From contig JAPPLY010000056.1 in NCBI GenBank assembly GCA_028819305.1, positions 14,800-78,799 of the forward strand: a stretch of 64,000 nucleotides of DNA, given 5' to 3'. The notes under the pieces were generated by a model. That model was given only the letters and a program-made list of their open reading frames with translations, did no database searches and was not told where the DNA came from. Shown piece after piece: positions 1 through 64,000 of this stretch; position 1 is the first letter of the stretch, and each line of letters opens with the position of its first letter. Both the position numbers and the translations under genes were made by a program. Source of the DNA: Bdellovibrionales bacterium (GTDB taxonomy: Bacteria; Bdellovibrionota; Bdellovibrionia; Bdellovibrionales; UBA1609).

Positions 1-187
1 TTTGTATCACAAGACAAAAGAAAGTATATAATGTATTTTACTGTGCTCAATATTTCTTCTCTCCTTTCCAGGCAGATATAGAGAGGGAATATATTAAGTT
101 TACTGACCTGGCGTGATTTTCCTTTTTCAAACAAAGGATCAAATGGGAAAAGCACATATAGTTTTATGACTCAAGAAAAGAGTTTTT

Positions 188-1228
188 TTAAGTAATAGTC
201 AATTCTCTAAGCAAGGCCAGCTGATCCAGAACCTGCCCGGAACCACGCACCACACAAGATAAAGGGCTCTCCGCGACAGAAACCGGCAAGCCGGTTTTCT
301 CTCTTAGTAAAGTATCCAAGTTATTTAATAAAGCCCCCCCCCCTGTTAGAATAACTCCATTATCCACAATATCCGCTGCTAATTCGGGAGGCGTTTTTTC
401 CAAAGCTGTTTTAACGGCATCTACTACTTCATTTAAACTATCTTTTAAAGCTTCAAAAATCTGAATATTAGTGATGGTAATTGTTTTCGGTGCCCCTATC
501 ATCATATCTCGCCCTTTAATATCCATCGTTTTTTCTTCGGACCCGGGATCTGCTGTACCGATGTTTATTTTTATATTTTCCGCTGTTCTCTCCCCTATCA
601 AAAGATTTTTCTGCCGACGGACAAAATTGATAATAGCTTCATCAAATCTATCACCGGCCACTTTAATAGATTCACAATGCACAATTCCATTAAGAGAAAT
701 AACAGCAATACCTGTTGTTCCTCCCCCAATGTCCACAATCATACTGCCCTTTGCTTCTGTAATAGGAAGACCCGCCCCTATAGCTGCCGCCATAGGTTCT
801 TCAATTAGATATACCTCTCGCGCCCCGGCTGAATAAGCCGACTCTTTTACCGCTTTCTTTTCCACTTGGGTAATTCCAAAAGGGACACAAATGATAATAC
901 GAGGACGAATTAAGCGACGAGAGGGAGTAGAAGAGCGGGTAATAAAATATTTAAGCATTTTTTGAGTAATTTCAAAATTAGCTATAACCCCATCTTTAAT
1001 AGGACGAATAGCTTTTATACTCCCAGGAGTGCGACCTAACATAAATTTAGCTTCCCTGCCCACTGCTAAAACTTCATCTTCTCCTCTAACCGTCTTTTTT
1101 ACTGCCACCACAGATGGCTCATTTAAAATAATACCTTGCCCTTTCGCATAAACCAAAGTGTTAGCCGTGCCCAAATCAATAGCTAGATCCTGCGAAAAAT
1201 ATTCATATACTCTATTAAAGAAATTCAT
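188..1228 (-). CDS. mreB: Rod-shape-determining actin-like protein MreB
   Basis: 346-aa ORF with actin-fold motifs DLGTANT, DIGGGTT and TGGGALL; full length for MreB. Confidence 0.92.
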
Positions 1229-1512
1229 ACTTCAACCTTTTATAAAAACTAAAAATACTAAGGGTTTAATCCCTCTTTACTATCTTCCCCTATTTATTTT
1301 TTACCTGTTTTACACTAAAAAGTCTAATTCTTAAAAATTGATATCTTATCTATTGATGATTCATACTATATAACGAAAGTCTTTCTTCTCAGAAGCGAGA
1401 TCCAAGGAAACTTAAAAGGAGGATAAAAAAATTAAGAAAAAAACTCACTTTTTTCCATTTACCCATTTTACTTTAAATTTATGCAGTGCATCTTTTGGAG
1501 ATCAAAAAATCT

Positions 1513-1566
1513 ATACCTCTCCGGTATGGAAATGGCAAACTCCGAGTCCCTCCCCAGAAAAAGCTT
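1513..1566 (-). repeat. Intergenic repeat copy g (spacer upstream of mreB)
   Basis: ATACC-TCTCC-GGTAT hairpin, then GGAAATGG...CTCCGAG...AAGCTT; same part order and orientation as copies a, c and e. Confidence 0.55.
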
Positions 1567-1599
1567 GCAGACACTACAAAAGGCAAAAAATATATATCC

Positions 1600-2217
1600 T
1601 CACTGATTCACTTGAAAGTACTCTAAGGGAATATTTTGATTAAACTGAATATTAGAAAAAGTATATTTCTCTTCATTTCCCAAGTTTTTCCATTTAATCC
1701 AGGCTGTCAAAATTCTTGTTCCATCCACTTTTACAGAAAAAGATTGAACTTCAGAGTGATTGTGAACAGGTTCAAAGCTTAAAATCCATGTTCTCCCCTT
1801 AGGGCGAGAAAGTACAAGCCGAAAATTTTGAAATAATAAATCAGGGCGAAACAAAAAAGAAAGCAGTCCTCTACTTTTAGGAGAGGTCTGCGCATCCCAC
1901 TCCAAAATTTGTCTTTTTTCTCCTAATGGCGAAGTGATGTACCATAAACGTTTTCCATTAAAGATAATTTTAGTTTTTAAAGGATCTGCCATTTTTAATA
2001 GAACAGAACCTTTAGAAAGAAAAACCTCTCCTTCCGTAGTTTTTGTTTTATGAAGTAGTTTCAAGTAGGTCTTTTTCTCAAAACGCATCTTTACACCCGA
2101 GTTTTTCACATACCCTTGAATAAGGCTCTTAAAATCAGGAAAAGAAAGAGAAAAGGAAGCAGTACTAAAAAGCCCTACACTGAAAAGCCCTATATAAAAG
2201 TAATAAATCCATTTCAT
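1600..2217 (-). CDS. LolA-like periplasmic lipoprotein carrier (tentative)
   Basis: 205-aa ORF with N-terminal signal peptide; size and beta-rich pattern resemble the LolA family; by-eye only. Confidence 0.45.
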   Translation of the reverse strand: MKWIYYFYIGLFSVGLFSTASFSLSFPDFKSLIQGYVKNSGVKMRFEKKTYLKLLHKTKTTEGEVFLSKGSVLLKMADPLKTKIIFNGKRLWYITSPLGEKRQILEWDAQTSPKSRGLLSFLFRPDLLFQNFRLVLSRPKGRTWILSFEPVHNHSEVQSFSVKVDGTRILTAWIKWKNLGNEEKYTFSNIQFNQNIPLEYFQVNQ

Positions 2218-2273
2218 TTTTTTCCTCTTTCTAAAACTTTAAAGCTCATAGAGGGTTTTATTTTTTCATCCTC

Positions 2274-3071
2274 TTAACCAAGAAGATCAGAACGCCAAGC
2301 TAAAGTAAAAATAACAAAATATCTCGGTTTTTTCAAAGCCTGCCAAGCGGCTCTAGCGGTAGCCCCTGTAGTCAATATATCATCCACAAAAATAATTTTC
2401 TTTTTTTGGAAAAAATCCTTATTTATACTGATCTGAGTTGATTCCCGCGTTCCTGCTGCGGAAGAGGAAAACAGGCCCCGGGTGTGTGGTTTTTGTAAGC
2501 TTTTTTTGAGGAAGGAAGGAAACTCGGAGTTTGCCATTTCCAGACCGGAGAGGTCTATATGAAAATGAATTTCTTTTCTTTCCTGTCGGTTTTTTTGTTT
2601 TTGAAAAGCCTTTTTTTCAACAAAATCACCCCTTCTAAGCGGATTAAATAAATGAAGGCCCATTAAACGAGAAAAAGAAAGCGCGAGGCTAAATGCGTGG
2701 TCAGAAGAAGGCTTATAAGAGCGAGTGGGAGCTGGCACTAAAACCGCCTCCAGAGGAATAGGGTACTTTTGAACAATACGATGTACATACTCTAAAATAA
2801 TTTTATTAAAAACATCTCCTGGACCTCCTTTTTTTAAACTTTTTAAAAAAAGCCGAATAAAAAAATCATTTTCTCTGTTCCAATCAAAAAGCCGGATATG
2901 AGTCCAGCCATCCTGTTCGCGAATTATGTCTTCAGGACTTAAATAAAAGCTCCTTAACTTTTTCCAACAATCGGAACATAACCAATAGACAGGAGGCGCG
3001 GTTAAGCGACAAATACAACAGCTTCTAAACCAGTTCCCTAACCTTAATTTATTTTGCCAAAGATTTTTCAT
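2274..3071 (-). CDS. comF: ComF-family phosphoribosyltransferase
   Basis: N-terminal Cys pairs (CCICR...CSDCW) and C-terminal PRTase motif IIFVDDILTTGATA. Confidence 0.7.
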   Translation of the reverse strand: MKNLWQNKLRLGNWFRSCCICRLTAPPVYWLCSDCWKKLRSFYLSPEDIIREQDGWTHIRLFDWNRENDFFIRLFLKSLKKGGPGDVFNKIILEYVHRIVQKYPIPLEAVLVPAPTRSYKPSSDHAFSLALSFSRLMGLHLFNPLRRGDFVEKKAFQKQKNRQERKEIHFHIDLSGLEMANSEFPSFLKKSLQKPHTRGLFSSSAAGTRESTQISINKDFFQKKKIIFVDDILTTGATARAAWQALKKPRYFVIFTLAWRSDLLG

Positions 3072-3171
3072 CTCTATTAAATATAAGCAAAAATCATACC
3101 ACCGATAACAGGCTGGCCAAGGGCTTTTTTTCGATCAGATATAATGATATTCTTTCCGCTTGAATTTCTAT

Positions 3172-4257
3172 CTAAACTAGAAAGTCCTGAACCATAGCCT
3201 CTTTCCATAAATCTTCAAGACGATAATACTCCCTAGTATAATCATAAAAAATATGAACCACCAAAGCTCCATAATCTAAAACAATCCACTCTCCACTTGC
3301 CTGTCCTTCCATTTGATCGGCAAAAACAGAAAATTCTTTTTTCACCTGTCTGCGTAAAAAATCAGCCATAACTTTAGTATGCCGTGTATTCAAACCAGAA
3401 ACCACTAATGTAAAATCAAAGGGCAAAGAAGAGGAGCTTCTTAAATCAAAGGTTTTTATTTTTCGCGCTTTTTTGTCCAGTAAAGTACGTACACAAAACT
3501 TTATTAACCCTGGTATATCCTGAGCTTTTTTAGGAAAAGGAGGGGCCTCATAGAGATTATTTTTTCGAATCCATTGATTCACAGCCGGAGGAACTAAATG
3601 AGCAATAGCCTCCCCCTGCCGAATACGTTGACGAATTTGGGAAGACGCTATGTCCATATCATTCAAAGTTAAATAATAAATACTTTTTCCAGATTTTAAA
3701 TGAGCCTTATATTTTATCTGTTTTTTTTGAAAAAGACTCTCATGGAGAAAAAAATCGCTATCTCTTTTTCCTCCCTCTTCTTTTCCCTTTCTCAAGGCAG
3801 AAGGAAGGAGAGAAGGACTCCATTCATATCCTCCTCTGCTACAAACTATTAAATGCGCCTTCTCAATAAGAGTTTTAAAATCCTTCCATTTATCAAACTG
3901 CATTAATTGATCTAAACCTATAATTAAAAATAATTCTTTATTGGAAACTTCTTCTTTTTCCATGGCCTTAATCGTATCAATAGTATAACTGACACCCTTT
4001 CTTTTTATCTCTTGATCATCTACTTCTACAAAGGGATAATCTTTAAGCACCTTACGAAGAAGAGCCAGGCGCTTTTGGGGAGAAACTTCTGGAAAGCGGG
4101 AAGCCAAAGGACTTTGCCAATTAGGTATCACCTTTATTAAATCAAACTCAAAATTCTCTTGTACCTGAGTTAATAAATTCAAGTGTCCCAAATGCAAAGG
4201 ATTAAAAGAGGAGCCAAAGACCCCTATTTTAAAATTATTTTTATTTAATGTATCCAT
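3172..4257 (-). CDS. nadD: Fusion of nicotinate-nucleotide adenylyltransferase NadD and ribosome silencing factor RsfS
   Basis: N-terminal GVFGSSFNPLHLGH nucleotidyltransferase motif and ISSSQIR-like DIASSQIRQRI; C-terminal ~110 aa matches the RsfS/iojap pattern (DFTLVVSG...WIVLDYGALVVHIF...YYRLEDLW); single uninterrupted 361-aa ORF. Confidence 0.8.
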   Translation of the reverse strand: MDTLNKNNFKIGVFGSSFNPLHLGHLNLLTQVQENFEFDLIKVIPNWQSPLASRFPEVSPQKRLALLRKVLKDYPFVEVDDQEIKRKGVSYTIDTIKAMEKEEVSNKELFLIIGLDQLMQFDKWKDFKTLIEKAHLIVCSRGGYEWSPSLLPSALRKGKEEGGKRDSDFFLHESLFQKKQIKYKAHLKSGKSIYYLTLNDMDIASSQIRQRIRQGEAIAHLVPPAVNQWIRKNNLYEAPPFPKKAQDIPGLIKFCVRTLLDKKARKIKTFDLRSSSSLPFDFTLVVSGLNTRHTKVMADFLRRQVKKEFSVFADQMEGQASGEWIVLDYGALVVHIFYDYTREYYRLEDLWKEAMVQDFLV

Positions 4258-4343
4258 TAAGTTCCTTAGTTTATACTTAGTTGATTCTAAGTAGTGACTA
4301 GACTACTCCCGTCCCGTGAAAGGAGGAGCTTATTAGCCCTTTG

Positions 4344-5297
4344 TTATATTTCTATTTTTTTTAAAACTTCATCCATAAAAGGCTTATATCCACTTACTAA
4401 GCCTTTTTTTACAAAATAAAACAGGCTTATTTTACTTTTATGAAAGAGTTTTTCCTTTTCCTTATATAAAGAGGTATCTCCTCCCGTTAAAAGCACAAAG
4501 AAAGGTTTTTGAGTTAAATAACTACCTTGCTTTTGATCATAGGATAAAAGTTCTTTTCTCAAATTCTGATAGGAACAAAAAGGATCTTTATCCATCAAAG
4601 ATACAACAAAGGTAATGACTTTTGCTCTTTCCGCTTGCTTTAAAAACCTTCTGGTAGAGGAACTCAAGCCCGGTAGATCTACAACTAAGATGGGAGCCGA
4701 AAACGGGATGGGCTTTATAGAGAAAAGACGAGGGTAGGAAGAAGGATAAATTTTTGATTCCTGCTGGCTAAGATCCAAAGCAAAAGAAGTTTTTCCTGAA
4801 CCTCTAAAGCCAACTAAGCAAATATCGCTCACCCATTTTAACTGTAAAATGACCTCTTTTTTTACAGACGGCTTTCCTGATTGAGCTATTTGAGGAGCTT
4901 GAAGGGAAGCTCTTTTAAAAAAAGCATTTCCTTTACCTCCTTTACCTCCTTTTAAAAAGCACCAGTCTTTCGTCTTCAATTCTTTCAATAACCGAGCTTT
5001 AGAATCATAACATATCGTCCCCTTCGGGACAGACAGAACCAAGCTTTTTCCTTTCGCACCTTTTTTTTTTCTTCCTGCTCCCGGATGACCATCTTCGGCT
5101 TTATAAAGCCGCTTTCTCACTAGGTGAGAGAGATCTTTTAAAGCTGGCTGAACAGATAAAATAATATCTCCCCCTTTGCCCCCATTTCCTCCATCCGGTC
5201 CACCTCTAGGAGATCGGCGCGTCTTCTGAAAGTGAACAGCTCCTTTACCTCCACGACCGCTCACCAATGTAACTTGAACATGATCTACAAAACTCAT
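4344..5297 (-). CDS. obg: Obg-family GTPase with a divergent G domain
   Basis: N-terminal Obg fold with Gly-rich GGxGGxGG stretches; G1 GFRGSGKTS and G3 DLPG present, G2 and G4 not recognisable. Confidence 0.75.
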   Translation of the reverse strand: MSFVDHVQVTLVSGRGGKGAVHFQKTRRSPRGGPDGGNGGKGGDIILSVQPALKDLSHLVRKRLYKAEDGHPGAGRKKKGAKGKSLVLSVPKGTICYDSKARLLKELKTKDWCFLKGGKGGKGNAFFKRASLQAPQIAQSGKPSVKKEVILQLKWVSDICLVGFRGSGKTSFALDLSQQESKIYPSSYPRLFSIKPIPFSAPILVVDLPGLSSSTRRFLKQAERAKVITFVVSLMDKDPFCSYQNLRKELLSYDQKQGSYLTQKPFFVLLTGGDTSLYKEKEKLFHKSKISLFYFVKKGLVSGYKPFMDEVLKKIEI

Positions 5298-5497
5298 ATT
5301 GTAAAACTATCCTGATTTTTTCCAAAATCTAAAAGATTTTATTTTTTTCTACTCCCGTCTCAAGAAAAAAAACCTTGTTTATTAAAGAAGGCCATAAATA
5401 TTCTGATCAAAAATCTTTCAAAATAGCCTCTTTTTTCTTATTAAACGCCATAACAAAAAAAAGGGAGGGGATATTTATGAACTGTTTTATTATTGAT

Positions 5498-5767
5498 CTA
5501 AAGGGAAGAAGAAGGGATGGGAAAAACACTGATCTTTTGTCTTTTCTTTCCCAGACGTTCAAATTGAACCTGTCCCTTAACCCGGGCATAAATAGTAAAG
5601 TCCTTACCCATACCAACACCTATACCCGGATAAAAACAAGTACCTCTTTGCCGAATGAGAATTGTTCCTGGAAGAACACTTTGTCCTGAAAAACGTTTAA
5701 CTCCTAGTCTTTTACTCTGAGAATCTCTTCCATTTCTAGTACTGCCCGAAGCTTTTTTAGAAGCCAT
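5498..5767 (-). CDS. rpmA: 50S ribosomal protein L27
   Basis: 89-aa ORF starting [24 protein letters not shown], typical L27 N-terminus. Confidence 0.92.
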
Positions 5768-5770
5768 AAT

Positions 5771-6181
5771 TTACTCCTTCTGTTTATCTTCCTTTATTTT
5801 TTCCCCTGATTTTTCTGTTGTGGCTTTCGAAGAAATAGAATATTTTTTCTTTAACCATTTTCCAGATGGACTACAAAGAGCTTCTATATAAACTTCTGTA
5901 AACTCCTGCCGATGTCCTTTTGTGCGACGATAACCTTTTCTCCTGTTCTTCTTGAAAACCAGAACTTTCTTACTTTTTCCATGCCGTATGATTCTAGCCT
6001 GAACTTCCGCGGTCTTAATATAAGGTTGCCCCGACACAAGATGACCATCTTCTTCTTGAAAGAGGAGCACTTGTTGACACTTCCAGTTTTGACCGGGGCG
6101 GAGCTGCAATTTTTCCAACTTCAAAAACTGGCCCAAATGGACTTTATACTGATGTACCCCTTTTTGTATTACCGCATACAT
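5771..6181 (-). CDS. rplU: 50S ribosomal protein L21 with Lys-rich C-terminal extension
   Basis: Starts MYAVIQKGVHQYKV, typical L21; directly upstream of rpmA (conserved rplU-rpmA-obg order). Confidence 0.9.
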   Translation of the reverse strand: MYAVIQKGVHQYKVHLGQFLKLEKLQLRPGQNWKCQQVLLFQEEDGHLVSGQPYIKTAEVQARIIRHGKSKKVLVFKKNRRKGYRRTKGHRQEFTEVYIEALCSPSGKWLKKKYSISSKATTEKSGEKIKEDKQKE

Positions 6182-6446
6182 AAATAATAACCTTTTATCG
6201 TATTATTCCTTTTCTTACTCTTAAGTAAAGAAGAGAGAATAACACCCAATGAGAGATTTTTCTTCTTTTTTTGACATTCCGGCAGGCTGCACCTTCGTCT
6301 TTTATAAGACAGTGAGGTCTTCCCTATTTTAGATACTTCGCATAATATTCTCTTTCTTGTCAATAGTTAGTCGGTGCTGAAAAAATTTTCTTGTAATAAG
6401 ATTCTGCTCCAAATGAAAAGCTTTAAAACTCCCGAAATCTCTGTTT

Positions 6447-7976
6447 CTACCAGCTGATCGGCTTCTTCACATAAGAGAGTCCATTACAATGAGGACAGGG
6501 TTCACAAAGTGTTTCTAACAAAGAAGAGCGGGTTCTTTTTCTTGTGATCTGAACCACTCCCAATTCCGACATAGGAAAGAGGCGCGTGGAAGAGCGATCT
6601 TTTTGAAATTCCTGGGATAAACATTCCATCACAGCTTGCCGAGATCGTTCCAGCTCCATATCAATAAAATCAATAAAAATGATTCCTCCACAGTTTCTCA
6701 GTCGCATTTGAATGGCGATTTCTTTTGCCGCCTCTAAATTAATTTTTAAAATAGTTTCCTCTGGGTTCTTTTTTCCCATAAAACGTCCTGTATTCACATC
6801 TACAACCACCGCCGCTTCTGTTTCTTCAATAACAAGAAAACCACCAGACTTTAAGTCCACTTTTTTATTCAATAAAAGCCCCAGTTTTGATTCTAAGGAA
6901 TATTGGTTAAAGAGAGATAGCCCCTCCTTCTCTGTGTTGTAAAAAGAAATTTTATGTCTTTCCTTCGGTATTTCCCGATCGACAAATTGTTGAATATGGT
7001 CCCCGAGTTTTTCATCATCCACTAAGACCTTTTCTACATCCTCTGTTAAAAAATCTCTTAACACCTGAGAGGGAAAAGAAACGTCAGACCAAACCAAGCC
7101 GGGAGAGGGGAGAGAGTGGTATTTTTCCCGAACATGATGCCATACGCTTTGTAAGTGTTCCCCATCTTTTATTAAGTCCTCCGGCCGGGCTTCCCTGGCT
7201 CTGGTCCTAATCACAAAAGAGGATTTCTGATTCCATTCTCGGACATAACGAATCAATTCTTCTTTTAACTTTTCATCTTCAATTTGTTTAGAAGCTCCAA
7301 TATAAAAAAGGACCTTAGGTAAATAAACCAAATACGGCCCCGGCAAACTAATTTTATCACTGACCCGCACATTTTTAGTTTTTAAAGGGTCTTTTATGAC
7401 CTGAACCATAAGGGTTTGGCCTTTCTTCAGTCGCTTTAAGCAAGCTTCTCTCCCTCCAGTATCTTGAAATATTTCTCTTTTCGGAGGGTTTTGCTCGGCA
7501 TGCTCCTCAAAAAACTCATGTTTTTTTGCCCCCTTTTCCCGTGCCATCTGTCGTTCTGGCGAACAAAGGTTCCTGCTAAGGTAAAGAAAGGCGGACTTTC
7601 CTGAACCTATATCTACAAAACAAACATTTAAACCTTCTTGTTTTTTTATGACACGAGCTTTATATATAGATCCCACTTGAGAAGGAACATTTAAGCATTC
7701 TAAATGAAAATGAGATAACACTCCTTGTTGTAGTTGAGCAATACGAGTGTAAGAAATACTCTTATTAATTAAAATAAGATTCTTTTTATGTTTTTGAGTT
7801 AATTTGGTTTTTTTCACTTTCTTCCTTATATTGATTTTGTATGATTCCCGCCCCTGGTGAGGACAAACTTTGTGGTTTCTATAAACTTCTTCCCAAGGAC
7901 AAGCAAGTTCGTTCAGAGGGGAAGGACCAGTCCCCTTAAAAACAGGGATTCTGGACTGATTTGATATAAGAGTCAA
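6447..7976 (-). CDS. rng: Ribonuclease E/G family endoribonuclease
   Basis: S1-like domain (GSIYKARV...FVDIG), catalytic core, C-terminal Zn-link-like CPHCNG. The ORF opens at TTG and the first ~65 aa are not RNase G-like, so the true start is uncertain. Confidence 0.8.
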   Translation of the reverse strand: MTLISNQSRIPVFKGTGPSPLNELACPWEEVYRNHKVCPHQGRESYKINIRKKVKKTKLTQKHKKNLILINKSISYTRIAQLQQGVLSHFHLECLNVPSQVGSIYKARVIKKQEGLNVCFVDIGSGKSAFLYLSRNLCSPERQMAREKGAKKHEFFEEHAEQNPPKREIFQDTGGREACLKRLKKGQTLMVQVIKDPLKTKNVRVSDKISLPGPYLVYLPKVLFYIGASKQIEDEKLKEELIRYVREWNQKSSFVIRTRAREARPEDLIKDGEHLQSVWHHVREKYHSLPSPGLVWSDVSFPSQVLRDFLTEDVEKVLVDDEKLGDHIQQFVDREIPKERHKISFYNTEKEGLSLFNQYSLESKLGLLLNKKVDLKSGGFLVIEETEAAVVVDVNTGRFMGKKNPEETILKINLEAAKEIAIQMRLRNCGGIIFIDFIDMELERSRQAVMECLSQEFQKDRSSTRLFPMSELGVVQITRKRTRSSLLETLCEPCPHCNGLSYVKKPISW

Positions 7977-8219
7977 AAAAAACCTTATTTTTAATAAGCG
8001 CTATCATCTACTGTTTTTTTGTCACGCAGAACAAAAAATTATCATCTCTTAGTAAAAATTAAAGAATTATATATAAAGGAAAGGTCTCTAAGTAAATAAA
8101 ATTATTTAATTATTCTTTAAAATGTAAAAAGAAGGAAAAATGTTTCATCTTATACTAGTCGTGTTTGAGTTTTCTTGTTAATTTTCTATTTATCTAAAGG
8201 TTAAAACTCCTGAAAAGTC

Positions 8220-8268
8220 GGAAAAGCTGGTCCCCGTGGAAATGGGGATCAAAGCCTTTGGCTTTGAT
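8220..8268 (+). repeat. Intergenic repeat copy f: 30-mer GGAAAAGCTGGTCCCCGTGGAAATGGGGAT followed by a 9-bp-stem hairpin
   Basis: 27/30 identical to the reverse complement of 44901-44930; hairpin ATCAAAGCC-TTT-GGCTTTGAT at 8248-8268; lies 48 nt upstream of the pccB-like start and in the same sense. Confidence 0.7.
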
Positions 8269-8315
8269 GCAGGCAAAACACCTTTTTCGCTTAAACACTG
8301 TAAAAAGGACATTTC

Positions 8316-9935
8316 GTGAAAACAAAAATAGAGAGAGTTTCTTCCTCCCCCGCACCTGAAAAAAAAACGAACATCCAGGCAGCTCCTCCTCCGCTCACTC
8401 CCACTTATCAAAAATTAAAAGAGCTAAGGAAAAAAAATAAAGCCGCTTTAAACAATTCAGGGAAAGAACAAATCCGAGGAAGCTGTCTTACGGCCCGGGA
8501 ACGTTTAAACTTATTACTAGACCCAGGTAGCTTTACGGAACTAGACCGTTTTATTATACATCGTTCCTCTTATTTTGATATGCAAAAAAAACAAATCCCG
8601 GGGGATGGAGTTATAACTGGGTATGGAAAAATAAATCGTCGAAAAGTTTTTGTCTATAGTCAGGATTTCACTGTTTTTGGTGGAAGTATGTCACGCACTC
8701 AAGCTAATAAAATTCTAAAAATAATGAACCTAGCTCTTAAAAATGGAGCACCTATTATTGGACTTAAAGACTCAGGAGGAGCCCGTATTCAAGAAGGTGT
8801 AGCCGCTTTAGGAGGATATGGAGATATTATGCGTTTAAATGTGCGTCTTTCCGGGGTAGTGCCACAAATTAGCGCCATCATGGGACCTTGTGCGGGAGGA
8901 GCGGTCTATTCTCCGGCTTTAGCCGACTTTATATTTATGGTGGATAACTCCAGCTATATGTTCTTAACAGGCCCTGAAGTTATTAAAGCTGTCACTCATG
9001 AAGAAATTAGTAAAGAAGATCTGGGCGGGGCAAAAACACATACGGAAAAGTCAGGTATAGCTCACTTTGCCTGTCAAAATGACAAACAGTGTTTAATGAT
9101 GATCCGCACTCTCTTAAGTTTTTTGCCAGATAATAATTTAGATGACCCTTTTCATCAGGAAAGCAAAGATCCTGTGGAAAGACGCTCCGAAATCTTAAAC
9201 CAGATTATTCCAGATCAACCAAAGAAACCTTATGATATGAAAGCCGTCATTAAAGAAGTAATAGATGATTCTTTCTTCTTAGAACTAAAAGAAAAATTTG
9301 CTCCCAATATTATTACCGGATTTGCCCGTTTAAATGGTCATAGTGTAGGTATTGTGGCTAATCAACCTCAAGTGCTCGCTGGATGTATTAATATTGCTGC
9401 CAGTCAGAAAGCAGCTCGTTTTATCCGTCTGTGTGATTGCTTTAACATCCCTATCATCAGCTTTGTAGATGTGCCGGGGTTTTTACCTGGCACAGACCAA
9501 GAACATGGAGCTGTTATCTCCCATGGAGCTAAACTTCTTTATGCTTATGCAGAAGCATCTGTACCTAAAATCACTCTCATCACACGAAAAGCTTACGGGG
9601 GAGCTTATATAGTTATGGGGTCCAAGCATTTAGGGGGAGATCTTAATTTCGCCTATCCCAGTGCAGAAATTGCCGTTATGGGAGCAGAAGGAGCTGTTAA
9701 CATCATCGCCAGGAAACAAATAAAACAAGCTTCTGACCCGGAAAAAGAAAGAATAAAGCAAACAAAAAAATATGAAATGATTTTTAATAATCCTTATAGA
9801 GCGGCGGAACTAGGCTACATTGATGCTGTTATTGAACCTTCCCAAACCAGAGAACATATAATAGGAGCCTTAGAGATTCTACAAAATAAAAGAGAAAAAA
9901 TGGCAGAAAAAAAACACGGTAATATTCCTTTATAA
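8316..9935 (+). CDS. pccB: Acyl-CoA carboxylase carboxyltransferase subunit (propionyl-CoA carboxylase beta / methylmalonyl-CoA carboxyltransferase family)
   Basis: 539-aa ORF (GTG start) with both carboxyltransferase halves, e.g. GGARIQEG and GPCAGGAVYSPA. Confidence 0.85.
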   Translation: MKTKIERVSSSPAPEKKTNIQAAPPPLTPTYQKLKELRKKNKAALNNSGKEQIRGSCLTARERLNLLLDPGSFTELDRFIIHRSSYFDMQKKQIPGDGVITGYGKINRRKVFVYSQDFTVFGGSMSRTQANKILKIMNLALKNGAPIIGLKDSGGARIQEGVAALGGYGDIMRLNVRLSGVVPQISAIMGPCAGGAVYSPALADFIFMVDNSSYMFLTGPEVIKAVTHEEISKEDLGGAKTHTEKSGIAHFACQNDKQCLMMIRTLLSFLPDNNLDDPFHQESKDPVERRSEILNQIIPDQPKKPYDMKAVIKEVIDDSFFLELKEKFAPNIITGFARLNGHSVGIVANQPQVLAGCINIAASQKAARFIRLCDCFNIPIISFVDVPGFLPGTDQEHGAVISHGAKLLYAYAEASVPKITLITRKAYGGAYIVMGSKHLGGDLNFAYPSAEIAVMGAEGAVNIIARKQIKQASDPEKERIKQTKKYEMIFNNPYRAAELGYIDAVIEPSQTREHIIGALEILQNKREKMAEKKHGNIPL

Positions 9936-9990
9936 CTATATAAAAGAAAAGGAAACCAAAGGGAGAGGGTATCGCTCTTGGTTAAAAAAT

Positions 9991-11484
9991 ATGTTTAAAA
10001 AAATTATGATCGCCAATCGGGGGGAAATAGCCATTCGAGTTATTCGTGCTTGCTCAGAGTTAGGAGTAAAAACGGTAGCTGTATATTCTGAGGCTGATCG
10101 CAACAGTCTGCATGTTATGCTAGCAAGCGAAGCCTATTATATTGGACCGGCAGACAGCACTCTTTCCTACCTCAATATCAATAAAATCATTGAGACAGCC
10201 TTAAAAGCCCAAGTAGATGCTATTCACCCTGGGTACGGATTCTTAAGTGAAAATCATGAATTTGCTAGAGCTTGTGAGAAAGCGGGTATTCATTTTATAG
10301 GTCCTAAACCAGATATTATTGCCCGGATGGGGGACAAAATTAATTCTAGAAAATTTATGCAGTCTTTAGGTATCCCTGTCACACCTGGCACCAATTACCC
10401 CTTAAAAAGCCAAAAAGAAGCCATAGAGATGGGAAAACAGATAGGCTGGCCCGTTATGATAAAAGCCAGCGCCGGAGGGGGAGGAAAAGGCATCCGCCTG
10501 GTTTATAACAAAACAGAAATGGCACAAGCTTTTAAATCCTGTCAGTTAGAAGCAAAAAATTTTTTCGGTTCTGAAGATCTCTTCATAGAAAAGTTTATAC
10601 AAAATCCAAAGCATATAGAAATACAAATTTTAGCGGATCATTATGGAAATGTATTACATCTATTTGACCGAGAGTGTTCTGTTCAAAGAAGGCATCAAAA
10701 ATTAATTGAAGAATCCCCTAGTCCTACCTTACCACAGAAAATAAGAGAACAAATGGGAGCTTTAGCCGCTAAAGCCGCAAAAAAAATGGGATACACCAAT
10801 GCGGGTACTATTGAATTTATTTACGACTATAAAGAAAAAAAATTTTACTTCCTGGAAATGAATACAAGACTTCAGGTAGAACACCCTGTAACAGAACTGA
10901 TCACAGGAGTGGATCTGGTAAAAGAGCAAATTTTTATAACGGCTAATCACAAACTCAAATTAAAACAAGCAGATATAACACAAAAAGGGCATGCTATTGA
11001 ATTGAGGATCTGTGCAGAAGATCCAAAAACTTTTTTGCCCAGCCCTGGACGTATACGACGTTGTCGGATCCCGCAAGGCCCTTTCGTACGCGTGGATGGT
11101 TATTGCTATATGGGATATAAAGTGCCTGTTCACTATGACCCTATGATCGCTAAATTGATCTGCTGGGGAAAAGACCGCGAAGATTGCATCAATAAATTAC
11201 AAAGAGCTTTAGCGGAGTTTTCTCTTACGGGAATCAAAACCAATATACTTCTACATAAAAATATTTTATTACACAAACGTTTTTTAGATGGCACTTATAC
11301 TAACCACTTTATAGAAGAAGAAATCATTGGCAAAAATAGAAAAGAGTTTTCTAGTTTCGTAGATGAACGTGTTTTTTTAATCTCAGCAGCTATCATGGCC
11401 TATCGGCAACATAAAAAAAGATCTTTTGAAAACCCTTCCAGCCGATGGAAAGAAAAAGCACGAAGAGAAAATAGGAGGTTCTAA
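9991..11484 (+). CDS. accC: Biotin carboxylase subunit
   Basis: Starts MFKKIMIANRGEIAIRVIRA; ATP-grasp motifs GGGGKGIR and EMNTRLQVEHPVTE. Confidence 0.9.
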   Translation: MFKKIMIANRGEIAIRVIRACSELGVKTVAVYSEADRNSLHVMLASEAYYIGPADSTLSYLNINKIIETALKAQVDAIHPGYGFLSENHEFARACEKAGIHFIGPKPDIIARMGDKINSRKFMQSLGIPVTPGTNYPLKSQKEAIEMGKQIGWPVMIKASAGGGGKGIRLVYNKTEMAQAFKSCQLEAKNFFGSEDLFIEKFIQNPKHIEIQILADHYGNVLHLFDRECSVQRRHQKLIEESPSPTLPQKIREQMGALAAKAAKKMGYTNAGTIEFIYDYKEKKFYFLEMNTRLQVEHPVTELITGVDLVKEQIFITANHKLKLKQADITQKGHAIELRICAEDPKTFLPSPGRIRRCRIPQGPFVRVDGYCYMGYKVPVHYDPMIAKLICWGKDREDCINKLQRALAEFSLTGIKTNILLHKNILLHKRFLDGTYTNHFIEEEIIGKNRKEFSSFVDERVFLISAAIMAYRQHKKRSFENPSSRWKEKARRENRRF

Positions 11485-12014
11485 TGCTCCTTTTCGCTAA
11501 GATGAATAATAAAGAATATCAATTGGAAGTACGTGAAAGCACGCCAGAATGGGAAGTGATCTTAACGGAGATCAAAACCGAAAAAAAAGAAATCCATCGT
11601 CTTTCCAAAAAAGACTATCAGCAATTTGGAGAAGTTATCAGTCTTATTTTCAATCATCGGTCTTATTTAATTGATATTGTTATCCAAGGGGATGATTACA
11701 CTATTTTTACAAAAGGCTCACACCAAACTATCCAACTTTTAACAGAAGAACGGCTTCTTTATAATGAATTAGTGGGAATAGATTCTGAGACCAGAGGCAA
11801 TCTGATTAAAGCGGGAATGCCAGGGAAAATAGCGGAAATTCATGTAAAGAAGGAAGATATAATAAAAGAAGGAGACTTATTATTAGTGATAGAAGCCATG
11901 AAAATGGAAAATGAAATTCGTTCTGACCGGGATGGGAAAGTTAAAAAAGTTTATATCAAAGAAGGTCAAAATGTGGAGACAGGGGCCCATTTATTATCTA
12001 TTGATAACCTTTAA
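11484..12014 (+). CDS. Biotin carboxyl carrier protein
   Basis: C-terminal biotinyl-lysine motif EAMKMENEI; start overlaps the accC stop. Confidence 0.75.
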   Translation: MLLFAKMNNKEYQLEVRESTPEWEVILTEIKTEKKEIHRLSKKDYQQFGEVISLIFNHRSYLIDIVIQGDDYTIFTKGSHQTIQLLTEERLLYNELVGIDSETRGNLIKAGMPGKIAEIHVKKEDIIKEGDLLLVIEAMKMENEIRSDRDGKVKKVYIKEGQNVETGAHLLSIDNL

Positions 12015-12023
12015 TATAAAAAG

Positions 12024-12764
12024 TTAAGCTCTCTTCACTTCAAACAAACCCGTTAACCATATAGATAATTCATAAAGACCGATCAGCGGGAATAGTAATA
12101 AAAACAGACTGAGTATATCCGGCGGAGTAATAAAAGCCGATAAAATAGATAAGATCAAGACAGCTTGGCGACGATATTTCTTTAAAAAACCAGAGGATAT
12201 AATACCTCCTCGACAAAGAAAAACTAAAATTAAAGGCATTTCAAAAACAAAACCTAAAATCAAAATAAAGCGTATAATAAAAGATAAGTAGTTTTTAATA
12301 GTAATAAAAGGTTGATCTACCCCACTGCCAAAATTCATGAGCACGGAGAATATAATAGGAAACACCACAAAATAAGCAAAACAGGCGCCAAGCAAAAATA
12401 GGATCAGACCCATGAACCAAAAATATATAAACAATTTCCTTTCCTGTTTATAAAGACCTGGAGAAATAAAACACCAAAGCTGAGCCAACCAATAAGGACT
12501 AGACAAAAAAAGAGCAGCAAAAAAAGAAATTTGCAGATGAGCCATAAACTGATCTAAAGGAGCTGTAAAAATAAGCCCCCCACCTGTGCCTTTTAAAAAA
12601 GGCTTCAAAGGTTGGCGAAGAATATCTATCAAATCATCACTAAAAAACCAACAAACAGCAAAAAAAGGAATCAGACCTAAAAGACTTTTTAAAACTCTTA
12701 TTCGAAGCTCTATAAAGTGTTCCTGCAAAGAAAGCGATCTTTTTTTACTGTCTTTCACATTCAT
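12024..12764 (-). CDS. tatC: Twin-arginine translocase subunit TatC
   Basis: 246-aa six-TM ORF starting ...LSLQEHFIELRIRV, typical TatC N-terminus. Confidence 0.85.
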   Translation of the reverse strand: MNVKDSKKRSLSLQEHFIELRIRVLKSLLGLIPFFAVCWFFSDDLIDILRQPLKPFLKGTGGGLIFTAPLDQFMAHLQISFFAALFLSSPYWLAQLWCFISPGLYKQERKLFIYFWFMGLILFLLGACFAYFVVFPIIFSVLMNFGSGVDQPFITIKNYLSFIIRFILILGFVFEMPLILVFLCRGGIISSGFLKKYRRQAVLILSILSAFITPPDILSLFLLLFPLIGLYELSIWLTGLFEVKRA

Positions 12765-12794
12765 GATTTACGAGAAAAAACCACTTTTAGAGGT

Positions 12795-12995
12795 TTATAA
12801 TTTTTTTTCCTCAGAAGGAGCCTTTTTTTGATCTTCAAATAAACACCATTCTTTTTCCAATTTTTGAAAAAGACTCTTCATTTCGTAAATAAAGCGGGCC
12901 ATCAGTCGGGCCAATTTAGGAAGCTCCTTTGGACCTAATAAAAGCAAAGCCAAAAGAAATAAAAAAACGAGTTCTGTAAAGCCCAATCCCAACAT
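12795..12995 (-). CDS. tatA: Twin-arginine translocase TatA/TatB-family protein
   Basis: N-terminal TM helix followed by the LLLLGPKELP hinge. Confidence 0.75.
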   Translation of the reverse strand: MLGLGFTELVFLFLLALLLLGPKELPKLARLMARFIYEMKSLFQKLEKEWCLFEDQKKAPSEEKKL

Positions 12996-12998
12996 ATC

Positions 12999-13604
12999 TT
13001 AATGTGCCTGATTTTTCCAATCTTTTTTGAAAGGAATATGAATACCCTGGTTGATTAAGTCCTTAGCTACTTGAGTGGAACCTGTTTCCATGTATTGATC
13101 GAGTAAAGAAAGCATATCCTTATCTGTAGAATGTTTTTTTCGAATTTGAAATAAAACTATAACCAAATCCGAAAAACGCAGAGCTAACTCTTCAAATACA
13201 TCTCCATTTTGCTGAAAGTCAGATAAGCTTTGATAAGCTTGTCGGCCCATATTAATATAATAATCTATCGAAACCAGTTTTTTTTTCAAAGATTCTCTAA
13301 AAAAACCACTTATATAGAGACTTGTATCTCCCATTTGTTTTAAATTGCTTTTTAAAGAGGTTCCAGAGTGCTGACTATGCAAATATAACTCCGCCAGGGT
13401 TTTTACCTGCTTCTTTCCTGAAGTATTCAGTTCAGAAAAAAGATGATCAGAAAAAATATAGAATTGTAACAAATCAGATAGATAGTTTTTCACTGGCAGA
13501 GAAACGGAAACACCAGTTTTAACCAAACTTTCTTGCACCAAAGTATCAAAAAACTCCGAAGGTTTTTCCAAAAAAGTCTTTTGTGACATACTTTCATTGT
13601 ACAA
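12999..13604 (-). CDS. Hypothetical protein
   Basis: 201-aa ORF 3 nt upstream of tatA on the same strand; no recognisable motif. Confidence 0.4.
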   Translation of the reverse strand: MYNESMSQKTFLEKPSEFFDTLVQESLVKTGVSVSLPVKNYLSDLLQFYIFSDHLFSELNTSGKKQVKTLAELYLHSQHSGTSLKSNLKQMGDTSLYISGFFRESLKKKLVSIDYYINMGRQAYQSLSDFQQNGDVFEELALRFSDLVIVLFQIRKKHSTDKDMLSLLDQYMETGSTQVAKDLINQGIHIPFKKDWKNQAH

Positions 13605-13840
13605 AAAATAAGAAAAAAATGCAAATATCGCCCCTAAAGACTTGATTTTCGTTCTTTAGCCAGTAAAAATAAATTTAAAATAGGAATTTTAATTAAAAAA
13701 CTCTACCTTAAGTACAAATGAAAAACAACCGAGCTTTAAAATGAAGCTCTTATAAATTCCTATTTATAAAGTGGAGATTTAAAACTCCTCTTAAATTTCA
13801 ATAAAGAAAAACTTAATAACCGGTACAGGGAGAAAAATAT

Positions 13841-14503
13841 ATGAAAAAAAGAAAAAATATAAGACGTGCTCAACCCAGAAAACTCAATAAAAAAAAAGCG
13901 CCTCTTTCTATTCAAACAGAAGGGCAAAATACTTCTGGTGAATCTCTTTCCTTGCAAGAACCAACACAAAACCCGGATCTTCTTATCAAAAAAGAGCATG
14001 AGTTAAATCAAGCAGAACAAAAAAGAAAGGAGGAATACGCAGCCCTTAATACTAAATATCATTTTTTAATGGCGGAATACGCTAATTATAAAAAAAATAA
14101 TATAAAAAAACTAGAGTCCATAAGAAAGTACGAAGGCCAACACTTGATCTACAAAATACTGACTTCCGTAATAGATGACTTTGACCGCGCCGTAGAGCAA
14201 GAATTAACAGAGAAAAACCTACTTGATTTTAAAAAAGGTATTACAATGATTTATAATAAGTTAAAACAACTTTTAAAAGAAGTGGGTGTAAAAGAAATAG
14301 ATTGCACGGGGGCCCTTTTTGACCCTGCTATTCACTGTGCTGTAGATTCTGTCGTCAGCAAGGAGGTTCCACCCGAACATATTATTCATGTTATTAAGAA
14401 AGCTTACTTTTTTCATGACAAACTGATTCGTCCCGCGGAGGTGATTGTCTCTCAAAAAAGCCCTATAAAAACTCTGGAACAAAATAAAAATGTCAACGGA
14501 TAA
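13841..14503 (+). CDS. grpE: Nucleotide exchange factor GrpE
   Basis: Coiled N-terminal part and C-terminal GrpE pattern (FDPAIHCAV...VIKKAYFFHDKLIRPAEV). Confidence 0.85.
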   Translation: MKKRKNIRRAQPRKLNKKKAPLSIQTEGQNTSGESLSLQEPTQNPDLLIKKEHELNQAEQKRKEEYAALNTKYHFLMAEYANYKKNNIKKLESIRKYEGQHLIYKILTSVIDDFDRAVEQELTEKNLLDFKKGITMIYNKLKQLLKEVGVKEIDCTGALFDPAIHCAVDSVVSKEVPPEHIIHVIKKAYFFHDKLIRPAEVIVSQKSPIKTLEQNKNVNG

Positions 14504-15491
14504 TAAAAAAAATTACTATGAAATTTTAAAAATTTCTCCTCTGGCTAGCCCTTTCACAATTAAAAAATCCTATCAAAAGCTAGCCCGTATCTATCATCCT
14601 GATAAAAATCCCGGCAATCCTGATGCGGCAGAAACCTTTAAACAAATAAATGAAGCTTATCAAATACTCAGTGACACTTTTAAAAGAAAAGATTTTGATC
14701 GTCAAAGAGAACAAGAAAAACAAAAAGAAGAACAAAAAAAGCAAAAAGAAGCTTTTTCTCCTTTATATGAATCTTATCATTCTTATTCTCCTTTTAGGGC
14801 TCCATCGGAGCCCTCTTCCACTCCCTCCCATCCTAAAAAAGAAGAAGATCCTTTTTCCATAAAAGGTTTAAAAACTTACTTCAAAAAAACAAACCTTCCT
14901 TCCTCCGATCAAATACGTGGACAACTAGAAATATCTTTAGAAGAAGCTGCTCTCGGATGTAAAAAAACCGTTTCTTTGAATTTCACACAAAAAGAAATCT
15001 TTTGGGTTCACATTCCTCCAGGGACAAAAGAAAAACAAAATATAAAAATCCATAATCAAAATAGTAAGTTAAAAGAAGATATATATGTTTCCATCACATA
15101 TAAAAAACACCCTTTATTTACCTTAGAAAAAGAAAATATTTTAATGGATTTACCTATTTCCTTTACTAAAGCCATTTTAGGCGGAGAAGTGGAAATACCC
15201 ACTTTAGGGGGCCGGGTTTCTTTTCAGCTACCAGCCGGCACTCACGGGGGTGATGTAATTCAGTTAAAAGGTCAGGGATTCCCTGTTTCTTCTCCTCACA
15301 AAAAAAAGAGAGGGCACATGTTTATCTCCGTACTTATTGATATTCCTATTCATTTTTCAGAAGAAGAAAAAAAATGGATCCAAAATATACAAAAGAGAAA
15401 TCAATCCTGTCCAAAGGTAGCTGAATTCAGTATAAAAACAAAACTTCTTCTCAAAAAAAGAAAAAATCCCAATCGCTTTCCTGAAGAATGA
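14490..15491 (+). CDS. J-domain co-chaperone, CbpA-like (no zinc-finger region)
   Basis: J domain with YHPDKNP; DnaJ C-terminal substrate-binding-like domains; no CxxCxGxG repeats. Confidence 0.75.
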   Translation: MSTDNKKNYYEILKISPLASPFTIKKSYQKLARIYHPDKNPGNPDAAETFKQINEAYQILSDTFKRKDFDRQREQEKQKEEQKKQKEAFSPLYESYHSYSPFRAPSEPSSTPSHPKKEEDPFSIKGLKTYFKKTNLPSSDQIRGQLEISLEEAALGCKKTVSLNFTQKEIFWVHIPPGTKEKQNIKIHNQNSKLKEDIYVSITYKKHPLFTLEKENILMDLPISFTKAILGGEVEIPTLGGRVSFQLPAGTHGGDVIQLKGQGFPVSSPHKKKRGHMFISVLIDIPIHFSEEEKKWIQNIQKRNQSCPKVAEFSIKTKLLLKKRKNPNRFPEE

Positions 15492-17704
15492 GAAAAAGGC
15501 ATGATAAATATATATTCCTTTTTCCCCTTTTAAGAGAGCTTGCTTTCTTTAAGAAAAAGACCTATATAAGTAAGGATATTATGTTAACCTTTAGTATGAA
15601 AAATAGACCCATCCGATGGTTCCTCACCTTCCTAAAAACCCGGCTTTCTGGTTATCTTCTTGTTTTCGCCGCAGGAAAGAGAGAGGGTCTGAGGACGACC
15701 CCGTTTTCTACACCGATTCGGTATAAATGTTTTTTTTGTTTTTGTTTTCTTTTTCTTTCTTCTTGCACACTGCTCTCTAAAAAACACAAAGTGATACCTA
15801 TAAAAGAAAAAAAAATTTCTTCTACCAAAAAAAAAGAAACAAACACAGCAGAGTATCAATTAGTAAATAAAGCTATTAAAAACACAGCTTCCTCTTTTTT
15901 AACAAAAAAACAAATAAATCAATTACAGAAAATATTAAAAAAGAAAAAAAGTTTTGTTTCAAAAGATTTAATCAAAATGATTTTAGGCCGCCATTTCTTA
16001 AAAAAGAAGGCTTATAAAAAAGCCCTCTTTTATTATTCCCAAATACAGGTCTCTCCCTGGAAAATAAAAGCTCTTTTAAAACAAGCTCAAATTTACTATA
16101 AAATAAATAAGCTAAAAAAGGCTCTCACATTGATTCGGGCTATAAGAAAAGAAAAGGACCCTCCCCCTGACTTATTATTAGAGTCTCAACTACTAAAATT
16201 ATCTTTGGTTTTAAAAGAAAAAAACTCAAGCTCAAAAGAAATATTAGAAACTTATTGTTATATATTAAGTTATGAAACTAAAAAAAACCCTATTTACAGA
16301 GAACGAGCTAAGCAAATCATTTTTAAAATGAGTGAAAAAGATTTACTCGATCTTCATTCAGAAGATTTCATTGAACCTGTAAAAGATCTGATCTTCTTTC
16401 GCGCCGGAAAAATTTTATTTTTTAGAGAAAACTTTCGACAAGCTTATACTTTCTTTAAAAAATTTCTACGATCTTCTAAAGAGAGTTTCCTGGAAGAAAA
16501 AGCTCTTAAATATATTCAAGCTATTGAGTCAAGAAAAAAGGTAAATCGGAAACGGCTGGGAGCTATTTTACCTCTCAGCGGTCCTTCTGCAAATATAGGA
16601 AGGAGAAGTCTTAAGGGTTTAAAAATGGGATTAGGGTTACACACAGTTGACAATAGCCCTTTCGAATTAGTGGTTTTAGATAGTCAAGGACAAGCTGATA
16701 AAACAAAAAAAGCGGTTCAAATGCTTATCACAAAACATCATGTTATAGCTGTTATAGGTGGCGTATTGAGCAAAACGGCTTCTGTTTTAGCGCAAGAAGC
16801 TCAAAATTTTGGAGTGCCAACTTTACTTTTGTCACAAAAATCAAATCTAACCAAAAGGGGCCACTACATTTTTCAAAACGGCCTGACAGCGATTTTATTT
16901 GCTCATCAATTAACAGATTATTTAATTAATGAACTTCATTTCCGACGCTTTGCCATTTTATATCCTAATGACCCTTTTGGAGTGGATTATGCCAATGCCT
17001 TCTGGGATGCGGTAGAAAAAAAAGGAGGTAAAATCACAGGGGCGCAATTCTATAAACCAGGAGAAACCGACTTTAATGGCCCTATTAGAAGACTAACAGG
17101 TATCTATTATTTAGAAGATCGTATAAAAGAATATATGGATAAATTAAAAAATTGGTATATAAAAAAGTCTTATTTATCTAAAAGCCGGTCCTCGCCCCCG
17201 GAAAATGTTTTACCCCCTATAGTGGACTTTGAAGTCTTGTTTGTTCCCGACTCCATTAAAACACTGAGTCTTATAGCTCCTCATATTACTTATAACGATA
17301 TAAAAAATATCACATTAGCCGGACCATCTTTATGGAACCAAGAAAAAAAATTAAAAAAATATTCAAAATATGTTGATTATATCATTTTTGCCGACCCGGG
17401 CCTAAATACGAAACATTTTAAACAAACCGATTTTTACAAAAAGTTCCTTCGCACTTTTAACTATAAACCAGGACTTTTTGAAATCCTCTCTTATGAGTCT
17501 GCTCTCCTTCTTCGCCAAATGATTGCCAGTGGTGCCGACTCACGACATGAATTAAGAGATAAACTAAAAGATATTAAGAAATTTTATGGACCAATGGGAG
17601 AAATAGTAATTTCTAATGAAAGAGAGTTTATACGCCCTATGCCGATCTTTAAAATGGAAAAAGCTGTTTTATCACCTGTCACCACCCCCTCAAGCTCCCT
17701 ATGA
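15488..17704 (+). CDS. TPR plus type-1 periplasmic-binding-fold lipoprotein (LivK/LpoA-like); start uncertain
   Basis: Lipobox FLSSC about 95 aa into the ORF, TPR-like helical repeats, then a Leu/Ile/Val-binding-protein-like domain (LGAILPLSGPSANIG...VIAVIGGV). Confidence 0.6.
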   Translation: MRKRHDKYIFLFPLLRELAFFKKKTYISKDIMLTFSMKNRPIRWFLTFLKTRLSGYLLVFAAGKREGLRTTPFSTPIRYKCFFCFCFLFLSSCTLLSKKHKVIPIKEKKISSTKKKETNTAEYQLVNKAIKNTASSFLTKKQINQLQKILKKKKSFVSKDLIKMILGRHFLKKKAYKKALFYYSQIQVSPWKIKALLKQAQIYYKINKLKKALTLIRAIRKEKDPPPDLLLESQLLKLSLVLKEKNSSSKEILETYCYILSYETKKNPIYRERAKQIIFKMSEKDLLDLHSEDFIEPVKDLIFFRAGKILFFRENFRQAYTFFKKFLRSSKESFLEEKALKYIQAIESRKKVNRKRLGAILPLSGPSANIGRRSLKGLKMGLGLHTVDNSPFELVVLDSQGQADKTKKAVQMLITKHHVIAVIGGVLSKTASVLAQEAQNFGVPTLLLSQKSNLTKRGHYIFQNGLTAILFAHQLTDYLINELHFRRFAILYPNDPFGVDYANAFWDAVEKKGGKITGAQFYKPGETDFNGPIRRLTGIYYLEDRIKEYMDKLKNWYIKKSYLSKSRSSPPENVLPPIVDFEVLFVPDSIKTLSLIAPHITYNDIKNITLAGPSLWNQEKKLKKYSKYVDYIIFADPGLNTKHFKQTDFYKKFLRTFNYKPGLFEILSYESALLLRQMIASGADSRHELRDKLKDIKKFYGPMGEIVISNEREFIRPMPIFKMEKAVLSPVTTPSSSL

Positions 17705-17890
17705 AAAAGGCAATAAAAGCAGTCTATATCCAACTCTTTTTTTCTTCCGAAGGAAAAAAGACTCAGAAACATTCTGTTTTTCTATACCGGTTTAGTATAA
17801 CTGGACCTCCGATTATATTTTTACTACCTCTTTAAACTTTACTTAAAGCCTTTTTTTCCTCATCCGATAAAGAAAGAAAAAGGACACAAT

Positions 17891-20290
17891 ATGGAAAGCA
17901 AGATTCATATCCCACAAACTCTACCTCTTTTACCCGTACGAGATGCTGTCGTTTTTCCTTATATGCTCTTATCTCTTTACATTGGAAGAGATAGTTCAAA
18001 AAAAGCAATAGAAGAAGCTTTAAATAAAAGTCGTATTATTTTTCTATCCACTCAAAAAAATGCGGAAGAAGAAAGCTTATCTGCCAATTCTGTTTTTAAA
18101 ACAGGAACAGCTGGTATCATTTTAAGAATGCGCACCATGAAAGATGGAAGAATGAAAATCCTTGTACAAGGGCTATCCAGAGGCTTAATTCAAGATATGT
18201 ATGAAAAAAATTCCCATTATGAAGTACGCATTCAGGAAGCTCAAGATTTAGAAACAAGCGTTTTGTCCGAAAGTTCTCTACCTGTAATAAACAGGGTAAA
18301 AGACTCCCTTAAAACTATCACTGCTTTAGGAGGGCCCTTTTCCCCTGATCTACTTATGATTTTAGATGAAGTGAATCAACCTGGAAAACTAGCTGATTTG
18401 GTAACAGGACATTTTGAATTAAAAGTCCATGAAATGCAAAATATTTTGGAAACCCTTGATCCAGAGAAACGTTTAAATCAACTACAAAGAATTTTAAATA
18501 AAGAAGTAGAAATTATTCGTATGCAAAATAGAATAAAAAAAATGGTTAAAAATAATCTATCTAAATTTCCTAATGAACCTTCTCTACACAACCAAAGTCT
18601 ATCCTACAGTAACCCCACCGATCCTAAAGCTGAGGAAGTGCAAGAATTGATACAAAAAGTAAAATCAGCACAAATGCCAGAAAAAGCACAAAAAGAGGTT
18701 TTAAAACAAATTTCCAGAATGGAGAAAATGCATCCAGAATCAAGTGAAGCTTCTATGATTCGGGGCTATCTGGACTGGGTAATAGAGCTTCCATGGAATA
18801 AAAGTACAGAAGACAATTTAGATTTAGATCGAGCACGTAGTATTTTGGAAAAAGACCATTTTGGCTTAAATGAAGTAAAAGAAAGAATACTCGAGTTTCT
18901 CGCTGTCCGACAATTAAAAGTGGACTCTCAAGTAAAAGGGCCTATTTTATGTTTCGTCGGCCCTCCTGGAGTAGGAAAAACTTCTCTTGGAAAGAGTATA
19001 GCCACCGCAATGAAAAGAAAATATTACCGTGTAGCTTTAGGGGGAGTAAAAGATGAAGCTGAGATACGGGGTCACCGTCGCACTTATGTAGGATCTATGC
19101 CTGGAAAAATCATACAAGCTTTAAAACAAGTGCAATTTAATAATCCTATTTTAGTTTTAGATGAAGTTGATAAATTAGGCGCTGACTTCCGGGGGGATCC
19201 TTCGGCAGCCATGTTAGAAGTTTTGGACCCGGAGCAAAATTGTTCCTTCAGAGACCATTACTTAAATCTTAATTTTGATCTCAGTAAAGTAATGTTCATT
19301 GCTACAGCAAACTTAATTGAAAATATTCCCTATGCTTTAAGAGATCGTATGGAGATTATTACTCTGTCTGGCTACACCCCAACGGAAAAAGTGGAAATTA
19401 GCCAAAAGTATATTATAAACAAAGAAATGAAAAACCACGGAATCAATGAGTCCCATATTTCTTTTACAGAAAAAGGAATTAAATATCTTATTTCTCACTA
19501 TACGAAAGAAGCTGGACTGAGAAATCTTTCTCGAGAAGTAGGTTCTCTTTGCAGAAAAATAGCTAAAAAAGTAGTGATAGGAGATGCTCTTCAACAGTAT
19601 CTCATCACACCAAAAAAAATAACAGAGCTACTAGGACCTGCAAAATATCTAAAAGAATCACAGCTAAAAGAAAGCAAAATTGGAGTCAGCACAGGTTTAG
19701 CCTGGACACAAGCGGGAGGAGAGATCCTCTATGTAGAAGCCATCCGCATTAGTTCTTCTACAAACAAAGGCATTATTCTTACCGGCCAATTAGGAAAAGT
19801 CATGGAAGAATCGGCTCAAGCTGCTTATTCCTATATTCGCATGTATGCTGAAAAAATGGGGATCGCCAATCATTGGTTTAAAAAAAATGAAATCCATATT
19901 CACCTCCCAGCCGGGGCCACTCCCAAAGATGGTCCTTCTGCCGGTGTTACTTTAGCGACCACTCTTATTAGTTTAATAACAAATACTCCCGTCAGAAAAG
20001 ATATAGCTATGACAGGGGAAATCGGTCTCCAAGGACAAATTCTTCCGGTAGGAGGCATTAAAGAAAAATCTTTAGCCGCATTAAGTCATGGCATTGTGAA
20101 TGTCATTTTACCTCTAAAAAATAAAGCGGATATCGAAAATACCACCTCTAAAGACAGGACCCTAAAGGAACTGAGAGAAAAAATGAATTTTATTTTCGTA
20201 GAAAACCTGGATGAAGTTTTTGCTATCGCTTTAGAAAAAGAAAATACCAGGCAAGTTAGAAAAAAACCAGATATTTCTATGGCCTCCTAA
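17891..20290 (+). CDS. lon: ATP-dependent Lon protease
   Basis: Lon N domain, Walker A GPPGVGKTS, protease motif PKDGPSAG. Confidence 0.95.
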   Translation: MESKIHIPQTLPLLPVRDAVVFPYMLLSLYIGRDSSKKAIEEALNKSRIIFLSTQKNAEEESLSANSVFKTGTAGIILRMRTMKDGRMKILVQGLSRGLIQDMYEKNSHYEVRIQEAQDLETSVLSESSLPVINRVKDSLKTITALGGPFSPDLLMILDEVNQPGKLADLVTGHFELKVHEMQNILETLDPEKRLNQLQRILNKEVEIIRMQNRIKKMVKNNLSKFPNEPSLHNQSLSYSNPTDPKAEEVQELIQKVKSAQMPEKAQKEVLKQISRMEKMHPESSEASMIRGYLDWVIELPWNKSTEDNLDLDRARSILEKDHFGLNEVKERILEFLAVRQLKVDSQVKGPILCFVGPPGVGKTSLGKSIATAMKRKYYRVALGGVKDEAEIRGHRRTYVGSMPGKIIQALKQVQFNNPILVLDEVDKLGADFRGDPSAAMLEVLDPEQNCSFRDHYLNLNFDLSKVMFIATANLIENIPYALRDRMEIITLSGYTPTEKVEISQKYIINKEMKNHGINESHISFTEKGIKYLISHYTKEAGLRNLSREVGSLCRKIAKKVVIGDALQQYLITPKKITELLGPAKYLKESQLKESKIGVSTGLAWTQAGGEILYVEAIRISSSTNKGIILTGQLGKVMEESAQAAYSYIRMYAEKMGIANHWFKKNEIHIHLPAGATPKDGPSAGVTLATTLISLITNTPVRKDIAMTGEIGLQGQILPVGGIKEKSLAALSHGIVNVILPLKNKADIENTTSKDRTLKELREKMNFIFVENLDEVFAIALEKENTRQVRKKPDISMAS

Positions 20291-20291
20291 A

Positions 20292-20900
20292 TTACAAATG
20301 ATCCTTTATTTCCAACCATTCCTCCATTTCCTTCTCTTGATACAATAAAGATTTTAACTCTTTATTTTCCTTTTCCAACAAAGCCACTAAAGTATTTAAT
20401 TCTGCTATTCTATTTTGCTGCTCACCGATTTTAAGCTCTTTTTTTTCCAAACGTTCGTAAAGCTCTTTTTGAGCATCCACCACTTTATTTAAAAACAGAT
20501 CCTCCGGCGGCAACATAAAAGAAGAGTCTTTTAATGACTTGTTAGAAAGAGGACGGCCTTCTTGTTTTTTCGTCGCAGACTTAAAAACTTCGGTTTTTTT
20601 ATTATTTTTATTCTCTTGGCTATAGGGTTCCCTCTGCTGCTCTACTTCTAAAGGAGAACCTTCCTCTGCTAAAATAATTTCTTTTTTTAAAGAAAAAGGG
20701 CTGATACTTAGATCACTTTTATTACCGACTATTTCCTTTTCTTTTTTTAAATCAACAAGGTTTCGGTCTTCTAAAAAATATTTACCCATTTTAAAACTAA
20801 AAGGAATTTGCCCCGCTCGAATTCTCCGACGAAGAGTAGAGATACTAATACGGTATTTACCAGAATACTCACCCAAAGATAACCACTGATTATTCATCAT
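20292..20900 (-). CDS. MerR/excisionase-type HTH protein with C-terminal coiled coil
   Basis: N-terminal LSLGEYSGKYRISISTLRRRIRAGQIPF resembles the excisionase/MerR HTH; the C-terminal 70 aa are heptad-like. Confidence 0.5.
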   Translation of the reverse strand: MMNNQWLSLGEYSGKYRISISTLRRRIRAGQIPFSFKMGKYFLEDRNLVDLKKEKEIVGNKSDLSISPFSLKKEIILAEEGSPLEVEQQREPYSQENKNNKKTEVFKSATKKQEGRPLSNKSLKDSSFMLPPEDLFLNKVVDAQKELYERLEKKELKIGEQQNRIAELNTLVALLEKENKELKSLLYQEKEMEEWLEIKDHL

Positions 20901-20984
20901 AGCTGAGCTTTCCTATATTAATGATGGCTCTGTTTTGATTATTCAAAAGATCCCTTCTACGACCATCCACAGGATTTTTCTATT

Positions 20985-21152
20985 TTGACTATTCAAATGA
21001 ATATAACAAAAGAAAAACATTTGAATAGTCAAACCTTACTTTTTGGAATTATTAGTCATTATTAAAGCACAACGCGACAAGTTAATAATCAAAAAAAGAA
21101 GGAATACTTGAATCCATTAAATTGACTATTCAATAATAATTTGACTATCCAA
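20985..21152. promoter_or_regulatory. Cluster of four copies of the near-palindromic 12-mer TTGACTATTCAA
   Basis: Copies at 20985-20996, 21021-21032 (inverted), 21122-21133 and 21141-21152 (TTGACTATCCAA). The first two extend to a perfect 15-bp inverted repeat. All lie upstream of the HTH gene at 20292-20900. Confidence 0.5.
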
Positions 21153-22590
21153 AAATGAAGAGGGAGGGGATAAGCCCACTAGCTAAAATAAAGCCCGACA
21201 AAAGTAATAAACAAGAAGTCAAAAAACGGGGTAAGCGAATAAACACCTTTTTTTCTCTTATTTGCAGATCCTTTTTCATATACATAAGAGCTATGGGCTT
21301 CAGATAATAAAAAAGAGCTATGCTGGAACCTAAAATAGCCCAAAATAGCATCCACCATAAACCCTGATCCAGCAAAGCCTGAAAAACAAATAATTTTGAA
21401 ACAAAGCCTCCCGTGGGGGGAATACCAGCCAAACTCAATAAAAAAAGAGTTATTAAAAAAGCATGAAAAGGTTTTTGGTGAACTAATCCATCTAATTCAC
21501 TGAGATTCAAGGCAACACTGTCTTTTTTTTCAAAAGGTCTTAAACATATAAAAATACCCAAAGTTGTACCTATATATACTATTAAATAATAAAGTAGGGC
21601 TGTCCTTCCAAAGAAAGAACCCATTTGGGAGACAATTAAAATCATAAGTAAATAACCAGAATGAGCCACTGTAGAAAAAAGCAGCATTTTTTTAAAGTCC
21701 TTTTGAAGCAAAGCAATAATATTTCCAAATAAAACACTCAATACGGCTAACCACTGAAAAAGAGATAATAAAACCGAAAACTCCAGAAGAGAAAACATAT
21801 TTCTTGTCCATTCAAAAAGCAGTATGAATATAACCAACTTAAGACCTGTCGCCATAAGAACTAAAAGGGGAGTAAAGGAAGCTCTATATACATCCGGCAG
21901 CCAAAAATGAAACGGAAAAATAGATACTTTAAATAAAAAACCCACCAGAATAAATATAAGACCTAAGGTCAGAAGACGAGAGCTTGTAATTAATTCAGGA
22001 CTTTGTTGAAAAATTCTCTGCAAATCAAAATGCCCAGAAGAACCCACAACAAAAGAAATTCCATAAAGTAAAATAGCGGAAGCCACGGAACCTAAAACAA
22101 AGTATTTAAAACTGGCCTTTAAAGCTTGTGACCCTGTGCGTCCCAGAGCAATTAACAAATAAAAAGATAAAGAAGCTAATTCCAAGCCAATGAAAGCGAT
22201 GAGTAAATTACCCGCCCACAGTAAAATTAATAAACCAAAAAGGGAGCCTATTTTTAAAAAGAGAATTTCAGAAAAAATATTTTCATTTACCTGGGGTTGT
22301 TGAATACTCATAAGCACTATAAAAAACCCCACCAATAACAAAACAAGAGAAGCTATAGCTCTCAGTTCATTAAATACCAAAGCTTCTGAAAAAAGGGTTT
22401 TTATCTCTATATTAGAAGAGGGCCAAATCAAAAATAAAAGAACAAGGGAAGTAAAAATACCTATCAGAATAAAACCCGAAGATAAAAACAAAGAGCTCTC
22501 TTTATTTTTATTTAAAACCTTTAAGCTGATGGGGATTAAACTAAATAAAAAAAGAGACCATAAAGGAGAACTTAGAAGAAGATCACTCAT
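21145..22590 (-). CDS. nuoN: NADH-quinone oxidoreductase subunit N
   Basis: 481-aa polytopic ND2-like ORF; 4-nt overlap with nuoM. Confidence 0.85.
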   Translation of the reverse strand: MSDLLLSSPLWSLFLFSLIPISLKVLNKNKESSLFLSSGFILIGIFTSLVLLFLIWPSSNIEIKTLFSEALVFNELRAIASLVLLLVGFFIVLMSIQQPQVNENIFSEILFLKIGSLFGLLILLWAGNLLIAFIGLELASLSFYLLIALGRTGSQALKASFKYFVLGSVASAILLYGISFVVGSSGHFDLQRIFQQSPELITSSRLLTLGLIFILVGFLFKVSIFPFHFWLPDVYRASFTPLLVLMATGLKLVIFILLFEWTRNMFSLLEFSVLLSLFQWLAVLSVLFGNIIALLQKDFKKMLLFSTVAHSGYLLMILIVSQMGSFFGRTALLYYLIVYIGTTLGIFICLRPFEKKDSVALNLSELDGLVHQKPFHAFLITLFLLSLAGIPPTGGFVSKLFVFQALLDQGLWWMLFWAILGSSIALFYYLKPIALMYMKKDLQIREKKVFIRLPRFLTSCLLLLSGFILASGLIPSLFIFG

Positions 22591-24170
22591 AACCCCCCCT
22601 GTCTCCTGGTGTTATGGGTTCCAGACATATCTGATATTAATGAAAAATGTTTTTGCCCTAAACGGAAATTTTTTGTTTTGATATTCAAATTATAGTTTTC
22701 TCTGCTTTCCTGTAAGTGGTTTAAAGAAACAGTAGAGTATTTAAGAAATGCTTTAGGGAAAAGACCCATTCCAAAAACGAGAAAAACAAAAGGGAGAATA
22801 ATCCCCATTTCTCTTTTTGATAACAAAGAAGTTTTTTGAGACAAAACAGACACTGAACCAAAAAACACACGATGAATAAGATATAACATATAAGAGGCTC
22901 CAAAAATGACTCCCCATAGAGCTAAAAACAAAGCTCCCCAGTTTCTAGCTGTAAAAGACCCCATTAAAACAAAAAACTCTGAAATAAAACCTCCTGTGGA
23001 GGGAAGAGCTATAGCAGAAAGAGAAATAATAACAAAGTTGATAGCTAAAATTGGCATTTTTTTAGCCAGTCCTCCATAATCTGAAATATTTAAACTCTGC
23101 GTTCTTTCATAAAGGATTCCCACTAATAAAAACAAACCAGCAGAAGAAACCGCATGTGTGAGCATTTGGTAATAGCCCCCTGTTAAGCCATACTCATTTA
23201 AACTAAAAAGACCTAAAAGAACATAGGCCATATGAGATACAGAAGAGTAAGCCACTAGTTTCTTTATGTTCTTTTGCGCCAAAGCCATAAGAGCTCCATA
23301 AAAGATCCCCACACCGGCTAAAAAACATATAGAAGAGGCAAAAAACTCCACAGATTGGGGAAAAAGAGGCAAAACAAAGCGTAAAAATCCATAAGCTCCC
23401 ATTTTTAAAATGACCGCGGCTAATACAGCCGATCCGGGAGCAGGAGCCTCCACATGAGCCAGTGGCAACCAGGTGTGAAAAGGAACAAACGGGAGTTTTA
23501 TCGCAAAAGCTAAAAAGAAACAAAAAAACAAAACATTTTGAGTGCTCAGCAAACTCGCTTCAAAGGGTAACTCCAACTTGTAAAAATCCAATAAACTAGC
23601 GCTCATTTCCCCTGTCGATTGTAAAGTAAGATGCATTAAAGCCACTAAACCTGCCAGTAAAAATAAAGACCCAAACGCCGTATAAATAAAAAACTTAAAA
23701 GCCGCATAGATCCTCTCTTTACTACCCCAAATCCCAATAATGAAATAAAGAGGAATAAGAGAGCTTTCAAAAAAAATATAAAAAAGAATAGTATCCATAG
23801 CCAAAAATGTGCCCATCACAGAAGTAATCATCAAAAATAAACAACAATAAAAAGCAGATACCTTCTCCTTTATCAAATTCCAAGAAGCTCCCACACAAAC
23901 TGGCAAAAGAAAAGCCGTTAAAATAACAAACCAAAAAGAGAGACCATCCACCGCTACAAAATATTCAATGCCCAAAGCCGGAAACCAGGAAAACCGCTCC
24001 CCTAATTGTAGTTCCTCTGTTTGAGAGTCAAAAAATAAAAATAAGCTCAAACTAAACAAAAAGTACGCTACGGAACAAAAAGCAGCTCCTTTACGACATA
24101 AAGAGGGGTTTTTTATAAAAACCAGAATTAAAGCAAAAACCAAAGGTAAAAAAATTAAAGCACTGAGCAT
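22587..24170 (-). CDS. nuoM: NADH-quinone oxidoreductase subunit M
   Basis: 527-aa polytopic ND4-like ORF. Confidence 0.85.
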   Translation of the reverse strand: MLSALIFLPLVFALILVFIKNPSLCRKGAAFCSVAYFLFSLSLFLFFDSQTEELQLGERFSWFPALGIEYFVAVDGLSFWFVILTAFLLPVCVGASWNLIKEKVSAFYCCLFLMITSVMGTFLAMDTILFYIFFESSLIPLYFIIGIWGSKERIYAAFKFFIYTAFGSLFLLAGLVALMHLTLQSTGEMSASLLDFYKLELPFEASLLSTQNVLFFCFFLAFAIKLPFVPFHTWLPLAHVEAPAPGSAVLAAVILKMGAYGFLRFVLPLFPQSVEFFASSICFLAGVGIFYGALMALAQKNIKKLVAYSSVSHMAYVLLGLFSLNEYGLTGGYYQMLTHAVSSAGLFLLVGILYERTQSLNISDYGGLAKKMPILAINFVIISLSAIALPSTGGFISEFFVLMGSFTARNWGALFLALWGVIFGASYMLYLIHRVFFGSVSVLSQKTSLLSKREMGIILPFVFLVFGMGLFPKAFLKYSTVSLNHLQESRENYNLNIKTKNFRLGQKHFSLISDMSGTHNTRRQGGL

Positions 24171-24185
24171 AGCTATTCACTCCCT

Positions 24186-26090
24186 TCAAAAAAGGAACAC
24201 CGAGAGAGTACAAATAATTAATCCTAAAAGCATAAATAAAATATAACTCTGGGTTTTTCCGTTTTGAGCACTTTCAAACAACTCTTGTAAAACAAGTAAT
24301 TTTTTTTGAATCAATATAATAAAACCTTGAATCATCTTTACATCTACACCCCACCAAAGATCATAACTGACATTTAAAACCGGGCGCACCATTTTAGAAT
24401 AACAAAAGGAGTCCACACCCAAGGCAGCCTCTAAAGCATCAAACACAGTTTGGTTTTTCTTTTTTAAAAAGAAAACTGTTTTTTGCCTTTTTAAATAAAG
24501 CCAAAAACTGATTAAGACAATGGATAAAATGAAAACCGAAGACCCTATCATTAAAATACCCTCTGCTAAATGAGTCCCCTTAAACTGTTTTTGAATAACT
24601 ATTGGTTTTAAATATTCTGCAAGTAAATGAGGAGGATGACCTGGTAAATACTCACTGATTAAATGAGGAATACCTATAAAACCCCCTAAGACAGAGAGAG
24701 TCGCCAATATTCCCAAAGGAAATTTAGCAAAGAACCCCCCTTCATGGGGGGTTACCCCTGATTTTAAACGACTTGTACCATGAAAGACCAAAATATAAAG
24801 CCGGCTCATATAAAAAGCGGTTACAAAAGCCGTTAACAAAATTAAAGAAAATACAGCAAATTGTCCAGAAGCTAAAGCCGACCACAAGATTTCATCCTTA
24901 CTAAAAAAACCCGAGAAAGGAGGCAAGCCAATAAGGGCTAAGAATCCTATAAGAAAGCACAACCAAGTAAAAGGAAGTTTCTTCCTCAGCCCGCCCATGT
25001 TATAAATATTTTGTTCCCCATTTAAAGCATGAATCACGGACCCGGCGGTTAAAAACAAAAGTGCTTTAAAAAACGCATGTGTAAGAAGATGAAACAAAGA
25101 AGCTGTAAAAGCCCCTAAACCAGCCGCTACACACATATAACCTAACTGAGAAACAGTAGAATAAGCCAGCACCTTTTTAATATCACTCTGTGCACAAGCA
25201 ATAAAAGCAGCCAACATAGCTGTCATAGCGCCCACCCAACTAATAAGAGTTAACACTTCCGGTGCTAAAATAAATAAAGAATGCATCCTCACTATTAAGT
25301 AAATACCGGCAGTGACCATGGTAGCCGCATGAATCAAAGCAGAAACAGGAGTAGGACCCGCCATAGCAGAAGGAAGCCAAATATATAAAGGAATCTGAGC
25401 CGATTTACCGATCACTCCCATAAACAAAAAGAAACAGGCCCACTTTACAGCACTTAAATGAACGGAACCAGGGGCCCCCTCAGATAAAACATCAAACTGC
25501 AAAGAAGCAAACTCTTGAAACAAAAGAAACATTCCCAACAAAAAACCCACATCACCTATACGATTAACAATAAAAGCCTTCATACCGGCCGCGGCTTTTT
25601 GCTTATCTGTAAACCAAAAACCTATGAGTAAATAAGAACAAAGCCCCACTCCCTCCCAACCTAAGAACATGAGAAACAAATTATCTGCTGATACTAAAAC
25701 AAGCATACTAAAAATAAACAAATTGAGATAAGAAAAATACTTCGCAGGCCGATCATCATGTGACATATAATACAAACTAAAAACATGAATCAAAAAACCC
25801 ACTCCCGTTATCAACAACAGCATTAAAACACTCAAAGGATCTACTAAAAAAGAAAAGGAAACTTTAAAAGAGGATATATTTAGCCACTCAAAAAAAGAGA
25901 CCAAAAAATCAACTTTCTTTTGGGATAAGAAAGAAAGAAATAAAAAACCCGCGCTCAAAAAAGAAATAAAACAAGATGTAACACCAATAAAACCCGCTAT
26001 TTTAAGATCAGGCTTTTTCCATCTAAAGCCATTTATCAAAGCTCCTATTAAAGGAGCCAACAAGAGAGCCATAAGGGCTATTTTCATCAT
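24186..26090 (-). CDS. nuoL: NADH-quinone oxidoreductase subunit L
   Basis: 634-aa polytopic ND5-like ORF. Confidence 0.88.
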   Translation of the reverse strand: MMKIALMALLLAPLIGALINGFRWKKPDLKIAGFIGVTSCFISFLSAGFLFLSFLSQKKVDFLVSFFEWLNISSFKVSFSFLVDPLSVLMLLLITGVGFLIHVFSLYYMSHDDRPAKYFSYLNLFIFSMLVLVSADNLFLMFLGWEGVGLCSYLLIGFWFTDKQKAAAGMKAFIVNRIGDVGFLLGMFLLFQEFASLQFDVLSEGAPGSVHLSAVKWACFFLFMGVIGKSAQIPLYIWLPSAMAGPTPVSALIHAATMVTAGIYLIVRMHSLFILAPEVLTLISWVGAMTAMLAAFIACAQSDIKKVLAYSTVSQLGYMCVAAGLGAFTASLFHLLTHAFFKALLFLTAGSVIHALNGEQNIYNMGGLRKKLPFTWLCFLIGFLALIGLPPFSGFFSKDEILWSALASGQFAVFSLILLTAFVTAFYMSRLYILVFHGTSRLKSGVTPHEGGFFAKFPLGILATLSVLGGFIGIPHLISEYLPGHPPHLLAEYLKPIVIQKQFKGTHLAEGILMIGSSVFILSIVLISFWLYLKRQKTVFFLKKKNQTVFDALEAALGVDSFCYSKMVRPVLNVSYDLWWGVDVKMIQGFIILIQKKLLVLQELFESAQNGKTQSYILFMLLGLIICTLSVFLF

Positions 26091-26103
26091 AACATTTTTC
26101 CCT

Positions 26104-26187
26104 ATACCTATTAGGTATTATTGTTTCTATAACTTTCCGGTTCTTTCCTCCAGGCAACCAAGCTTTTACAATCAAAAATTTTTAAAC
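26104..26187 (-). repeat. Intercistronic repeat copy a (nuoK-nuoL spacer)
   Basis: ATACCTA-T-TAGGTAT hairpin plus an AAGCTT-containing tail; about 70 percent identical (59 of 84 aligned columns) to 29518-29599. Confidence 0.75.
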
Positions 26188-26499
26188 AGGGTCGGTATAT
26201 TTAGAATCTTCTAAAACAAAAAGATCCATCTGTGTCCACCTGCGACTGATAAGCACAATTAAGGCTAAACCCACTCCCGCTTCCGCCGCCGAAATAGTCA
26301 TTACAAAAAAAGCCGCCACTTGAGCCGAAAGTAAATTATAAAACTGACTAAAAGAGACAAAAGAAAGATTAACCGCATTCAACATCAACTCTATGCTCAT
26401 AAGTATAATCAAGAGATTCCGGCGCGCTAGCACACCAAAAAAACCAATAACAAACAACAAGAGAGAAACTATTAAAAAGTGATTTAATTCTATTTCCAT
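26182..26499 (-). CDS. nuoK: NADH-quinone oxidoreductase subunit K
   Basis: 105-aa three-TM ND4L-like ORF (SIELMLNAVNL, AAAEAGVGLA). Confidence 0.88.
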   Translation of the reverse strand: MEIELNHFLIVSLLLFVIGFFGVLARRNLLIILMSIELMLNAVNLSFVSFSQFYNLLSAQVAAFFVMTISAAEAGVGLALIVLISRRWTQMDLFVLEDSKYTDPV

Positions 26500-26502
26500 T
26501 TA

Positions 26503-27021
26503 TTATTCCTTTTCCGAAGGAGTTTGCAAAAAAGGTCGCTGGCGACATAAAACAGCGACCCCTACAGCTATCAGGAGAAGTAAGATCCCCAGCACTTCAA
26601 AAGCCAAAACATAATCTATAAACAATAAAGAAGAAAGATCCTTTGTAGAAGTCTTTTGAATCGTTTCCATGGAACGAGGAGGAAATAAATGAAGAGAAAA
26701 AGGAAAAATGCCTACGATCAAACCAGACAAGAAGAATAAACTGGCTAACTTCATCCAAAGCCCTTTACTAAATAAAGTTTCTTTTTTTCGTTTTAAGTCA
26801 AAAAGCATCACGACCATAATAAATAACACCATAACAGCACCTGCATAAACGAGGACTTGCACTCCCGCTATGAAATGCGCTCCTAAAATAAAAAAAAGCC
26901 CTGCTAAAGCCAGCATAGACCCCGCCAAATGCAAAGCGCAGATCACCATATCTTTATGAGTGACGGTAATAACAGCACCATATAAGGCCAAAGCGGAAAA
27001 CAAGATAAACAAAAAGTCCAT
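26503..27021 (-). CDS. nuoJ: NADH-quinone oxidoreductase subunit J
   Basis: 172-aa ND6-like ORF. Confidence 0.8.
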   Translation of the reverse strand: MDFLFILFSALALYGAVITVTHKDMVICALHLAGSMLALAGLFFILGAHFIAGVQVLVYAGAVMVLFIMVVMLFDLKRKKETLFSKGLWMKLASLFFLSGLIVGIFPFSLHLFPPRSMETIQKTSTKDLSSLLFIDYVLAFEVLGILLLLIAVGVAVLCRQRPFLQTPSEKE

Positions 27022-27024
27022 TAA

Positions 27025-28176
27025 TTAAACCCCTCTCATTAAAAAAACCCCTATTCCTGTTATAACTGTGTTCACTAAGGCCCAAGGTAAAAGGGTTTTC
27101 CATCCTAAATCCATGAGTTGATCATATCGAAACCGAGGAAGTGTCCAACGCACCCAAATAAATATCCAAAGAAAAAAAAGCAATTTTATCAAAAACACCA
27201 AATGCAAAACTAAAGCTGTCAAAATACTCTGACCTGTAGAAGACAAAAAATGAAAAAAAGACTTCAGTGTATCCGGTGTTAAAAAAGGCCATAAAGTATA
27301 TCCTCCAAAATAAAAAGTCACCATTAAAGCCGAAGCCACCAGCATGTGACCATATTCCCCCATATAAAACATAATAATTTTTACTCCTCCGTATTCTGTA
27401 TGGTAACCTGCTACTAACTCTGCCTCCGCTTCTGGCAAATCAAAAGGAAGCCGATTGGCTTCTGCAAATAAAGCCACAAAAAGCAAAAGAGCTCCTAAAG
27501 GTTGGTAAAAAATTCCCCAATTAGGAAGAAAAGCAAGTTTTACTGGTTCTCCAAAAAAATAAAATTGCAATGGGCCATTTTGAGCCGCCACTATTTCAGA
27601 AAAGCTAAAAGTATTAAAAAGGAGAAGCACACCTACTATAGAAAGACTTAAAGCTAATTCATAGCTAATGGCCTGAGCAGAAGCTCTTAAGGCGCCATAA
27701 AGAGAAAACTTGCTGCCAGAAGACCAGCCCGCCAATAATAAAGAATACACAGCTAAGGAACTTACACCTAAAACAAAGACAACACCAATACTAATAACAA
27801 AAGATTGAAAATAAAAAGTATAAGGTCCCCATGTTTGTCCTAACCATTTAAAAGCTTCCACCTCTATAGGGGTAGAAAGAGGAATAGCACCAAAAGCTAA
27901 GGCCGCGGGAATAAGAGATAAAACAGGGGCTGAATAAAAAAAACTCTTTCGTCCTTTATGACCCAAAAAATCTTCTTTACATAAAAACTTTACGAGGTCC
28001 GCTAGATTCTGCATCAGTCCTAACGGGCCAATCCGATTCGGACCAAAACGGTTTTGAATAAAAGCAGATCCCCTTCTTTCCGCCCAAACCAAAAAAGGCA
28101 CCATTTGCACCATTAGTAAAAAAATAAAGGCTATTTTAATAAAATTAATCCCTACTTCAAAAAGATCACTTCCCAT
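27025..28176 (-). CDS. nuoH: NADH-quinone oxidoreductase subunit H
   Basis: 383-aa ND1-like ORF (ERRGSAFIQNRFGPN, PFDLPEAEAELVAGYHTEY). Confidence 0.9.
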   Translation of the reverse strand: MGSDLFEVGINFIKIAFIFLLMVQMVPFLVWAERRGSAFIQNRFGPNRIGPLGLMQNLADLVKFLCKEDFLGHKGRKSFFYSAPVLSLIPAALAFGAIPLSTPIEVEAFKWLGQTWGPYTFYFQSFVISIGVVFVLGVSSLAVYSLLLAGWSSGSKFSLYGALRASAQAISYELALSLSIVGVLLLFNTFSFSEIVAAQNGPLQFYFFGEPVKLAFLPNWGIFYQPLGALLLFVALFAEANRLPFDLPEAEAELVAGYHTEYGGVKIIMFYMGEYGHMLVASALMVTFYFGGYTLWPFLTPDTLKSFFHFLSSTGQSILTALVLHLVFLIKLLFFLWIFIWVRWTLPRFRYDQLMDLGWKTLLPWALVNTVITGIGVFLMRGV

Positions 28177-28242
28177 ATTTTTTTCTTCCTTCGTGGGAGA
28201 TTCATTATCCTCTTCCTATTTTTTCCCTTCTCCTTAAAGACA

Positions 28243-28275
28243 ATACCCCTCGGGTATTATTTTTCCGGAGTTTTC
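28243..28275 (-). repeat. Intercistronic repeat copy b (nuoA-nuoH spacer)
   Basis: ATACCC-CTC-GGGTAT hairpin followed by TATTTTTCCGGAG; 19/20 match to the hairpin core of 44815-44834. Confidence 0.65.
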
Positions 28276-28324
28276 AAATCCAATCGAAATACATAGCTAA
28301 AACAACCACTTTATTCTTCCGTCC

Positions 28325-28702
28325 CTATTTCCATCGTAATGCTTTAGAACCGATTTCCCAAAACAAACCATAGACGAAAATGAGAAGAAACACTATCATG
28401 GCCACAAGCGCTTCTAATCCCTGACCTTGATTTAAAAAATCTTTAAATGTTAAAGCCCAGGGATAAAGAAAAATGATTTCTATATCAAATAAAATAAATA
28501 AAATAGCTGTTAAGTAAAACTGTACTGATACACGTGAACTGATTTGCTCTTCTCCTTCAAGACCACATTCATAAGGCAAACTTTTAGCTTTGGAGGCCGG
28601 TTTTTTCACCTTCGCGCCAAACCAATGAGCAAGGGATAACATAAAAGCCCCAAAAGTAAGGACAATTAAACTACAAATTAAAACCGGTACTAAAGAATCC
28701 AT
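28325..28702 (-). CDS. nuoA: NADH-quinone oxidoreductase subunit A
   Basis: 125-aa ND3-like ORF (PYECG, FDIEIIFLYPW). Confidence 0.88.
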   Translation of the reverse strand: MDSLVPVLICSLIVLTFGAFMLSLAHWFGAKVKKPASKAKSLPYECGLEGEEQISSRVSVQFYLTAILFILFDIEIIFLYPWALTFKDFLNQGQGLEALVAMIVFLLIFVYGLFWEIGSKALRWK

Positions 28703-28761
28703 TTTTCTCCTATAAGATAAAAGAGTCTAGCCTCTCTTTTTTTCTCCACCTTTACGAAAAA

Positions 28762-29499
28762 TTAAAATATACTTTTAAAGTACTCCCTATTCATCCTAGC
28801 AATGGAATGAAGGGAAATCTCTTTAGGACAAGCGCGAGAACAAGCCCCTGTATTAGTACAAGCCCCAAAGCCTTCTTTTTCCATTTGTTTCACCATTTTT
28901 AAAACCCGTGCCTTTTTTTCCACCTTTCCTTGTGGCAATAAAGCCAGATGAGATACTTTAGCAGCCACAAACAAACTAGCAGAAGCATTTTTACAAACAG
29001 CTACACAAGCTCCACAGCCAATACAAGCGGCATGGGAAAAAGCCTCCTCCGCTTTGGCTTTTTCTACGAGTATACTATGCGCTTCCGGAGCTTGACCTGT
29101 ATTAACAGAAACATAAGCACCAGACTGAATGATACGATCAAAAGCAGAACGATCTACAATCAAATCCTGAAGAACAGGGAAAGCTTTAGCCCGAAAAGGC
29201 TCTATCCATATTTCTTCCTTATCTTTAAAAGATCTTAAATGCAGCTGACACACCGCTGATCCAGCATGAGGGCCATGAGGATTACCATTTATTACTAAAG
29301 AACAAGAACCGCAGATTCCTTCCCTACAATCATGGTCAAAAGCCACAGGCACTTTTTTTTGCCCAACCAGATCTTCATTTAACTGATCCAGCATTTCTAA
29401 AAAAGACATATCCGGTGAGAGATGATCCATTTCATAATTTTCAAAGCTCCCTTTTTTCTGACCTCTTTTTTGTCTCCAAATTTTTAGTTTTAATAACAT
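28762..29499 (-). CDS. sdhB: Succinate dehydrogenase/fumarate reductase iron-sulfur subunit
   Basis: 2Fe-2[10 protein letters not shown] and 4Fe-4[12 protein letters not shown] / [12 protein letters not shown] clusters. Start moved to ATG 29499 (MLLKLKIW) because the track's extra 34 codons are covered by repeat copy c. Confidence 0.85.
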
Positions 29500-29517
29500 A
29501 AACTCTAGTCCTTTTTT

Positions 29518-29599
29518 ATACCCAGAGGGTATTATTTTTTCGTAACTTCTCGGCCTTTTTCCCTTGTTAGCCAAGCTTTTAAAACTGAAATTTTCAAAC
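29518..29599 (-). repeat. Intercistronic repeat copy c (sdhA-sdhB spacer)
   Basis: ATACCC-AGA-GGGTAT hairpin plus an AAGCTT tail; about 70 percent identical to 26104-26187. Confidence 0.75.
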
Positions 29600-29644
29600 A
29601 CGAGCAGTATAATTCATCACACAAACTTGTAAAACATTTTTTTC

Positions 29645-31555
29645 TTATTTATAACTCCGCACACTTAAAGATACTTCTTTAAACTCTAAAGGTTCTTTAT
29701 GCAAAAGAGCCTTTTTTCCTTCTGTATGCTCCCAAACGGATACATGACAAAAATGTTCATCATCTCTTAAAGCCTCCTGCTCTTGACTTTGATATTCCTC
29801 GCGAAAATGAGAACCACAAGACTCCTTCCGTTCCAAAGAATCCTGAGCCATTAGCTCGGCCAATTCTAAAAAATCAGCCACGCGTAAAGCTTTCTCTAGT
29901 TCCGCGTTTTTATAGTGCTGCTCTCCTGGAATGAAAAGCTCTTTCCAAAACTGATCTTTCAAACCTTGTATAGCTGTTATCACCTGTATTAAACCTTTTT
30001 CATTCCTTAACATACCTACATATTCCCAAAGCAAATACCCCAGTTCACGATGAATGGCTCCTGCCGTCTTACCCCCTTTTATTTGCAAAACCTTATCCAG
30101 TCGCTTTTGAACTTCTTTTACACTCTCCTCCAACGCTTTTTTTACCTTCTTCTCTTCCAAAGAAGAACGCTCGACCAAATGCCGAGCTATCGTCCTGGGA
30201 ATAATAAAGTACCCATCCGCCAAACCCTGCATAAGAGCAGAAGCCCCTAAGCGATTAGCTCCATGATCGGAAAAATTAGCTTCTCCTAAAACAAAAAGCC
30301 CTTTCACTGTGCTTTCCAGATTATAATCTACCCAAAGCCCCCCCATCGTATAATGTACAGCCGGATAGATACGCATGGGTTTTTCATAAGGGTTTTCTCC
30401 TGTTATCTTTTCATATATCTGAAATAGATTGCCATATTTTTCCGAAAGAAAATTTTTACCCCTTCTCTCTAAAGCTTCTTTGAAATCCAAATACACCGCT
30501 TCTCCTGTAGGGCCTACCCCTTTTCCCGCATCTACTTGAAATTTAGCCTGTCGAGACGCCAAATCTCTAGGAGTTAAATTACCAAAAGAGGGATAAATTC
30601 TTTCCAGATAATAATCTCTTTCCCCTTCAGGAATATTTTCCGGCACTCGTTTATCCCCGGATTTTTTAGGAACCCAAATCCGCCCATCATTTCGAAGAGA
30701 CTCAGAAAGCAAAGTTAATTTAGATTGGTGATCTCCAGAACGGGGAATACAGGTAGGGTGAATTTGGGTAAAACAAGGGTTAGCAAAAAAAGCCCCTTTT
30801 TTATAACATCGCCAAGCCGCACTAGCATTGGAGTGCATGGCATTAGTAGAAAGATAAAAAATATTGCCATAACCCCCTGTAGCTAAAATCACCGCCTGAG
30901 CAAAATGGCTTTTTATCTCCCCTGTTAACAAGTTACGAGTGACAACTCCAGCCACTTGTCCTTCTACCACTGCTAAATCCATCATTTCATGGCGAGGAAA
31001 AAGCCTCACTCCCCCTTTATCCACCTGCCTCATTAAAGCCCCATAAGCTCCTAATAGAAGCTGTTGTCCTGTTTGTCCCCGAGCATAAAAAGTACGAGAC
31101 ACTTGCGCCCCGCCAAAGGAGCGATTCGCTAAAAGCCCTCCGTACTCTCTGGCAAAAGGCACCCCCTGTGCCACACATTGATCTATGATCTGATTAGAAA
31201 TCTGAGCGAGGCGATAAACATTAGCTTCCCTGGAGCGAAAATCCCCTCCTTTGATAGTATCATAAAATAATCTCCTTATAGAATCTCCATCTCCAGGGTA
31301 ATTCTTAGCTGCATTAATACCGCCCTGAGCCGCAATAGAATGCGCCCTTCTAGGAGAATCCTGAATGCAAAAAGTTTTTACCTGATAACCTAGCTCTGCC
31401 AAAGAAGCCGAAGCCGAAGCCCCTGCCAAACCCGTTCCTACTACAATTATATGGTGTTTTCTTTTATTAGCCGGATTCACAAGAGGTAATTCAAAACAAT
31501 GACGATCCCACTTTTGTTCTAAGGGACCTGAAGGAATATGATTGAAAAACTTCAT
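29645..31555 (-). CDS. sdhA: Succinate dehydrogenase/fumarate reductase flavoprotein subunit
   Basis: FAD-binding GTGLAGASA and [12 protein letters not shown]. Start placed at ATG 31555 ([10 protein letters not shown]), 5 nt after the sdhC stop; the longer track ORF overlaps sdhC. Confidence 0.9.
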
Positions 31556-31560
31556 TCTCT

Positions 31561-32232
31561 TCACCCCCCTTTTTCTGTCATAAAAAAGAACACATACAAA
31601 GGCAAAGATACATATCCCATAGTAACAAATACAGCATAACCAAAACTCAATTTCTTTATCCAAAAATCAAACCGAGGATGACTTAAACCTAAAGACTGAA
31701 AAGAGGATATCAAACCATGAAATAAATGAACACAAAGAACCAACAAGGCAATGAGGTACCATAAAACAGTCACCGGTTTTTGGAACTCCTCCACCACGAG
31801 CTGAAACAAGTTCCTTATGGTCTTACCCTCATAAACCACCTCATAATAAGTTCCAAATTTAAAAGTAATAAGATGTAAAACCACAAAAACCAAAATAATT
31901 GCCCCTTGAAATATCAAACTTTTTTGATACCAGGCGGTCGCTTTCCAGCCGGAAGCCTGCCGAGCGTATTTCTCAGAGCGAGAGAAATAATTTTTTACAC
32001 TTAAAAAGAGAGCTAATATTATATGAAGTAAAAAAGCAGCCAAAAGCCCCACTTGAATAAAAAAGGCGGCTTTCCCATGCACCATCTGATGCATATATAA
32101 ATTATAGGCTTTATCCCCAGCAAAAATAAGCAAATTCCCTAGCATATGCAGTAAAACAAAAAGGGCCAGGCCCAGACCTGTTAAGCCAATTAAATATTTT
32201 TGCCCTATAGACAAGAAAAACCATTTTCTCAT
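31561..32232 (-). CDS. sdhC: Succinate:quinone oxidoreductase cytochrome b subunit (single large type-B anchor)
   Basis: 223-aa five-TM ORF with conserved His residues; C-A-B gene order as in Bacillus and Wolinella type-B enzymes. Confidence 0.75.
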
Positions 32233-32328
32233 ATTGCCATAATCCCCCTTACCAGGATATTATACAAGAAATTTTTCATTTATACTGAATGGGTATAAAG
32301 AACAACACTAAAAAAGGACTTTCTAACA

Positions 32329-33213
32329 TTGAACATTTTGGTTTGTATAAAACAGGTGCCGGATACCGGAACCCGTATTCAACTTTTAAAAGAGGGAAAA
32401 GGGATTGACGAATCAGGAATAGAATGGATCATCAACCCTTATGATGAATTTGCTTTAGAAGAAGCCTTAAGAATCAAAGAAAGAATACCCAATACAAGGG
32501 TTCAGGTTTTAAGCCTAGGCCCCCCTCGAGTAGAAAAAGCCCTTCGTACAGCCTTGGCTATGGGAGCAGACAAAGCTGTTTTAATCGAAACACCAGTGAG
32601 TCCCTCCTCGTCAGAAGAAAAACCTTCCTTATTAAACAAAAACCCCGCCCTTGTAGCGCAAGCTTTAGCTCAAATCATATCATCACAAAAAGACTTTACC
32701 TCGCCAGAAGGTTTAAAAAAAGCCTCCTTTGAAGAAAAAAAGAATCCTCCCGCTGAAAAGATAAAGTGGGACCTCATTTTGACTGGCAAAGTAGGTATAG
32801 ATGAAAGTCATTTCGCTACAGGCCCCATGTTAGCCGAAAAATTAAATATTCCCCATGTGGGTTTTGTAACAAAACTCCAAGAGAAAATTAAAAATATTTG
32901 GTTATGTGAGCGACAAGGGGAAGAAGGAATAATAGAAGAAATTACATTGCATCTTCCCGCTCTAATCACAGTAGAAAAAGGCCTTAACGAACCCCGTTAT
33001 CCTTCTTTACCAGGAATTATGAAAGCCAAAAAGAAAGAGTTAAAAAAAATAAAGCTTTCTACTTTAGACATTCACTATGATAAGCAAATGATAACTTTTC
33101 ATTCTTACCAACTACCAAAAGAATCACCCCCTCCTCGGTTCATTTCCGGTTCCGCTGAGGAACAAGCAAAAAAATTAATTCACATACTAAAAGAAAAAGA
33201 AAAATTAATCTAG
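32329..33213 (+). CDS. etfB: Electron transfer flavoprotein beta subunit
   Basis: TTG start; N-terminus NILVCIKQVPDT typical of EtfB. Confidence 0.88.
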   Translation: MNILVCIKQVPDTGTRIQLLKEGKGIDESGIEWIINPYDEFALEEALRIKERIPNTRVQVLSLGPPRVEKALRTALAMGADKAVLIETPVSPSSSEEKPSLLNKNPALVAQALAQIISSQKDFTSPEGLKKASFEEKKNPPAEKIKWDLILTGKVGIDESHFATGPMLAEKLNIPHVGFVTKLQEKIKNIWLCERQGEEGIIEEITLHLPALITVEKGLNEPRYPSLPGIMKAKKKELKKIKLSTLDIHYDKQMITFHSYQLPKESPPPRFISGSAEEQAKKLIHILKEKEKLI

Positions 33214-33251
33214 ATTTATAAAAAACACAAACCTCTTTAAAAAGGAAACTT

Positions 33252-34235
33252 ATGTCTCAGGTAAAAGCCCTTATTTCCGTTGACTTTCTAAACCAACAAG
33301 CCAAAAGCTCTAGTCTGGATTTACTCTCCTTCGCTCTTCATCAAAACTGGCAAGTTTGCGCTTTATGCCTAGGAGCCAACAAAGAAGCTATAGAAACAGT
33401 AAAAAAACAAGGAGCGCAGGAAATTTTTTTCCATCCAGATAAGGCTTCCAACCCCCAAAATCTAACTCCTTTTGTATCCGGCTTTATAAAAGAGCAAAAA
33501 CCAAATGTCATTTTAGCTTCTTCCTCCTCAAAAAACCTAGAACTCTTCCCCAGAGTCGCTTTTCGCTTAAAGCTGCCCTTTCTCTCTGACTGTCTCGACC
33601 TTCAATGGCAAAAAGATTCTTGGATAATTGAAAAAAGTTTTTATGCGGGAAAATGCCAAGCCCGATCCCACTTAAATGTGTTACCTGATACCCCTCCTGT
33701 TGTTTTAATACGCCCCCATCAAGTCGGACAACAAGAAGCCTTTACAAACAGTAAAGATAGTTCTGTAACGGAGCTGACATGGAACATTCCAGAAAGTACT
33801 AATTATAAGCTAGTCCGAACAAAAAAAACGCAAAAAAGTAAGCGACCAGAGCTAACAGAAGCTCAGATCATCATCTCAGGGGGAAGAGGAATGCAAAGCC
33901 CTGAAAATTTTAAATTACTGGAAGACTTGGCTAACTGTTTAGGACCTGAGGTTTCTGTAGGAGCTTCCCGCGCCGTCACGGACGCTGGCTGGGTGCCCCA
34001 CTCTATGCAAGTAGGACAAACAGGAAAAACAGTTAGTCCTCAACTTTACATTGCCTGCGGTATTTCAGGTGCTATTCAGCATCTAGCTGGAATGAACCGT
34101 TCTCGAATTATTGTTGCTATCAATAATGATCCCTCCGCTCCTCTGTTCCAAAAGAGCCACTACGGACTAGTAGGAGATCTCTTTAAAATCATCCCCTGCC
34201 TCATAAAAGAATTAAAACAACAAAATAAGAATTAA
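33252..34235 (+). CDS. etfA: Electron transfer flavoprotein alpha subunit
   Basis: C-terminal FAD-binding motif PQLYIACGISGAIQHLAGM. Confidence 0.88.
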   Translation: MSQVKALISVDFLNQQAKSSSLDLLSFALHQNWQVCALCLGANKEAIETVKKQGAQEIFFHPDKASNPQNLTPFVSGFIKEQKPNVILASSSSKNLELFPRVAFRLKLPFLSDCLDLQWQKDSWIIEKSFYAGKCQARSHLNVLPDTPPVVLIRPHQVGQQEAFTNSKDSSVTELTWNIPESTNYKLVRTKKTQKSKRPELTEAQIIISGGRGMQSPENFKLLEDLANCLGPEVSVGASRAVTDAGWVPHSMQVGQTGKTVSPQLYIACGISGAIQHLAGMNRSRIIVAINNDPSAPLFQKSHYGLVGDLFKIIPCLIKELKQQNKN

Positions 34236-34369
34236 GCCTTCTTTCTTAAGTGCTTTGTCTCTTAATCTCCCCTTCTCTCCCATAAAAGACAACAAAAACC
34301 AGGACAAAAGTCTCATTTCCTTGATCCAAAATCAAAACTCAGTATATACTAAAGCTCAGGTTTTTATTT

Positions 34370-35242
34370 ATGTTTACATATATCCTTCTTCTTTTTAGTT
34401 TTTTAATAGCTTTCCCCTCTCAAGCGGAAGTTTTAGCCACTATATCTTACACAGGAAAAAAAGGGCCTGTTAAAATCCAAATCACCCATAAAGAATTTAG
34501 AAAAACTTACAACACTGTAAGGCAAGTAGCTCCTAATGCTCCTTCTATTCAGCAATTCTTTCAGGAATATTTACGTTATCGCATAGGGGTGGAAGCGGCC
34601 TACAATGACCCCCGGTTTATTAAAAACCCGGCCTTAAGAAACATGTTCGCCGACCCTTTACTTAAAGAGGGTTTTGAGCAATTATTATACAAAAGCTTTG
34701 CCGATAAAAAATTAAAGAAAAGAATAGCTCAACTAGATAAAACAGCTAAAAAATTATCTAAAAATGTAATGCTTAAATTTTATAGAAAAAACCCTGAATA
34801 TGATATGCACTTTATCGTTATCAGTTTACCGGCTGACCCCAAGCCTTTCCAAGTTAAAGCGGCTCAAGAAAGGGCTATAAAAGTCTATAATGAAGTAAAG
34901 AACAGTAAAAAACCTTTCCCAGAGTTAGTGGACATTTATTCAGATGATCGCTTAAGTGGCCGTATTAATATGCCTCGTTCTGCTAATACTATTTATCCTA
35001 CTATTTATAAACAGTTAAAAAAAATGAGAGCAGAGCAAGTCTCCCACCCTATCCGGGCCGGTAATGGCTTCTATATAGTGAAATTAAATCGCAAAATTCC
35101 TTTTGGAGAAGCTAACCGCACCCAAATTAAAGCGGCTTACTTTGATCAAAAACGCAGTCGAATTTTAGCTCGATATTTTGATAGCTTAAAATCAAAATAT
35201 AAAGTACAAATAAATAAAGCCTCCTTAAATAAACTTCGTTAA
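34370..35242 (+). CDS. Secreted parvulin/SurA-like peptidyl-prolyl isomerase
   Basis: Signal peptide (FPSQAEV), PpiC-like C-terminal part (SHPIRAGNGFYIVKL). Confidence 0.6.
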   Translation: MFTYILLLFSFLIAFPSQAEVLATISYTGKKGPVKIQITHKEFRKTYNTVRQVAPNAPSIQQFFQEYLRYRIGVEAAYNDPRFIKNPALRNMFADPLLKEGFEQLLYKSFADKKLKKRIAQLDKTAKKLSKNVMLKFYRKNPEYDMHFIVISLPADPKPFQVKAAQERAIKVYNEVKNSKKPFPELVDIYSDDRLSGRINMPRSANTIYPTIYKQLKKMRAEQVSHPIRAGNGFYIVKLNRKIPFGEANRTQIKAAYFDQKRSRILARYFDSLKSKYKVQINKASLNKLR

Positions 35243-36176
35243 TGAAAACTCTTTTTCTTCCCACTCTTATTTTAAGTTTGTGGGTATTTAGTGGCTGCTC
35301 TTTTTTTAATAAAAATCCGGTCGTTTTACAAATCAACTCAGACAAATTAACGAGTCGTCAGTTTGCAAAACGTTTAGCTCAAAAAATACACTCTTTAAAC
35401 ATTCAAGAGGTCAAAAACCAAGAACTGATAGAAAACCTTAAAAGACAGCTTGTTACAGACTTAATTATGGAAACTCTCATTAAGCAATGGGCCAAATCCC
35501 ATTCGATTTCTATATCCAAAAAAGAGCTTCATCAAGAATTACAAAAAATAAAAAGCAAATATCCTGATAAAGAAGCATTCGAATGGTATTTAAAAAGAAA
35601 AAAAACAAAAGTAGAGGAATGGACAGAACATATAAAAAATAACTTGCTTAGCCAAAAAGTTATGCAAAAAATGGGTTCTAAAACCCCCCCCCCTCTTTAA
35701 AAGAAGTAAAAGAATATTACCAAAATCACCTCCCCCTTTTTACACAAAAACCCCGTGTTCTGATTTATCACATTTTTCACAAACAAAAAGAAGTGCTTAT
35801 TAAAATAGAAGAAAGTTTAAAACAAGAAAAGAATTTAGTAAAAATAGCTAAAAAATTCATCAAAGACCCTCAAATGCTCAAACCCCAATGGGTGGAAAAA
35901 GGAGTTTTAGAAATATTTGACCAAGCTCTTTATCTAAAAAAAAAGGAGATCAGTCCTATCTGGTCCAGCCCCTACGCTCACCACATTATTCAAGTCTTAG
36001 ATAAAAAACCGAAGCAACAAATACCTTTTGAAAAAGTGAAACAGTCTATTAGCGGGACATTGCTGAAACAAAGGCAAAAAGCTCTCTTTATAAAATGGCT
36101 AGATGAACAAAGCAAAAAAGGGGTTATATTAAAAAATGAAGCCGCTTTAGAAAAAATAAAAGTGGATTTACTGTAG
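35242..36176 (+). pseudogene. PpiC/PrsA-like lipoprotein gene split by a frameshift at a C10 tract
   Basis: ORF 35242-35700 (lipobox VFSGC) and ORF 35793-36176 are one gene. The second frame is already open from 35682 and reads SLKEVKEYYQNH...; the frames meet inside C10 at 35684-35693, and C11 or C8 would restore a ~311-aa protein. Confidence 0.7.
35684..35693 (+). repeat. Homopolymeric C10 tract
   Basis: Counted directly in the sequence; it is the site of the frame change. Confidence 0.95.
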
Positions 36177-36268
36177 ATTTCCACAGATACCTCTTTTTCT
36201 TTTCCTCCCGGAGTATTTTACTTGACGGCGACAGAGAAAGTAGATTGAAAAATAAGCTATTTCAGATA

Positions 36269-36300
36269 GGAAAAAGGCGGGCCTTTTCCCATTTTTACTT
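36269..36300 (+). terminator. Possible intrinsic terminator after the PpiC-like gene
   Basis: GGAAAAAGG-CGGG-CCTTTTCC stem-loop followed by a T-rich run (CATTTTTACTTTTTT). Confidence 0.4.
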
Positions 36301-36441
36301 TTTTCCCATTTGCTTTTTTCTTTTTTTAAGTTTAAATAAATACGAGGATTTCTGATCCATTCGATATAAAATCGAAATTTATTTTTTATTAACTATATAA
36401 GTATGGAAAACCAAATTATAACTTTATTTTAAACAGTCATT

Positions 36442-37368
36442 ATGAAATATTTATCTCTTTTTTTATTCTCTTTTTGTTACCTTACATCTGCTCAAACCAT
36501 TGAAAAAACCCTGGCTATTGTAGAAACAGAAATGATAAGTCTTATGGATTTAAAAGAAGCAAAAAAAAGATTAAACAGAGGCTTTTTTGAAGATTCCCTC
36601 TTGCTCACTTTATTTGAACCATCTCAACTAAAAAAAACAGAGGCGGCTTTTCTAAACTTTCTTATTTATGAAAAAGTTTTAGATCTTCTTGTAGAACAAG
36701 CTGAGTTAAAAATAGCAGACGCTCACTTAAAGCAAGAAATAAACAACAGAAGAAAAAAAAGAGGTTTATCGAAAAAAGCTTTTAGCCGATACTTAGTTAA
36801 AAACCACTTTACTTCTTCCTCTTATAAAGAGTTCCTAAAAAAAGACCTCTTAAGAAGACTCTTTGTTCAAAGAGAAATCGCAGAAAAAATAAGGTTTTCC
36901 GATCAAGACTTAAACGAATACGCCCGCCAAACACAAGGAACAGCTCTTTTTACCTCATTTGAATATGAACTCACCTACCTGTTTTTTCCAAAAACAAATA
37001 GAGGAAAAACACGCTCAAAGGACATTTCTCATCTTATTTTAAAAGAAGCTTCTTTTTTTGATAAATGGGAACCAAAAGAAAAAGGAGAAAAAAAGAAAGT
37101 TTTAAAAAAAATAAAGTTATCTAGCCTGCATCCTACTATTAAAAGGGCTATAAAAAACCTTTCTACGGGACAAGTGTCTCCTGTACTTTCCCTTCCCTCC
37201 GGGTATCATATCTTCAAAGTTGTCTGGAAAACCCCTGTTATTACTGATAAAAACAAAAAACGGAAAGAGAAATTATTTGTACTCTTATTTGAAGCTCTGT
37301 TTAAAAAAAGGTTTAAGCTTTGGCTTGAAGAAAAAAAGAACAAAACCTTTATTCAAATCAACTCATGA
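36442..37368 (+). CDS. surA: SurA-like periplasmic chaperone/PPIase
   Basis: Signal peptide, SurA-N-like start (LAIVETEMISLMDL), parvulin-like C-terminus (GQVSPVLSLPSGYHIFKV); conserved surA-pdxA linkage. Confidence 0.7.
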   Translation: MKYLSLFLFSFCYLTSAQTIEKTLAIVETEMISLMDLKEAKKRLNRGFFEDSLLLTLFEPSQLKKTEAAFLNFLIYEKVLDLLVEQAELKIADAHLKQEINNRRKKRGLSKKAFSRYLVKNHFTSSSYKEFLKKDLLRRLFVQREIAEKIRFSDQDLNEYARQTQGTALFTSFEYELTYLFFPKTNRGKTRSKDISHLILKEASFFDKWEPKEKGEKKKVLKKIKLSSLHPTIKRAIKNLSTGQVSPVLSLPSGYHIFKVVWKTPVITDKNKKRKEKLFVLLFEALFKKRFKLWLEEKKNKTFIQINS

Positions 37369-38312
37369 AAACAATTCATATTACAACAGGGGACCCTGAT
37401 GGAGTGGGATTGGAGGTAAGCCTCAAAGCCCTAAAAAAAATAGGACCCCAAAGAGGCATACAGTTTACCTTATGGAGATCAAACCAAGCTCCTAGAGAAC
37501 TGTTAAGTTTAACGGATGGCCTCTTTTTCCGTATAAATCCCTTAAAACAAAAAAACTTAGAAAAGTATAAAAAAGAAAATATTTTTCTAGATATACCTGG
37601 TTCTTCTACACCCACAAAGTGGGTAGCCAGGGCTGCCCAAAGTTGTCTTAAAAATAAAAATACGGAAGCTCTGGTAACAGGTCCTCTTTCTAAAACACAA
37701 ATGCAAAAAGAACTTTTTCCAGAAAAAGGTCATACACATTTATTAAAAAAATTAAGTGAAACAGAGCATGTATTTATGACTTTCCTAGGAAAGTGCTTCC
37801 ATGTCACTCTTCTAACAGACCATGAACCTCTAAAAAAAATAAACTGGACTAAAAACAGTTTAAATAAATGTATTGCGCTTTGTCTTCAACTTCAGCAATC
37901 TTGTTCTCTTAAAGCCAAAAATAAGAAAATAGCTCTTCTGGGCCTCAATCCCCATGCCGGTGAAGAAGGTTTATTAGGAAAAGAGGAGTTTTCCTTAAAA
38001 AAAGAAATCCAAAAATGGAATAACCAAGTAGAAGGTCCTTTGGTGCCAGATGTCGCTTTCTTAAAAAAAAATCAAAAGAAATATTTTCTTTATATTTGCT
38101 TGTACCACGATCAAGGTTTAATTCCTTTTAAAATGATACATGAAAGAGACAGCTTCCAGTTCAGTTTAGGTTTACCTTTCATTAGAACCAGTGTCAGTCA
38201 TGGCACGGCTAAAGATATTTTTGGAAAAAACAAAGCAAACTCTCAATCTATGGAAAAAGCTCTACTTTGGACTATCCGTTCTCTACGAAAAAACAAAACC
38301 CTTTGGGTTTAG
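37365..38312 (+). CDS. pdxA: 4-hydroxythreonine-4-phosphate dehydrogenase
   Basis: ITTGDPDGVG N-terminus, LNPHAGE, RTSVSHGTA motifs; ATGA overlap with surA. Confidence 0.88.
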   Translation: MKTIHITTGDPDGVGLEVSLKALKKIGPQRGIQFTLWRSNQAPRELLSLTDGLFFRINPLKQKNLEKYKKENIFLDIPGSSTPTKWVARAAQSCLKNKNTEALVTGPLSKTQMQKELFPEKGHTHLLKKLSETEHVFMTFLGKCFHVTLLTDHEPLKKINWTKNSLNKCIALCLQLQQSCSLKAKNKKIALLGLNPHAGEEGLLGKEEFSLKKEIQKWNNQVEGPLVPDVAFLKKNQKKYFLYICLYHDQGLIPFKMIHERDSFQFSLGLPFIRTSVSHGTAKDIFGKNKANSQSMEKALLWTIRSLRKNKTLWV

Positions 38313-38319
38313 TATGAGA

Positions 38320-38371
38320 TAAGTAGAACCATAGAATTTACCGGAGTTTACCAAACAAAACCCTTTGGGTT
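38320..38371 (+). repeat. 52-bp repeat, left copy (pdxA-pmm spacer)
   Basis: Exact reverse complement of 40309-40360, checked base by base; imperfect extension back to ~38301; its 3' 19 nt (38353-38371) repeat 38291-38309 exactly. Confidence 0.95.
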
Positions 38372-38400
38372 AAAGGGCCTATAAAAGCGAGAAAAAGTAT

Positions 38401-39915
38401 ATGATAAAATGGAATGAAAAAATTTTTAGAAAAAATGATATTAGAGGAATATACAAAAAAGACTTTGATCTAGGCTTTGTAAAAGTGTTGGCTTTTTCAC
38501 TTATAGAGCTTTATGTTCAGGGTCAGAAAAAAAGAAAATTCTCTCCACCTGCCCCCGTTATCGCTGTGGGCTATGACTGCCGCCTAAGCAGTCCTGAAAT
38601 CACTCAACATCTAATTGATTCCCTCATTTTAGCAGGATCAGAAGTACGTTTTTTAGGGATGGCGCCCTCTCCTGTTTGCTTGTTTGCTTCTTACTATTTT
38701 AAAGACATAAAAGCGTCTATTATGGTCACAGCCAGTCACAACCCCCCTTCTTTTAATGGATTCAAAATAGTTTTAAATAAAGAAAGTGTTTGTGATAAAA
38801 AAATTTTAAAACTAAAAAAAATAATGCAGGCACTTGCCTCTTTACCAACTATACCGAACCAATATAAAAAAAGGGGGGAAGTTATTCCGTTTGATATAAA
38901 GCCAGCTTATATCTCTTTTTATCAGAAAAAAAGCTCCCTTTTTACAAAAACTCTCCTCGCCCCCCCCGCATCCCTACCTATAAAAAGCATAGCTATTGAT
39001 TGCGGAAATGGAGCCAGCGGCCCTATAGCTCAAAAAGTATTTAATACTCTTAAACTCCCTATAAAAATTCATTGGCTTTACACGAAGCCCGATGGACGAT
39101 TCCCTCATCATCACCCCGATCCCTCTTTAGAAGAAAACCTAAAAGACCTACAAAAAACAATAAAAGAAAAAAACTGCGAGTTCGGAGCCGCTCTGGACGG
39201 AGATGGGGATCGCTTAGTCATCATAGAAAACAAAGGAAATATTTTACATGGAGACGAACTTATGTCTATTTTTATCTCCGATATCTTATACCGAACTGAT
39301 ACAGATGCACAAACAAAGACAGGGATTTTAAAAAAACCTGTTTCCATTGTGGCAGATGTAAAATGCGCGGATTGGTTTTTTTATTTTCTTAGAAAAAAAA
39401 ATATTCGAAGTATCATGTGGAAATCAGGACATAGTCTTATACGACAAAAAACAATAAAAGAAAAAGCTCTCTTCGGAGGAGAGCTAAGTGGTCATTTTTT
39501 CTTCCTAGATGATTTCTTTCCTATAGATGACGGCCTCTATAGTCTTCTGCGATTAATACACATTTGTTTATCCCGAAAAAAATCTCTAAACGAACTCATG
39601 ATAAAAACAAACAGCACGGAAACAAAGGAGATCCGCTTACCAATAGAAAATAGGTCTTTAGCTCAAAAACACATTGAAAGCTTAAAAAAATATTACAACC
39701 AACCGGAAAAAAAATCCAAGGGAGTATTTTCTTTTATTGATGGAGTTCGAGTCAGCTTTTCAGATCAAGCTTGGGGTTTAGCCCGCCTGTCTAATACCCA
39801 AAATGAATGGACTTTACGCTTTGGAGGAAAAAACAAAGTAACTTTACAAAAAATACAAAATGATTTTTACCGCTTACTTCATATTTTCCCCTGCCAAGAA
39901 AAGGTAAAAAATTAG
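38401..39915 (+). CDS. Phosphomannomutase/phosphoglucomutase
   Basis: Active-site loop TASHNPPSFNGFK and metal site DGDGDR. Confidence 0.88.
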   Translation: MIKWNEKIFRKNDIRGIYKKDFDLGFVKVLAFSLIELYVQGQKKRKFSPPAPVIAVGYDCRLSSPEITQHLIDSLILAGSEVRFLGMAPSPVCLFASYYFKDIKASIMVTASHNPPSFNGFKIVLNKESVCDKKILKLKKIMQALASLPTIPNQYKKRGEVIPFDIKPAYISFYQKKSSLFTKTLLAPPASLPIKSIAIDCGNGASGPIAQKVFNTLKLPIKIHWLYTKPDGRFPHHHPDPSLEENLKDLQKTIKEKNCEFGAALDGDGDRLVIIENKGNILHGDELMSIFISDILYRTDTDAQTKTGILKKPVSIVADVKCADWFFYFLRKKNIRSIMWKSGHSLIRQKTIKEKALFGGELSGHFFFLDDFFPIDDGLYSLLRLIHICLSRKKSLNELMIKTNSTETKEIRLPIENRSLAQKHIESLKKYYNQPEKKSKGVFSFIDGVRVSFSDQAWGLARLSNTQNEWTLRFGGKNKVTLQKIQNDFYRLLHIFPCQEKVKN

Positions 39916-40247
39916 ATTTTTCCAGCAATAATCATAGCAACAGCAAATGAGAAAATAACAAAAGACTCAATTAAAGCTAATACTATAATCATGGGAATAA
40001 ACATAATTTTTTGGGATTGAGGGTTACGGGCAATCCCCTCCATGGCTGCCGCTCCAACTCGTCCTTGCCCTAAAGCCCCACCAAAAGCAGCTACAGCAAT
40101 AGCCAAGCCGGCGGCTAAAGCATAAAGTCCTCTATTTTCTCCACTTGTTGTTGTTACCTGGGCCATTTCTTCTGCATAAACCCACCAAGGGGAAGTTAAA
40201 ATAACTCCTATGGCTGTTAAGTAAATTCCGTGAAAAAGTTTTTTCAT
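39912..40247 (-). CDS. atpE: F-type ATP synthase subunit c with N-terminal hydrophobic extension
   Basis: C-terminal ~80 aa is a c-subunit hairpin (GGALGQGR...ARNPQ loop...LIESF carboxylate helix); its stop codon overlaps the pmm stop (TTAG). Confidence 0.85.
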   Translation of the reverse strand: MKKLFHGIYLTAIGVILTSPWWVYAEEMAQVTTTSGENRGLYALAAGLAIAVAAFGGALGQGRVGAAAMEGIARNPQSQKIMFIPMIIVLALIESFVIFSFAVAMIIAGKI

Positions 40248-40308
40248 TCTTTCGTCCTCCTCTGCATATTATCTATTTCTATTGCCACAAATAACATATA
40301 AGCTCCCA

Positions 40309-40360
40309 AACCCAAAGGGTTTTGTTTGGTAAACTCCGGTAAATTCTATGGTTCTACTTA
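40309..40360 (-). repeat. 52-bp repeat, right copy (atpB-atpE spacer)
   Basis: Exact reverse complement of 38320-38371; imperfect extension to ~40379. Confidence 0.95.
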
Positions 40361-40405
40361 CCCCATACCAAACCCAAGAAATTTAATCCTTAAGTAAATG
40401 AAAAA

Positions 40406-41095
40406 TCAATGCTCATGTGACAAAGCAATGCTGATATACACCATACTTAAAATAGTAAAAATAAAAGCTTGCATAGTACAAACAAAAAAGCCCAAAAAGT
40501 AGAAAGCAACAGGTATAACGACAGGAGCCAAATCTAAAAAAATGGATAGCACAGTATGATCCCCGACCATATTACCATAGAGCCTAAGCCCTAAACTTAA
40601 AGGGCGTACAAGGTGAGAGATAAGTTCAATCACAAACATTAAAGGGGCCAGAAACAAAACAGGCCCCATAAGCTGCTTTAAATAAGACAAACCATGCTCT
40701 TTAAACCCATAAATATTATAGACTAAAAAGGAAAAAACGCCTAAAGCCAATGTTGTATTAACATTACTCGTAGCCGCCCCCATACCAGGAACCAGCCCCA
40801 ACAAATTATTAAACCAAATAAATATAAAAAGGGTGGAAAAAAAAGGAATAAATTTTCGTCCTTGTGAACCTACCACTAAGTCAGACAAAGATGTAATAAT
40901 AGAAACAAAGTTTTCAAAAAAAGCTTTTATAGAAAAATGATCTGACGGAATAAGCGCGTTTTCCGATTTTTTCAAAGCCCTTCGGGATAAAAAAGTTAAT
41001 CCCAATAAAATAAAACAAATCAGAAGTTTATTAGCTATATGCAAATGTTCCGACCCTAAAAAAGGCAAAAGATTTAACCACTCAAAATGAATCAT
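40406..41095 (-). CDS. atpB: F-type ATP synthase subunit a
   Basis: 229-aa polytopic ORF with the conserved Arg motif LSLGLRLYGNM. Confidence 0.88.
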   Translation of the reverse strand: MIHFEWLNLLPFLGSEHLHIANKLLICFILLGLTFLSRRALKKSENALIPSDHFSIKAFFENFVSIITSLSDLVVGSQGRKFIPFFSTLFIFIWFNNLLGLVPGMGAATSNVNTTLALGVFSFLVYNIYGFKEHGLSYLKQLMGPVLFLAPLMFVIELISHLVRPLSLGLRLYGNMVGDHTVLSIFLDLAPVVIPVAFYFLGFFVCTMQAFIFTILSMVYISIALSHEH

Positions 41096-41159
41096 TTCAT
41101 AATTCCTAAATTTATCTTGTTTCTTAACTCTTTATCTTAGATGATAAAGACCTTTACTT

Positions 41160-41262
41160 GCTATACCCTTTTACATCCGTCTGGTCTAATCCCCGCGAAG
41201 CTCGCGAAAACCCGTGAACGAGGACGTGATTTTCCGGTCGTCTTCCCTCCTCTCTCAAGAGA
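41160..41262 (-). repeat. Intergenic repeat X2 (spacer upstream of atpB)
   Basis: About 100 nt colinear with 51791-51890 on the opposite strand: shared GAA.ACGACCGGAA, TCCTCG, TTTCGCGAG, GGTAT; contains the CGCGA-AGC-TCGCG hairpin. Confidence 0.6.
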
Positions 41263-41303
41263 GATTCTGAAGGGTCTTGGTTTCTACACCGATCGATAGA
41301 ATA

Positions 41304-41486
41304 TCATCTAAATAACCGAATAAACTGGTAGAACCAAACTAACATAACAAATATAACTAAAACAGAGGTAATGCCCCCTTTCGTATGAAAATAATGATCT
41401 CCTTTTTGGCCGATATATATAAAAAACCACAGCAAAACGACGGCCTCAAACCCCATACCTATTAATAAAAAAGCCTTCTTTTTCAC
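41304..41486 (-). CDS. Small two-TM membrane protein in the AtpZ/AtpI position
   Basis: 60-aa ORF with two hydrophobic helices upstream of atpB; assignment by position only. Confidence 0.35.
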   Translation of the reverse strand: MKKKAFLLIGMGFEAVVLLWFFIYIGQKGDHYFHTKGGITSVLVIFVMLVWFYQFIRLFR

Positions 41487-42262
41487 TGTAAAGTCCTGGC
41501 TGGCTGATTATTTTGTCTTATCTTTAACCTTTTTATTTTACTCATTAAAAACTCTGATGTGTTTTGATATTCTTTTAAATTAGAAATGGCTTGATGAAAC
41601 TCTTTACGTGACTCATAAATAAAAGACAAATACAAAAATACTTTATTTACTTTAAAAAAACCCGGGGCGGATCGCTGAAGGACTATAAACGTATCTTCCG
41701 CCTCTTTATACCTTTCTTGCATGAGTAAGATACGTCCTTTTAGAAAAAAGACCTTTACCCATTTATTATCCTTGTTTTTATCCATTGTGGATAGCACTCT
41801 TTCCACCTGGTTTAAACTGGCTAGCCATTTTCCCATTTCAAAATAAGCTTGCGCCACACGAAAAGAATATTTCTGTTTTTCCTCTGCGGAAACATCCTGA
41901 GTTTGTAAAAAGGAATAAACTTTTACAGCCGCTTCATAATCTTTTATTTCCTCAAAATAAATCCGCGCCATCGTTTTTTTTAATTCCAGTCTATGCTCTT
42001 TGTTTCTTTCCCGCTCAGACAAATACTGATAAAACCATACGGCCTGTTTTTTAGATATAGGTAAACACACTTGCACGGCTTTTTTAGCCAATAACTGTTT
42101 TTTATTTTCCCGCCCTTCAATAGAAAGAAAATCCAATCGCGCCTGTGAGCATTCTTTTTTTTTCAAAGCTTTTTCCATCTTTCTCACAGAGGAAGTAAAA
42201 TAAAAACAACCCGTTAAGAACAAACACAAATTAAAAAAAACGGCTTGTTTTATTATTTCCAT
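41483..42262 (-). CDS. TPR-like lipoprotein
   Basis: Lipobox LTGC near the N-terminus; helical repeats with TPR-like spacing. Confidence 0.5.
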   Translation of the reverse strand: MEIIKQAVFFNLCLFLTGCFYFTSSVRKMEKALKKKECSQARLDFLSIEGRENKKQLLAKKAVQVCLPISKKQAVWFYQYLSERERNKEHRLELKKTMARIYFEEIKDYEAAVKVYSFLQTQDVSAEEKQKYSFRVAQAYFEMGKWLASLNQVERVLSTMDKNKDNKWVKVFFLKGRILLMQERYKEAEDTFIVLQRSAPGFFKVNKVFLYLSFIYESRKEFHQAISNLKEYQNTSEFLMSKIKRLKIRQNNQPARTLQ

Positions 42263-42346
42263 AAACAGGCTCTTTTATACCGAATAAGTCAAGAAATTCT
42301 TATTTTCACTGATCCGTATTTTACGGATTCCCTATTAATAATAGCT

Positions 42347-44797
42347 TCACTCTGAAGAGTCCACTTCATTTAGCAAGCTAGCTGTTCTCACTTTTTCTCC
42401 TTTTTTCAGTTTCATTAAACGTACCCCTTGCGCCGAACGACCAATAGTAGAAATTTCCTTACAGGAAAAACGGATAGACTGACCTTGATTTGTCATAACG
42501 AGAATTTGATGAAAGTCTTCTACTAAGTGAGCACAGACAACTTCTCCCGTTCTCTCCGTAACTTTATGTGCCATAATCCCCATACCTCCTCTTTTCTGAG
42601 AACGACACTCCTTGAGACTGGTCCTTTTCCCGTAACCCATTTCTGTCATAGTCATATAAGAAATGGTTGTATCCCTGCTCACCTTATCCATACTGATAAC
42701 GGCATCCCCTTTTCTCAAAGAAATCCCCCGTACACCACGAGCTGTTCTACCAATAGAACGAACACTTTCCTCGGGAAATCGAATACAAAAACCTTTTCTT
42801 GTTAAAAGAAAAATATCTTCACCAGGAACACTGATACAAGCTGAAACTAATTGATCCTCTTTGTCCATTCCCACGGCAATAACCCCTGTCTTTCTAGGTT
42901 TGGAAAAAACCTGTAAAGAAGATTTTTTAAAAACACCCTTCTTTGTCATTAAACATAAATGGGCTTTGTCCATAGAAAAAGAGTTTACAGGGATAATCAC
43001 CTGTACATTCTCATCCGCTTGTAGCCATACTAAATTGCGAATAGATCTTCCTTTTGAGGTGCGGCTCATTTGAGGAATACGAAAAGCATCTAACCAATAC
43101 AGTCGCCCCCGATCTGTTAAAACCAGCAAAACACTGTGCGTATTCACACAAAGACTTTTCCATATACTAACCTCTCCTTCAGGGTTGCTTCCTTTAAGGC
43201 CCGATCCTCCTCTTTTTTGCAGCCGATATTCTTCTAAAGAAATCCGCTTTATTCCCCCATCGGAATTAAGAGTGACTAAAACATCTTCTTTGGCAATAAG
43301 CTCTTTATCTTCGACAAGGTCGTCTTCTCCTGAAATAACGACCGTTTTCCGCGGAGTGGAAAATCTTTCTTTTATCCCTATTAACTCTTTTTCTATAATG
43401 CCATAGATAGCTTCCTCGCTGGAAAGCGTTTTCTGTATATTATCAATGGCTTTTAAAAGATCTTTTAGCTCTTGGAGGATTTTTTCTCTTTCCAAAGAAG
43501 TCAATTTTTGAAGGCGCATATCTAAAACAGATTGGGCTTGCTCCCTAGATAGCTCAAAGTTTTCCATAAGTTGACTACGTGCCTGAGAAACATCTTTAGC
43601 CAAACGAATGATTTTAATCACTTCAGAGATAGAATCTAATGCCTTTTTCAAACCTTCTAAAATATGGGCTCTTATACGAGCTTTTTTTAAATCAAAAATA
43701 AGTCTCTTTGTTACTATATTAAAACGGTACTCTATAAAGGCCCTCAACATTTGTTTTAAAGAAAAAAGCCGGGGTTGATTTTGCCGATCCAAAGCTAAAA
43801 AAATAATACCAAAACGGGAACGCAAACTGGTATGTTTAAATAGCTGATTTAAAACCACATCCGCATTTTCTTTTCTCTTTAAAACAATAACAACTCTCAT
43901 TCCCTCTCTGGAAGATTCATCTCTTATATCGGAAATCCCTTCTATCCTCTTATCTTTAACTAAAGTGGCTATATTTTCTATTAAGCGCGCTTTATTCACC
44001 TGATAGGGAAGCTCTTGCACCACTATTATATCCTTGCCTTTTTCCTGCACAGTCTCCACTTTAGCTTGAATTGTAATGATACCCTTTCCCGTTTTATAGG
44101 CAGAAATTAATCCCGCTTGAGCTTTAATGGTTCCTGCTGTAGGAAAGTCAGGACCGGGCACGATTTCCATAAGTTTTTCATCTGAAACGGTCGGATCTTG
44201 AATTAAAGCTACACAAGCTGAAATCACTTCCCCTAAATTGTGAGGAGGCACCCGTGAAGCCATCCCCACAGCTATTCCTTCGCTGCCGTTGACGAGCAAG
44301 TTAGGGTATCGGGAAGGCAGTACTTGAGGAATACGAAGAGTATCATCATAATTCCAGCCGAAGGGCACAGTCTCTTTGTCTATATCCTCCAATAACTGTT
44401 CAGCTAAAGGAGTCATCCTCACTTCCGTATATCGAGAGGCTGCGGGAGCATCTCCATCAATCGAACCAAAATTTCCCTGCCCATCTATTAAAGGATGCTG
44501 CATAGAAAAATCTTGAGCCATTCTCACAATACTGTCATAAACAGCGGTATCTCCATGAGGATGATATTTACCAATGACATCCCCTACGACCCGGGCTGAT
44601 TTTTTATAGGGTTTATCATGTGTATTTCTCAAGTTCTTCATTGCAAAAAGAATACGGCGATGAACAGGCTTTAATCCATCACGTACATCAGGTAAAGCAC
44701 GCCCCACAATAACACTCATGGAATACTGAAGATAAGACTCTCTCATTTCCTGATTAATATCCACATTAAAAATAGAATTGTTCATTTTCTCTCTCAT
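42347..44797 (-). CDS. gyrA: DNA gyrase subunit A
   Basis: GLKPVHRRIL, HPHGD, AASRYTEVR (catalytic Tyr), C-terminal beta-pinwheel repeats. Confidence 0.95.
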   Translation of the reverse strand: MREKMNNSIFNVDINQEMRESYLQYSMSVIVGRALPDVRDGLKPVHRRILFAMKNLRNTHDKPYKKSARVVGDVIGKYHPHGDTAVYDSIVRMAQDFSMQHPLIDGQGNFGSIDGDAPAASRYTEVRMTPLAEQLLEDIDKETVPFGWNYDDTLRIPQVLPSRYPNLLVNGSEGIAVGMASRVPPHNLGEVISACVALIQDPTVSDEKLMEIVPGPDFPTAGTIKAQAGLISAYKTGKGIITIQAKVETVQEKGKDIIVVQELPYQVNKARLIENIATLVKDKRIEGISDIRDESSREGMRVVIVLKRKENADVVLNQLFKHTSLRSRFGIIFLALDRQNQPRLFSLKQMLRAFIEYRFNIVTKRLIFDLKKARIRAHILEGLKKALDSISEVIKIIRLAKDVSQARSQLMENFELSREQAQSVLDMRLQKLTSLEREKILQELKDLLKAIDNIQKTLSSEEAIYGIIEKELIGIKERFSTPRKTVVISGEDDLVEDKELIAKEDVLVTLNSDGGIKRISLEEYRLQKRGGSGLKGSNPEGEVSIWKSLCVNTHSVLLVLTDRGRLYWLDAFRIPQMSRTSKGRSIRNLVWLQADENVQVIIPVNSFSMDKAHLCLMTKKGVFKKSSLQVFSKPRKTGVIAVGMDKEDQLVSACISVPGEDIFLLTRKGFCIRFPEESVRSIGRTARGVRGISLRKGDAVISMDKVSRDTTISYMTMTEMGYGKRTSLKECRSQKRGGMGIMAHKVTERTGEVVCAHLVEDFHQILVMTNQGQSIRFSCKEISTIGRSAQGVRLMKLKKGEKVRTASLLNEVDSSE

Positions 44798-44814
44798 ATA
44801 GTGGTTTTCTCCTT

Positions 44815-44847
44815 ATACCCCTCGGATATTATCCCCGTTTCCGCAGG
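44815..44847 (-). repeat. Intergenic repeat copy d (gyrB-gyrA spacer, proximal to gyrA)
   Basis: ATACCCCTCGGATATTATCCCCGTTTCCGCAGG; related to copies b and e. Confidence 0.65.
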
Positions 44848-44887
44848 TAAGTCTTTTGACTTCTATTCTCTTATGAAAAGCACCTAA

Positions 44888-44930
44888 CTCTGTGGGTATT
44901 ATCCCCATTTCCACGGGAGCAAGCTTTTCC
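44888..44930 (-). repeat. Intergenic repeat copy e (gyrB-gyrA spacer)
   Basis: GGGTATTATCCCCATTTCCACGGGAGCAAGCTTTTCC; 27/30 identical to the reverse complement of 8220-8249. Confidence 0.7.
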
Positions 44931-45006
44931 ATGGCTTTTTGTCTTCTTAAGTTTCATCTCTAAAAACCAGAAACTTTTAAACAGGATCGGTATTAAAAAC
45001 CGCCCA

Positions 45007-48606
<3,600 letters not shown>

Positions 48607-48607
<1 letters not shown>

Positions 48608-49815
48608 CACATCTTCATAGGCATAACGACGCAAAAGCTATGTTTTTCTTTTTCCCCTTTTAATACAGGATATATAACACAAGCTCGCTCTTTGCCTCCA
48701 AAAGTTATAAAAGCCTTCTTCGTTCCCAAAGAAGAAAGAGCTTCCAAAATATATCTGGCATTAAAACGAACCTTCAAATCATCCCCCTTTTTTCTCACAC
48801 AGGCTACCTCATCTTGAGCCTTACCTAAGTCCGGGTTTTCGGACTCCATTTGGATTTTTTTTTCTTTTATCTCAAAGTTAACTCCTTTAAAACGCGTGCT
48901 AGACAACAAAGACACCCTTCTTAGAACCTGACTAAACTGACTTGTATCCACTTCTACAGAAACAGAGCTGCTTTTTGGTATAAAAGGCCGATAGGTAGGA
49001 TACCCCCCCTCCACCAATTTGACACTTAAAATAGCGGATTTATAACAAAATAAAATGCGCGGAGGCTGCACATCTATTTCCACTCTCTCCTCATCTGAAG
49101 CTTGAGAAATAAGCTTTTTTATTTCCTGCACTCCTTTTTTAGATATAATCACCCCTTCCTCTAAAGATTCTTTACAAGGATATTCTGCTAAAGCCAAACG
49201 GTGTCCATCCGTGGCTACAAATCGAAAATAAAGGGGATTTTTTTTTACCTCCTCCTCCTTTGTTTCTCCCTTCTTTGTTTTTTCCTCCGAGCTTTTCTTC
49301 TCTGAGCGAATAGATTCGGTAGTTTCAAAAAAGATTCCTGTTAGATGGTAACGAGTTTCATCTACAGACGCACAATACACTGTGTTCTCTATTAAATATT
49401 TTAATGTCTCTACAGTCACAGAAAAAGAGTTATGCATCTTAAAAGGGGGGAAAGCTGGAAAATCACGTGGTCGTAAACTCAATAAATGAAATACAGAAGC
49501 TCCTTGTTTTAATTTTATCTTCTTATCCTCTTGTTCTTTTAACTCAACTATTCCCTCTGGAAGTTCTTTTAGAATCTCATAGAGAGTTTGCGCATCTATA
49601 ACTGTTTTTCCGGCCTTTTCTACTTTTACAGGAATTTCACTTTGTAAACTGTTATCTTGATCTGTTGCCTGCACACAAAGATATTTATTTTCTCGTGTGC
49701 TAATAAGAATTTTAGATAAAATAGGGACAATAACTCGTTTCTCAATGAGGCTGTTGGCTTGAGAAACAAGCTCAAAAAAAAGAGACCGTTTAACTTGAAT
49801 TTTTAATCGAGACAT
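48607..49815 (-). CDS. dnaN: DNA polymerase III beta sliding clamp
   Basis: 402-aa three-domain clamp pattern in the dnaA-dnaN-recF-gyrB order; contains a Lys/Glu-rich insertion. Confidence 0.88.
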
Positions 49816-49899
49816 ATTGAATCAGACTCTTAGAGGAAAAAAATTATAAAAAAAGCAACGACTATTAAATATAAATATTATAATAGCAGTAGTAGGCTT

Positions 49900-49996
49900 T
49901 GTTGATAACAAATAATTAATAAATAAGCACTTAAAATCATAAAAAAAACGATATAACAAAATGAGTAAAATAAGGATGTGGAAAAAATGTTGATAA
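49900..49996. other. Candidate oriC segment: three DnaA-box-like 9-mers in the AT-rich dnaA-dnaN spacer
   Basis: TGTTGATAA at 49900-49908 and 49988-49996, TGTGGAAAA at 49977-49985; each is one mismatch from TGTGGATAA. Confidence 0.45.
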
Positions 49997-50026
49997 GTAA
50001 AAAAAGAAAAAGAAAGACCTGTTTTT

Positions 50027-51448
50027 TTAGAGGTTTTTAACAGGAAAGATTTTTTTGTGGATAAGTTTTCTTAACTCTTTGAGATCACTTGTTATTTTTG
50101 GCTTTTTCTTTTCGATTACTTTTAAACTGTGTAATATAGTGCTGTGGTTTCTATTTCCAAAAAGATACCCTAGTTCTTTTAAGGATAAGTTTAAGTCTTT
50201 TCTAGCCAGGTAAATAGCGATATTTCGAGCATAGACAATATGTTGCGCTCGAGAAGAAGATTTTAGCTCAGATGCTTTGATGTGGAAATAGGCACAAACT
50301 TCTTTTAGAACAAGACTGAAGTTAGAATTTTTGGAAAAAGAGGGGGAATTTGCTGTGAGAGGAGAAGGAAGGGAGGGGATTTCCTTACAAAAAAGGTGTT
50401 GAACAACCTCTAAGCACAGGGCTTTATTTTGTAAATCACAAAACATTTTCACTTTATTTAAATGTCCTTCTATTTCTCTAATGGAGTTTGTGGGAATATG
50501 AGATATGTAGGAAAGAACCTCTTCAGGAAGGCCGGTTTGCCAATTTAGGGCCTTACTTTTTATAATGGCTTTTTTAGTATCTTTATCCGGAGTTTGGATA
50601 TCTGCTATGACTCCTCCTTCAAAGCGAGTTTTGATTCTATTTTTTAAGCCTTTAATATCTTTTGGTTTTTGATCGCTAGCTAAAACCAGCTGACACTTTG
50701 CTGATTTTAAACTTTCAAAGGTATGGAAAAATTCGTCTTGGATACTTTCCCCTTTCCCTAGGATTTGAATATCATCTAATAAGAGCACTTGAATATTTTT
50801 TCTGTATTTCTGACGAAACATCTCCATTTCATTTTTGCGAATATGATTGATACAATCATTGAAAAATCGTTCTGCAGGGAGATAGAGCACTTTTAAATGT
50901 GGTTTTTCTTTTTCAAGACGATTTCCAATAGCGTGCAGTAAATGTGTCTTTCCGTGTCCAGAAGGGCCATAGATAAATAAAGGATTAGAGTTATTATTAA
51001 AAGGTCTTTCAGCAATGCTTTTAGCTAAAGAATAGGCAAAAGAATTGCTAGAACCTTGTATAAAAGAGGAAAAGGTCCATTGTGGATAAAAAGTGCTGTT
51101 TTTTGTTATCTTTTTATAATTTTTATGAGGAGGCTTAAAAAAAAAAGGGGGGGGGTCTTTCAAGATCTTATTTGATAAGATGGGGGTCTGTTTTTGTATA
51201 TCAACAGCTGGGAAGGCGCCCTCTTTGTTTTTTATTTGTGTTTGAATGAAAAACAGGTGTTTTTGTAAAATTTCCTGGTGAAAAGAAGAAGGGACTTTAA
51301 GAGTAAAGTGTTTTTTTCCCTCGAGAGCCTGGCTCTCCAGGGTTACCGTATCTAAAACAGATTTAAGTAGTTTTTCTTGAAGTGTTTTCTGTAATGTGTC
51401 TTTTATCTGATTCCAAAGATGCTGTTCTGACAAAAGGGCCTCCATCAA
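50027..51448 (-). CDS. dnaA: Chromosomal replication initiator DnaA
   Basis: AAA+ Walker A GPSGHGKTHLL; C-terminal DnaA-box-binding domain (FGNRNHSTILHS). Confidence 0.93.
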   Translation of the reverse strand: MMEALLSEQHLWNQIKDTLQKTLQEKLLKSVLDTVTLESQALEGKKHFTLKVPSSFHQEILQKHLFFIQTQIKNKEGAFPAVDIQKQTPILSNKILKDPPPFFFKPPHKNYKKITKNSTFYPQWTFSSFIQGSSNSFAYSLAKSIAERPFNNNSNPLFIYGPSGHGKTHLLHAIGNRLEKEKPHLKVLYLPAERFFNDCINHIRKNEMEMFRQKYRKNIQVLLLDDIQILGKGESIQDEFFHTFESLKSAKCQLVLASDQKPKDIKGLKNRIKTRFEGGVIADIQTPDKDTKKAIIKSKALNWQTGLPEEVLSYISHIPTNSIREIEGHLNKVKMFCDLQNKALCLEVVQHLFCKEIPSLPSPLTANSPSFSKNSNFSLVLKEVCAYFHIKASELKSSSRAQHIVYARNIAIYLARKDLNLSLKELGYLFGNRNHSTILHSLKVIEKKKPKITSDLKELRKLIHKKIFPVKNL

Positions 51449-51495
51449 GTTTTATTTAGGGCATAAAAAGTCATAAAGCTATCATAAACCTCTGC

Positions 51496-51525
51496 TTGAC
51501 GAGAAGAGCCAAAACATGCTTTTAT
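51496..51525 (+). promoter_or_regulatory. Possible rpmH promoter
   Basis: TTGACG at 51496-51501, 18-nt spacer, TGc-TTTTAT extended -10 at 51517-51525; by eye only. Confidence 0.3.
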
Positions 51526-51565
51526 TATGCGTCAATAGACTTTTTATTATCTGGAGAAGGAAAAA

Positions 51566-51715
51566 GTGAAAAGGACATATCAGCCTAGTCGTAAAAAAAG
51601 AAGCCGTTCTCATGGATTTCGTGCTCGAATGGAAGAAAAAAGTGGGCAACAAGTATTAAATCGCAGAAGAAATAAGGGGCGCAAACACCTATCTGTTTCT
51701 GTTTCCAGTAAATAG
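51566..51715 (+). CDS. rpmH: 50S ribosomal protein L34
   Basis: Not in the ORF track (49 aa). GTG start; translates to [44 protein letters not shown]..., the classic L34 sequence. Confidence 0.9.
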
Positions 51716-51790
51716 AAATCTTTTTATACCGAGCTGGCATGAGAAAAGATGTCCTTTTGAGTTTTTTCATTAAAAACTCAGGTTTCTTTG

Positions 51791-51890
51791 GGAGAAAAAA
51801 GAAACGACCGGAAGTCTCTATCCTCGATTTCTTGCGCCCGCTTTCGCGAGGCCAGGCTTTCGCGAGGATCAAACCTGGATTGGTATCATA
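51791..51890 (+). repeat. Intergenic repeat X3 (rpmH-rnpA spacer)
   Basis: Colinear with the reverse complement of 41160-41262; includes a tandem GCTTTCGCGAGG x2 (51840-51851, 51856-51867). Confidence 0.6.
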
Positions 51891-51936
51891 CAAAAAAGGT
51901 AGAAACTATTTTAATTCTTTGCTTTATATTGTAAAA

Positions 51937-52269
51937 ATGTGGGTTTCCTTAAAGAAAAAGAAAGATTTTATTTTACTTAAGAAAAAAGGAAAGTATTTAA
52001 AGAAACAAAGTTTTTTTATTGTATATCGAAAAAACGGTCTTTCTTATAGTCGTATAGCTTTATTTTTTCCAAAATGGGTAGGCAAGGCTGTTCAAAGAAA
52101 TAAATTTAAAAGATGGGCGCGTCATTTTGTGGCAAAACAAAAGGGGGAGGAAGGTTTGGATATACTATTGGGATTAAAAAAAAGAGAGCGGTCTTTTTAT
52201 AAGAATATGAAATATAAAGATTTTTACTCTGGGTTTGAGCGAGTTTTTAAAGATATTGAGTTTGAGTAA
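51937..52269 (+). CDS. rnpA: Ribonuclease P protein component
   Basis: Start moved to ATG 51937 ([11 protein letters not shown]), giving 110 aa with the [16 protein letters not shown]-type motif; the track's upstream extension covers repeat X3. Confidence 0.8.
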
Positions 52270-52270
52270 C

Positions 52271-52531
52271 ATGAGGTATTTATCTTTAGTATGTCTTTTT
52301 CTTATAAAAGTGTATAAAGTGTTTCTCTCCGTTCATTTTGGGGGAGCTTGTCGGTTCCATCCCTCTTGTTCCTGCTATGCCGAAAGGGCTTTTTTAAAAC
52401 ATCCTTTTTTTCCAGCTTTTTTTTTAGTTTTAAAAAGATTAGCTAAATGTCATTTTTGGGGGCCTTTTGGTTTAGACCCTCTGCCTGTGTCCTCCTTTTC
52501 AAAGGAGAAAAAGGACCCTGTTTCTTATTGA
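52271..52531 (+). CDS. yidD: Membrane protein insertion efficiency factor YidD
   Basis: [11 protein letters not shown] motif; start placed at ATG 52271. Confidence 0.85.
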
Positions 52532-52561
52532 TTCCATTTAAAGAAAAGAGAAGAGCTTTCT

Positions 52562-54247
52562 ATGAAAGAAAAAGAGAACTTTTTGGATAAAAACACTTTA
52601 ATTGCCGTTAGTTTAGTTTTTATGACCTGGCTTTTATGGGATTCCTATATGAGAAAGAAGTATCCCGTAGGAAAAAGCCCGATTACTCAGGAAAACACCG
52701 CCCAGGCCGGGAGAAAAGAGAGACAAAGAGATAATATTTTAAAAAAAACAAGTGATAATGAAAAAAATAATATAGATGCCTCCTCTTTTTCCGAAACAGA
52801 GTCTTCAAAAAAGTTTTTAAAAGAGCAAACCCTCTCTTTTAAAAGTGATAATTTATCTTTTGATATTTCTTCTAAAGGAATGGGCTTAAAAAACTTGGTC
52901 TTAAATAAAATTTTTGACCGAAAAGGACAGGCTATCTGGTTATTTTTAGATGGAGAAAAATTAGCTTTTGAGACCCGCTTAGATGAAAGAGAGTTTAATC
53001 CCCTCTATTTTGATATAAAGCCTGTTTCTCCTTATTCCTGGGAAGGTGTAGCTGTTTGGAGAGAGATAAAGATAAAAAAAAAGCTATCAGTTAAACCAAG
53101 TCTTTTTCTAATGGAGACGCAAATAGAAGTAATAGGAAACATCCCGCCTCAATTTGGAATCAGCACTGTTTTAAGCCAAAAGCCAAAAAAACAAGGCCCC
53201 AGTCAAAGTTTTTTTTCTTTTTTAACTTTGCCGGACTTTGTATCTTTTTTTGTGTCTTCTTCCAAGGGATGGGAATATGTTCCTCTGGATTCAAACTCCA
53301 GCTCTTCTCCCTCTGAAAATGTAAAAACTTTTTCTGCTGTAAAGGTGGCAGCTTTAGGAGATAAATATTTTGGCCAGGCCTGGATGGAAAAAGAATCTGA
53401 TGTGTTACCTCAGTTTAAGATAGAGAAAGAAATAGGTTGGATTCGGCATCTTGTTTTAAATCCTAAAAAGGACTTTAAAGTATCCTATAAAATATTTATA
53501 GGTCCAAAAGACCTGGCTCTTTTAAAAAAAGACCATCCTTCTTTAATTCATTGGGTGGATTTTGGTTGGTTTAGTGCTTTATCTCGGGGAATTCTTCAGA
53601 TTTTGTATTTTTTTTACTCTTTAGTGGGGAATTGGGGGGGGGCTATTATTTTGTTAACTCTTCTAGTGCGGATTATTCTTTTTCCCTTTGTTCTTTCTTC
53701 TCATCGCTCCATGGAGCTTATGAAAAAAGTTCATCCTGAGATACAAAAAATAAGAGAAAAATTTAAAGATAATCCTCAAAGGATGAATCAAGAAGTTATG
53801 GCTGTAATGAAAGCTTATCGTGCTAATCCTTTAGGAGGCTGTTTGCCTTTATTACTACAGTTGCCTGTTTTTTGGTCGCTTTGGAAGGCTCTTTCTAATA
53901 GTTATTCTCTTTATCAAGCGCCTTTTATTTTTTGGATTAGGGACTTGAGTTGGAAGGACCCTTATTATATCCTACCGGTTTTAATGGGGCTGGTTATGTT
54001 TGTTCAACAAAAACTATCCCCTGTTACTCTTAATAAGGAGATGCTTAGAGTTATGCAGGTTATGCCTATTTTTATGTCTCTTTTTATGATAAACCTGCCC
54101 AGTGGTCTAGTTTTGTATATGTTAGTAAGCACGGTATTTGGTTTGGTTCAGCAGGTTTATTTAAATAAAAAGGGAGATTTAGAAACTTCCGCTCTTTTGC
54201 AAAATTCAAAAAAACTTAAGTCCACAAAGGGAGGACGAGATGTTTAA
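52562..54247 (+). CDS. yidC: Membrane protein insertase YidC
   Basis: N-terminal TM, large periplasmic domain, C-terminal Oxa1-like core (GGCLPLLLQLPVF). Confidence 0.92.
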   Translation: MKEKENFLDKNTLIAVSLVFMTWLLWDSYMRKKYPVGKSPITQENTAQAGRKERQRDNILKKTSDNEKNNIDASSFSETESSKKFLKEQTLSFKSDNLSFDISSKGMGLKNLVLNKIFDRKGQAIWLFLDGEKLAFETRLDEREFNPLYFDIKPVSPYSWEGVAVWREIKIKKKLSVKPSLFLMETQIEVIGNIPPQFGISTVLSQKPKKQGPSQSFFSFLTLPDFVSFFVSSSKGWEYVPLDSNSSSSPSENVKTFSAVKVAALGDKYFGQAWMEKESDVLPQFKIEKEIGWIRHLVLNPKKDFKVSYKIFIGPKDLALLKKDHPSLIHWVDFGWFSALSRGILQILYFFYSLVGNWGGAIILLTLLVRIILFPFVLSSHRSMELMKKVHPEIQKIREKFKDNPQRMNQEVMAVMKAYRANPLGGCLPLLLQLPVFWSLWKALSNSYSLYQAPFIFWIRDLSWKDPYYILPVLMGLVMFVQQKLSPVTLNKEMLRVMQVMPIFMSLFMINLPSGLVLYMLVSTVFGLVQQVYLNKKGDLETSALLQNSKKLKSTKGGRDV

Positions 54248-54743
54248 AAAACTATTTAAAGGAAAAGAAAAACCCCCAGGCGAGTTGGTAGAGCAAATAT
54301 TGCAGGATTTATTGGAAAAAGGAGGCTTTCTCCTTTCTGCAGAGGTAGAGCAAACCGAGGAAAATGAAATCTTTGTGGATATTTTTGGAGAAGATGAAGG
54401 TTTGTTAAAAACAAAGGAAGGTCGTCTTCTTTTAGCTTTGCAGACTTATTTTAATCGAGTGGTTCAGCAACATTTTTCCGGGCAAAATGTTTTTGTCCGC
54501 TTGGATTCAGGGAGCTTTTTTAAAGAACGAGAAAGGCATTTGTTGGAATTAGCGGATAAACTTAGGAAAAAAGCTCTTTCTACGGGCCGGCCCGTGTATT
54601 TAAAAAAGGCTCTTTCTCCTTTTCAAAGAAGACAGGTCCACCAGTTTCTGACACAAGGCGGAGAAGTGAAAACCTCTTCTGTAGGAGAGGGCTTTTATAA
54701 AAATATTTGTATTAGTCCTGCTGCTGATTTTTCTGATGCTTAA
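54240..54743 (+). CDS. jag: Jag/KhpB-like R3H RNA-binding protein
   Basis: Conserved position after yidC; C-terminal R3H-like LSPFQRRQVHQFL. Confidence 0.75.
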   Translation: MFKKLFKGKEKPPGELVEQILQDLLEKGGFLLSAEVEQTEENEIFVDIFGEDEGLLKTKEGRLLLALQTYFNRVVQQHFSGQNVFVRLDSGSFFKERERHLLELADKLRKKALSTGRPVYLKKALSPFQRRQVHQFLTQGGEVKTSSVGEGFYKNICISPAADFSDA

Positions 54744-56166
54744 TTTCCGATCTCAAGATAAAGATACAATATGCGCTTTAGCAACCCCTCCTGGGCAAGG
54801 AGCTTTAGCTCTTATTAGACTCAGTGGGGATAAAGCCTTTGCCATTAGCAAAAAATGCTGCCCTTTCTTACCAAAAAGCTCCATCTCCCATCGTATTTAC
54901 TTCGGAACTTTTTTACACCCTAGAAAGAAAGAGACATTGGATGAGGTTTTAGTTTTTTGTTTTGAAAAAGGCCGTTCCTTTACCGGTGAAGAAAGTGTGG
55001 AAATAAGCTGTCATGGAAGCCTCTATCTTTCTTCTCTTATTATAGAATCCTTAGTTGAGGCAGGAGCGCGACTGGCGGACAGAGGGGAGTTTAGTTATAG
55101 GGCTTTTATGAATGGAAAGATGGATTTAGTGCAGGCGGAAAGTGTTTTAAACTTAATTCAAAGCCGATCCCCTAGAGCGCATACACAAGCTATAAGAGGT
55201 CTAAAAGGAAAATTGTCGGACAGATTAAAAAACCTGGAAAAAAAACTAGTAAAACTTTTAGCTCATTTAGAAGCCAGCATTGATTTTAGCGACCAGGAAA
55301 TAGAACCTTTTTCAGAAGAGCGGCAAAACCAACTTTTAGAGGAAATAAGAAAAGAAGTAAAAGAAGCTTTAAAAGGTTTTCACCAAGGAAAGATAGACCG
55401 GGAAGGTTTTCGTATTTTGTTATTAGGAGCTCCTAATGCCGGCAAATCTTCTTTGTTTAATTATCTCATTCAGGATGATAGAGCTATAGTGACCCGGCAT
55501 CCGGGAACGACCCGAGATATTTTGTCGGCCAGACTTTTGTTAAATCAGCGGGAATTTTCTTTAAAAGACACAGCGGGTCTTCGTAAAAACCCGGATCCTG
55601 TGGAAAGCCAGGGAATAAAGAAAACTTTAAAAGAAGTGGCGCACTCTGATTTGTGTTTGTTTTTAGTGGAAAGTGCTTGCCCTTTAAAAGAAGAACGTTT
55701 TTTTGGTTTGGAAAATTTGGATCCGAAAAAAACAGTTATTGTTTTTAGTAAATCCGATCAGATACCTTCTTCTCAAAGGGAGGCTTTTTTTAAACAGGTG
55801 GAGATGTTTTTTCATAAAAGACAAGCCATATCTTTCTTTCTATGCCGAACCGGCATAAATAAAAAAATATTATGGCTAAGTTCTCGTACAGGGGAAGGCC
55901 GAGAAGATTTAAAAAAGCTTTTTTATAAAAGGTCAGAGAGAGAAGCAGGAGAAATTTTTCTTTCTACTCCTCGTCAGAAGCAAGCTATGGAAAAAATCAC
56001 TTATTTTTTAGATAAAGCAAAAAAGCTTTTAAAGCAAAAAAGCTCCCCGGAATTTATAACTTTTGAATTACAGCAAGCTCTGTCTGTTTTATATCAACTG
56101 TTAGGTAAAGAATATAATGAAGAAGTGATAAAACAGGTCTTTAAAGAATTTTGTATTGGAAAATAA
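54736..56166 (+). CDS. mnmE: tRNA modification GTPase MnmE
   Basis: G domain GAPNAGKSS and DTAGLR; C-terminal CIGK. Confidence 0.92.
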   Translation: MLNFRSQDKDTICALATPPGQGALALIRLSGDKAFAISKKCCPFLPKSSISHRIYFGTFLHPRKKETLDEVLVFCFEKGRSFTGEESVEISCHGSLYLSSLIIESLVEAGARLADRGEFSYRAFMNGKMDLVQAESVLNLIQSRSPRAHTQAIRGLKGKLSDRLKNLEKKLVKLLAHLEASIDFSDQEIEPFSEERQNQLLEEIRKEVKEALKGFHQGKIDREGFRILLLGAPNAGKSSLFNYLIQDDRAIVTRHPGTTRDILSARLLLNQREFSLKDTAGLRKNPDPVESQGIKKTLKEVAHSDLCLFLVESACPLKEERFFGLENLDPKKTVIVFSKSDQIPSSQREAFFKQVEMFFHKRQAISFFLCRTGINKKILWLSSRTGEGREDLKKLFYKRSEREAGEIFLSTPRQKQAMEKITYFLDKAKKLLKQKSSPEFITFELQQALSVLYQLLGKEYNEEVIKQVFKEFCIGK

Positions 56167-56222
56167 GTAGTTACTTCTGAAAAAGTCTTATAATTTTATT
56201 TATAGTTTTGTTATTTTAGATG

Positions 56223-56310
56223 TCATTCCCGCGAAAGCGGGAATCTAGTGTTTGTAAAATCATGGGATGAAGTGGACTATGTATCATCCACGAGGAAGCG
56301 AGAATCTAGT
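56223..56310 (+). repeat. Two tandem 27-nt hairpin repeats (ATTCCC-N8-GGGAAT type)
   Basis: TCATTCCCGCGAAAGCGGGAATCTAGT at 56223-56249 and a degenerate copy TCATCCACGAGGAAGCGAGAATCTAGT at 56284-56310 (22/27 identical). Confidence 0.8.
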
Positions 56311-56348
56311 AGCTACGAGGAGAATAATTTATTAGTAAATGTATCCTT

Positions 56349-56516
56349 CCTTCAGGAAAACAGATTTGCCTCTATATGGGGCTTTGCCTCTCGGGACGGC
56401 CCTTGTCTTCCTTAGTAGGAAGCCAATAGCCTTGGACCCCAACCGGCAAACTGTTTTCCTGTAAGGACATTTATACAGGAAGGCAAATTATTGCTTTCCT
56501 GTCCCGCGAAAGCGGG
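56349..56516 (+). repeat. Nested imperfect inverted repeats and hairpins (structured non-coding segment)
   Basis: Arms 56349-56370 and 56445-56466 pair over ~21 bp with two 1-nt bulges; 12-bp-stem hairpin 56475-56502 (one mismatch, loop ATTA); CCCGC-GAAA-GCGGG hairpin 56503-56516. Confidence 0.75.
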
Positions 56517-56716
56517 GAACGGGGACGCAAGGGAAGGGTTTCAAAAGGCAAAAATAACTGAACCGTTCAACAAAAAACCACTTTTGCTTCCCGTTACTAA
56601 CCGCTTTTGCCCTCTCCTAACCGGAGTTTCCCGTAAAGATTTGTCGTATTTTTTCGGCCCGAACTCTTCTTCTCATAGAATCTCTAATTTTTATATTTTT
56701 TCTTGTATTCGTCAAA

Positions 56717-57559
56717 ATGTCGAGTATAATAAAAAATATGAAAACAGGAAGTATTACATTAGGTCCTTTAGAGACGCAGTTTTTTGCATGGACTCAATTG
56801 GAAAATAAAGAACAAGTTAAAACAGGAGACTTTGCGAGAGTAAAAGGTCTTTCTGCCAAACAGGAAGCAGATTTACTTTATAATTTGTCTTCCAGTGGAA
56901 TCATTGTAAAACTCTGGCGAGGTCTCTATCTGGTGCCTCCAAGAATCCCTTTAGGTGGTAGTTGGTCTCCTTCTCCTTATCTAGTAATTAGTAAGTATAT
57001 GAGAAACTTGGATGCAAAATTTCAGATAAGTGGACCAGCCATATTTAACTTGTACGGATATTCTGATCAAGTATCTGCTTGGTTTACTGTGTATAATAAC
57101 AAAGTCTCTAAAAAACTGTATATACTTCAGTATCATTTGGATTTTGTGAAAGTTATTGAAAATCGATTGGGTGATATGAAAGAGCGAGCACCTTATGGAG
57201 TCAAAAAATCAGAACCGGCTTTAATTAGTTCCGCTGAACAAACCCTACTTGATGCTGTTTATGATTATAAAAAATATGGAACTTTACCTAAAGCTTATGA
57301 TTGGATAGCTATTACTGTACGAAATAAAAAAATCAGTCCAGAAAAGTTAGTGAATATAACCATTAAATACGGAAATACAATGAGTCAAAAAAGAATAGGT
57401 TGGGTACTGAATGAATTGGAAATTTCACAAAGGGTTATCAACCGATTAAAAAAGAAAATACCTAAAACAAAATTTTTAGTGCCACTTGACCCTAAAAATA
57501 ATGTAGGGCCTATAAATAAAAAGTGGGGAGTGATTGAAAATGTCAACCTTTTATCATGA
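56717..57559 (+). CDS. abiEi: AbiEi-family antitoxin/transcriptional regulator (type IV TA)
   Basis: 280-aa ORF; wHTH-like N-terminus ending LWRGLYLVPP; C-terminal LVPLDP...KKWGVIENV pattern typical of AbiEi; paired with AbiEii. Confidence 0.75.
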   Translation: MSSIIKNMKTGSITLGPLETQFFAWTQLENKEQVKTGDFARVKGLSAKQEADLLYNLSSSGIIVKLWRGLYLVPPRIPLGGSWSPSPYLVISKYMRNLDAKFQISGPAIFNLYGYSDQVSAWFTVYNNKVSKKLYILQYHLDFVKVIENRLGDMKERAPYGVKKSEPALISSAEQTLLDAVYDYKKYGTLPKAYDWIAITVRNKKISPEKLVNITIKYGNTMSQKRIGWVLNELEISQRVINRLKKKIPKTKFLVPLDPKNNVGPINKKWGVIENVNLLS

Positions 57560-58421
57560 AAATGAAATACAATTTGTGGAAGCGATCAGAGAGACTGCTA
57601 AAAATTCAGGATTTTCTGAATCTTTAATAGAAAAGGATTATTATTGCTCGCTCATTCTTAAAGAGATTTTTCGGTCAAAGGATTGTTTTTTAATTTTCAA
57701 GGGAGGCACTCTTCTCAATAAGTGCCATGTTGGATTTTATAGGTTAAGTGAGGACCTGGATTTTTCTGTTTCAGATCCAGCAAAATTCTCCAGAAAGAAA
57801 AGAAGTTACTTAGCTCAAGTTTCTAAAAAATGTGTGAATGAAACTGTTAAAAATCTATCTCTAGTTTTTTCAAGGTCGTTTGAAGGACACAACGAGAGTC
57901 GTTTATATAGTGCTGAAATAGGATATCACTCTTTAATTGATGAAGACAAGAAAACAATTAAAGTAGAATTTGGAATTCATGAAAAAGTTTGGGAAAGAGA
58001 GACTTTAAAGGCAAAAACTCTCCTTACAAATCCCATTTCACAAAAGCCTGTTCTGCCAGATTTTCATTTAGTAGGTTTAAGTCTTAAGGAAGCTTATAGT
58101 GAAAAGATTAGAGCGGCACTTTCCAGAGAAAAGCCAGCTATCAGAGATATTTTTGATATTCATTATGCTCTGAAAAGGCGTCTCATAGAAGAACCTCACG
58201 GTTTTATAAAAATTCATGATATTGCTCCAATGGTTAAATATAAAATGAAGATTTTAAACCGTGAAGCAGATTTATCTGCTGAACGAAAAAAAGAACTTTT
58301 AGATCAATTACAAACAGATTTGAAACCAGTGCTACGCCAAAAAGATTTTGAAGAGTTTGATTTTGAACAAGCATGGAACTGGTTAAAAATTCTTGAAAAA
58401 GAAATTGCTAAAAGTTTGTGA
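57540..58421 (+). CDS. abiEii: AbiEii/AbiGii-family nucleotidyltransferase toxin (DUF1814)
   Basis: FKGGTLLNKCH...RLSEDLDF nucleotidyltransferase motif. ATG 57540 preferred (GGAG 9 nt upstream) over the track's TTG 57534; overlaps the abiEi 3' end. Confidence 0.8.
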   Translation: MSTFYHENEIQFVEAIRETAKNSGFSESLIEKDYYCSLILKEIFRSKDCFLIFKGGTLLNKCHVGFYRLSEDLDFSVSDPAKFSRKKRSYLAQVSKKCVNETVKNLSLVFSRSFEGHNESRLYSAEIGYHSLIDEDKKTIKVEFGIHEKVWERETLKAKTLLTNPISQKPVLPDFHLVGLSLKEAYSEKIRAALSREKPAIRDIFDIHYALKRRLIEEPHGFIKIHDIAPMVKYKMKILNREADLSAERKKELLDQLQTDLKPVLRQKDFEEFDFEQAWNWLKILEKEIAKSL

Positions 58422-58504
58422 CAACTTAATAGGTTATTCCTAGTGACTTTCTTCAATATTTGCTACCATTAAGAATTTAGGTTAATAAAAAATTAAGGTG
58501 ACCC

Positions 58505-60256
58505 ATGTTTGTTCCGTATCTAAGTTCTTTGGAAACAAAGAACACGTATGATTTATTAACTTCTCCAGGCAACCTAGCTTTTTATGATGCTGTCGATATT
58601 TATTGTGTTTTCTACCTTCTTCCAGATGATCCAAATGCTTACAATCTGTTTTCATTATTAAATTTTTACGAAAGTCGAAGTGACCATAATTCATCTATTG
58701 TTAATCCTTATCCAATGAGGTGTCCACTTACCTTTAAGTTTTCTGGTAGGATAATAAAAATTGGTTTAAAAAAAATAACTGTAGGCTTACATACTTTTCA
58801 GACTCGGTTCTATGAATATTTAAAGACAAATTCCAATTGGAATCTCAATGGTTCCATATTAAACACAAATTCTCTTAAATTCATACCAAAGTTTTTTGTT
58901 CCTCCTGCTGATGGAACCTATGAATCACCTTTAAACAATATCCTAAAGAATAATTTTTTCAATGGATCGTACGTACTTGAACAATTTGACGAGGAAAAAA
59001 CATCTTTGGAACCATTCTTTCAAGACTCCAAAGAATTACTAAAGATTTCAGCAGAGATTCAAAAACACTGGCCATTAAAACTGGCAAAAATGACTGATCG
59101 ATTGGGAAATATTTTATATCAGTTTCCTATTACAGTATTCAGAAGTGATTTTCTTAATTCTTCAGATGAAAAATCTTATAAATGCACTTTTTCTTGGGAC
59201 TCAAGAGCAACTCCTTCAAACAGGGACTGTATTATTACTACTGTAAATAAAAATAGAGAAGAAAATCTAGTGAGTGCAAAAAGCTCTGTTCGTTTAAATG
59301 CTTCTCCACAAGAGATCGTAGTAGATAGCTTAAGGGGAAGACCTGTTCATTTTGTCTATGACATCACTAATGGATTAATTTTAGGAATGTCCTCAGATCA
59401 AACAATAAAAGCAGCCGATTTAAAATTAAATATTGAACGTCCTGAGCCTAGAATATTTGAAATAAATGGTAAGATCCATAAAGTCAATGTGTTTACACCT
59501 CATAATATTTCCGTTGGTACACCTTATTCAGACAATTATGTTGAATGGAGCAAAAGAAGGGTTTTTGAAGAAGAGACACACACTCTTGAGAAAACCCTAC
59601 AATTTAAACAATACGGTTTAGGAGATGAAGAGTCACGATCTACTGCTATAAAGGATATACGTCAGATTATAAACGAACATGCTAAGAAATCTAAGTCTGT
59701 TTATCTTTGGGACCCATATCTTGATGCAAAAGGTTTAAAAAATACTCTTTTTTTTATTGAAACTACTAATGTTGAATGTCGAGCAATCAGCTCCTCTAAA
59801 ACATTTCAGAGACAAGGAAGATTTACAATGCCCAACTTAGATACTTTATCAATTACTTTTCGTAAATGGTGGGATTTGAATATGAAGATATTCAAATCCA
59901 AAATTGGAAAAGCACACTCTAAAGAAAAGGGTGAATTAAGATTTAATCAGTGGAAACAAGATATGTGTGATGAGTTATCAGGAGGAAGTAGTAGCACTAA
60001 TAATTATCTGCTCAATTTGAAATTTAAATGTCAGTATGGTCGGTTTGGACGGCCATTTCATGATAGATTTATAATTTTTCCTATGGCTGACGGACATACA
60101 AAGTGTTGGTCAATAGGCACTTCCATAAATAGCCTTGGTAAAGCACACCACCATATAATTCAAGAAGTATCAAATGCAAAACAAATAGAAATGGCATTCG
60201 ATCAGCTTTGGCAAGAGTTACCAGATGATCCATGCTTGGTATGGAGTAGCACATGA
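58505..60256 (+). CDS. Unknown 583-aa protein with a C-terminal PLD/Nuc-like domain (HxR variant)
   Basis: SD AAGGTG before the ATG. C-terminal VYLWDPYL...ECRAISS...FHDRFIIFP...WSIGTSINSLG resembles a single HKD module with K->R and D->P. The N-terminal ~390 aa are unrecognised. Confidence 0.6.
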   Translation: MFVPYLSSLETKNTYDLLTSPGNLAFYDAVDIYCVFYLLPDDPNAYNLFSLLNFYESRSDHNSSIVNPYPMRCPLTFKFSGRIIKIGLKKITVGLHTFQTRFYEYLKTNSNWNLNGSILNTNSLKFIPKFFVPPADGTYESPLNNILKNNFFNGSYVLEQFDEEKTSLEPFFQDSKELLKISAEIQKHWPLKLAKMTDRLGNILYQFPITVFRSDFLNSSDEKSYKCTFSWDSRATPSNRDCIITTVNKNREENLVSAKSSVRLNASPQEIVVDSLRGRPVHFVYDITNGLILGMSSDQTIKAADLKLNIERPEPRIFEINGKIHKVNVFTPHNISVGTPYSDNYVEWSKRRVFEEETHTLEKTLQFKQYGLGDEESRSTAIKDIRQIINEHAKKSKSVYLWDPYLDAKGLKNTLFFIETTNVECRAISSSKTFQRQGRFTMPNLDTLSITFRKWWDLNMKIFKSKIGKAHSKEKGELRFNQWKQDMCDELSGGSSSTNNYLLNLKFKCQYGRFGRPFHDRFIIFPMADGHTKCWSIGTSINSLGKAHHHIIQEVSNAKQIEMAFDQLWQELPDDPCLVWSST

Positions 60257-61743
60257 ATGAAAGTTATTTACAGCTATTGTCCTATTGTATGGATATGCCC
60301 TATACAGGTGAAAATAATCAGGTTATTTTAGAAATGATTACTGCTATAGATAATCATATTATATCTGATACTAATTTTCTTGAAAACAAAAATTATGAAA
60401 GACTTTTTCAAATAGCAACACCATTTGCGATTTTAAGGTCAAAATACAGCTTACATAAAACAAAATCACCGATTGATTCAGATTTAAAGTTATTGATTTC
60501 TACTTTATCTTGGATCAAAAAAAGATCGTCATCTAACTTAAAGTCATTTATTATCTCATCTGTAATTCTGTCATGCTTAAGTGATCACTCATTAGAGTTT
60601 AATGAAATTGTTAGTGACGTTTTTGTAAACAAAGACAAATCTATCTTAGACCGCATATTAAATATCATTGAAAAGTTCAAACTTACTATGGGAGTACCAG
60701 ATAATGCTCCGCTATACGAAAAAGACAATGTCCAAAGATATTTGGACGCAAAGAAAAAGGGTGTTTATTCTAGTATGGCCAATTATTTGCAAAAGGCCGA
60801 AAAAGGTTCTGGTTTACCTCGTCCTTCTATACTTAAATATGCAATTCTCTATGTGATTAAGAATGATTTCAAACGTTTCCTCATTGTTTTAGATAAAAGA
60901 AACAGTCTTCTGGAAATCAATATACTGCTTAATTCGTTGTCGCTTGCACAGTTAGTTCAGATAGCAAAAATGACGAAAAGTAAACTGGTATACTTTGAAT
61001 TAACAAGATTGATATTTTCCAATGATCGTTCTACGAAACTTTCCGATAAAGAAAAATCTGATTTGGCAGAGTCTATTTGCATTTTTCTAAAAGAAAATGA
61101 GGAATGTAAATCTGAGTTTTTAAATTTTTTCTTTAAATACCCTCCTCGCTATTCATCCTTAATGGAGGTAACAGGCCAAGCAGTGACTAAGTATGGAAAA
61201 GGCTTATTATGTGATATTGTAAAAATTTTTCCGATGAATCTTTTATGCAAAGATCAGCTTGACCTTCTATTGAAGGGTATGCTTGATGGATTAGATTCAT
61301 CTGCTCGACATGATTTTTTAAGGGTAATATTTAAAGAATGGTTATCTTTTTATAACTCAAAATCTTTGAATCCAAATGGACTTTCTTTAAGTATTACATC
61401 AATGGCTGACGGAGTATGTCGTTACTTTTCACATATAAGTTCTGAAGCATATTTTAAATTTCTATGTGAGAGAATTGATTGTTTAAGTTCAATTGAAGAA
61501 ACATGGTATTCCATAAAAATTGACTTCTTAATCATTATTGAAAAAGAACTTTCACAGTTTGCTGTTGCGGCATTCGCATACGATAATAAGAAATTTATTC
61601 CGCCTGCAAAAAAGATTCAAAATAAAATTAAATATCTCTTTACTGATTTCTCCTACAAATATCAGTTTGATCTTACTAAAAATCAAAAACAGATGTTAAA
61701 TCAAATAAGACCTTTTTTCCATTGGGTAAATAGTCATCCATGA
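60253..61743 (+). CDS. Unknown 496-aa protein, partner of the PLD-like protein
   Basis: ATGA start/stop overlap with the upstream gene; Leu/Ile/Lys-rich helical-looking sequence; no catalytic, TM or DNA-binding motif recognised. Confidence 0.55.
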   Translation: MNESYLQLLSYCMDMPYTGENNQVILEMITAIDNHIISDTNFLENKNYERLFQIATPFAILRSKYSLHKTKSPIDSDLKLLISTLSWIKKRSSSNLKSFIISSVILSCLSDHSLEFNEIVSDVFVNKDKSILDRILNIIEKFKLTMGVPDNAPLYEKDNVQRYLDAKKKGVYSSMANYLQKAEKGSGLPRPSILKYAILYVIKNDFKRFLIVLDKRNSLLEINILLNSLSLAQLVQIAKMTKSKLVYFELTRLIFSNDRSTKLSDKEKSDLAESICIFLKENEECKSEFLNFFFKYPPRYSSLMEVTGQAVTKYGKGLLCDIVKIFPMNLLCKDQLDLLLKGMLDGLDSSARHDFLRVIFKEWLSFYNSKSLNPNGLSLSITSMADGVCRYFSHISSEAYFKFLCERIDCLSSIEETWYSIKIDFLIIIEKELSQFAVAAFAYDNKKFIPPAKKIQNKIKYLFTDFSYKYQFDLTKNQKQMLNQIRPFFHWVNSHP

Positions 61744-61847
61744 ATCTATTATAAGTAAAATATTCTAAAGATTTAAAGTTAAAAACCGATTTTATATTAA
61801 TCAAGATGATCTGAACTTTTGGAAGCTTTTGAGAAAAGTGGTAAAAT

Positions 61848-62324
61848 ATGAAGTGGTTAGTATATTTTTTGTTTATGTTCCCAAATATTCTTATTGGTTG
61901 TGCAACTAATTATCTAGGCCATGAAGCAAAATATATTAAAAATAAACGACAAAAAAAAGTATCGAGACAATATGCTGACAACAGTAGAGATTTTATTTTA
62001 CCTACATCAGAAGAATGGGAATGGCTTAAAAAAAATTATCAAACATACGATTCTCACTTTAAAAAGAAAGTATATAATTATAACCAACTACCAGATAAAA
62101 TTAAGTGGAAAATTTTTCATCTTCCTAAATATCTAAATCCAGATACTAGACCTAGAAACTGTGTTTTTGGAACAGCTGTTCAGGACTATGTTTCTGGTAA
62201 ATATGGTCAAAAACTTTCTAAAGAAGCTCAAATTAAATGCCTCAGAGGGATAAGAGATAGTCTTTTTCCTCCAGATAGAATAGGCTGTTTTAATAATACA
62301 TTAACGTTTAATTGTAGAAGATAA
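61848..62324 (+). CDS. Small Cys-containing lipoprotein, unknown function
   Basis: Signal peptide with lipobox LIGC; four further Cys residues. Confidence 0.5.
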   Translation: MKWLVYFLFMFPNILIGCATNYLGHEAKYIKNKRQKKVSRQYADNSRDFILPTSEEWEWLKKNYQTYDSHFKKKVYNYNQLPDKIKWKIFHLPKYLNPDTRPRNCVFGTAVQDYVSGKYGQKLSKEAQIKCLRGIRDSLFPPDRIGCFNNTLTFNCRR

Positions 62325-62348
62325 TTTTTACAGAAAAAAGAATTACTA

Positions 62349-62837
62349 GTGAATTTGAAATGTATATTTCCTTTCTTTTTATTTTTTTTCTTCTTAATAA
62401 GCTGTTCCGATGAGGAACATGACATATGGGACCCTGATGATCCTAGAAATGTTCCAAAAAACTGTCCTCTACAACCGGAGAGGAAGTGCCCAGAGTATTT
62501 TAAAAGGGTGGGGAAGGCTAGTCTTCTCTTAGTAGAAGCTAAAGACTCCTATGTAAAGAAAAGGGAACGCTTTAGAATAGATAATACCTATAATCATGAT
62601 CTACTCAATGAAATGTTAAAAGAAGAAGAGACACTTAATAAGTGTTTAGAAATAACTCCAATAGGGAATAAAGGGGAAAGACGAGAGTTTTTTGCTAAGA
62701 TGAACAATAGCAACTTACGAGCGGTGAATGAAACAGATAGGTCTTTTCAAGATAAATTAGCAGATCATTATTTACATCATGCAAATTGTTTTAAAGAAGC
62801 TGAAATAAAACTACAAAGGCTAATAGATAAACAATAA
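62349..62837 (+). CDS. Small Cys-containing lipoprotein, unknown function
   Basis: GTG start; signal peptide with lipobox LISC; five further Cys residues. Confidence 0.5.
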   Translation: MNLKCIFPFFLFFFFLISCSDEEHDIWDPDDPRNVPKNCPLQPERKCPEYFKRVGKASLLLVEAKDSYVKKRERFRIDNTYNHDLLNEMLKEEETLNKCLEITPIGNKGERREFFAKMNNSNLRAVNETDRSFQDKLADHYLHHANCFKEAEIKLQRLIDKQ

Positions 62838-62848
62838 GGAGAATTATT

Positions 62849-63223
62849 ATGACGAATTTTTTCTTAGCTTTTTTATTTTCTATTGCATTTTTAATCTGCT
62901 TTCACATTCCTGAATATAAAGATAACTTAATATTATACACCTTCATGATATGGCTATTACTTATATTGTATTTCGCTCCGACTGTTACAGTATGTTCAAA
63001 TCGAGACGATAAAACTCTTTGTGGAGTTAACTTTTCAAATATAATATTTATGTTTTTTGCAAATTTACTTTTCGGGTGGACTGTTTTAGGTTGAATTATA
63101 TGTATTGTTTTAGCTGTTACTACGGGAGAAAAGAAAAAAGAATTTAAAAAGATAAAAGACTTGACTCTTAAAGAACTGGAAGAGCTTAAAGCCTCTTTAA
63201 AAGAAAATAATGTGAACCAGTAA
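62849..63223 (+). pseudogene. Superinfection-immunity (Imm) family-like membrane protein gene interrupted by an in-frame TGA
   Basis: YFAPTV and NLLFGWTVLG-TGA-IICIVLAV match my recollection of the family pattern YFxP...NLxLGWTxxGW. The stop at 63092-63094 sits where Trp is expected, and the frame stays open for 42 more codons to TAA 63221-63223. Confidence 0.55.
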
Positions 63224-63355
63224 TAATAAAGACCGATACTCTTATTATTATGGATATAAAATATGATATGAAAGCTAGTATATCTCTGTTAAAATTTTAT
63301 ATAAATAAAGAATTAAAAATTAAGTCTTTTATAAAAACTAACCGATAGATTTTTT

Positions 63356-64000
63356 ATGAAGTACTTTTTAGTCTTTTTTTATCTTTTGTTTTTTTATTAT
63401 TTAGCAAATGCAGGAGAAATTCATAAAGCTGCTGAAAAAGGAGATATTAAGAAAGTATCTTCTTTCTTGAAGGTAGGAATTGATCCTGATTTGGTAAATG
63501 AAAATGGCGCAACACCTTTAAACTTTGCGATTCACGGTGGAAATCTGAAGATTGCTTCACTATTAATAAAGCATGGAGCGAAAGTAAATAATAACGAGAA
63601 ACTCCCCCCTTTAATTCAAGCTAGTGCGTTGGGTCACTTAGAGTTTGTTTCACTTCTGTTAAAATATGGAGCAAATGTTAACACTAAAATTAAAGGTTCC
63701 AATGGTACTGCTCTACATTCAAGTGTGCTTAGTGAATCGAAACTTGAATATCAAATCAAAGAACTTCGTAGTAAGGGCATGAAAGTAAGATCAAAAGAAG
63801 TTACTTTACTCTTGCTTAAAAATGGAGCAAATGTCAATGCTAAAAATAAGAATGGTGTAACTCCTCTGTATTTCGTACTCTCTGCAGAGATTGCTACACT
63901 TCTACTTAAGTATGGAGCTAGAGCGAGTGTTAATGTTAAAACTAAAGAAGGAGACAGGAACCGAACTCATTTTTCCCTCTTGTTGACAATGATTTTGAGA
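63356..64000 (+). CDS. Secreted ankyrin-repeat protein (3' end beyond the window)
   Basis: Not in the ORF track (no stop in the window). Signal peptide MKYFLVFFYLLFFYYLANA, then repeated ankyrin units (G.TPL..A...G.....LL.KHGA.VN). Confidence 0.8.
   Translation, partial: MKYFLVFFYLLFFYYLANAGEIHKAAEKGDIKKVSSFLKVGIDPDLVNENGATPLNFAIHGGNLKIASLLIKHGAKVNNNEKLPPLIQASALGHLEFVSLLLKYGANVNTKIKGSNGTALHSSVLSESKLEYQIKELRSKGMKVRSKEVTLLLLKNGANVNAKNKNGVTPLYFVLSAEIATLLLKYGARASVNVKTKEGDRNRTHFSLLLTMILR

Follow-up and report, generated by a model that had tools for sequence, protein, structure and literature searches.

The seven nuo genes described here very probably specify the membrane arm of complex I, a conventional proton-pumping NADH:quinone oxidoreductase, with the peripheral-arm genes located in a distant second cluster. 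They were found in a 64-kb stretch of DNA from a small-genome Bdellovibrionales bacterium, the whole of which we call the window. A cluster restricted to the membrane-arm genes nuoAHJKLMN is an already described, phylum-wide feature of the Bdellovibrionota, and in HD100, which represents the model species, it supplies half of a complex I that is split yet complete. The sdhCAB-nuoA junction near the replication origin, present in two closely related metagenome genomes, is all that is new. Our interpretation draws on five observations made here (gene identities, gene order, a linkage to sdh that is not conserved, retained residues, and purifying selection) and on one taken from the literature, the second cluster of cultured Bdellovibrio.

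Results

All seven Nuo membrane subunits (A, H, J, K, L, M, and N) are encoded on the minus strand of the window, each by one ORF that belongs to one specific Pfam family and is full length compared with the family models. The array starts with nuoA (28325-28702, 125 aa, ND3 homologue; Pfam PF00507, 99.7 bits). It continues with nuoH (27025-28176, 383 aa; PF00146, 335 bits), which is the ND1 homologue and the quinone-tunnel and E-channel subunit, and with nuoJ (26503-27021, 172 aa, ND6 homologue; PF00499, 107 bits). NuoA, NuoH, and NuoJ pass the Pfam gathering scores and no NCBIfam equivalog cutoff. NCBIfam subfamily or equivalog cutoffs are passed by the other four: nuoK (26182-26499, 105 aa, ND4L homologue; NF004320, 105 bits, cutoff 57), nuoL (24186-26090, 634 aa, ND5 homologue; NF005141, 695 bits, cutoff 556), nuoM (22587-24170, 527 aa, ND4 homologue; TIGR01972, 521 bits, cutoff 264), and nuoN (21145-22590, 481 aa, ND2 homologue; TIGR01770, 337 bits, cutoff 333). 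NuoL is complete including its C-terminal region, its residues 7-628 covering positions 4-626 of the 630 in model TIGR01974.

Upstream of nuoA on the same minus strand lie sdhC (31561-32232; TIGR02046, 134 bits, cutoff 96), sdhA (29645-31663; NF005749, 1105 bits, cutoff 866, with the TIGR01811 cutoff also passed), and sdhB (28762-29601; NF005746, 411 bits, cutoff 243). Judged by their sequences, these genes are predicted to encode a complex II with a single cytochrome b558-family anchor, and they are outside the complex I gene set. The true ATG start of sdhA is likely around 31555, and sdhB likely starts at 29499; the public gene call for SdhB is 245 aa long.

The first-pass annotation of this DNA had described sdhC-sdhA-sdhB on the minus strand followed after 59 bp by nuoA, then nuoH after another 148 bp, and then J-K-L-M-N at tight spacing, and the ORF coordinates agree with this description. 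Gaps of 3 bp separate H from J and J from K, 91 bp separate K from L, 15 bp separate L from M, and nuoM and nuoN overlap by 4 bp. The spacer between nuoA and nuoH (28177-28324, minus strand, 148 bp) contains the palindrome ATACCC-N3-GGGTAT and, by direct sequence comparison, is about 127 bp longer than its 21-bp counterpart in L002, the closest relative. That there is no room for nuoB-G between nuoA and nuoH or for nuoI between nuoH and nuoJ also holds: the gaps measure 148 and 3 bp, and the window contains no homologue of these genes.

The search for peripheral-arm genes went beyond these gaps. E. coli NuoB, NuoCD, NuoE, NuoF, NuoG, and NuoI had no tblastn match at E<=1e-3 anywhere in the 64-kb window, whereas E. 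coli NuoH was matched in every source. Homologues of NuoB, CD, E, F, G, and I were equally absent within 10 kb on either side of the cluster in 80 related loci, and peripheral-arm genes were absent from about 16 kb of additional flank from the same population as the window. Pfam annotation of 53 ORFs, that is, all window ORFs of at least 110 aa minus three, yielded housekeeping genes only. A protein search with E. coli NuoCD returned, among the matches listed, only enterobacterial-type proteins with at least 78% identity to E. coli.

The proteins of the cluster retain 43 of 47 reference residues, and no core residue of the quinone site or the proton channels is missing from NuoH, J, K, L, M, or N. 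Those that differ or are unaligned are four non-core positions (NuoJ E80, NuoL D563, NuoN E154, and NuoN Y300). NuoH keeps 15 of 15 E. coli reference residues (E36, R37, D63, E71, E157, R209, D213, E216, E218, E220, E228, R286, L289, R293, and K303). Also kept are Y59, G61, and V65 (E. coli numbering) in NuoJ; E36 and E72 in NuoK; E144, D178, K229, H254, H334, H338, K342, K399, and D400 in NuoL; E144, K234, K265, and E407 in NuoM; and E133, K217, K247, and K395 in NuoN.

NuoA carries an ND3-type PYECG loop motif (...SLPYECGLEGEE...). Among its orthologues the motif E[CS]G is found in 78 of 78 and YECG in 72 of 78. The NuoH loops TM1-2 and TM5-6 join NuoB and NuoD in forming the quinone cavity, and 80 orthologues show almost no variation in them; the motif ER..Q.R.GPN occurs in all 80 and NR.PFD in 78. 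PDB matches to NuoH are exclusively ND1, NdhA, or NuoH chains. The interface residues of NuoH and NuoA that face NuoB and NuoD, which had been singled out for inspection, are thus intact (15/15 in NuoH, PYECG in NuoA). All seven nuo genes have dN/dS values of 0.05-0.18 against L002, at dS of 0.35-0.69, and values against three further relatives are similar. The Nuo proteins of the window are under strong purifying selection.

All relatives detected through NuoH are Bdellovibrionales, with NuoH identities of 60-94%. All 80 related loci that extend far enough to judge have the order nuoA-H-J-K-L-M-N; among them are B. bacteriovorus strains Bd5, s4, and YOA24 as well as Bdellovibrio spp. HCB117 and HCB209. 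The relatives have reduced genomes, with complete chromosomes of 1.3-2.8 Mb. In one public relative (P0002) the C-terminal third of NuoH is unrelated sequence, which may reflect a frameshift or a misassembly. The window contains dnaA, dnaN, recF, gyrB, and gyrA at 42-51 kb, where the GC skew flips sign, and about 22 kb separate dnaA from nuoH. The nuo cluster of B. bacteriovorus strain Bd5 lies some 25 kb from the end of the chromosome.

No non-Nuo neighbor of the cluster is conserved across the 80 loci. Its neighbors are mfd, atp genes, a small HTH protein, lon, or moxR. In the window, a small HTH/coiled-coil gene and then lon come after nuoN; in locus L063 that place is taken by a MoxR gene. 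The latter ties our loci to the locus tags of HD100, because it matches Bd3885, which is annotated there as "methanol dehydrogenase regulatory protein" (PMC12546842 supplement). A divergent mfd is the upstream neighbor of nuoA in 60 of the 80 loci, with atpA-G-D-C beyond mfd in many of them.

The arrangement with sdhCAB upstream of nuoA was found in only 2 of 81 sources, the window and L002, whose NuoH proteins are 94% identical. In L003 and L004 (NuoH identity 86-88%) the mfd/atp neighborhood is already there. The 59-bp spacer between sdhB and nuoA contains no terminator-like site or hairpin, so that sdh and nuo may be co-transcribed. The frequency of promoter-like sites in this region does not exceed that of shuffled sequence. 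In the window, etfBA is divergent from sdhC.

Discussion

The first-pass annotation had offered two explanations for this cluster: a split operon, or a membrane arm used with a different electron-input partner. The split operon is favored because the same gene order is found in 80 Bdellovibrionales loci and because HD100 has a second cluster, Bd3086-Bd3080; the different partner found no support. A complete nuoBCDEFGI set elsewhere, which would make this a simple split operon, exists in the cultured relative HD100, and we infer that the second cluster has also been kept in the window's own sublineage.

The literature on the phylum agrees with a split. According to the genome paper of Peredibacter starrii HCB2-198, every member of the Bdellovibrionota, predatory or not, has the nuoAHJKLMN genes at the same site of the chromosome, and their phylogeny tracks the 16S rRNA (PMC13147790). 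The same paper calls the nuo arrangement of other Bdellovibrio-and-like organisms split and speaks of "another nuo cluster" with reference to predatory strains alone. The Bdellovibrio nuo operon has also been classed as "split" in a study that analyzed Bdellovibrio NuoD (PMC4758237). The complex I gene rule of the metabolic model iCH457 combines Bd3892, Bd3891, Bd3890, Bd3889, Bd3888, Bd3887, and Bd3886 with Bd3086, Bd3085, Bd3084, Bd3083, Bd3081, and Bd3080 (PMC7529429 supplement). In the HD100 proteome, the second cluster is represented by NuoB (Bd3086), NuoC/D (Bd3085), NuoE (Bd3084), NuoF (Bd3083), NuoG (Bd3081), and NuoI (Bd3080), and from the first cluster NuoH (Bd3891) and NuoL (Bd3888) were detected (PMC12546842 supplement).

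We propose that the complex I genes of the phylum are divided between nuoA-H-J-K-L-M-N near the origin and nuoB, a fused nuoC/D, nuoE, F, G, and I far away, and that the products of both clusters assemble into one enzyme. NuoEFG would oxidize NADH, and electrons would pass via NuoI and NuoB to quinone in a cavity formed by NuoD, NuoB, NuoH, and NuoA. Protons would be pumped by NuoH, J, K, A, N, M, and L. Annotation pipelines that score complex I by the completeness of a single cluster will miscall the phylum as "Nuo-partial."

How did sdhCAB come to lie next to nuoA? In HD100, sdhCAB corresponds to Bd0024-Bd0026 and nuo to Bd3886-Bd3892. We take the HD100 locus-tag numbering to begin at dnaA. 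The sdh and nuo genes would then flank dnaA, about equally far from it on either side, and therefore one inversion spanning the origin would yield sdhC>A>B>nuoA>...>N, a scenario drawn from the gene order of one distant cultured relative. The breakpoints would be between mfd and nuoA and directly after sdhB. The adjacency appears to be a recent, lineage-specific rearrangement, most simply an inversion spanning the origin, and it implies no common function of complexes I and II beyond both feeding the quinone pool. The physical linkage to complex II, which the first-pass annotation had called suggestive, is not conserved: apart from the window, L002 alone has it, an outcome that this annotation had named as counting against its idea.

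One could also argue that selection maintains sdhCAB-nuoAHJKLMN as a single transcription unit through which complexes I and II are regulated together. In favor of this are the common strand, the short spacer between sdhB and nuoA with no terminator-like hairpin in it, and the presence of the same arrangement in L002. We nevertheless consider this very unlikely, as only two very similar genomes have the arrangement while L003 and L004 retain the ancestral mfd/atp neighborhood, promoter-like sites do not exceed the level of shuffled sequence, and one inversion fully accounts for the adjacency. It is just as improbable that NuoB/C/D/I and NuoE/F/G have been lost altogether and that the membrane arm works with SdhAB, with ETF, or alone as a cation or proton transporter. 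Because the genomes of the relatives are reduced, a loss of the second cluster is conceivable; moreover, no peripheral-arm gene turned up in the window or its extra flanks, sdhCAB directly precedes nuoA on its strand, across a 59-bp spacer that lacks a terminator-like site, etfBA is divergent from sdhC, and some other groups are known to have modified forms of complex I that use different donors (PMC4453560). Yet B. bacteriovorus has the same membrane-only cluster with its partner genes elsewhere and expressed, no non-Nuo gene is conserved beside the cluster in 80 loci, and the sdh adjacency is limited to a pair of very close genomes. In addition, those residues of NuoH and NuoA that are meaningful only as walls of the NuoB/NuoD quinone cavity are invariant and under purifying selection.

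For the same cluster, it is exceedingly unlikely that the peripheral genes are gone and that the arm either has another partner or is co-expressed with SdhCAB as a new respiratory unit. Were small-genome relatives really to lack nuoB-I, they would hold a rare natural case of a selected orphan membrane arm of complex I; nothing in our findings points to such a loss. Least credible of all, with a chance close to nil, is that the cluster is a decaying, non-functional relic of a complex I that is disappearing during genome reduction. The reduced genome of the lineage and the aberrant NuoH of P0002, itself possibly a frameshift or misassembly, would fit such decay. The seven full-length ORFs and the retention of every core catalytic residue speak against it, and the low dN/dS values against L002 and the three other relatives contradict it.

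The membrane half of an ordinary, split complex I, our preferred reading, can be compared with several known systems. Antiporter-like subunits (NuoL/M/N fold, Pfam PF00361) are shared with eleven-subunit Nuo and with Mrp/Mbh-type modules. Eleven-subunit Nuo, which does without NuoEFG, retains nuoB, C, D, and I in its operon, and is ruled out here by the 148-bp A/H gap, the 3-bp H/J gap, and the absence of nuoB/C/D/I from the window. Mrp systems have MrpE/F/G and no NuoH or NuoA homologues. An Mrp-type antiporter is likewise ruled out, since NuoH and NuoA are present and the cluster contains no MrpE/F/G-like ORFs; in NCBIfam, each of the three large subunits has a Nuo model (NuoL, M, or N) as its best match, and none has MrpA or MrpD.

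The closest match is B. bacteriovorus, which has the same A-H-J-K-L-M-N order, a cluster near the replication origin, a NuoH 62% identical to that of the window, and all core catalytic residues in common. Among the residues checked, the window differs from it only at NuoL D563 (K versus N), NuoN E154 (K versus E), and NuoN Y300 (F versus Y). The surroundings differ: B. bacteriovorus has a divergent mfd before nuoA and moxR-DUF58 after nuoN, whereas the window has sdhCAB and the HTH/coiled-coil gene with lon. The second cluster, Bd3080-Bd3086 (nuoI, G, F, E, C/D, and B), is documented in HD100, while the 64-kb window and about 16 kb of extra flank contain only the membrane cluster. Peredibacter starrii HCB2-198 shares the seven-gene nuoAHJKLMN cluster but has a complete 14-gene nuo operon in addition (PMC13147790). 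Further afield, cyanobacterial NDH-1 also distributes the subunits of one enzyme over several syntenic groups (PMC4758237), and split and single-cluster forms of complex I are intermixed in most clades (PMC12361115). These split sets (cyanobacterial NDH-1 and the "split" category of PMC12361115) are divided at other points. The split in the Bdellovibrionota, in contrast, strictly separates the membrane arm from the peripheral arm, and nuoI goes with the peripheral genes.

Results

ORF mapping and family searches place sdhC (31561-32232), sdhA (29645-31663), sdhB (28762-29601), nuoA (28325-28702), nuoH (27025-28176), nuoJ (26503-27021), nuoK (26182-26499), nuoL (24186-26090), nuoM (22587-24170) and nuoN (21145-22590) in this order on the minus strand of the window. 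The spacers measure 59 bp between sdhB and nuoA, 148 bp between nuoA and nuoH, 3 bp on either side of nuoJ, 91 bp between nuoK and nuoL and 15 bp between nuoL and nuoM; nuoM and nuoN share 4 bp. Order, strand and gaps are hence borne out in detail as the first-pass annotation had given them. The mechanically called starts of sdhA and sdhB are probably too early. The family alignment of sdhA starts at residue 39, with an ATG at about 31555, and sdhB has 245 aa in the public gene call. Divergent from sdhC lie etfB and etfA (32329-34235), a pairing kept in the closest relative (L002).

The nuoA-nuoH spacer (28177-28324) is only 21 bp long in L002 (9980-10000), and the roughly 127 bp that are extra in the window contain one ATACCC-N3-GGGTAT palindrome. 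Exact copies lie at 28243-28257, in this spacer, and at 29518-29532, in the spacer between sdhA and sdhB; variants are found at 1513, 26104, 32282, 40308 and 44815. With up to two mismatches there are nine sites in the window where 1.2 are expected, mostly in intergenic gaps, and no relative's locus contains an exact copy. The palindrome could represent a REP-like hairpin peculiar to this species, or else an operator.

That the array lacks nuoB to nuoG and nuoI, as had been noted from the sequence, extends to the whole window. We used E. coli NuoB, NuoCD, NuoE, NuoF, NuoG and NuoI (from NC_000913) as tblastn queries at E<=1e-3 and found no match in the window or in 81 loci; in every locus the 10 kb on either side of nuoH are free of peripheral-arm homologues. 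E. coli NuoH, by contrast, matched every source. Pfam searches of nearly all window ORFs of at least 110 aa returned housekeeping genes and no peripheral-arm gene. The window proteins exactly match ENA scaffold ROBB21-1_SAMN13943215_METAG-scaffold_641 (89,975 bp) and Logan contigs of SRR10996925, and no nuo genes were found in the scaffold's flanks beyond the window. Past the right end of the window, this scaffold (as locus L084) carries an ankyrin-repeat protein (13104-13793) next to mnmG and, further on, two large Peptidase_S74-domain ORFs.

Protein searches did not lead from the E. coli genes to those of this lineage. All 120 matches listed for E. coli NuoCD share 78% identity or more with E. 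coli, and almost every one comes from Enterobacterales or their insect endosymbionts, so that the E. coli seed is too distant for Bdellovibrionales. In the search of NuoH representatives the Bdellovibrionales form one cluster; the closest outgroups of full length reach 45-50% identity, and none is close enough to bridge to a Q-module seed. One public representative, P0002, is 63% identical to the window NuoH over residues 5-308 and continues with unrelated sequence, probably a frameshift or misassembly in a metagenome genome.

Scanning one genome per species with NuoH yielded 80 loci, against all of which the window proteins were run by tblastn. Nearly all are labelled Bdellovibrionales, Pseudobdellovibrionaceae or Bdellovibrio, with NuoH identities from 94% to 60%; complete chromosomes (1.3-2.8 Mb) are among them, as are cultured B. 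bacteriovorus strains. The order nuoA-H-J-K-L-M-N is identical in every locus of sufficient length, also in B. bacteriovorus Bd5, s4 and YOA24 and in Bdellovibrio spp. HCB117 and HCB209.

The linkage to sdh did not turn out to be a feature kept in relatives. Only the window (together with L001, a locus of the same organism) and L002, whose NuoH is 94% identical, have sdhCAB upstream of nuoA. According to ORF clustering, the usual upstream context of nuoA is a divergent mfd (60 loci) with atpA, atpG, atpD and atpC beyond. Two loci with 86-88% NuoH identity (L003 and L004) already have this mfd/atp context, which is ancestral, so that the sdh-nuo junction is young and narrow in distribution.

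A conserved redox partner other than a Nuo protein was sought by clustering all ORFs of the 81 loci and annotating the neighbours; none was plausible. The conserved neighbours are mfd, atpA/G/D/C, a GH3 hydrolase, a patatin, a small HTH protein, lon and moxR. Following nuoN in the window is a 202-aa ORF (20292-20900, minus strand) whose N-terminus weakly matches HTH_17 (E=0.004) and whose C-terminus is charged and looks like a coiled coil. It has homologues in 39 sources, 3' of nuoN wherever positions are listed. In a B. bacteriovorus locus (L063, 17028-18843) a MoxR AAA_3 ATPase and a DUF58 protein, a pair absent from the window, come after nuoN. RavA, a MoxR-family ATPase, is reported to interact with complex I in E. 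coli (PMC3893208).

Alignment with the E. coli and B. bacteriovorus proteins shows that 43 of 47 reference residues are conserved, including every core residue checked. These are E36, R37, D63, E71, E157, R209, D213, E216, E218, E220, E228, R286, L289, R293 and K303 in NuoH; Y59, G61 and V65 in NuoJ; R25, R26, E36 and E72 in NuoK; E144, D178, K229, H254, H334, H338, K342, K399 and D400 in NuoL; E144, K234, K265, E407, H322 and H348 in NuoM; and E133, K217, K247, K395 and H224 in NuoN. The four positions that differ or do not align (NuoJ E80, NuoL D563, NuoN E154 and NuoN Y300) are all non-core.

In complex I structures, the walls of the quinone cavity are formed by two loops of NuoH jointly with NuoB and NuoD. 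In the window these loops read ERRGSAFIQNRFGPNR...LADLVKFLCKED and a 25-letter stretch. Both are canonical when compared with ND1/NdhA/NuoH chains in the PDB, invariant with respect to the outgroups and nearly invariant in the 80 orthologues. NuoA has the ND3-type PYECG loop. The interface residues of NuoH and NuoA to which the first-pass annotation had drawn attention are hence of the usual kind. Compared with L002, all seven nuo genes have Nei-Gojobori dN/dS values of 0.05-0.18, at an unsaturated dS of 0.35-0.69, and values against three further relatives are similar. Judged from these sequences, the seven genes are functional, and their proteins retain features that are meaningful only with a NuoB/NuoD partner.

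The window NuoH is 383 aa long because of two insertions relative to E. coli NuoH, at residues ~102-127 and ~203-216. The former is shared with a Bdellovibrionales representative (P0001) and not with the outgroups; the latter occurs in both P0001 and P0002, and the outgroups have a shorter one or none.

Around the chromosomal origin of replication (42347-56166), the minus strand carries dnaA (50027-51448), dnaN, recF, gyrB and gyrA, and the plus strand carries rnpA, yidC, jag (R3H) and mnmE. GC skew switches sign at about 50 kb. Given this switch and the position of dnaA, some 22 kb separate the nuo cluster from the origin. A few kilobases from the origin, an unannotated 280-aa ORF precedes an AbiEii nucleotidyltransferase toxin of a type IV toxin-antitoxin system (56717-58421), after which come two large ORFs without a Pfam match (58505-61743). 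Three SurA-like/PPIase ORFs in a row, then pdxA (34370-38312), resemble the proteobacterial surA-pdxA neighbourhood. On the minus strand at 3172-4257, one 361-aa ORF, likewise called as a single gene in the public assembly, joins a cytidylyltransferase-like (NadD-type) domain to the ribosomal silencing factor RsfS.

Discussion

How did sdhCAB come to lie next to nuoA? In HD100, a cultured B. bacteriovorus strain, sdhCAB is Bd0024-Bd0026 and nuoA-N is Bd3892-Bd3886. If, as we assume, the HD100 locus tags start at dnaA, sdhCAB lies about as far from dnaA on one side as nuoA-N does on the other, and the transcription of both clusters points away from the origin. Suppose that the segment containing the origin was inverted, one breakpoint falling between mfd and nuoA and the other just past sdhB. 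The result would be sdhC, sdhA, sdhB and nuoA to nuoN in line on a single strand, with dnaA and the origin lying beyond them, which is the layout of the window. We infer that the adjacency may have arisen through such an origin-spanning inversion. The 59-bp sdhB-nuoA spacer contains no terminator-like hairpin, and a promoter scan of this region gave matches at chance level only. A conserved nuoA promoter in the spacer was also considered and rejected, as alignment with relatives showed no conservation 5' of the start codon.

The first-pass annotation had offered two interpretations of the membrane-only cluster, a split operon and, as a second reading, a membrane arm with a different electron-input partner. 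One could argue for the latter that reduced genomes of this sublineage have lost nuoB to nuoI and that the membrane arm now works with another partner. Nothing we found supports this, and we consider it highly improbable. The split operon, listed first, fares much better, the second cluster being documented in a cultured relative. Very probably the window cluster is the membrane half of an ordinary split operon, and this sublineage presumably keeps nuoB-I elsewhere in its genome, as that relative does.

In HD100 the membrane-only cluster is one half of a complete enzyme, and proteins of both halves are detected. The gene rule for the proton-pumping NADH dehydrogenase in iCH457, its metabolic model, comprises Bd3892, Bd3891, Bd3890, Bd3889, Bd3888, Bd3887 and Bd3886 and a second set of Bd3086, Bd3085, Bd3084, Bd3083, Bd3081 and Bd3080 (PMC7529429, supplementary file 7); with nuoC and nuoD fused, the total is 13 genes. 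The quantitative proteome of 2025 detects eight of the products: Bd3086 NuoB, Bd3085 NuoC/D, Bd3084 NuoE, Bd3083 NuoF, Bd3081 NuoG, Bd3080 NuoI, Bd3891 NuoH and Bd3888 NuoL (PMC12546842, supplementary data 1). Bd3885, adjoining nuoN, is a MoxR-type protein in the same data, like the ORF after nuoN in L063, and this ties the HD100 locus tags to the loci examined here.

The nuoAHJKLMN arrangement is already described for Bdellovibrionota. Degli Esposti (2015) used Bdellovibrio as an example of a 'split' nuo operon and analysed its NuoD (PMC4758237). The Peredibacter starrii genome paper (2026) reports that all Bdellovibrionota, predatory or not, have nuoAHJKLMN at one and the same place in the chromosome, and that the arrangement is split in other Bdellovibrio-and-like organisms (PMC13147790).

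Follow-up and report, generated by a model that had tools for sequence, protein, structure and literature searches.

The window analysed here, by which we mean the whole 64,000-nt stretch of a contig from an uncultured Bdellovibrionales bacterium, carries an sdh-nuo operon on its minus strand, and three junctions of this operon (nuoK-nuoL, nuoA-nuoH and sdhA-sdhB) hold related repeats, designated copies a, b and c. These are members of a family termed F1, which has a longer sister family, F2. The features are listed below in window coordinates, together with their state in the closest relative, L002, where relevant.

26097..26202, minus strand: F1 copy a, full length (~105 nt), nuoK-nuoL junction, detected by nhmmer and CM; left end TATACCGACCCTGTTTAAAA, central AAAGCTTGG...CCGG stem, right hairpin ATACCT-AAT-AGGTAT, then A; L002 site empty.
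26182..26199, minus strand: predicted element-derived 3' extension of nuoK (YTDPV codons and a new TAA stop).
28242..28293, minus strand: F1 short form b; left-end-like TATTTCGATTGGATTTGAAAA and AATAATACCC-GAG-GGGTATT hairpin.
28192-28314: lineage-specific 122-nt insertion holding b, in the nuoA-nuoH spacer.
29511..29614, minus strand: F1 copy c, full length, sdhA-sdhB spacer; hairpin ATACCC-TCT-GGGTAT; sdhB ATG at 29499.
44900..44997, minus strand: F1 copy d, gyrB-gyrA spacer; same left end (AATACCGATCCTGTTTAAAA), variant 3' module (AAAGCTTGCTCCCGTGGAAATGGGGAT).
8148..8250, plus strand: F1 copy e, divergent region of rng and a carboxyltransferase gene; d-like variant 3' module; E=0.005.
2424..2562, plus strand: F2 copy, antisense in the comF-like ORF 2274-3071 (minus strand); 44-aa in-frame insert; nhmmer E=3e-29.
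1507..1599, minus strand: F2 copy, 5'-truncated, lolA-mreB spacer; hairpin ATACC-GGAGA-GGTAT; E=1e-21.
7827..7898, plus strand: F2 partial copy, directly upstream of the RNase G gene (gene call in L086); E=3.5e-9.
32281..32297, minus strand: solo TATACC-N5-(G/A)GTATA palindrome upstream of the sdhC -10-like TGTATAAT; conserved in L002 (5984-5998).

On the minus (operon) strand, segments 26104-26187 and 29518-29599 are identical at 62 of 85 columns, a stronger match than the 59 of 84 given for these two spacers in an earlier note on this DNA. The alignment score of 35 compares with -8.8 +/- 4.7 and a maximum of 9 in 2000 shuffles, and copy a as the sole query recovers copy c from the window at E=7e-6 (nhmmer). 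The similarity reaches further 5' than first noted, over ~105 nt (26097-26202 and 29511-29614), and in copy a it extends into the final nuoK codons. The motifs described earlier (AAAGCTTGG, CCGGAAA/CCGAGAA and AATAATACC-N5-GGTATA) were all found, and the distance from hairpin to ATG, 12 nt in a and 17 nt in c, falls within the 10-20 nt that had been claimed. The shorter relative proposed for the nuoA-nuoH spacer turned out to be a real short form with a left end and a hairpin, and copy c does over-extend the sdhB ORF by 34 codons, as had been noticed (28762-29601, against the true start at 29499). Copy d was recovered at E=8.5e-6 by nhmmer before its inclusion in the model, and at E=2.4e-11 with a model that included it. 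In ~78 kb of this genome there are at least eight F1 and at least four F2 copies, about one per 6.5 kb, and their pairwise identity of 62-81% gives no evidence of current activity. A CM match at 47455-47556 (E 0.08-0.4) lacks the family motif on inspection and was not counted as a copy; another in the same E range, at 55838-55939, was also left out of the count. The short-read assembly (Logan contig L001) breaks inside copy c.

An F1 element is ~100 nt long (~45 nt in the short form), with a conserved left end, TATACYGAYC..GTTTGAAAA, and a right end composed of an A-rich tract, the hairpin ATACC-N5-GGTAT and then A. F2, at ~120-140 nt, has ends homologous to those of F1 and an extra G+C-rich hairpin. 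The two families are alignable end to end, mosaic and short forms exist, and most frames of most copies, which span 45-140 nt, hold stops. The short terminal inverted repeats TATACC...GGTATA match imperfectly, with 6 perfect bp and about 8/13 overall. Compensatory changes are present in the terminal hairpin (5-7 bp, -4 to -9 kcal/mol), where 84% of cells are paired compared with 73.5% after shuffling and 8 double-change cells were observed compared with 2.4, a value reached by 0 of 500 shuffles. This covariation is confined to the ATACC-N5-GGTAT hairpin; no conserved structure was found beyond this one weak hairpin, the RNAalifold consensus being 4 bp at -1.7 kcal/mol, and the central CTTGGYT/RRCCGRG stem is modestly supported. 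The most intact F2 copy, that of L002, pairs end to end (z = -3.3) whereas F1 copies do not; F1 is not palindromic overall, and its whole-element folding is no better than that of shuffles in single-sequence folds. No internal sense promoter was found in a or b, and copy c offers just a hexamer pair at the junction, TTTACA-16-TATACT, which uses the left end of the element. Promoter-like sites overall are no commoner than in shuffles. Promoter-like hexamers occur occasionally at element ends.

L002 shares ~86% DNA identity and gene order with the window. Its nuoK-nuoL and nuoA-nuoH junctions are empty sites with spacers of 14 nt and 24 nt, which insertion has enlarged to 91 nt and 148 nt in the window; the earlier note was therefore right to call copies a and b inserted. 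The L002 sdhA-sdhB junction contains an F2-type element and a solo hairpin, and this relative carries different insertions of its own, including F2 in the nuoM tail. Taken over the relatives, sites are empty in L002 and L090, and other sites are occupied in L002 and L089. The nuoM tail of the window looks like a deleted F2 remnant, and some of the empty sites could, in principle, be deletions. At the end of nuoK, the stop codon is split (TCTAAATA/TACC...GGTA/TAGGG in the window vs TCTAAATAAGG in L002), and the predicted C-terminus reads ...LEDSKYTDPV* instead of ...LEDSK*; in relatives the alignment stops at residue ~100 of 105. This comparison places the insertion of copy a within the stop codon of nuoK, with YTDPV as the predicted addition to NuoK. 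The filled and empty sites at nuoK-nuoL are compatible with a 2-3-bp TA/ATA duplication, which they do not fix unambiguously, those at comF fit a duplication of TA or ATA, and the FPP synthase site is without a clear TA. L089, a sister species, has two tandem units with the architecture of short form b (1364-1480), and the remainder of the 122-nt nuoA-nuoH insert has no further copy in the sampled DNA.

Copies are also present inside genes, namely those for FPP synthase, a patatin-like protein, the comF-like protein, a hypothetical protein (hyp298) and L002 NuoM. Compared with the L090 orthologues, F1 forms a clean insert of 31 aa (93 nt) in FPP synthase, and in the patatin-like protein it lies within a 63-aa insert, whose additional 84 nt do not recur elsewhere in the sampled DNA; the two proteins have the F1 peptide ..PLGFENTG.K.. 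in common. The 44-aa F2 insert of the comF-like protein has no counterpart in 9 homologues; the sister species has it, shortened by a 13-aa deletion. F2 is also in-frame in the hypothetical protein and in L002 NuoM, and its peptide frame ..KSLQKP..STQISI is the same in the comF-like protein and L002 NuoM, which are unrelated. The open frame is on the sense strand in F1 and on the antisense strand in F2. A profile of the F2-encoded peptide gathered 3 candidates from the protein database, none of which scored. Copies inside genes are what the earlier note had named as evidence against its own idea of a non-coding RNA signal between cistrons; the in-frame F1 and F2 copies leave that idea unsupported.

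Both families gave zero matches in the other 79 Bdellovibrionales loci (1.46 Mb) and no match to plasmids (blastn), and no Rfam 15 covariance model reached its gathering score in the window, region 26000-29700 yielding only noise (E>1). A JGI metagenome scan with AAGCTTGG-N17-CCG-N15-25-AATAATACC returned 4 matches, all due to chance, with different G+C content and no nhmmer similarity. The suggestion that the repeat is lineage-specific is supported, with empty sites in L002. We conclude that the repeated spacers in the sdh-nuo operon are real copies of a genome-dispersed small selfish DNA repeat and not an operon-specific signal. Repetition, insertion polymorphism, lineage restriction, in-frame genic copies, hairpin covariation and sense-orientation bias are directly supported. 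On the best reading this is a new MITE/RPE-like family in an uncultured Bdellovibrionales bacterium: quite probably a family of small mobile repeats, lineage-specific, non-coding and non-autonomous, with MITE-like anatomy and the behaviour of Rickettsia palindromic elements (RPEs), travelling as an operon passenger. There is no sign of a dedicated operon-signal role for the ~100-base spacers, and the data are explained without any processing, stability or coupling role.

The copies probably spread in trans via an enzyme encoded elsewhere, which would recognise the TATAC/GTATA ends or the terminal hairpin, and insertion appears to prefer AT-rich TA sites. Copies would persist only where they are harmless: in intercistronic spacers, at the ends of genes (copy a, for instance, splits the stop codon of nuoK) and in frame within protein regions that tolerate them, as the observed locations partly show. 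The sdh-nuo copies would be passengers co-transcribed with the operon. F1 orientation follows transcription (7 sense : 1 antisense). On the antisense (+) strand a terminator-like call was obtained for the b and c hairpins (stems with only 2-3 G-C pairs, -4 to -7 kcal/mol), and the F1 sense bias may have arisen because a reversed hairpin with UAUUAUUUUUU, being terminator-like in the mRNA, would cause polarity; the weakness of the hairpins makes this argument soft. The gene lists of the ~100 kb of lineage DNA that was read in all contain no transposase and no autonomous parent element.

It is possible to imagine instead that the selfish repeat moved as single-stranded DNA via its terminal hairpin, by a Y1/HUH transposase of the REP-RAYT or IS200/IS605-PATE type and not by cut-and-paste. 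This would suit a short covarying terminal hairpin as the sole structurally constrained part, very short terminal inverted repeats in an F1 unit that is not palindromic overall, and solo hairpins and mosaic or short forms like those of BIMEs. However, the left end is without a hairpin, no RAYT or TnpA gene is present in the gene lists of the available DNA, and copies are ~100 nt long and intragenic too, unlike REPs. A replication-strand orientation bias is expected of Y1/HUH-type single-stranded transposition, whereas F1 orientation is independent of replication direction (5 leading : 3 lagging, origin at ~51.5 kb), and a replication-linked strand bias was rejected. Furthermore, the flanks are compatible with TA/ATA duplication, and Y1/HUH systems are not known to make a target duplication. 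We regard this route as unlikely.

Unlikely as well is a host-functional RNA cis-element of the kind put forward in the earlier note, such as a stability barrier, processing site or translation-coupling signal that tunes the output of sdh/nuo cistrons in the manner of REP/BIME. In its favour, all operon copies and 7 of 8 F1 copies family-wide are oriented sense to transcription, the terminal stem carries compensatory changes, and in a and c the hairpin ends 12-17 nt from the next start codon. Yet the start codon is 77 nt away from the hairpin in copy b, the same operon exists in the sister species L002 with neither a nor b, and the family occurs in-frame within ORFs and at unrelated loci. The 4-bp consensus and shuffle-like folding of the whole element argue against it, hairpins of -4 to -9 kcal/mol seem too weak for a REP-like exonuclease barrier, and the lengthening of tight junctions makes it more likely that coupling was disrupted than created. 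A strong sense bias with hairpin covariation would also be expected of an RNA element beneficial to the host.

A related thought, to which we give only a slim chance, is that some F1 copies have been domesticated, so that sense-only orientation and the covarying hairpin reflect host function. In that case they might block antisense transcription into sdh-nuo, gyrBA and other operons, or punctuate polycistronic mRNAs, and an RPE-like repeat, in a predatory or symbiotic Bdellovibrionales lineage with a reduced genome, would serve both as a regulatory module and as a source from which housekeeping proteins gain new peptide segments.

It is very improbable that a dimeric regulator of respiratory genes uses ATACC-N5-GGTAT as its DNA operator, spread by the repeats. 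The window has 4 occurrences of the palindrome where 0.03 are expected, including three in sdh-nuo, and a near-copy conserved in L002 lies where the putative sdhC promoter would have its -35 element. However, the palindrome is always within a longer repeat, one also present at gyrB-gyrA, lolA-mreB, comF, FPP synthase and elsewhere; of the three operon sites, L002 is missing two, and the covarying stem bases argue that pairing, and not a fixed recognition sequence, is preserved. The solo palindrome upstream of sdhC may be an element remnant or an operator. Chance likeness of A-rich spacers in a genome of 36% G+C, or local duplication of one operon spacer, is refuted by the shuffle test (35 vs a maximum of 9; E=7e-6 to 1e-28) and by distant F1 and F2 copies, 18-40 kb off and beyond the window in unrelated contexts, and has practically no likelihood left.

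Read as small mobile repeats, the elements account for the unusual length of spacers in this MAG, for the 5-residue tail of NuoK and for the over-extension of the sdhB ORF. They are also a warning for annotation, as ~1-2% of lineage DNA, extrapolated from ~78 kb, may consist of such repeats, some hidden in ORFs. They provide a non-rickettsial case of small repeats tolerated in-frame in housekeeping proteins of a small AT-rich genome (~1.3-2.3 Mb among relatives), and could be of use in studying selfish-DNA accumulation in reduced genomes and as a strain or species typing marker. The repeats alone do not reveal a new regulatory principle.

Among known systems, REPs are known as strong palindromes of ~35 nt that have a GTAG head, are linked to RAYT and lie strictly outside genes. 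The REP/BIME analogy drawn earlier holds broadly for a small, hairpin-bearing dispersed repeat, often intercistronic, with mosaic modules and solo hairpins; it fails for the ~100-nt F1 unit, its weak 5-7 bp hairpin and its ORF copies, and no RAYT was seen in the available DNA. Correia elements of Neisseria (CREE) have terminal inverted repeats of 26 bp, in contrast to only ~6 perfect bp in F1, and no parent IS is known for F1/F2. Neither an IHF site nor an RNase III-type long duplex was found in F1/F2. The likeness to Correia elements and to bacterial MITEs (ERIC, Nezha, QMITE) lies in small size, many dispersed copies and presence/absence polymorphism (PMC10969869), in copies beside or between genes that are co-transcribed, in TA-compatible flanks and in occasional promoter-like end hexamers. 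Another small repeat in the same review (PMC10969869) has, like F1, a hairpin and T-run resembling an intrinsic terminator in one orientation; it differs in that the F1 face points against local genes in all canonical copies, has a weaker stem and shows no sequence relationship. RPEs are ~100-150-nt non-coding repeats of a small AT-rich genome without a linked transposase, found intergenically and in-frame within unrelated housekeeping genes, to which they add a family-specific peptide (PMC10969869). F1 and F2 share this size, the intergenic and in-frame genic sites, the family-specific peptide and the lack of a linked transposase. F1 departs from classic MITEs and RPEs in that it lacks an overall palindrome and its folding does not exceed that of shuffles; the open frames of F1 and F2 are on opposite strands. 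Considering that their host belongs to a different phylum (Bdellovibrionota), F1 and F2 are a functional analogue of RPEs and not a member of that group.

The window is a portion of ENA scaffold ROBB21-1_SAMN13943215_METAG-scaffold_641 (89,975 nt) of a Bdellovibrionales MAG, with a G+C content of 35.8%; the MAG is ERZ23495468 at ENA and carries OXM55_ locus tags in GenBank. Its sdh-nuo region lies on the minus strand, where ORFs and Pfam matches give the gene order sdhC-sdhA-sdhB-nuoA-nuoH-nuoJ-nuoK-nuoL-nuoM-nuoN. Relatives' loci were collected by a NuoH-based scan with one genome per species, which yielded 80 orthologous loci, all (80/80) from Bdellovibrionota. The closest of them, L002 (genome CBDETO01), has a NuoH identity of 94% and is collinear with window positions 17087-38567 at ~86% DNA identity. 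The nuo cluster (21145-32232) consists of membrane-arm genes only (nuoA-H-J-K-L-M-N), and nuoB-G and nuoI must be located elsewhere in the genome. nuoA adjoins nuoH in every relative inspected (loci L003-L030), and sdhCAB is fused upstream of the nuo cluster in the window and L002 only, among the relatives inspected. An AbiEii-like gene is present at 57534-58421.

The similarity that the earlier note had claimed between the nuoK-nuoL and sdhA-sdhB spacers holds. On the minus strand, 62 of 85 alignment columns agree between 26104-26187 and 29518-29599, with a score of 35 versus -8.8 +/- 4.7 for shuffles, and the nuoK-nuoL copy as sole query recovers the sdhA-sdhB copy (E=7e-6). The similarity reaches further 5', to a total of ~105 nt, and the repeat, F1, has a conserved left end, TATAC(C/T)G..C.TGTTT(A/G)AAAATTT. 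Its terminal hairpin, ATACC-N5-GGTAT, occurs four times in the window versus 0.03 expected. The shorter relative proposed for the nuoA-nuoH spacer is likewise borne out as left end plus hairpin, and two such units of ~45 nt each lie in tandem between comF and lolA at the sister-species locus L089 (1364-1480), where the window spacer is just 56 nt. The over-extended sdhB ORF was also confirmed, and the break of a short-read assembly falls within copy c.

Iterative nhmmer searches and a covariance model, covering the window and ~14 kb of flanking scaffold, revealed dispersed copies of F1 and of a longer sister family, F2 (~120-140 nt), at a density of ~1 copy per 6.5 kb. The ends of F2 align as homologous to those of F1, and F2 has an extra G+C-rich hairpin.

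F1 and F2 copies (window positions unless a locus is named; L086 and L087 take in DNA of this genome beyond the window)
26097-26202, minus-strand array, F1 copy a, nuoK-nuoL spacer
28242-28293, minus-strand array, F1 copy b, short form, nuoA-nuoH spacer
29511-29614, minus-strand array, F1 copy c, sdhA-sdhB spacer
44900-44997, F1 copy d, gyrB-gyrA spacer
8148-8250, F1 copy e
L086 16083-16183, F1, beyond the window
L086 14398-14498, F1, beyond the window
L087 17282-17387, F1, beyond the window
2424-2562, F2
1507-1599, F2
7827-7898, F2
L086 11563-11698, F2
L002 15435-15555, F2
L002 8662-8788, F2

The copies are only 62-81% identical to each other, so the family is either old or fast-evolving. The remaining 79 Bdellovibrionales loci (1.46 Mb), JGI metagenomes, plasmids and Rfam gave no family matches. 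An 81-nt inverted pair (38303-38383 and 40297-40377, 90% complementary), which flanks phosphoglucomutase and ATP synthase c-subunit genes, appears to be a distinct repeat family; each copy holds two AAACCC-TTT-GGGTT hairpins, and a weak third copy lies beyond the window (L086, beyond-window 742-797). A further repeat family, D1, is formed by a coding sequence with ankyrin repeats at 63547-63939 (~90-156-nt periodicity); host-associated bacteria often carry ankyrin repeats.

Comparison with L002 supports the claimed insertion into spacers. The nuoK-nuoL spacer is 14 nt in L002 versus 91 nt in the window, and the nuoA-nuoH spacer 24 nt versus 148 nt; in more distant relatives the same junctions are short, or long without detectable similarity to the elements. 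The empty nuoK-nuoL junction of L002 reads TCTAAATAAGGAAAGATG and the filled one TCTAAATA / TACCGACC...AATAGGTA / TAGGGAAAAATG, which indicates that the element split the nuoK stop codon. NuoK accordingly ends in LEDSKYTDPV-stop in the window versus LEDSK-stop, and the relatives' alignment stops at residue ~100 of its 105 residues. The flanks would fit a TA or ATA duplication, short of proof. At the sdhA-sdhB junction, L002 has a solo hairpin (AATAATACCCC-CA-GGGGATT) and a longer related element. Before sdhC, a TATACC-N5-GGTATA-like palindrome (window 32281-32297; L002 5984-5998) is kept in both species ~16 nt upstream of a -10-like TGTATAAT, and may be either a true operator or what is left of an element.

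What speaks most strongly against an intercistronic signal is that copies occur inside genes. Compared with its L090 orthologue, the FPP synthase of this genome carries a clean 31-aa (93-nt) insert, LPLGFENTGFKGGAARSKEPTRGGKIIPDGD, which is an F1 copy with conserved flanks on both sides. Against L090, a patatin-like protein likewise has a 63-aa insert, within which a further F1 copy is read in the frame used in FPP synthase. An F2 insert is found in a hypothetical protein. In the comF-like ORF (2274-3071), F2 encodes a 44-aa insert directly ahead of the PRPP motif; nine homologues lack this insert, and the sister species has it in a form shortened by a 13-aa deletion. The F2 copy at the nuoM 3' end of L002 (15435-15555) is translated, giving a NuoM of 560 aa versus 527, and in the window the end of nuoM (about 22600-22655) resembles a remnant of it after deletion. 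The F2 peptide frame ..KSLQKP..STQISI is common to unrelated proteins, and the antisense strand of F2 is almost free of stops. Past the window end (L087 14985-17426), the first ~48 codons of a pilin-like / Peptidase_S74 gene, one of three in tandem, contain F1 copy R1 in antisense orientation, directly preceding the N-terminal methylation motif (KKGVTLVE); the leader peptide seems to have been lengthened or replaced by this insertion.

The orientation bias looked for was found: F1 copies are 7 sense to 1 antisense relative to local genes. The chromosomal replication origin region lies within 47450-52531, with dnaA (50027-51448), dnaN, recF, gyrB and gyrA on the minus strand, rnpA, yidD, yidC, jag and trmE on the plus strand, and a GC skew sign change at about 50-52 kb; relative to replication, F1 copies are 5 leading to 3 lagging. 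Every canonical module of A-tract plus hairpin is in sense orientation, and so are the solo hairpin of L002 and the short forms of L089. Read from the other strand, the module becomes a hairpin followed by TATTATTTTTT, and that strand of copies b and c is predicted to be terminator-like. Reverse-oriented copies within operons would cause polarity and, as we infer, may be removed for it; this is plausible, but the stems are weak.

Over their full length, F1 copies were no more stably folded than shuffled sequences, RNAalifold of six copies retained only a 4-bp hairpin (-1.7 kcal/mol), and a two-hairpin model had modest support (paired cells 72% vs 66% in shuffles). The terminal hairpin, itself weak (-4 to -9 kcal/mol), shows well-supported covariation across 15 modules (F1, F2 and solo sites), with the caveat that these were hand-chosen and hand-anchored: paired cells 84% vs 73.5% in shuffles and 23-39% in slid controls, double-change cells 8 vs 2.4, and 0/500 shuffles as high, as in ATACC/GGTAT to AGACC/GGTCT or TGATT/AGTCA. 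This can equally stem from selection on the source element for recognition by a mobilising enzyme.

Taken together, the repeats fit a new, lineage-restricted MITE/RPE-like family, and the sdh-nuo copies fit tolerated passengers. Mobilisation by a hairpin-recognising ssDNA transposase is a minority alternative. The earlier note's observation is confirmed and its interpretation partly supported: it was right about a lineage-restricted inserted repeat. The RNA-level function that it proposed (processing, stability, translation coupling) may apply to individual copies, but is unnecessary and is weakened by genic copies and the empty sites in L002. Known kinds reviewed include Correia, ERIC, SPRITE and RPEs, the latter often inserted in-frame (PMC10969869). 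Tested against REP/BIME, the family does not qualify, on account of its intragenic copies, ~100 nt length and weak hairpin. Its likeness to RPE and Correia elements is one of behaviour.

Follow-up and report, generated by a model that had tools for sequence, protein, structure and literature searches.

An inverted pair of hairpin-bounded repeats at the pdxA-pmm and atpB-atpE junctions of an uncultured Bdellovibrionales bacterium: probable members of a small intergenic repeat family

Results

Within the window (the whole 64-kb stretch of DNA that was analysed), pdxA (37365..38312, plus strand; Pfam PF04166, E 9e-62) is followed by pmm, the gene for a phosphomannomutase/phosphoglucomutase (38401..39915, plus strand; Pfam PGM_PMM_I-III) with a conserved N-terminus (MKW/MIKWNEKIF). 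On the minus strand lie atpB, for F0 subunit a (40406..41095; Pfam PF00119), and atpE, for F0 subunit c of 111 aa (39912..40247; Pfam PF00137). The genes pmm and atpE are convergent with a 4-nt overlap. As the initial annotation had noted, their stop codons overlap (39913-39915 for pmm, 39912-39914 for atpE), and a site scan found no terminator-like site between them.

The pdxA-pmm and atpB-atpE junctions carry the two arms of an inverted repeat. Its identical core of 52 nt (left arm, 38320..38371, plus strand; right arm, 40309..40360, minus strand) has 0/52 mismatches, one arm being the exact reverse complement of the other. The claim of an exact repeat was confirmed by pattern matching: a 51-nt core pattern had two perfect matches, on the plus strand at 38321-38371 and on the minus strand at 40309-40359, against 0 matches expected (100 shuffles). 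Without gaps, the inverted repeat extends over 81 nt at 90% identity (38303-38383 / 40297-40377) and is the longest one in the window. The imperfect extension reported earlier therefore holds on the 5' side, while a further 12 nt on the 3' side (38372-38383) had been overlooked. From the end of the core to the start codon there are 29 nt at pmm (ATG at 38401) and 61 nt at atpE (ATG at 40247), the distances given originally.

It might be supposed that a metagenome assembler made the repeat or its orientation: the scaffold comes from short reads of a metagenome, the species is found in one sample, and PdxA, Pmm, AtpE and AtpB each form a 90% cluster of one member. However, the independent Logan assembly of the same run, built on a k=31 graph, contains a 1,997-nt contig which maps exactly to 38342-40338 and breaks 30 nt (k-1) into both arms. 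Such ends are expected at a true repeat, so the inverted repeat is genuine and was not created by the assembler. In addition, PdxA with its element-derived tail is also recorded from Logan, the diverged flanks allow ordinary reads to span the 52-nt core, and the orientation is consistent with synteny in relatives. An artefact is thus extremely improbable.

Each arm is part of a unit of ~95 nt, which consists of a boundary hairpin AAACCC-TTT-GGGTTT, a body of ~46 nt with a stem-loop of its own and a second, identical hairpin. The unit period is 62 nt, and head-to-tail arrays are possible. The left copy (38291..38385, plus strand; hairpin 1, body, hairpin 2 and a short 3' flank) is sense to both pdxA and pmm and scores 99.9 bits with the covariance model R1 (E 6e-23; nhmmer E 1e-22); the right copy (40295..40389, minus strand) is sense to both atpB and atpE and scores 102.2 bits (R1, E 1.5e-23). 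The 3' end of pdxA enters the left copy, so that the final codons of this gene (..T L W V) are those of boundary hairpin 1 (38296..38310, plus strand; AAACCC-TTT-GGGTTT), with the stop codon TAG (38310-38312) directly 3' of it. In the right copy this hairpin is degenerate (AAATTT-CTT-GGGTTT). Boundary hairpin 2 of the left copy (38358..38372, plus strand) is mirrored at 40308-40322. The body stem-loop, GATAAGTA ... AATTTACC with the loop CATAGAAT (38318..38342, plus strand; mirrored at 40338-40362 on the minus strand), was taken from the RNAalifold consensus of the sense strand.

The AACCC-TTT-GGGTT hairpin of the initial annotation is present, and the boundary hairpin (AACCCTTTGGGTT / AAACCC-TTT-GGGTTT) is found three times in the 64 kb. 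The 9-mer CCGGAGTTT does recur as proposed (5 occurrences against 0.28 expected), but at its three other sites, inside dnaA, antisense in a nuo spacer and in the 56.2-56.7-kb spacer, no extended similarity to the unit was found, and it was dropped as a link to other repeats of the window. A CRISPR-like array was rejected because the "spacers" between the hairpins are homologous to one another. A search for a small ORF within the unit gave nothing conserved. The atpE leader has a uORF of 17 codons, situated downstream of the repeat, whose peptide is not conserved. Rfam 15 gave no match at gathering score anywhere in the window, and at E <=5 nothing overlapped either copy (38200-40500).

The history of the two copies was read from related genomes. 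Four related loci share one gene order, and three of them are without the left arm: the pdxA-pmm copy is absent from the same, fully syntenic junction in three related lineages (L005, L006 and L008/L009). On this comparison, the absence from all three lineages establishes the left copy as a gain of the source lineage alone. The atpB-atpE copy is evidently the older one, having a diverged orthologue at the same position in L006 (83 bits, R1; 38/52 identical over the core columns, 73%). The genes pdxA and pmm overlap in L005, and the PdxA C-termini of the relatives diverge after a conserved ..LLWxIxS. Compared with these junctions, the gain of the left copy evidently set pdxA and pmm 88 nt apart and supplied pdxA with its last codons and stop.

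Mismatches between the two copies are unevenly distributed (0/52 in the core, 8/29 in the flanks; Fisher p=1.3e-4). Together with the 73% identity of the orthologue, we infer from this that copying or gene conversion took place recently between copies 1.9 kb apart, rather than that selection for a common regulator kept them alike. An 8-nt stretch at the junction, AAACAAAA, is common to the native pdxA end and the unit and is also present in L006; it suggests that the left copy may have arisen by microhomology-guided illegitimate recombination or template switching and not by transposition. The exact 19-nt direct repeat described before (38291-38309 = 38353-38371) exists, with a spacing of 62 nt. 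Its interpretation as a duplication at an insertion site was wrong, since it is the boundary hairpin of the unit and the 62-nt period recurs in the tandem array of a relative: the repeat consists of the 8 native pdxA nucleotides plus the boundary hairpin, and the second of its copies lies within the element, where 14 more copied nucleotides follow it. A target-site duplication was dropped on comparison of the filled site (the window) with the empty site (L005, L006).

We considered whether the arms function as an inverted repeat, either by letting RecA invert the 1.94-kb pmm-atpE segment or by forming, in read-through transcripts, a long dsRNA stem for RNase III. Tens of base pairs of identity can sustain low-frequency homologous recombination, which makes recombination over 52 bp of perfect inverted identity feasible, and the overlapping convergent stops with no terminator between them would permit transcripts with both arms. 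However, the same gene order and orientation occur in loci without the left arm, so that the arrangement is older than the repeat and no inversion has become fixed; were the segment inverted, atpE would also be split from atpB. As for dsRNA, convergent read-through would already pair >300 nt of opposite mRNA and the repeat would add little. Each arm starts with a terminator-like hairpin and T-run on the read-through strand. Inverted pairs are absent from the other loci of the family. Both functions are therefore very improbable.

Other members of the family were sought with an exact 24-nt unit pattern in the GTDB collection, which does not hold the source MAG among its genomes. Only one contig matched, a 2.08-Mb MAG contig of a relative, with two matches: before atpE, and between a vWA gene and a lolE-like gene (two tandem units). 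Two matches in that genome indicate that the family is small. A degenerate 22-nt pattern gave 6 matches in JGI metagenomes, all of them chance matches without similarity beyond the pattern. In the source genome a third copy lies on L021 (11956-12063; R1 40 bits, E 6e-8), where it is diverged and mosaic with a foreign 5' half, antisense to the neighbouring genes and without the body stem; a remnant, AACCTTCAAGGGTTTAGTTTATTTAAGTAGGAC, directly follows the vWA stop (L018). Arrays at the vWA locus thus vary, with two tandem units in L010, the remnant in the source genome and none in L020, and the L010 array keeps the 62-nt hairpin period. In ~99 kb of the source genome, two copies are intact and one is diverged, and there is one remnant. 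Within this DNA and ~22 kb of the family-carrying relative, family copies are co-directional with both flanking genes at 4/5 loci, and hairpin 1 is on or beside the upstream stop codon at three loci.

Five units could be aligned over their whole length. Both arms are probably copies of a single unit from an intergenic repeat family that has few copies and is restricted to a lineage of uncultured Bdellovibrionales, and the repeat at pmm and atpE is not a private module of that gene pair. The dispersed family, the absence of the left copy in relatives and the uneven identity all support the earlier suggestion of a recently copied or gene-converted mobile repeat.

A sister family of ~95 nt with ends ATACCC-N3-GGGTAT occurs in the sdhA-sdhB and nuo spacers; one of its copies has a compensatory CCT/AGG hairpin variant, and its fold (18 pairs in sense, 12 in antisense) is not discriminating. 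A dRS3-like 20-mer tandem array is found at L010 4600-4700 in the relative, separate from the unit. The single transposase-like gene in the fragments of the source MAG, PF04754 (Transposase_31), is on L018.

The strand on which structure is conserved was examined with the alignment. The consensus fold has 17 pairs (-8.9 kcal/mol) in sense and 6 pairs (-4.2 kcal/mol) in antisense. In a three-hairpin model 86% of the cells are paired and 5 pairs are changed on both sides; values this high were obtained with 1-14/500 shuffles, and controls in which the model was slid were at most 58% paired; these controls are inflated because the model was derived from these same five sequences, two of them nearly identical. 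Boundary hairpin 2 has 96.7% of its cells paired with one C-G to G·U change, and in the body stem 3/8 pairs are changed on both sides. Many G·U cells and one A·C cell occur in the sense-strand alignment. A 20-nt insertion in L006 sits in the loop of the body stem, and the stem is retained. By itself, the left copy has a fold that is not more stable than that of shuffled sequence (z = -0.24). Compensatory changes and changes to G·U are weak evidence for an RNA structure formed by the sense strand. The conserved loop CATAGAWTTTAC and a 10-nt-phased TTTACC-N4-TTTACC direct repeat fit a DNA-binding site equally well.

Such a site leads to another possibility, namely that the unit is a portable promoter, 5' leader or activator site (e.g. 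TTTACC-N4-TTTACC) whose copying put pmm under atpE-like control. Both copies have the same sense and stand near start codons (29 and 61 nt), CATAGAWTTTAC is kept in 5/6 units, the right copy contains TTGGTA-17-TAGAAT (9/12), the left copy TTAGTA-17-TAGAAT and L006 at the homologous position TTGAAA-16-TAAATT. The pair can also be classed operationally as a putative mobile promoter, a term that covers repeats of >50 nt and >=80% identity if the genes downstream of them, and likewise the genes upstream of them, are non-homologous (PMC3488235): it measures 81 nt at 90%, with pmm and atpE downstream and pdxA and atpB upstream, although that class is set by position alone and here both genes are operon-internal and promoter activity is putative. 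Two-member, near-identical families were the commonest in the survey of mobile promoters (Matus-Garcia, Nijveen and van Passel 2012; PMC3488235).

However, sigma-70-like matches are fewer than in shuffles (6 found, 11.5 expected), the sole one in the unit reaches 9/12, and the hexamers of the left copy and of both L010 units reach at most 8/12. The -10-like hexamer of L006 lies within the lineage-specific 20-nt insertion, the homologous CATAGA being now CATACG. In relatives pmm directly adjoins or overlaps pdxA and so does not require a separate promoter, and one family member is directed away from any gene start. Moreover, a better-conserved candidate for the native atpE promoter lies outside the copied core, just 3' of it (40281..40309, minus strand; TTGGGA-17 nt-TG-T-GGCAAT, a consensus match only). 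This candidate is weak in the source and better in L006 (TTGAGA-17-GACAAT with TG); in the spacer alignment GTTATTTGTGRCAATA is conserved, and the candidate (TTGRGA-17-TGTGRCAAT) was not copied to pmm. The unit is probably not a promoter. A portable element that recruited pmm is unlikely, and the initially proposed promoter or leader co-regulating pmm and atpE is a weak candidate.

The hairpins could instead serve on the opposite strand, as terminators or insulators by which the arms stop read-through from the convergent pmm and atpE through a hairpin and T-run. In sense orientation no hairpin passes the scan for intrinsic terminators, and the antisense faces alone do: one plus-strand site (40308-40322, tail TGTTTGGT) and the minus-strand sites 38380-38358, 38371-38359 and 38310-38296 (tail TGTTTTTT). 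Nine sites are found in the region against 4.5 expected, the same feature occurs in L010, and the antisense face of the sister family is a hairpin with TATTTTTT. The stems are weak, however, having 5-6 pairs with 3 G-C pairs, and polymerase would first have to cross the entire opposite gene. At vWA-lolE and atpB-atpE the neighbours are all co-oriented, so nothing there needs terminating; relatives without the left copy retain the convergent arrangement; and pairing on the sense strand accounts equally well for the A-run in front of each hairpin. Antisense-facing terminators are accordingly improbable.

Discussion

Repeat families that are small and patchy in distribution are commonplace in bacterial genomes, and the one to which the two arms probably belong shares traits with several known systems. 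The REP/BIME elements of enterobacteria and pseudomonads, among them REPINs with RAYT transposases, are short palindromic intergenic repeats, often in operons, whose transcribed hairpins shield upstream mRNA; a REP near a stop codon can influence the upstream cistron as well. They have an imperfect palindrome of 20-40 nt, a GT(A/G)G head and tens to hundreds of copies. The present unit is likewise a short palindromic intergenic repeat within operons with hairpin 1 at the upstream stop at three loci, but it is without the GT(A/G)G head, its 6-bp hairpin is much shorter, its copy number is very low and it has a conserved non-palindromic body between the hairpins.

MITE and Correia elements resemble it in being small, non-coding, placed upstream of genes, present or absent among close relatives and flanked by inverted-repeat ends. 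Here, in contrast, target-site duplication is absent, and the ends are one self-complementary hairpin instead of long terminal inverted repeats, the same 15-nt palindrome at both ends being trivially inverted. Head-to-tail arrays share one hairpin, and no parent insertion sequence is known, none having been seen in ~99 kb of the source genome. In the fragments of the source MAG no transposase, RAYT or recombinase tied to the family was found.

The neisserial intergenic mosaic elements (NIME; dRS3-RS-dRS3) are comparable in design. There, a 20-bp palindrome, ATTCCC-N8-GGGAAT, bounds bodies of 50-150 bp; units are arrayed, the arrays differ among close relatives, and the bodies fall into several families and mosaics (PMC1797815). 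Here a 15-nt palindrome bounds a ~46-nt body, palindrome-body-palindrome arrays vary between relatives (L010, L018, L020), presence is patchy and one copy is mosaic. The unit differs from NIME in the palindrome sequence, in its 3-nt loop against an 8-nt centre, and in its low copy number, a few per 100 kb where dRS3 reaches hundreds in a genome. It has no link to surface-antigen genes or phage integration, its host is unrelated and no recombinase is known. The sense-strand G·U pairs suggest an RNA role here, and to our knowledge such a role has never been proposed for NIMEs.

Because most copies are inside operons in sense orientation, the unit would be transcribed within polycistronic mRNA, where it is predicted to form two or three hairpins between the cistrons. 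The folded unit may then act in the manner of REP/BIME, by blocking 3' exonucleases and uncoupling adjacent cistrons, or it may have no effect; we hold this mode of action with low to moderate confidence. A bolder proposal is that the unit and the sdh/nuo sister family represent structured, mobile RNA modules of a new class between cistrons, which spread among operon spacers, set cistron output ratios and have rewired pmm expression. This is quite unlikely; if true, relative cistron output would be tuned, for example high subunit c against subunit a or sdhB against sdhA, and the copy in the pdxA/pmm junction would have rewired the expression of pmm.

The locus provides a dated, local case of a short structured repeat copied into a new operon junction, where its insertion remodelled the C-terminus and stop codon of PdxA and parted two formerly abutting genes. 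Such repeats also matter in practice because short-read assemblies break at them, as the Logan assembly did here. The family was previously undescribed, and its host belongs to a poorly known, uncultured lineage of Bdellovibrionales. Going by the prefix of the scaffold name, the host may come from work on a sponge metagenome. Should the weak signs of sense-strand structure hold genome-wide, the unit would be a candidate cis-acting RNA motif of respiratory-chain operons; otherwise it would be an ordinary dispersed repeat.

An inverted repeat flanks pmm and atpE

The initial annotation had described a perfect inverted core upstream of the convergent genes pmm and atpE. A 51-nt pattern was indeed found at 38321-38371 (+) and 40309-40359 (-) with 0 mismatches, where none is expected by chance, and the arms are similar over 81 nt at 90%, ungapped (38303-38383 and 40297-40377). 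No longer inverted repeat occurs in the 64-kb window. On checking, the distances from the end of each copy to the ATG (29 nt for pmm, 61 nt for atpE) and the overlap of the pmm and atpE stop codons also held, and a scan of the region found no terminator at the pmm-atpE junction. Besides the ENA scaffold for the window (ROBB21-1_SAMN13943215_METAG-scaffold_641), a separate Logan assembly, from run SRR10996925, was used. A 1,997-nt Logan contig maps exactly to 38342-40338 and ends 30 nt inside either arm, as a k=31 graph does where a repeat is genuine; the inverted repeat flanking pmm-atpE is real.

A surA-like gene precedes pdxA (37365-38312, +), which is followed by pmm (38401-39915, +), while atpB (41095-40406, -) is followed by atpE (40247-39912, -), so that the left copy in the pdxA-pmm spacer and the right copy in the atpB-atpE spacer each lie between co-directional genes and in sense orientation. 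Beyond atpB come, in order, genes for a 60-aa membrane protein and a TPR protein, then gyrA, gyrB, recF, dnaN and dnaA. Gene order and orientation are the same at the related loci L005, L006/L007 and L008/L009, where Pmm is respectively 80%, 73% and 71% identical to that of the window.

Some further features of the region were recorded. Near 50 kb the cumulative GC skew stops falling and begins to rise, beside dnaA (50027-51448), dnaN, recF, gyrB and gyrA (about 45000-51500), so the window probably spans the replication origin. AtpE (39912-40247, 111 aa) carries an N-terminal extension of ~35 residues (MKKLFHGIYLTAIGVILTSPWWVYAEE...) before the usual subunit-c hairpin, which is shared by the relatives (AtpE 110-116 aa). 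A poly-C tract within the surA-like gene (35684-35693) has 10 C in the window versus 11 C in the ENA scaffold copy, where the gene encodes 311 aa; the window version is thus frameshifted, and the difference means that the tract is phase-variable or that the consensus contains an error. At its end the window has an ankyrin-repeat gene (63547-63939), and the sequence running just past the window (L022, 14985-20489) holds three tandem ~800-aa Peptidase_S74-domain paralogues with 85-93% DNA identity.

The two copies belong to a family

A 24-nt unit pattern matched one GTDB genome, that of the L006 organism, in two places: the atpE spacer, and the spacer separating a vWA (BatA-like) gene from a lolE-like permease gene, which holds two head-to-tail units with one hairpin in common. 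Five units can be aligned end to end, in the layout GGGTTT, a variable stretch, TAAGT, a loop with CATAGAWTTTAC, AGTTTRCCAAAYAAAA and then CCC-WTT-GGGTTT. The unit period of 62 nt equals the spacing of the 19-nt direct repeat in the window (38291-38309 and 38353-38371). That repeat is exact as first reported, but its interpretation as an insertion-site duplication was wrong, because it corresponds to the boundary hairpin of the unit and involves no target-site duplication.

The source genome was covered over 98,988 nt in total, ~35 kb of it outside the window. In the latter portion a covariance model of the unit (R1) detected a third, diverged copy at 40 bits (L021 11956-12063), which has an unrelated CCCCCGGGGAAACAGGG module in place of its 5' half and lies antisense to the neighbouring genes. 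In the source vWA-lolE spacer the first ~33 nt of the unit alone remain, and at this site the L005 genome has no part of it. Judging from the tandem pair, the remnant, the mosaic and the empty site, presence of the unit is patchy, and copies can occur in arrays, in truncated form or as mosaics. All matches in JGI metagenomes were due to chance, and no Rfam family matched the unit. The unit belongs to a family and is not a pair private to pmm and atpE.

Other repeats in the source genome and relatives

Further short structured intergenic repeats are present in the source genome. A ~95-nt family with the hairpin end ATACCC-N3-GGGTAT occurs in the sdhA-sdhB spacer (29515-29603), between nuo-region ORFs (26103-26214), and outside the window at L018 17453-17566 and L021 about 16090-16172; one copy carries a compensatory CCT/AGG variant. 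Its matches to R1 are weak, so it may be distant kin of the unit.

A second inverted repeat (1509-1547 and 2522-2560; 39 nt, 92%) has one arm in the lolA-mreB spacer and the other in frame within a comF-like ORF (2274-3071; ..IDLSGLEMANSEF..). A third set shares CCCGTGGAAATGGGG / GGRTATTATCCCCRTTTCC, with two copies upstream of gyrA (44894-44930 and 44812-44835), one ahead of the carboxyltransferase gene at 8316 (8220-8256) and one in the nuoH-nuoA spacer (28240-28270). A dispersed repeat with an internal CCCGCGAAAGCGGGG hairpin is located in the 550-nt spacer 3' of trmE (56317-56514) and at L018 8700-8881 (129 nt at 84% plus 55 nt at 84%). Elsewhere in the L006 organism (L010 4600-4700) there are five tandem 20-nt units GGGCTTTCGCGGGAATGACA, a palindrome fitting neisserial dRS3 (ATTCCC-N8-GGGAAT).

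The pmm copy appears to be a recent gain

In none of the relatives compared (L005, L006, L008) was unit sequence found at the pdxA-pmm junction: the two genes overlap in L005, and the spacers of 39 nt (L006) and 88 nt (L008) are unlike the unit. PdxA proteins are alike up to ..LLWxIxS and then differ in their tails, that of the window (..KNKTLWV and the stop codon) being encoded by the first hairpin of the repeat. The L006 atpB-atpE spacer holds a diverged copy of the entire unit (83 bits with R1), and those of L005 and L008 show faint similarity at most. This distribution shows that the atpE copy is old and the pmm copy a gain restricted to the source lineage.

The atpE leader 3' of the repeat (40245-40295, -) contains a 17-codon uORF whose TGA overlaps the atpE ATG (ATGA); relatives have other short uORFs ending at the atpE start or just ahead, and GTTATTTGTGRCAATA in the leader is kept at the DNA level. 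An extra ~150-nt palindromic insertion (CTTCAGGAGAGAA...TTCTCTCCTGAAG) is seen in the L006 spacer (8140-8300). The ~50-nt GTTTTCYTGTTRATTTTCTATTTATYTARAGGTTAAAA upstream of the window carboxyltransferase gene (8168-8220) recurs at L005 7812-7922, in the closest relative's atpB-atpE spacer, the site where the window carries the unit.

Left and right copies differ at 0/52 core positions versus 8/29 flanking positions within the 81-nt arm (p=1.3e-4), and over the full model length outside the core at 18/43. Between the right copy and its L006 orthologue, only 38/52 core positions agree. Uniform decay after one duplication does not fit this pattern, nor does strong purifying selection on the core. 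The simplest reading is that a recent conversion tract renewed an older copy, or that a very recent copy overlies an older one. Together with the patchy family and the gain at pmm, these counts support the proposal in the initial annotation of a copied or gene-converted repeat. At the left boundary, native pdxA sequence AAACAAAA, present in L006 too, coincides with the A-run ahead of the unit's hairpin, which suggests a junction guided by microhomology.

The unit may act as a transcribed hairpin module

In the sense direction the five units give a consensus fold with 17 pairs at -8.9 kcal/mol, comprising the boundary hairpin, the body stem and a closing helix, whereas the reverse-complement alignment gives just a 6-pair hairpin at -4.2 kcal/mol. 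In a three-hairpin model, derived from the very sequences of the tiny sample used to test it, 86% of cells are paired and 5 pairs are changed on both sides, values reached in 1 to 14 of 500 shuffles; sliding partners pair at <=58%. G·U cells are common, A·C cells are few, and the right copy's degenerate hairpin 1 (AAAUUU-CUU-GGGUUU) has three U·G pairs that form in sense RNA only. A 20-nt insertion in the L006 copy falls within the body-stem loop. For the left copy, folding is no better than in shuffled sequence. At three loci hairpin 1 lies on or beside the stop codon of the upstream gene, and the unit is in sense orientation at 4/5 loci, with one copy antisense. Orientation and sense fold thus favour an intercistronic module of REP/BIME type that is transcribed and forms hairpins.

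A shared promoter had also been proposed. The unit does contain a promoter-like match (TTGGTA-17-TAGAAT, 9/12), but such matches are commoner in shuffled sequence than in the region itself, other units have weaker hexamers, and L006 does not retain the -10. Moreover, TTGRGA-17-TGTGRCAAT, a candidate atpE promoter with better conservation, is located immediately 3' of the core and was left uncopied. The promoter proposal is weak. The antisense faces of the hairpins resemble weak terminators and might serve convergent pmm and atpE as a possible side effect, a use without counterpart at the family's other loci; nor do those loci point to inversion of the segment or to double-stranded RNA, both raised in the initial annotation.

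Compared with published elements, the hairpin module is closest to REP/BIME elements and to neisserial NIMEs, in which a 50-150-bp body lies between short palindromes and units are arrayed and variable (PMC1797815). The left/right pair also qualifies as 'putative mobile promoters', a class defined by position alone, whose survey found two-member, near-identical families most frequent (PMC3488235). Since the unit has none of the defining sequence features of REP, NIME or MITE, it appears to be a new family, though one of an already familiar type.

Follow-up and report, generated by a model that had tools for sequence, protein, structure and literature searches.

The question raised by this locus is whether an ORF in the window (the whole stretch of Bdellovibrionales DNA that was analysed, 64,000 nucleotides in length) encodes a PLD-like protein with an altered catalytic motif, and, if so, what such a protein might do. 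The initial annotation had described a motif of the form H-x-R-x4-P followed by G-T-S-x-N, and had read it as part of a single-copy PLD-like module in which the catalytic Lys is Arg and the Asp is Pro. All four of the strings on which this reading was based, VYLWDPYL, ECRAISS, FHDRFIIFP and GTSIN, were found in one ORF, 58505-60256 on the + strand and 583 aa in length, referred to here as gene A. The positions assigned to them were also correct: V399 is encoded from nucleotide 59699, the codon of H519 is at 60059, and GTSIN corresponds to residues G538 to N542, with a gap of 11 residues between P526 and G538 as had been noted. A ribosome-binding site, AAGGTGA, is located 6 nt upstream of the ATG. 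The features of gene A and of the adjoining gene B are collected in Table 1.

Table 1. Coordinates in the window of gene A, its predicted parts and motifs, and gene B.
Feature	Position	Strand	Description or basis
Gene A	58505..60256	+	583-aa VPA1262_N-family protein; beta-rich N-terminal part and C-terminal PLD-like domain
N-terminal ~344 aa of gene A	58505..59536	+	mixed alpha/beta, then beta-sandwich-like (predicted secondary structure)
C-terminal PLD-fold domain, single copy, aa ~345-583	59537..60253	+	Foldseek PDB matches; hhalign against Nuc/Zucchini/NucT
VYLWDPYL, first beta-strand of PLD-like domain	59699..59722	+	strand E398-402 (model)
ECRAISS, second beta-strand	59774..59794	+	aligned with Nuc VDVKIVID
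Helical insert within PLD-like domain, aa ~437-492	59813..59980	+	helices H452-467 and H469-492 (model)
FHDRFIIFP, HKD-equivalent strand	60056..60082	+	HDR aligned on Nuc H94-D95-K96
GTSIN, counterpart of GSxN of the PLD signature	60116..60130	+	position in topology
HHHIIQ, conserved His pair and Gln opening the next strand	60146..60163	+	strand E550-554 (model)
AFDQLW, C-terminal helix (F565 and W569 invariant)	60194..60211	+	aligned with Nuc SFLEHW
Gene B, 496-aa all-helical partner	60253..61743	+	start overlaps gene A stop by 4 nt (ATGA)

The fold of the gene A product was predicted with AF2 (pLDDT 90.1, pTM 0.78) and the model was used as a Foldseek query against the PDB. The top matches were all PLD-fold proteins: SauUSI (7clg_B, E=1.8e-4), FAM83 DUF1669 (FAM83B, E=8.6e-4), Zucchini (E=4e-3), NucT, TrmBL2 and PPK1. 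Match probabilities for SauUSI, FAM83B, Zucchini and NucT were 0.96-1.00, with TM-scores per target of ~0.45-0.55 for those targets that are single domains. By these matches the predicted fold is PLD-like, and ECRAISS, previously called strand-like, is a predicted beta-strand (residues E424-S430; E424-430 in the AF2 model). The helical insert was modelled at a pLDDT of 54-82, below the rest of the protein; it is partly specific to the clade of the window, and its length varies among homologues (alignment columns 575-650 are mostly gaps elsewhere). For the N-terminal part, the structural matches were weak and Ig/FN3-like, and nothing significant was found in a fold search of BFVD.

Sequence comparisons gave a more divided result. 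No Pfam PLDc model matched the protein or any of 42 homologues, and for the isolated domain there was none even when matches up to E<=10 were admitted; neither the protein nor the family profiles found a match among PDB sequences. In hhalign comparisons against a thin profile of 4 sequences (Nuc/Zucchini/NucT), the whole domain scored P=0.039 and the domain with the variable insert removed P=0.0016, with decoys at P=0.27-0.76; against Nuc alone the match was not significant (P=0.094). The H/D/R residues of gene A fell on the H/D/K residues of the profile, but G-x-S-x-N was offset by 3. The hhalign signal that places HDR on the HDK of Nuc is modest. With full-length hhalign, VYLWDPYL pairs with IRMMAYSF of Nuc; all six secondary-structure elements of the domain are collinear with Nuc, and AFDQLW corresponds to the F-x3-W helix of PLD nucleases. 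GTSIN is a putative equivalent of Nuc S109/N111, judged by its position in this topology, and HHHIIQ probably sits near the place of Nuc E122. When 1.2 Mb of loci were used to extend the PLD profile, Nuc alone was recovered, and a tblastn search of plasmids with Nuc gave relatives of at least 49% identity among the matches listed, which were not used further. The canonical HxK(x)4D(x)6G(S/G)xN pattern is not present as such: the His is there, the Lys is Arg, the place of the Asp is taken by Pro or varies, and the second element is G-x-S-x-N. At the level of the predicted fold, then, this is a divergent single-copy domain of the PLD superfamily. An H-D-R sequence is also found in the PLD-like MIT_C domain of MITD1; MITD1 was not among the top 50 Foldseek matches.

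Residue conservation was counted in an alignment of 98 homologues that are 25-79% identical. All 98 retain H519, D520, R521, F522, G538 and S540, along with W402 and D403 of the first strand; N542 is found in 97 of them and L401 in 93. Further signature residues are H549 (92/98), H550 (84/98), Q553 (94/98), F565 and W569. Of the 238 family proteins collected, all have HDR[F/Y] and none has the canonical Lys. An apparent natural HDK variant, P0192, was an artefact of the regular expression, its actual motif being FHDRF. In an independent genome scan, in which loci were picked by a pattern that did not include GxSxN, a G-x-S-x-N sequence was nevertheless found 13-16 residues past HDRF in 79/79 main ORFs. 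Conservation of the motif is far beyond chance, and such strict retention at an overall identity of ~30% is typical of a working site, unlike that of a decayed pseudo-enzyme. Among homologues, the H and R of the motif first proposed are invariant and the Asn of GxSxN nearly so. Its P and T fared less well: P526 is kept in 72/98 (73%) and T539 in 70/98, so that neither residue is defining, and the substitution of Pro for Asp does not hold as a trait of the family, the position being Pro or variable. Fold prediction and residue conservation, with the modest hhalign placement of HDR on HDK, support the central part of the initial annotation, a single-copy PLD-like module with Arg in place of the catalytic Lys.

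The gene A product matches the NCBIfam model NF040700 (VPA1262 family N-terminal domain-containing protein) over aa 96-571 with 200.7 bits (E=3.7e-59; cut-off 80 bits), and a MAG protein from Bdellovibrionales with the same sequence (100% identity) bears the VPA1262 N-terminal-domain name. All 42 homologues match NF040700, and 10 of these also match NF040699, the model of full-length VPA1262, or Juno, whose anti-phage activity was demonstrated in a preprint of August 2026 (bioRxiv 10.64898/2026.08.01.741415). That preprint gives no mechanism and makes no mention of a PLD domain. The similarity of the gene A product to NF040699 is confined to the PLD-like region (aa 367-546; E=2.4e-7). With a score of 29 bits, far below the cut-off of 325, and as a protein of 583 aa and not a single protein of ~1000 aa, it lies outside NF040699 and is only distantly related to full-length Juno. 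No ORF longer than 900 aa was found in 79 loci, and full-length Juno was seen neither on plasmids (tblastn) nor in the best 80 genome loci. The named family, NF040700, is uncharacterised, and the two-gene module to which gene A belongs is widespread.

Gene B is the obligatory partner of gene A, with which it is translationally coupled, and the two form one two-gene module. A homologous partner gene was present in 9/9 inspected loci, and in the genome loci 71 of 74 ORFs downstream of gene A matched gene B, each at E<=3e-21. The gene B family appears as an orphan, with no match in Pfam, NCBIfam, PADLOC, PHROG or the PDB; homologue searches with the single sequence and with a diverse alignment gave at least five close relatives. 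The family is fast-evolving and its few conserved residues are mostly aromatic or hydrophobic (W363, W418 and a YPxRYP sequence). An AF2 model built from a shallow alignment reached a pLDDT of 55. We considered whether gene B could be the split-off C-terminal half of Juno; a comparison of gene B with the NF040699 model gave no similarity and so no support for this.

The genomic settings of the module are those of mobile DNA and of defence islands. In the window, the gene pair has AbiEi/AbiEii as neighbours. One copy elsewhere lies in a P4-like element, flanked by its integrase on one side and psu/ogr-delta on the other, a position in such satellites that is an established defence hotspot. Other inspected loci carry GmrSD and SLFN_AlbA_2; two restriction endonucleases; an RT and DUF4297; a CBASS cyclase with an S-4TM effector; RVT_1, STM3845 and HEPN; or HNH, HsdM and AAA_21. 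Retron-like RTs are among these neighbours. In all, recognised defence genes were found in 8/9 inspected neighbourhoods, and locus L001/L002 had only a transposase nearby. The module is spread over many bacterial phyla, in defence islands, plasmids, prophages and the P4-like satellite, and is found on five IMG/VR contigs; among 5,426 complete E. coli genomes there was no blastn match. None of the system models of PADLOC-DB v2 matched the pair: gene B had no match, and gene A had only weak partial matches, to PDC-S05 (a RhuM-domain candidate; E=4e-4, aa 516-567) and to CARF2 (E=3e-4, aa 209-256), which we distrust. PHROGs searches with both proteins and with homologues yielded no PLD family. 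A search for att-like direct repeats flanking the island found none that were convincing, and promoter and terminator scans gave no excess of sites over shuffled sequence.

From neighbourhood and from the distant kinship to Juno, a role in defence may be suggested for the gene pair. Our main reading, to which we would give a probability of roughly 0.5, is that the two genes make up an anti-phage system with distant kinship to Juno, in which the divergent single-copy PLD-like domain is the effector, a dimeric phosphodiesterase and probably a nuclease. The scheme that we infer for catalysis, dimerisation and substrate, and for what the N-terminal part and the partner do, is as follows. PLD-superfamily enzymes cleave by way of a covalent phospho-histidine intermediate, at a site to which two motif copies contribute, so that single-motif members act as dimers. 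Two copies of the gene A product would pair, as in Nuc, so that the two H519 residues face one phosphate, one as the nucleophile and the other as the general acid. The phosphate would be held by R521, in the position of the Lys, and by S540 and N542, with H549/H550 near the place of the Glu of Nuc. Sensing of infection, or restraint of the enzyme, may fall to the N-terminal part, which is rich in beta-strands, and to the fast-evolving partner. We propose that the N-terminal part is a sensor or regulatory part; in alignments it has invariant polar residues of its own (K148, N150, E159, D162, K165, D198, R199, G201, Q206, P208 and R316). A more specific version is put forward tentatively: that H-D-R...G-x-S-x-N...H-H is a catalytically competent Arg variant of the PLD site, that it is the effector of the pair, as a new anti-phage system of two genes, and likely of Juno as well, and that dimerisation, controlled by the partner, gates its activity.

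The alternative that weighs most against catalysis is that the domain is a PLD-fold pseudo-enzyme, whose pocket (H, R, S, N) serves in dimerisation or in the binding of a nucleic acid, nucleotide signal or phosphorylated ligand, without cleavage; any effector activity would then be found in the N-terminal part or the partner. The K898R allele of human PLD1, a conservative change, is described as catalytically inactive in a paper that cites Sung et al. 1997 for it (PMC2172799), and an HxR site in canonical geometry is therefore expected to be dead. That Arg is fixed in 238/238 proteins and Lys never occurs suggests selection for binding over canonical chemistry. The non-catalytic PLD folds of FAM83 and TrmBL2 are among the best structural matches, Pfam PLD matches are nil, and the N-terminal part has its own invariant charged set (K148, N150, E159, D162, K165, D198, R199 and R316). 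However, the His nucleophile, the Ser and the Asn vary not at all or hardly at all among homologues of gene A, while one or more of them is usually missing from known PLD pseudo-enzymes. Moreover, no polar residue of catalytic appearance is conserved in the partner, and searches of both proteins turned up no further nuclease or toxin domain. On balance we regard a pseudo-enzyme as rather unlikely, and retain an active effector domain as the preferred reading.

The gene pair might also serve its mobile elements in some way other than defence, as an addiction (toxin-antitoxin-like) module, in anti-plasmid activity or exclusion, or in processing of element DNA. Its carriage by plasmids, prophages and satellites would fit this, as would the transposase-only setting of L001/L002, and the case for defence is drawn only from neighbourhood and the distant Juno kinship. 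The defence genes at 8/9 inspected neighbourhoods and the placement of one copy between integrase and psu of a P4-like satellite point the other way, and Juno relatives protect against phages (bioRxiv 10.64898/2026.08.01.741415); we consider such a function distinctly improbable. That the fold is unrelated and the HKD resemblance due to chance has as its sole support the lack of a Pfam or PDB sequence match. It is contradicted by the invariant motif residues, the PLD-like predicted fold and the six secondary-structure elements collinear with Nuc, with decoy profiles scoring far lower, and within the reach of the analyses used it is already refuted; we give it almost no weight.

If the site of gene A is active, the accepted chemistry of the PLD superfamily widens to include a basic residue other than Lys, fixed across ~1000 sequence clusters, and there is a testable effector hypothesis (H519, R521, S540 and N542) both for a widespread defence-island gene pair and for Juno. 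If it is inactive, the family provides a bacterial case of a strictly conserved PLD-fold binding module. In either case, gene A and its obligatory partner make up a clearly delimited candidate for a defence system, one that PADLOC 2023 lacks.

Among known PLD proteins, the closest in general plan are the single-motif enzymes Nuc (of IncN plasmids R46/pKM101, PDB 1BYR), NucT and Zucchini/MitoPLD. Like gene A, they have one copy of the motif per chain, the same order of strand and helix, an S-x-N following a beta-hairpin, and a closing F-x3-W helix. The differences lie mainly in the site and in what surrounds it. Nuc has H-D-K where every member of the gene A family has H-D-R; the Asp of HKD is absent from gene A, the hairpin is ~6 residues longer, G-S-x-N is replaced by G-x-S-x-N, and a His pair probably lies near the place of Nuc E122. 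Gene A alone has the helical insert of variable length, a 340-aa N-terminal extension and an obligatory partner gene. SauUSI, the best structural match, is similar in that its PLD-type domain, in that case a defence effector, is fused to other domains; it differs in having a canonical HKD with helicase and target-recognition domains, whereas neither gene A nor gene B has an ATPase or helicase. BfiI and NgoAVII are likewise restriction enzymes with a PLD-type nuclease domain. FAM83 DUF1669 and the C-terminal domain of TrmBL2 rank high as structural matches and also depart from the HKD consensus. Those families have lost most of the catalytic residues, whereas gene A keeps H, S and N, with only the Lys changed, and that to another basic residue. 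Finally, Juno and gene A share the VPA1262 N-terminal domain by NCBIfam naming, and both Juno and the gene pair are located on mobile defence hubs, but Juno is one protein of ~1026 aa, in place of the 583-aa protein and separate 496-aa gene found here.

Translation of window positions 59699-60130 returned exactly the strings from which the initial annotation had proposed an HKD-like motif (VYLWDPYL, ECRAISS, FHDRFIIFP and GTSIN). All lie within the ORF of gene A, which encodes a VPA1262_N-family protein and has an AAGGTGA ribosome-binding site 6 nt upstream of its ATG. V399 begins at 59699, the H519 codon at 60059 and GTSIN spans 60116-60130; eleven residues lie between P526 and G538, as had been described. 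A search of 5.8 billion proteins yielded 100 gene A homologues of similar length (25-79% identity), and the 100% identical protein is a Bdellovibrionales MAG entry named by NCBI 'VPA1262 family N-terminal domain-containing protein'. In an alignment of 98 homologues (A2), W402, D403, H519, D520, R521, F522, G538, S540, G545, F565 and W569 are invariant, and N542 (97/98), Q553 (94/98), H549 (92/98) and H550 (84/98) are largely kept. The pattern H-x-R-x4-P...G-T-S-x-N therefore stands for its H and R (98/98 each), G, S and N, but the proline is not part of it (P526, 72/98) and the threonine is present in only 70/98 (T539). Among 1.84 billion cluster representatives, the family profile matched 1,124 with E<=1e-3, of which 407 reached E<=1e-30. 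In all 238 family proteins collected, HDR is followed by F or Y, and in GTDB species genomes, scanned independently, each of 79 main ORFs had G-x-S-x-N 13-16 residues past HDRF. Given the A2 invariance and these two counts, the HDR...GxSxN motif is real and strongly selected. A single apparent HDK variant among the family proteins was a regex artefact.

The AlphaFold2 model of gene A built from A2 is confident (mean pLDDT 90.1, pTM 0.78). Residues 345-583 are modelled as strand-helix units in the order VYLWD strand, ECRAISS strand, helical insert (about 437-492, lower confidence), strand 504-511, RFIIFP strand, hairpin, KCWSI strand running into GTSIN, HIIQE strand, and a helix with F565 and W569. 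The top-ranked PDB matches found with Foldseek were PLD-fold proteins: SauUSI (7clg_B, E=1.8e-4), FAM83B DUF1669 (5qhm and 5lzk, E=8.6e-4), Zucchini (4gem and 4gel, E=4e-3), TrmBL2 (5bpd, E=5.3e-3), NucT (6ehi, E=2e-2) and PPK1 (9urj, E=5.4e-2). Probabilities were mostly 0.96-1.00, with per-target TM-scores of about 0.45-0.55 for single-domain targets. The matches to SauUSI, FAM83B, Zucchini and NucT agree with the PLD-like module suggested initially, and we put the probability that the C-terminal domain has a PLD fold at about 0.9. The proposed single copy and Lys to Arg replacement were likewise recovered: there is one domain per gene A, and its H, D, R, S and N residues do not vary.

At the sequence level, Pfam gave no family for gene A, 42 homologues or the isolated C-terminal domain (E<=10), and a PDB sequence search gave no match with gene A or the family profile. 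For profile comparison, reference Nuc was taken from plasmid R46, and Zucchini and NucT segments were added from a further PDB search. The Nuc motif reads IQHDKVIIVDNVTVETGSFNFT; thus Nuc has H-D-K where the gene A family has H-D-R. In hhalign, the family C-terminal profile gave P=0.094 against Nuc alone, P=0.039 against a four-sequence PLD alignment and, in a second try against these four sequences with the variable insert removed, P=0.0016 over 98 aligned columns; ten decoys (reversed profile, N-terminal segments, partner segments) gave P=0.27-0.76. The alignments are collinear across all elements, placing H519/D520/R521 on Nuc H94/D95/K96 and AFxxLW on SFLEHW, with GxSxN offset by three residues because of a longer hairpin in the gene A family. 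Similarity to PLD families was thus absent from Pfam, and we regard the hhalign link as supportive but thin.

Structural matches to the N-terminal 340 residues were weak and Ig- or FN3-like only, and fold searches found no structural relative of this part. Residues 1-344 have their own invariant polar residues (ILKNNF K148/N150, E159, D162, K165, D198-R199-x-G201, Q206-x-P208 and R316), which points to another functional site or to an interface that is fixed.

In every homologue locus inspected, a downstream gene of about 450-520 residues overlaps or abuts the gene A homologue, as gene B does gene A. These partners are homologous to one another, with identities of only 13-18%; W363, W418 and a YPxRYP stretch are conserved, and most conserved positions are aromatic or hydrophobic and form no set that looks catalytic. 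Gene B had no match in Pfam, NCBIfam, PADLOC, PHROG or PDB, and its AlphaFold2 model is all-helical but unreliable (pLDDT 55). Among the best 80 genome loci, which span Firmicutes, Proteobacteria, Bacteroidota, Acidobacteriota, Chloroflexota, Melainabacteria and Campylobacterota, a partner HMM matched 71/74 downstream ORFs, all at E<=3e-21, and no fused protein >900 aa was seen. The three unmatched ORFs are fragments, located either where a contig ends or next to a truncated gene A; one of the loci is from a Terracidiphilus sp. MAG (L044, 6430-7575), where gene A is cut to 381 aa without a partner ORF and is likely a decayed copy. The partner is obligatory and translationally coupled to gene A.

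Features of the window around gene A
Feature	Position	Strand	Remarks
dnaA	50027-51448	-	origin-type gene cluster
yidC	52562-54247		origin-type gene cluster
jag/KhpB-like R3H protein	54240-54743		origin-type gene cluster
mnmE	54736-56166		origin-type gene cluster
TCCCGCGAAAGCGGG, two copies	56225-56244, 56502-56516		perfect 15-nt palindromic repeat, 275 nt apart
TTG ORF	56491-56808		105 aa, overlaps second repeat copy
AbiEi	56717-57559	+	PADLOC AbiEi E=3.5e-23
AbiEii	57534-58421	+	Pfam AbiEii E=2e-26, PADLOC E=6e-34
Gene A	58505-60256	+	583 aa; residues 1-344, 58505-59536
Gene B	60253-61743	+	496 aa; ATGA start overlaps gene A stop
ORF	61848-62324	+	158 aa, lipoprotein-like N-terminus (…LIGC…)
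ORF	62349-62837	+	162 aa, lipoprotein-like N-terminus (…LISC…)
Ankyrin-repeat ORF	about 63356-64000	+	signal peptide; MKYFLVFFYLLFF...; runs off window end
Direct repeats, four of 54 nt	63547-63939		explained by the ankyrin-repeat ORF, which has repeated LLLKYGANVN units

A complete AbiE pair (56717-58421, +) lies immediately upstream of gene A, and together with the gene A/B pair it forms a small defence island. The island lies directly after the origin-type cluster (50027-56166). GC content is about 0.37-0.39 across mnmE, drops to about 0.32 in the island and is 0.28-0.31 past it. Genomic islands such as SGI1 are known to insert at the 3' end of mnmE/trmE; a scan of the window turned up neither an integrase nor a tRNA gene, and no direct repeats flank the island. 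Of the two palindrome copies between mnmE and abiEi, the first scores as a terminator-like hairpin, and the TTG ORF is probably not a gene. The two lipoprotein-like ORFs directly downstream of gene B have no Pfam family and probably have no connection with the module.

Elsewhere, homologues neighbour GmrSD and SLFN_AlbA_2; two restriction endonucleases; a reverse transcriptase and DUF4297; a CBASS cyclase and S-4TM effector; RVT_1, STM3845 and HEPN; or HNH, HsdM and AAA_21. In Raoultella ornithinolytica (AP021983.1, 4793-10214) the pair is flanked by the integrase and by psu/ogr-delta of a P4-like satellite adjoining smpB, a position known as a hotspot for defence cargo. Homologues also occur on seven plasmids, five IMG/VR contigs and one 'Bacteriophage sp.' record; blastn against 5,426 complete genomes of E. 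coli found no gene A match. Two copies of the pair on one Rhizobium sp. R634 contig (NZ_LOKW01000023.1, 5787-19355 and 288318-301886) have identical ORF coordinates and lengths, suggesting that the pair was recently duplicated or belongs to a mobile element that is repeated. The setting of the gene pair is a defence island, and the pair is probably an anti-phage system.

The PLD-like domain would act as a phosphodiesterase, probably a nuclease. By analogy with Nuc, dimerisation would be needed to bring two H519 together; R521, S540 and N542 would bind the scissile phosphate, with H549/H550 lying close to where Nuc has E122. The beta-rich N-terminal part and the partner, which diverges rapidly, would serve as sensor or brake. 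Catalysis is the main doubt. An inactive domain would fit the K898R allele of human PLD1, described as catalytically inactive in a passage of PMC2172799 that cites Sung et al. 1997, and non-catalytic PLD folds account for two of the best structural matches; against this, the nucleophile and both phosphate ligands are invariant over about a thousand clusters, which is rarely so in pseudo-enzymes. We give catalytic activity of the PLD-like domain even odds.

Gene A scores 200.7 bits against NF040700 (VPA1262_N_dom; cut-off 80) but only 29 bits against the 1026-position NF040699 profile (VPA1262_fam; cut-off 325), the latter over residues 367-546, the PLD-like region. All 42 tested homologues match NF040700, and 10 of these also match NF040699 weakly. 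The full-length VPA1262 family was renamed 'Juno' in an August 2026 preprint that gives no mechanism and nowhere mentions a PLD domain (bioRxiv 10.64898/2026.08.01.741415). By these profile scores gene A is related to Juno without belonging to it, and is distant kin of a defence protein validated by experiment. It is not a new kind of thing, since NCBIfam already names its family and Juno, its relative, was recently described as a defence system; what appears new, relative to the libraries and papers available, is the recognition of the PLD fold in gene A, the HKD-site variant with its fixed arginine and the obligatory two-gene architecture.

Follow-up and report, generated by a model that had tools for sequence, protein, structure and literature searches.

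A premature TGA codon at an invariant tryptophan position of a divergent Imm_superinfect-family gene in a Bdellovibrionales accessory island

The locus and its island

The window, that is, the whole 64 kb stretch of DNA analysed here, lies within ENA scaffold ROBB21-1_SAMN13943215_METAG-scaffold_641 (assembly ERZ23495468) and carries dnaA, rpmH, rnpA, yidD, yidC, jag, and mnmE. Its MnmE, 85% identical to that of the best GTDB representative, marks the organism as an uncultured member of the Bdellovibrionales. The genes dnaA (on the minus strand), rpmH, rnpA, and yidD are found at 50027-52531, and the lowest point of the cumulative GC skew lies near 50 kb. These genes and the skew minimum together indicate that the window spans the chromosomal replication origin region and that the island described below is situated close to the origin.

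The island contains AbiEi, AbiEii, two proteins of 583 and 496 aa of unknown function, two predicted lipoproteins, a broken Imm-like gene (subject of our study), and an ankyrin-repeat gene. The features are as follows.

56167..64000, plus strand: accessory island of about 7.9 kb between mnmE and mnmG, whose sequence extends on the parent scaffold as far as about 64065 (L002 3319-11217)
56717-57559: AbiEi, member of an abortive-infection pair
57534-58421: AbiEii, member of the same abortive-infection pair
58505-60256 and 60253-61743, plus strand: two large genes (583 aa and 496 aa) with an ATGA overlap, directly after AbiEii
62349..62837, plus strand: predicted lipoprotein of 162 aa with a signal peptide ending FLISC, the conserved partner directly upstream of the Imm-like gene
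62836..62841, plus strand: Shine-Dalgarno sequence AAGGAG, 7 nt 5' of the ATG and sharing bases with the upstream gene's stop codon, as read directly from the DNA
62849..63094, plus strand: ORF for a membrane protein of the Imm_superinfect family, cut short to 81 codons and TGA
63092..63094, plus strand: premature TGA at the W82 column (W55 of T4 Imm), where the homologue has TGG; G-to-A transition at 63094
63095..63223, plus strand: in-frame remainder of the gene, which covers what is left of the final membrane helix together with a helical, charged tail (EKKKEFKKIKDLTLKELEELKASLKENNVNQ), 42 codons and TAA
63357..64000, plus strand, running to about 64045: ankyrin-repeat gene of 229 aa with a signal peptide, downstream of the Imm-like gene

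The earlier note on this DNA had described the gene as prophage-type cargo. The setting is not a prophage but an accessory, defence-type island of the size given above, with AbiEi and AbiEii. The 583-aa and 496-aa proteins have no match in Pfam or PHROG and only marginal ones in PADLOC (E about 3e-4); given their neighbourhood, they may constitute an undescribed defence pair. The 162-aa lipoprotein was without a match in Pfam, PHROG, or PADLOC. Among six related Bdellovibrionales genomes, five have mnmG immediately 3' of mnmE, and no Imm homologue was present in the mnmE-mnmG flanks examined of any of the six.

Several short sequence elements were observed in the spacers of the island. The spacer that separates mnmE from abiEi, on the island's left edge, contains the palindrome TCCCGCGAAAGCGGG in two exact copies (56227-56241 and 56502-56516) at a distance of 275 nt; these could be hairpin terminators or repeat elements. 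Just before the ankyrin gene is a conserved leader, AACTAAC(C)GATAG(A/G)TTTTTTATGAAG, found at 63335-63359 in the window and at 8553-8577 in the related locus L001, with a similar one in locus L004. It has no obvious Shine-Dalgarno sequence. The motif AACCGATAG, located 3' of the Imm-like gene, was considered as a recombination site and rejected: its exact form occurs once in the window, which is within chance expectation, and it is the conserved leader of the ankyrin gene, preceding that gene in L001 as well. The tail and the spacer 3' of it together form an inverted repeat of 20 nt, which seems not to be conserved in L004 and was taken as a chance product of AT-rich DNA.

The reading frame of the Imm-like gene begins with the ATG at 62849 and has 81 sense codons, up to ...NLLFGWTVLG (FANLLFGWTVLG), followed by TGA at 63092-63094. 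Past the TGA the frame is open for another 42 sense codons (IICIVLAVTTGEKKKEFKKIKDLTLKELEELKASLKENNVNQ; IICIVLAVTTGEKKKEF...NVNQ) and is closed by TAA at 63221-63223, with coordinates and sequence exactly as the earlier note had given them. The start signals (Shine-Dalgarno sequence and ATG) are undamaged. At the local base composition, an open extension of 42 codons has a chance of about 5%, so its length is not significant alone, and it is homology that settles the matter. When compared with the C-terminus of the full-length homologue P0001, the extension shows 72% identity overall, with 26 of the 29 tail residues identical. An in-frame restart 3' of the TGA was considered and rejected, as the stretch from the TGA to the tail has no ATG, GTG, or TTG preceded by a Shine-Dalgarno sequence. 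By our own reading of the sequence, the only ATG close by (63100-63102) belongs to a different frame, which stays open for about 15 codons.

Family relationships, the tryptophan column, and related loci

Close relatives of the protein are very few. A search of 5.8 billion proteins returned two, the window's own 81-aa product and P0001 (123 aa, 72% identity), and an exhaustive HMMER search with P0001 against 1.84 billion representatives contributed a further 19 distant homologues together with a fragment of 54 aa. No further relatives were found in JGI metagenomes, searched with the tail DNA pattern and with the protein, or in IMG/VR. Relatives of one homologue, P0005, occur in 1,227 phage records, T-even phages annotated Imm among them.

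With Trp restored in place of the stop, the window protein scored 25.4 bits (E 1.3e-5) against the Pfam profile PF14373, Imm_superinfect, for which the gathering cut-off is 27.9. The match comprises residues 64-90, corresponding to profile positions 16-42 of 42, and thus spans the stop. The stop removes positions 34-42 of the profile, and the truncated product scored 15.0 bits versus 25.4 with the Trp in place. The same profile was matched by 21 of the 22 sequences of our alignment (E <= 0.001, best E 2.4e-20), namely by the 20 distant homologues and the repaired window protein, the one sequence without a match being either P0001 or the P0004 fragment. In PHROG, the window protein matched the family phrog_1039, 'immunity to superinfection', at E 4e-10.

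The conserved core motif of the family, YFxP...R...N-L-x-x-G-W-T-x-x-G-W, is present in the window protein, and its last Trp corresponds to the TGA codon. The earlier note had given the motif as YFxP...N-L-x-L-G-W-T-x-x-G-W, which is correct, the family consensus being LYFxPT...R...NLLFGWTxLGW. Residues Y41, P44, N72, G76, W77, T78, and W82 are invariant across the 20 homologues. Alignment with the Imm proteins of phages T4 and JS10 places T4 R33 at R52, W50 at W77, and W55 at the TGA codon, and the residues common to the window protein and these two are Y41, P44, R52, F69, L74, W77, G81, and W82. By its motif, the gene is placed as a divergent relative of the Imm_superinfect and phrog_1039 families.

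The AF2 model of P0001 is all helical (mean pLDDT 82), with helices to residue 75, a GWT loop at 76-78, and one long helix at 79-122. On this model, a stop at position 82 would remove essentially the entire last helix. A Foldseek search of BFVD gave Serratia phage PS2 Imm as the top match, at a non-significant level (E 0.46, TM 0.58 on target).

Codon 82 is TGA in the window and TGG in the orthologue at L001 (P0001, the sole close homologue). All 20 homologues, as well as T4 Imm (W55) and JS10 Imm, have Trp in this column. The earlier note had expected a conserved Trp at the TGA, one transition away from TGG; alignment with the homologues and with the Imm_superinfect profile confirmed the column, which is invariant, and the look at related strains that it had suggested gave TGG in the closest homologue. 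We found no homologue that naturally ends at this position or has another residue in place of the Trp, and no family member in the library of 1.8 billion representatives stops there. A scan of GTDB genomes with the Imm alignment yielded no further relatives in which the TGA might recur. The affected Trp is equivalent to T4 W55, five residues past W50, and the locus thus represents a natural truncation variant of the family. The gene also pins down a very rare, divergent Imm-family branch, of which the 5.8 billion proteins searched contain a single intact homologue and which is linked to a lipoprotein partner and an ankyrin gene on mobile islands.

In L001 the lipoprotein-Imm pair is found again at 83% DNA identity, with the lipoprotein, 83-84% identical, likewise directly upstream of Imm. 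There the intact module of ankyrin gene, lipoprotein, and Imm (L001 8572-11424) adjoins a 153-aa phage-integrase fragment and a tRNA-Val gene. An integrase beside a tRNA gene is the usual signature of an integrative island, and these two neighbours suggest that the module travels on integrative elements. The position of the ankyrin gene varies: in L001 it precedes the module, and in the window and in locus L087 it follows it.

Homologues of the 162-aa lipoprotein are also present in L004, L087, and L088, and the sequence next to them differs from locus to locus. In L004 (1-686; ENA ERZ23495085 scaffold_519720) the membrane part of Imm is swapped for about 150 nt of unrelated sequence, which has no relative among the sequences compared, and the 30-residue tail (KKKEFKKIKDLTLKELEELKASLKENNINQQ) survives with hardly any change in an ORF of 54 aa whose N-terminus is new. 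Locus L087 (6001-7738) has no Imm, and the space from the lipoprotein to the ankyrin gene is taken up by other small ORFs. In L088 (3765-4777) there is no Imm after the lipoprotein, which is found as two tandem copies amid IS elements. The slot beside the partner lipoprotein behaves as a variable cargo position. As the Imm gene is replaced in L004 and absent from L087, from L088, and from the mnmE-mnmG region of relatives, it is evidently dispensable and often lost in this lineage.

Interpretation of the TGA codon

The first question is whether UGA is a stop codon here at all. Recoding of UGA, be it local or genome-wide, by genetic code 4 or 25 or by selenocysteine, has a sole point in its favour, an in-frame TGA ahead of conserved coding sequence, and we consider it extremely improbable. 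TGA closes 16 of the 51 long ORFs in the window, several of them at ATGA gene overlaps, and TGG makes up 215 of 18,657 codons (1.15%). Conserved genes, including YidC, MnmE, and DnaA, are full length under table 11. Merging of ORFs with TGA as a sense codon revealed no other split gene within the 64 kb, the candidates inspected being neighbouring genes or non-coding extensions. As for selenocysteine, no hairpin or other RNA structure was detected 3' of the stop, where the folding energy equals that of shuffled controls (z = -0.06, -0.08); Rfam gave no SECIS or other match past the stop; and the homologues carry Trp at this position, not Cys or Sec. Because the orthologue has TGG, TGA usage is ordinary, and an RNA signal is absent, a code change and selenocysteine are both rejected, and within the limits of the 64 kb window they are ruled out. 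The earlier note had doubted that TGA stands for Trp throughout the genome, a doubt upheld by the TGA-ended ORFs, the TGG usage, and the absence of any other split gene. The locus gives no evidence of a variant genetic code in Bdellovibrionales.

A second question is whether the base itself is real. The A at 63094 could result from an error in sequencing or in the consensus, or the assembler could have fixed a minority allele; the true codon would then be TGG and the 124-aa gene intact. The source is a metagenome-assembled scaffold and the remainder of the gene is wholly undamaged, as such an error would predict. However, the ENA assembly ERZ23495468 and the Logan assembly of SRR10996925 are 100% identical over 10,028 nt, TGA included. 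Since two assemblers yield the same base, an assembly artefact is unlikely; the two assemblies probably share the same reads, and their agreement counts against an artefact of the assembler, leaving read-level bias or polymorphism unaffected. Indirect evidence comes from a Bdellovibrionales MAG at NCBI (locus tag OXM55_05660) which encodes the neighbouring lipoprotein at 99% identity (P0023): the search of 5.8 billion proteins contained no full-length 124-aa Imm protein from that MAG or from elsewhere, which fits an Imm gene that is broken there too. On balance, we regard an erroneous base as decidedly unlikely.

The selection acting on the two parts of the gene is informative about the age of the stop. 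Compared with L001, dN/dS is 0.65 upstream of the stop, 0.19 downstream of it, and 0.047 in the charged tail (codons 94-122). With L004 as a third relative by which the tail changes were assigned to lineages, six changes are private to the window, and all six are synonymous; the neutral probability of this outcome is 3e-5 to 7e-4, varying with the transition bias. We roughly estimate that the window branch has about 0.4 changes per synonymous site and that the tail contains about 65-70 non-synonymous sites. At those rates, about 25 amino-acid changes would be expected if the tail had always been neutral, and none was found, from which it follows, again as a rough estimate, that an untranslated period would occupy at most about the last tenth of the branch. 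Downstream of the TGA there are no frameshifts, further stops, or excess amino-acid changes, and the relaxed selection expected of a pseudogene is not seen in the tail. This pattern points to strong purifying selection on the tail, which leaves two possibilities, a very young stop or a tail that continues to be translated. The word 'recent', which the earlier note had applied to the nonsense mutation, fits the six synonymous private changes.

The second of these possibilities needs to be considered in the light of what is known of UGA decoding. In E. coli, near-cognate decoding of UGA by tRNA-Trp competes with RF2 (PMC10570021), and the residue inserted at UGA is mostly Trp (PMC11903333). If UGA is read as Trp at a low rate here too, a trace of the exact wild-type protein would be likely irrespective of any selection, and such trace readthrough would rebuild the ancestral Imm-like protein. 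It is a further step to propose that the TGA is a functional leaky stop, at which wobble of Trp-tRNA(CCA) in competition with RF2 would yield some 124-aa ancestral protein, a low dose being tolerated or favoured and two products being made. Decoding of the UGA by tRNA-Trp would give back the wild-type residue, the start signals of the gene are undamaged, and the tail has the low dN/dS and the exclusively synonymous private changes that continued translation would leave, although a very young mutation predicts the same selection signal. The base after the TGA is A, which is not known to be the strongest termination context in E. coli; basal readthrough in bacteria, however, is normally low, and no stimulatory RNA structure is present past the TGA. 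The stop is also not conserved, as the sole close orthologue has TGG and the other family members have Trp, none of them (in 1.8 billion representatives) ending here, and the gene is readily lost among relatives. In terms of the features of programmed readthrough, conservation of the stop and a stimulatory element are absent and downstream coding conservation is present. We therefore consider a functional leaky stop unlikely. That the UGA is deliberately kept leaky, with a small and possibly condition-dependent dose of full-length Imm-like protein beside the truncated form, is very doubtful; if true, it would be a case of dosage control of a phage-exclusion membrane protein on a bacterial chromosome through stop-codon readthrough.

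The first possibility, a very young stop, is the one that we prefer: probably, a real and recent nonsense mutation inactivates or cripples a dispensable accessory gene. In this explanation, a very recent G-to-A transition would have changed TGG to TGA (63092-63094) at the invariant Trp of the divergent Imm_superinfect-family gene. Under the standard code, translation would mostly end after residue 81, giving a product without the last helix, which would comprise the second half of the NLLFGWTxLGW core and the charged helical tail. The gene would thereby be inactivated or strongly crippled, the loss of function being presumed from what the product lacks, and this dispensable island cargo would stand at the first step of pseudogene decay. 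Some observations argue for caution. Selection downstream of the stop is not relaxed (tail dN/dS 0.047), and a read-through stop would look alike; the Shine-Dalgarno sequence and start codon are intact; and the consensus base at 63094 may be erroneous or that of a minority. The short form also keeps the equivalents of T4 R33 and W50 (R52 and W77), so that it may have residual function. The locus should be annotated as a nonsense-disrupted Imm_superinfect-family gene and not as an 81-aa protein. Beyond correct annotation its import is small, a premature stop in island cargo being a known and common kind of event.

Comparison with known systems

The window gene and T4 Imm (UniProt P08986) both encode small, helical membrane proteins that share a conserved core. 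T4 Imm is a phage gene, whereas the window gene is chromosomal and belongs to a Bdellovibrionales accessory island, and its product carries two parts that are absent from T4 Imm, a further hydrophobic helix at the N-terminus and a charged, helical tail of about 30 residues. In relation to the Imm_superinfect family as a whole, it falls below the Pfam gathering cut-off and is broken at the invariant Trp. To our knowledge, no phage of this uncultured host is known. T4 Imm was reported to bind the tape-measure protein and thereby to block genome entry, and the substitutions R33A and W50A weaken exclusion (preprint 10.64898/2026.03.06.709160). By analogy, we infer for the intact protein the activity of T4 Imm, which would be to block the entry of incoming phage DNA at the membrane.

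The phage Qbeta A1 protein is an example of leaky UGA termination read by tRNA-Trp. The window gene resembles such leaky UGA cases (Qbeta A1; native readthrough in E. coli, PMC10570021) in having in-frame, coding-type conservation past the UGA and Trp as the residue expected there. In programmed readthrough, however, the stop is conserved among relatives, whereas the orthologue of the window gene, like the entire family, has a Trp codon in its place.

The window gene is similar to the nonsense pseudogenes of bacterial accessory and mobile DNA in that a single transition has created a stop in a dispensable island gene, and in that the gene is already missing or replaced at related loci. Unlike the usual nonsense pseudogene, it is free of secondary damage, and it would thus represent the earliest recognisable stage of this process.
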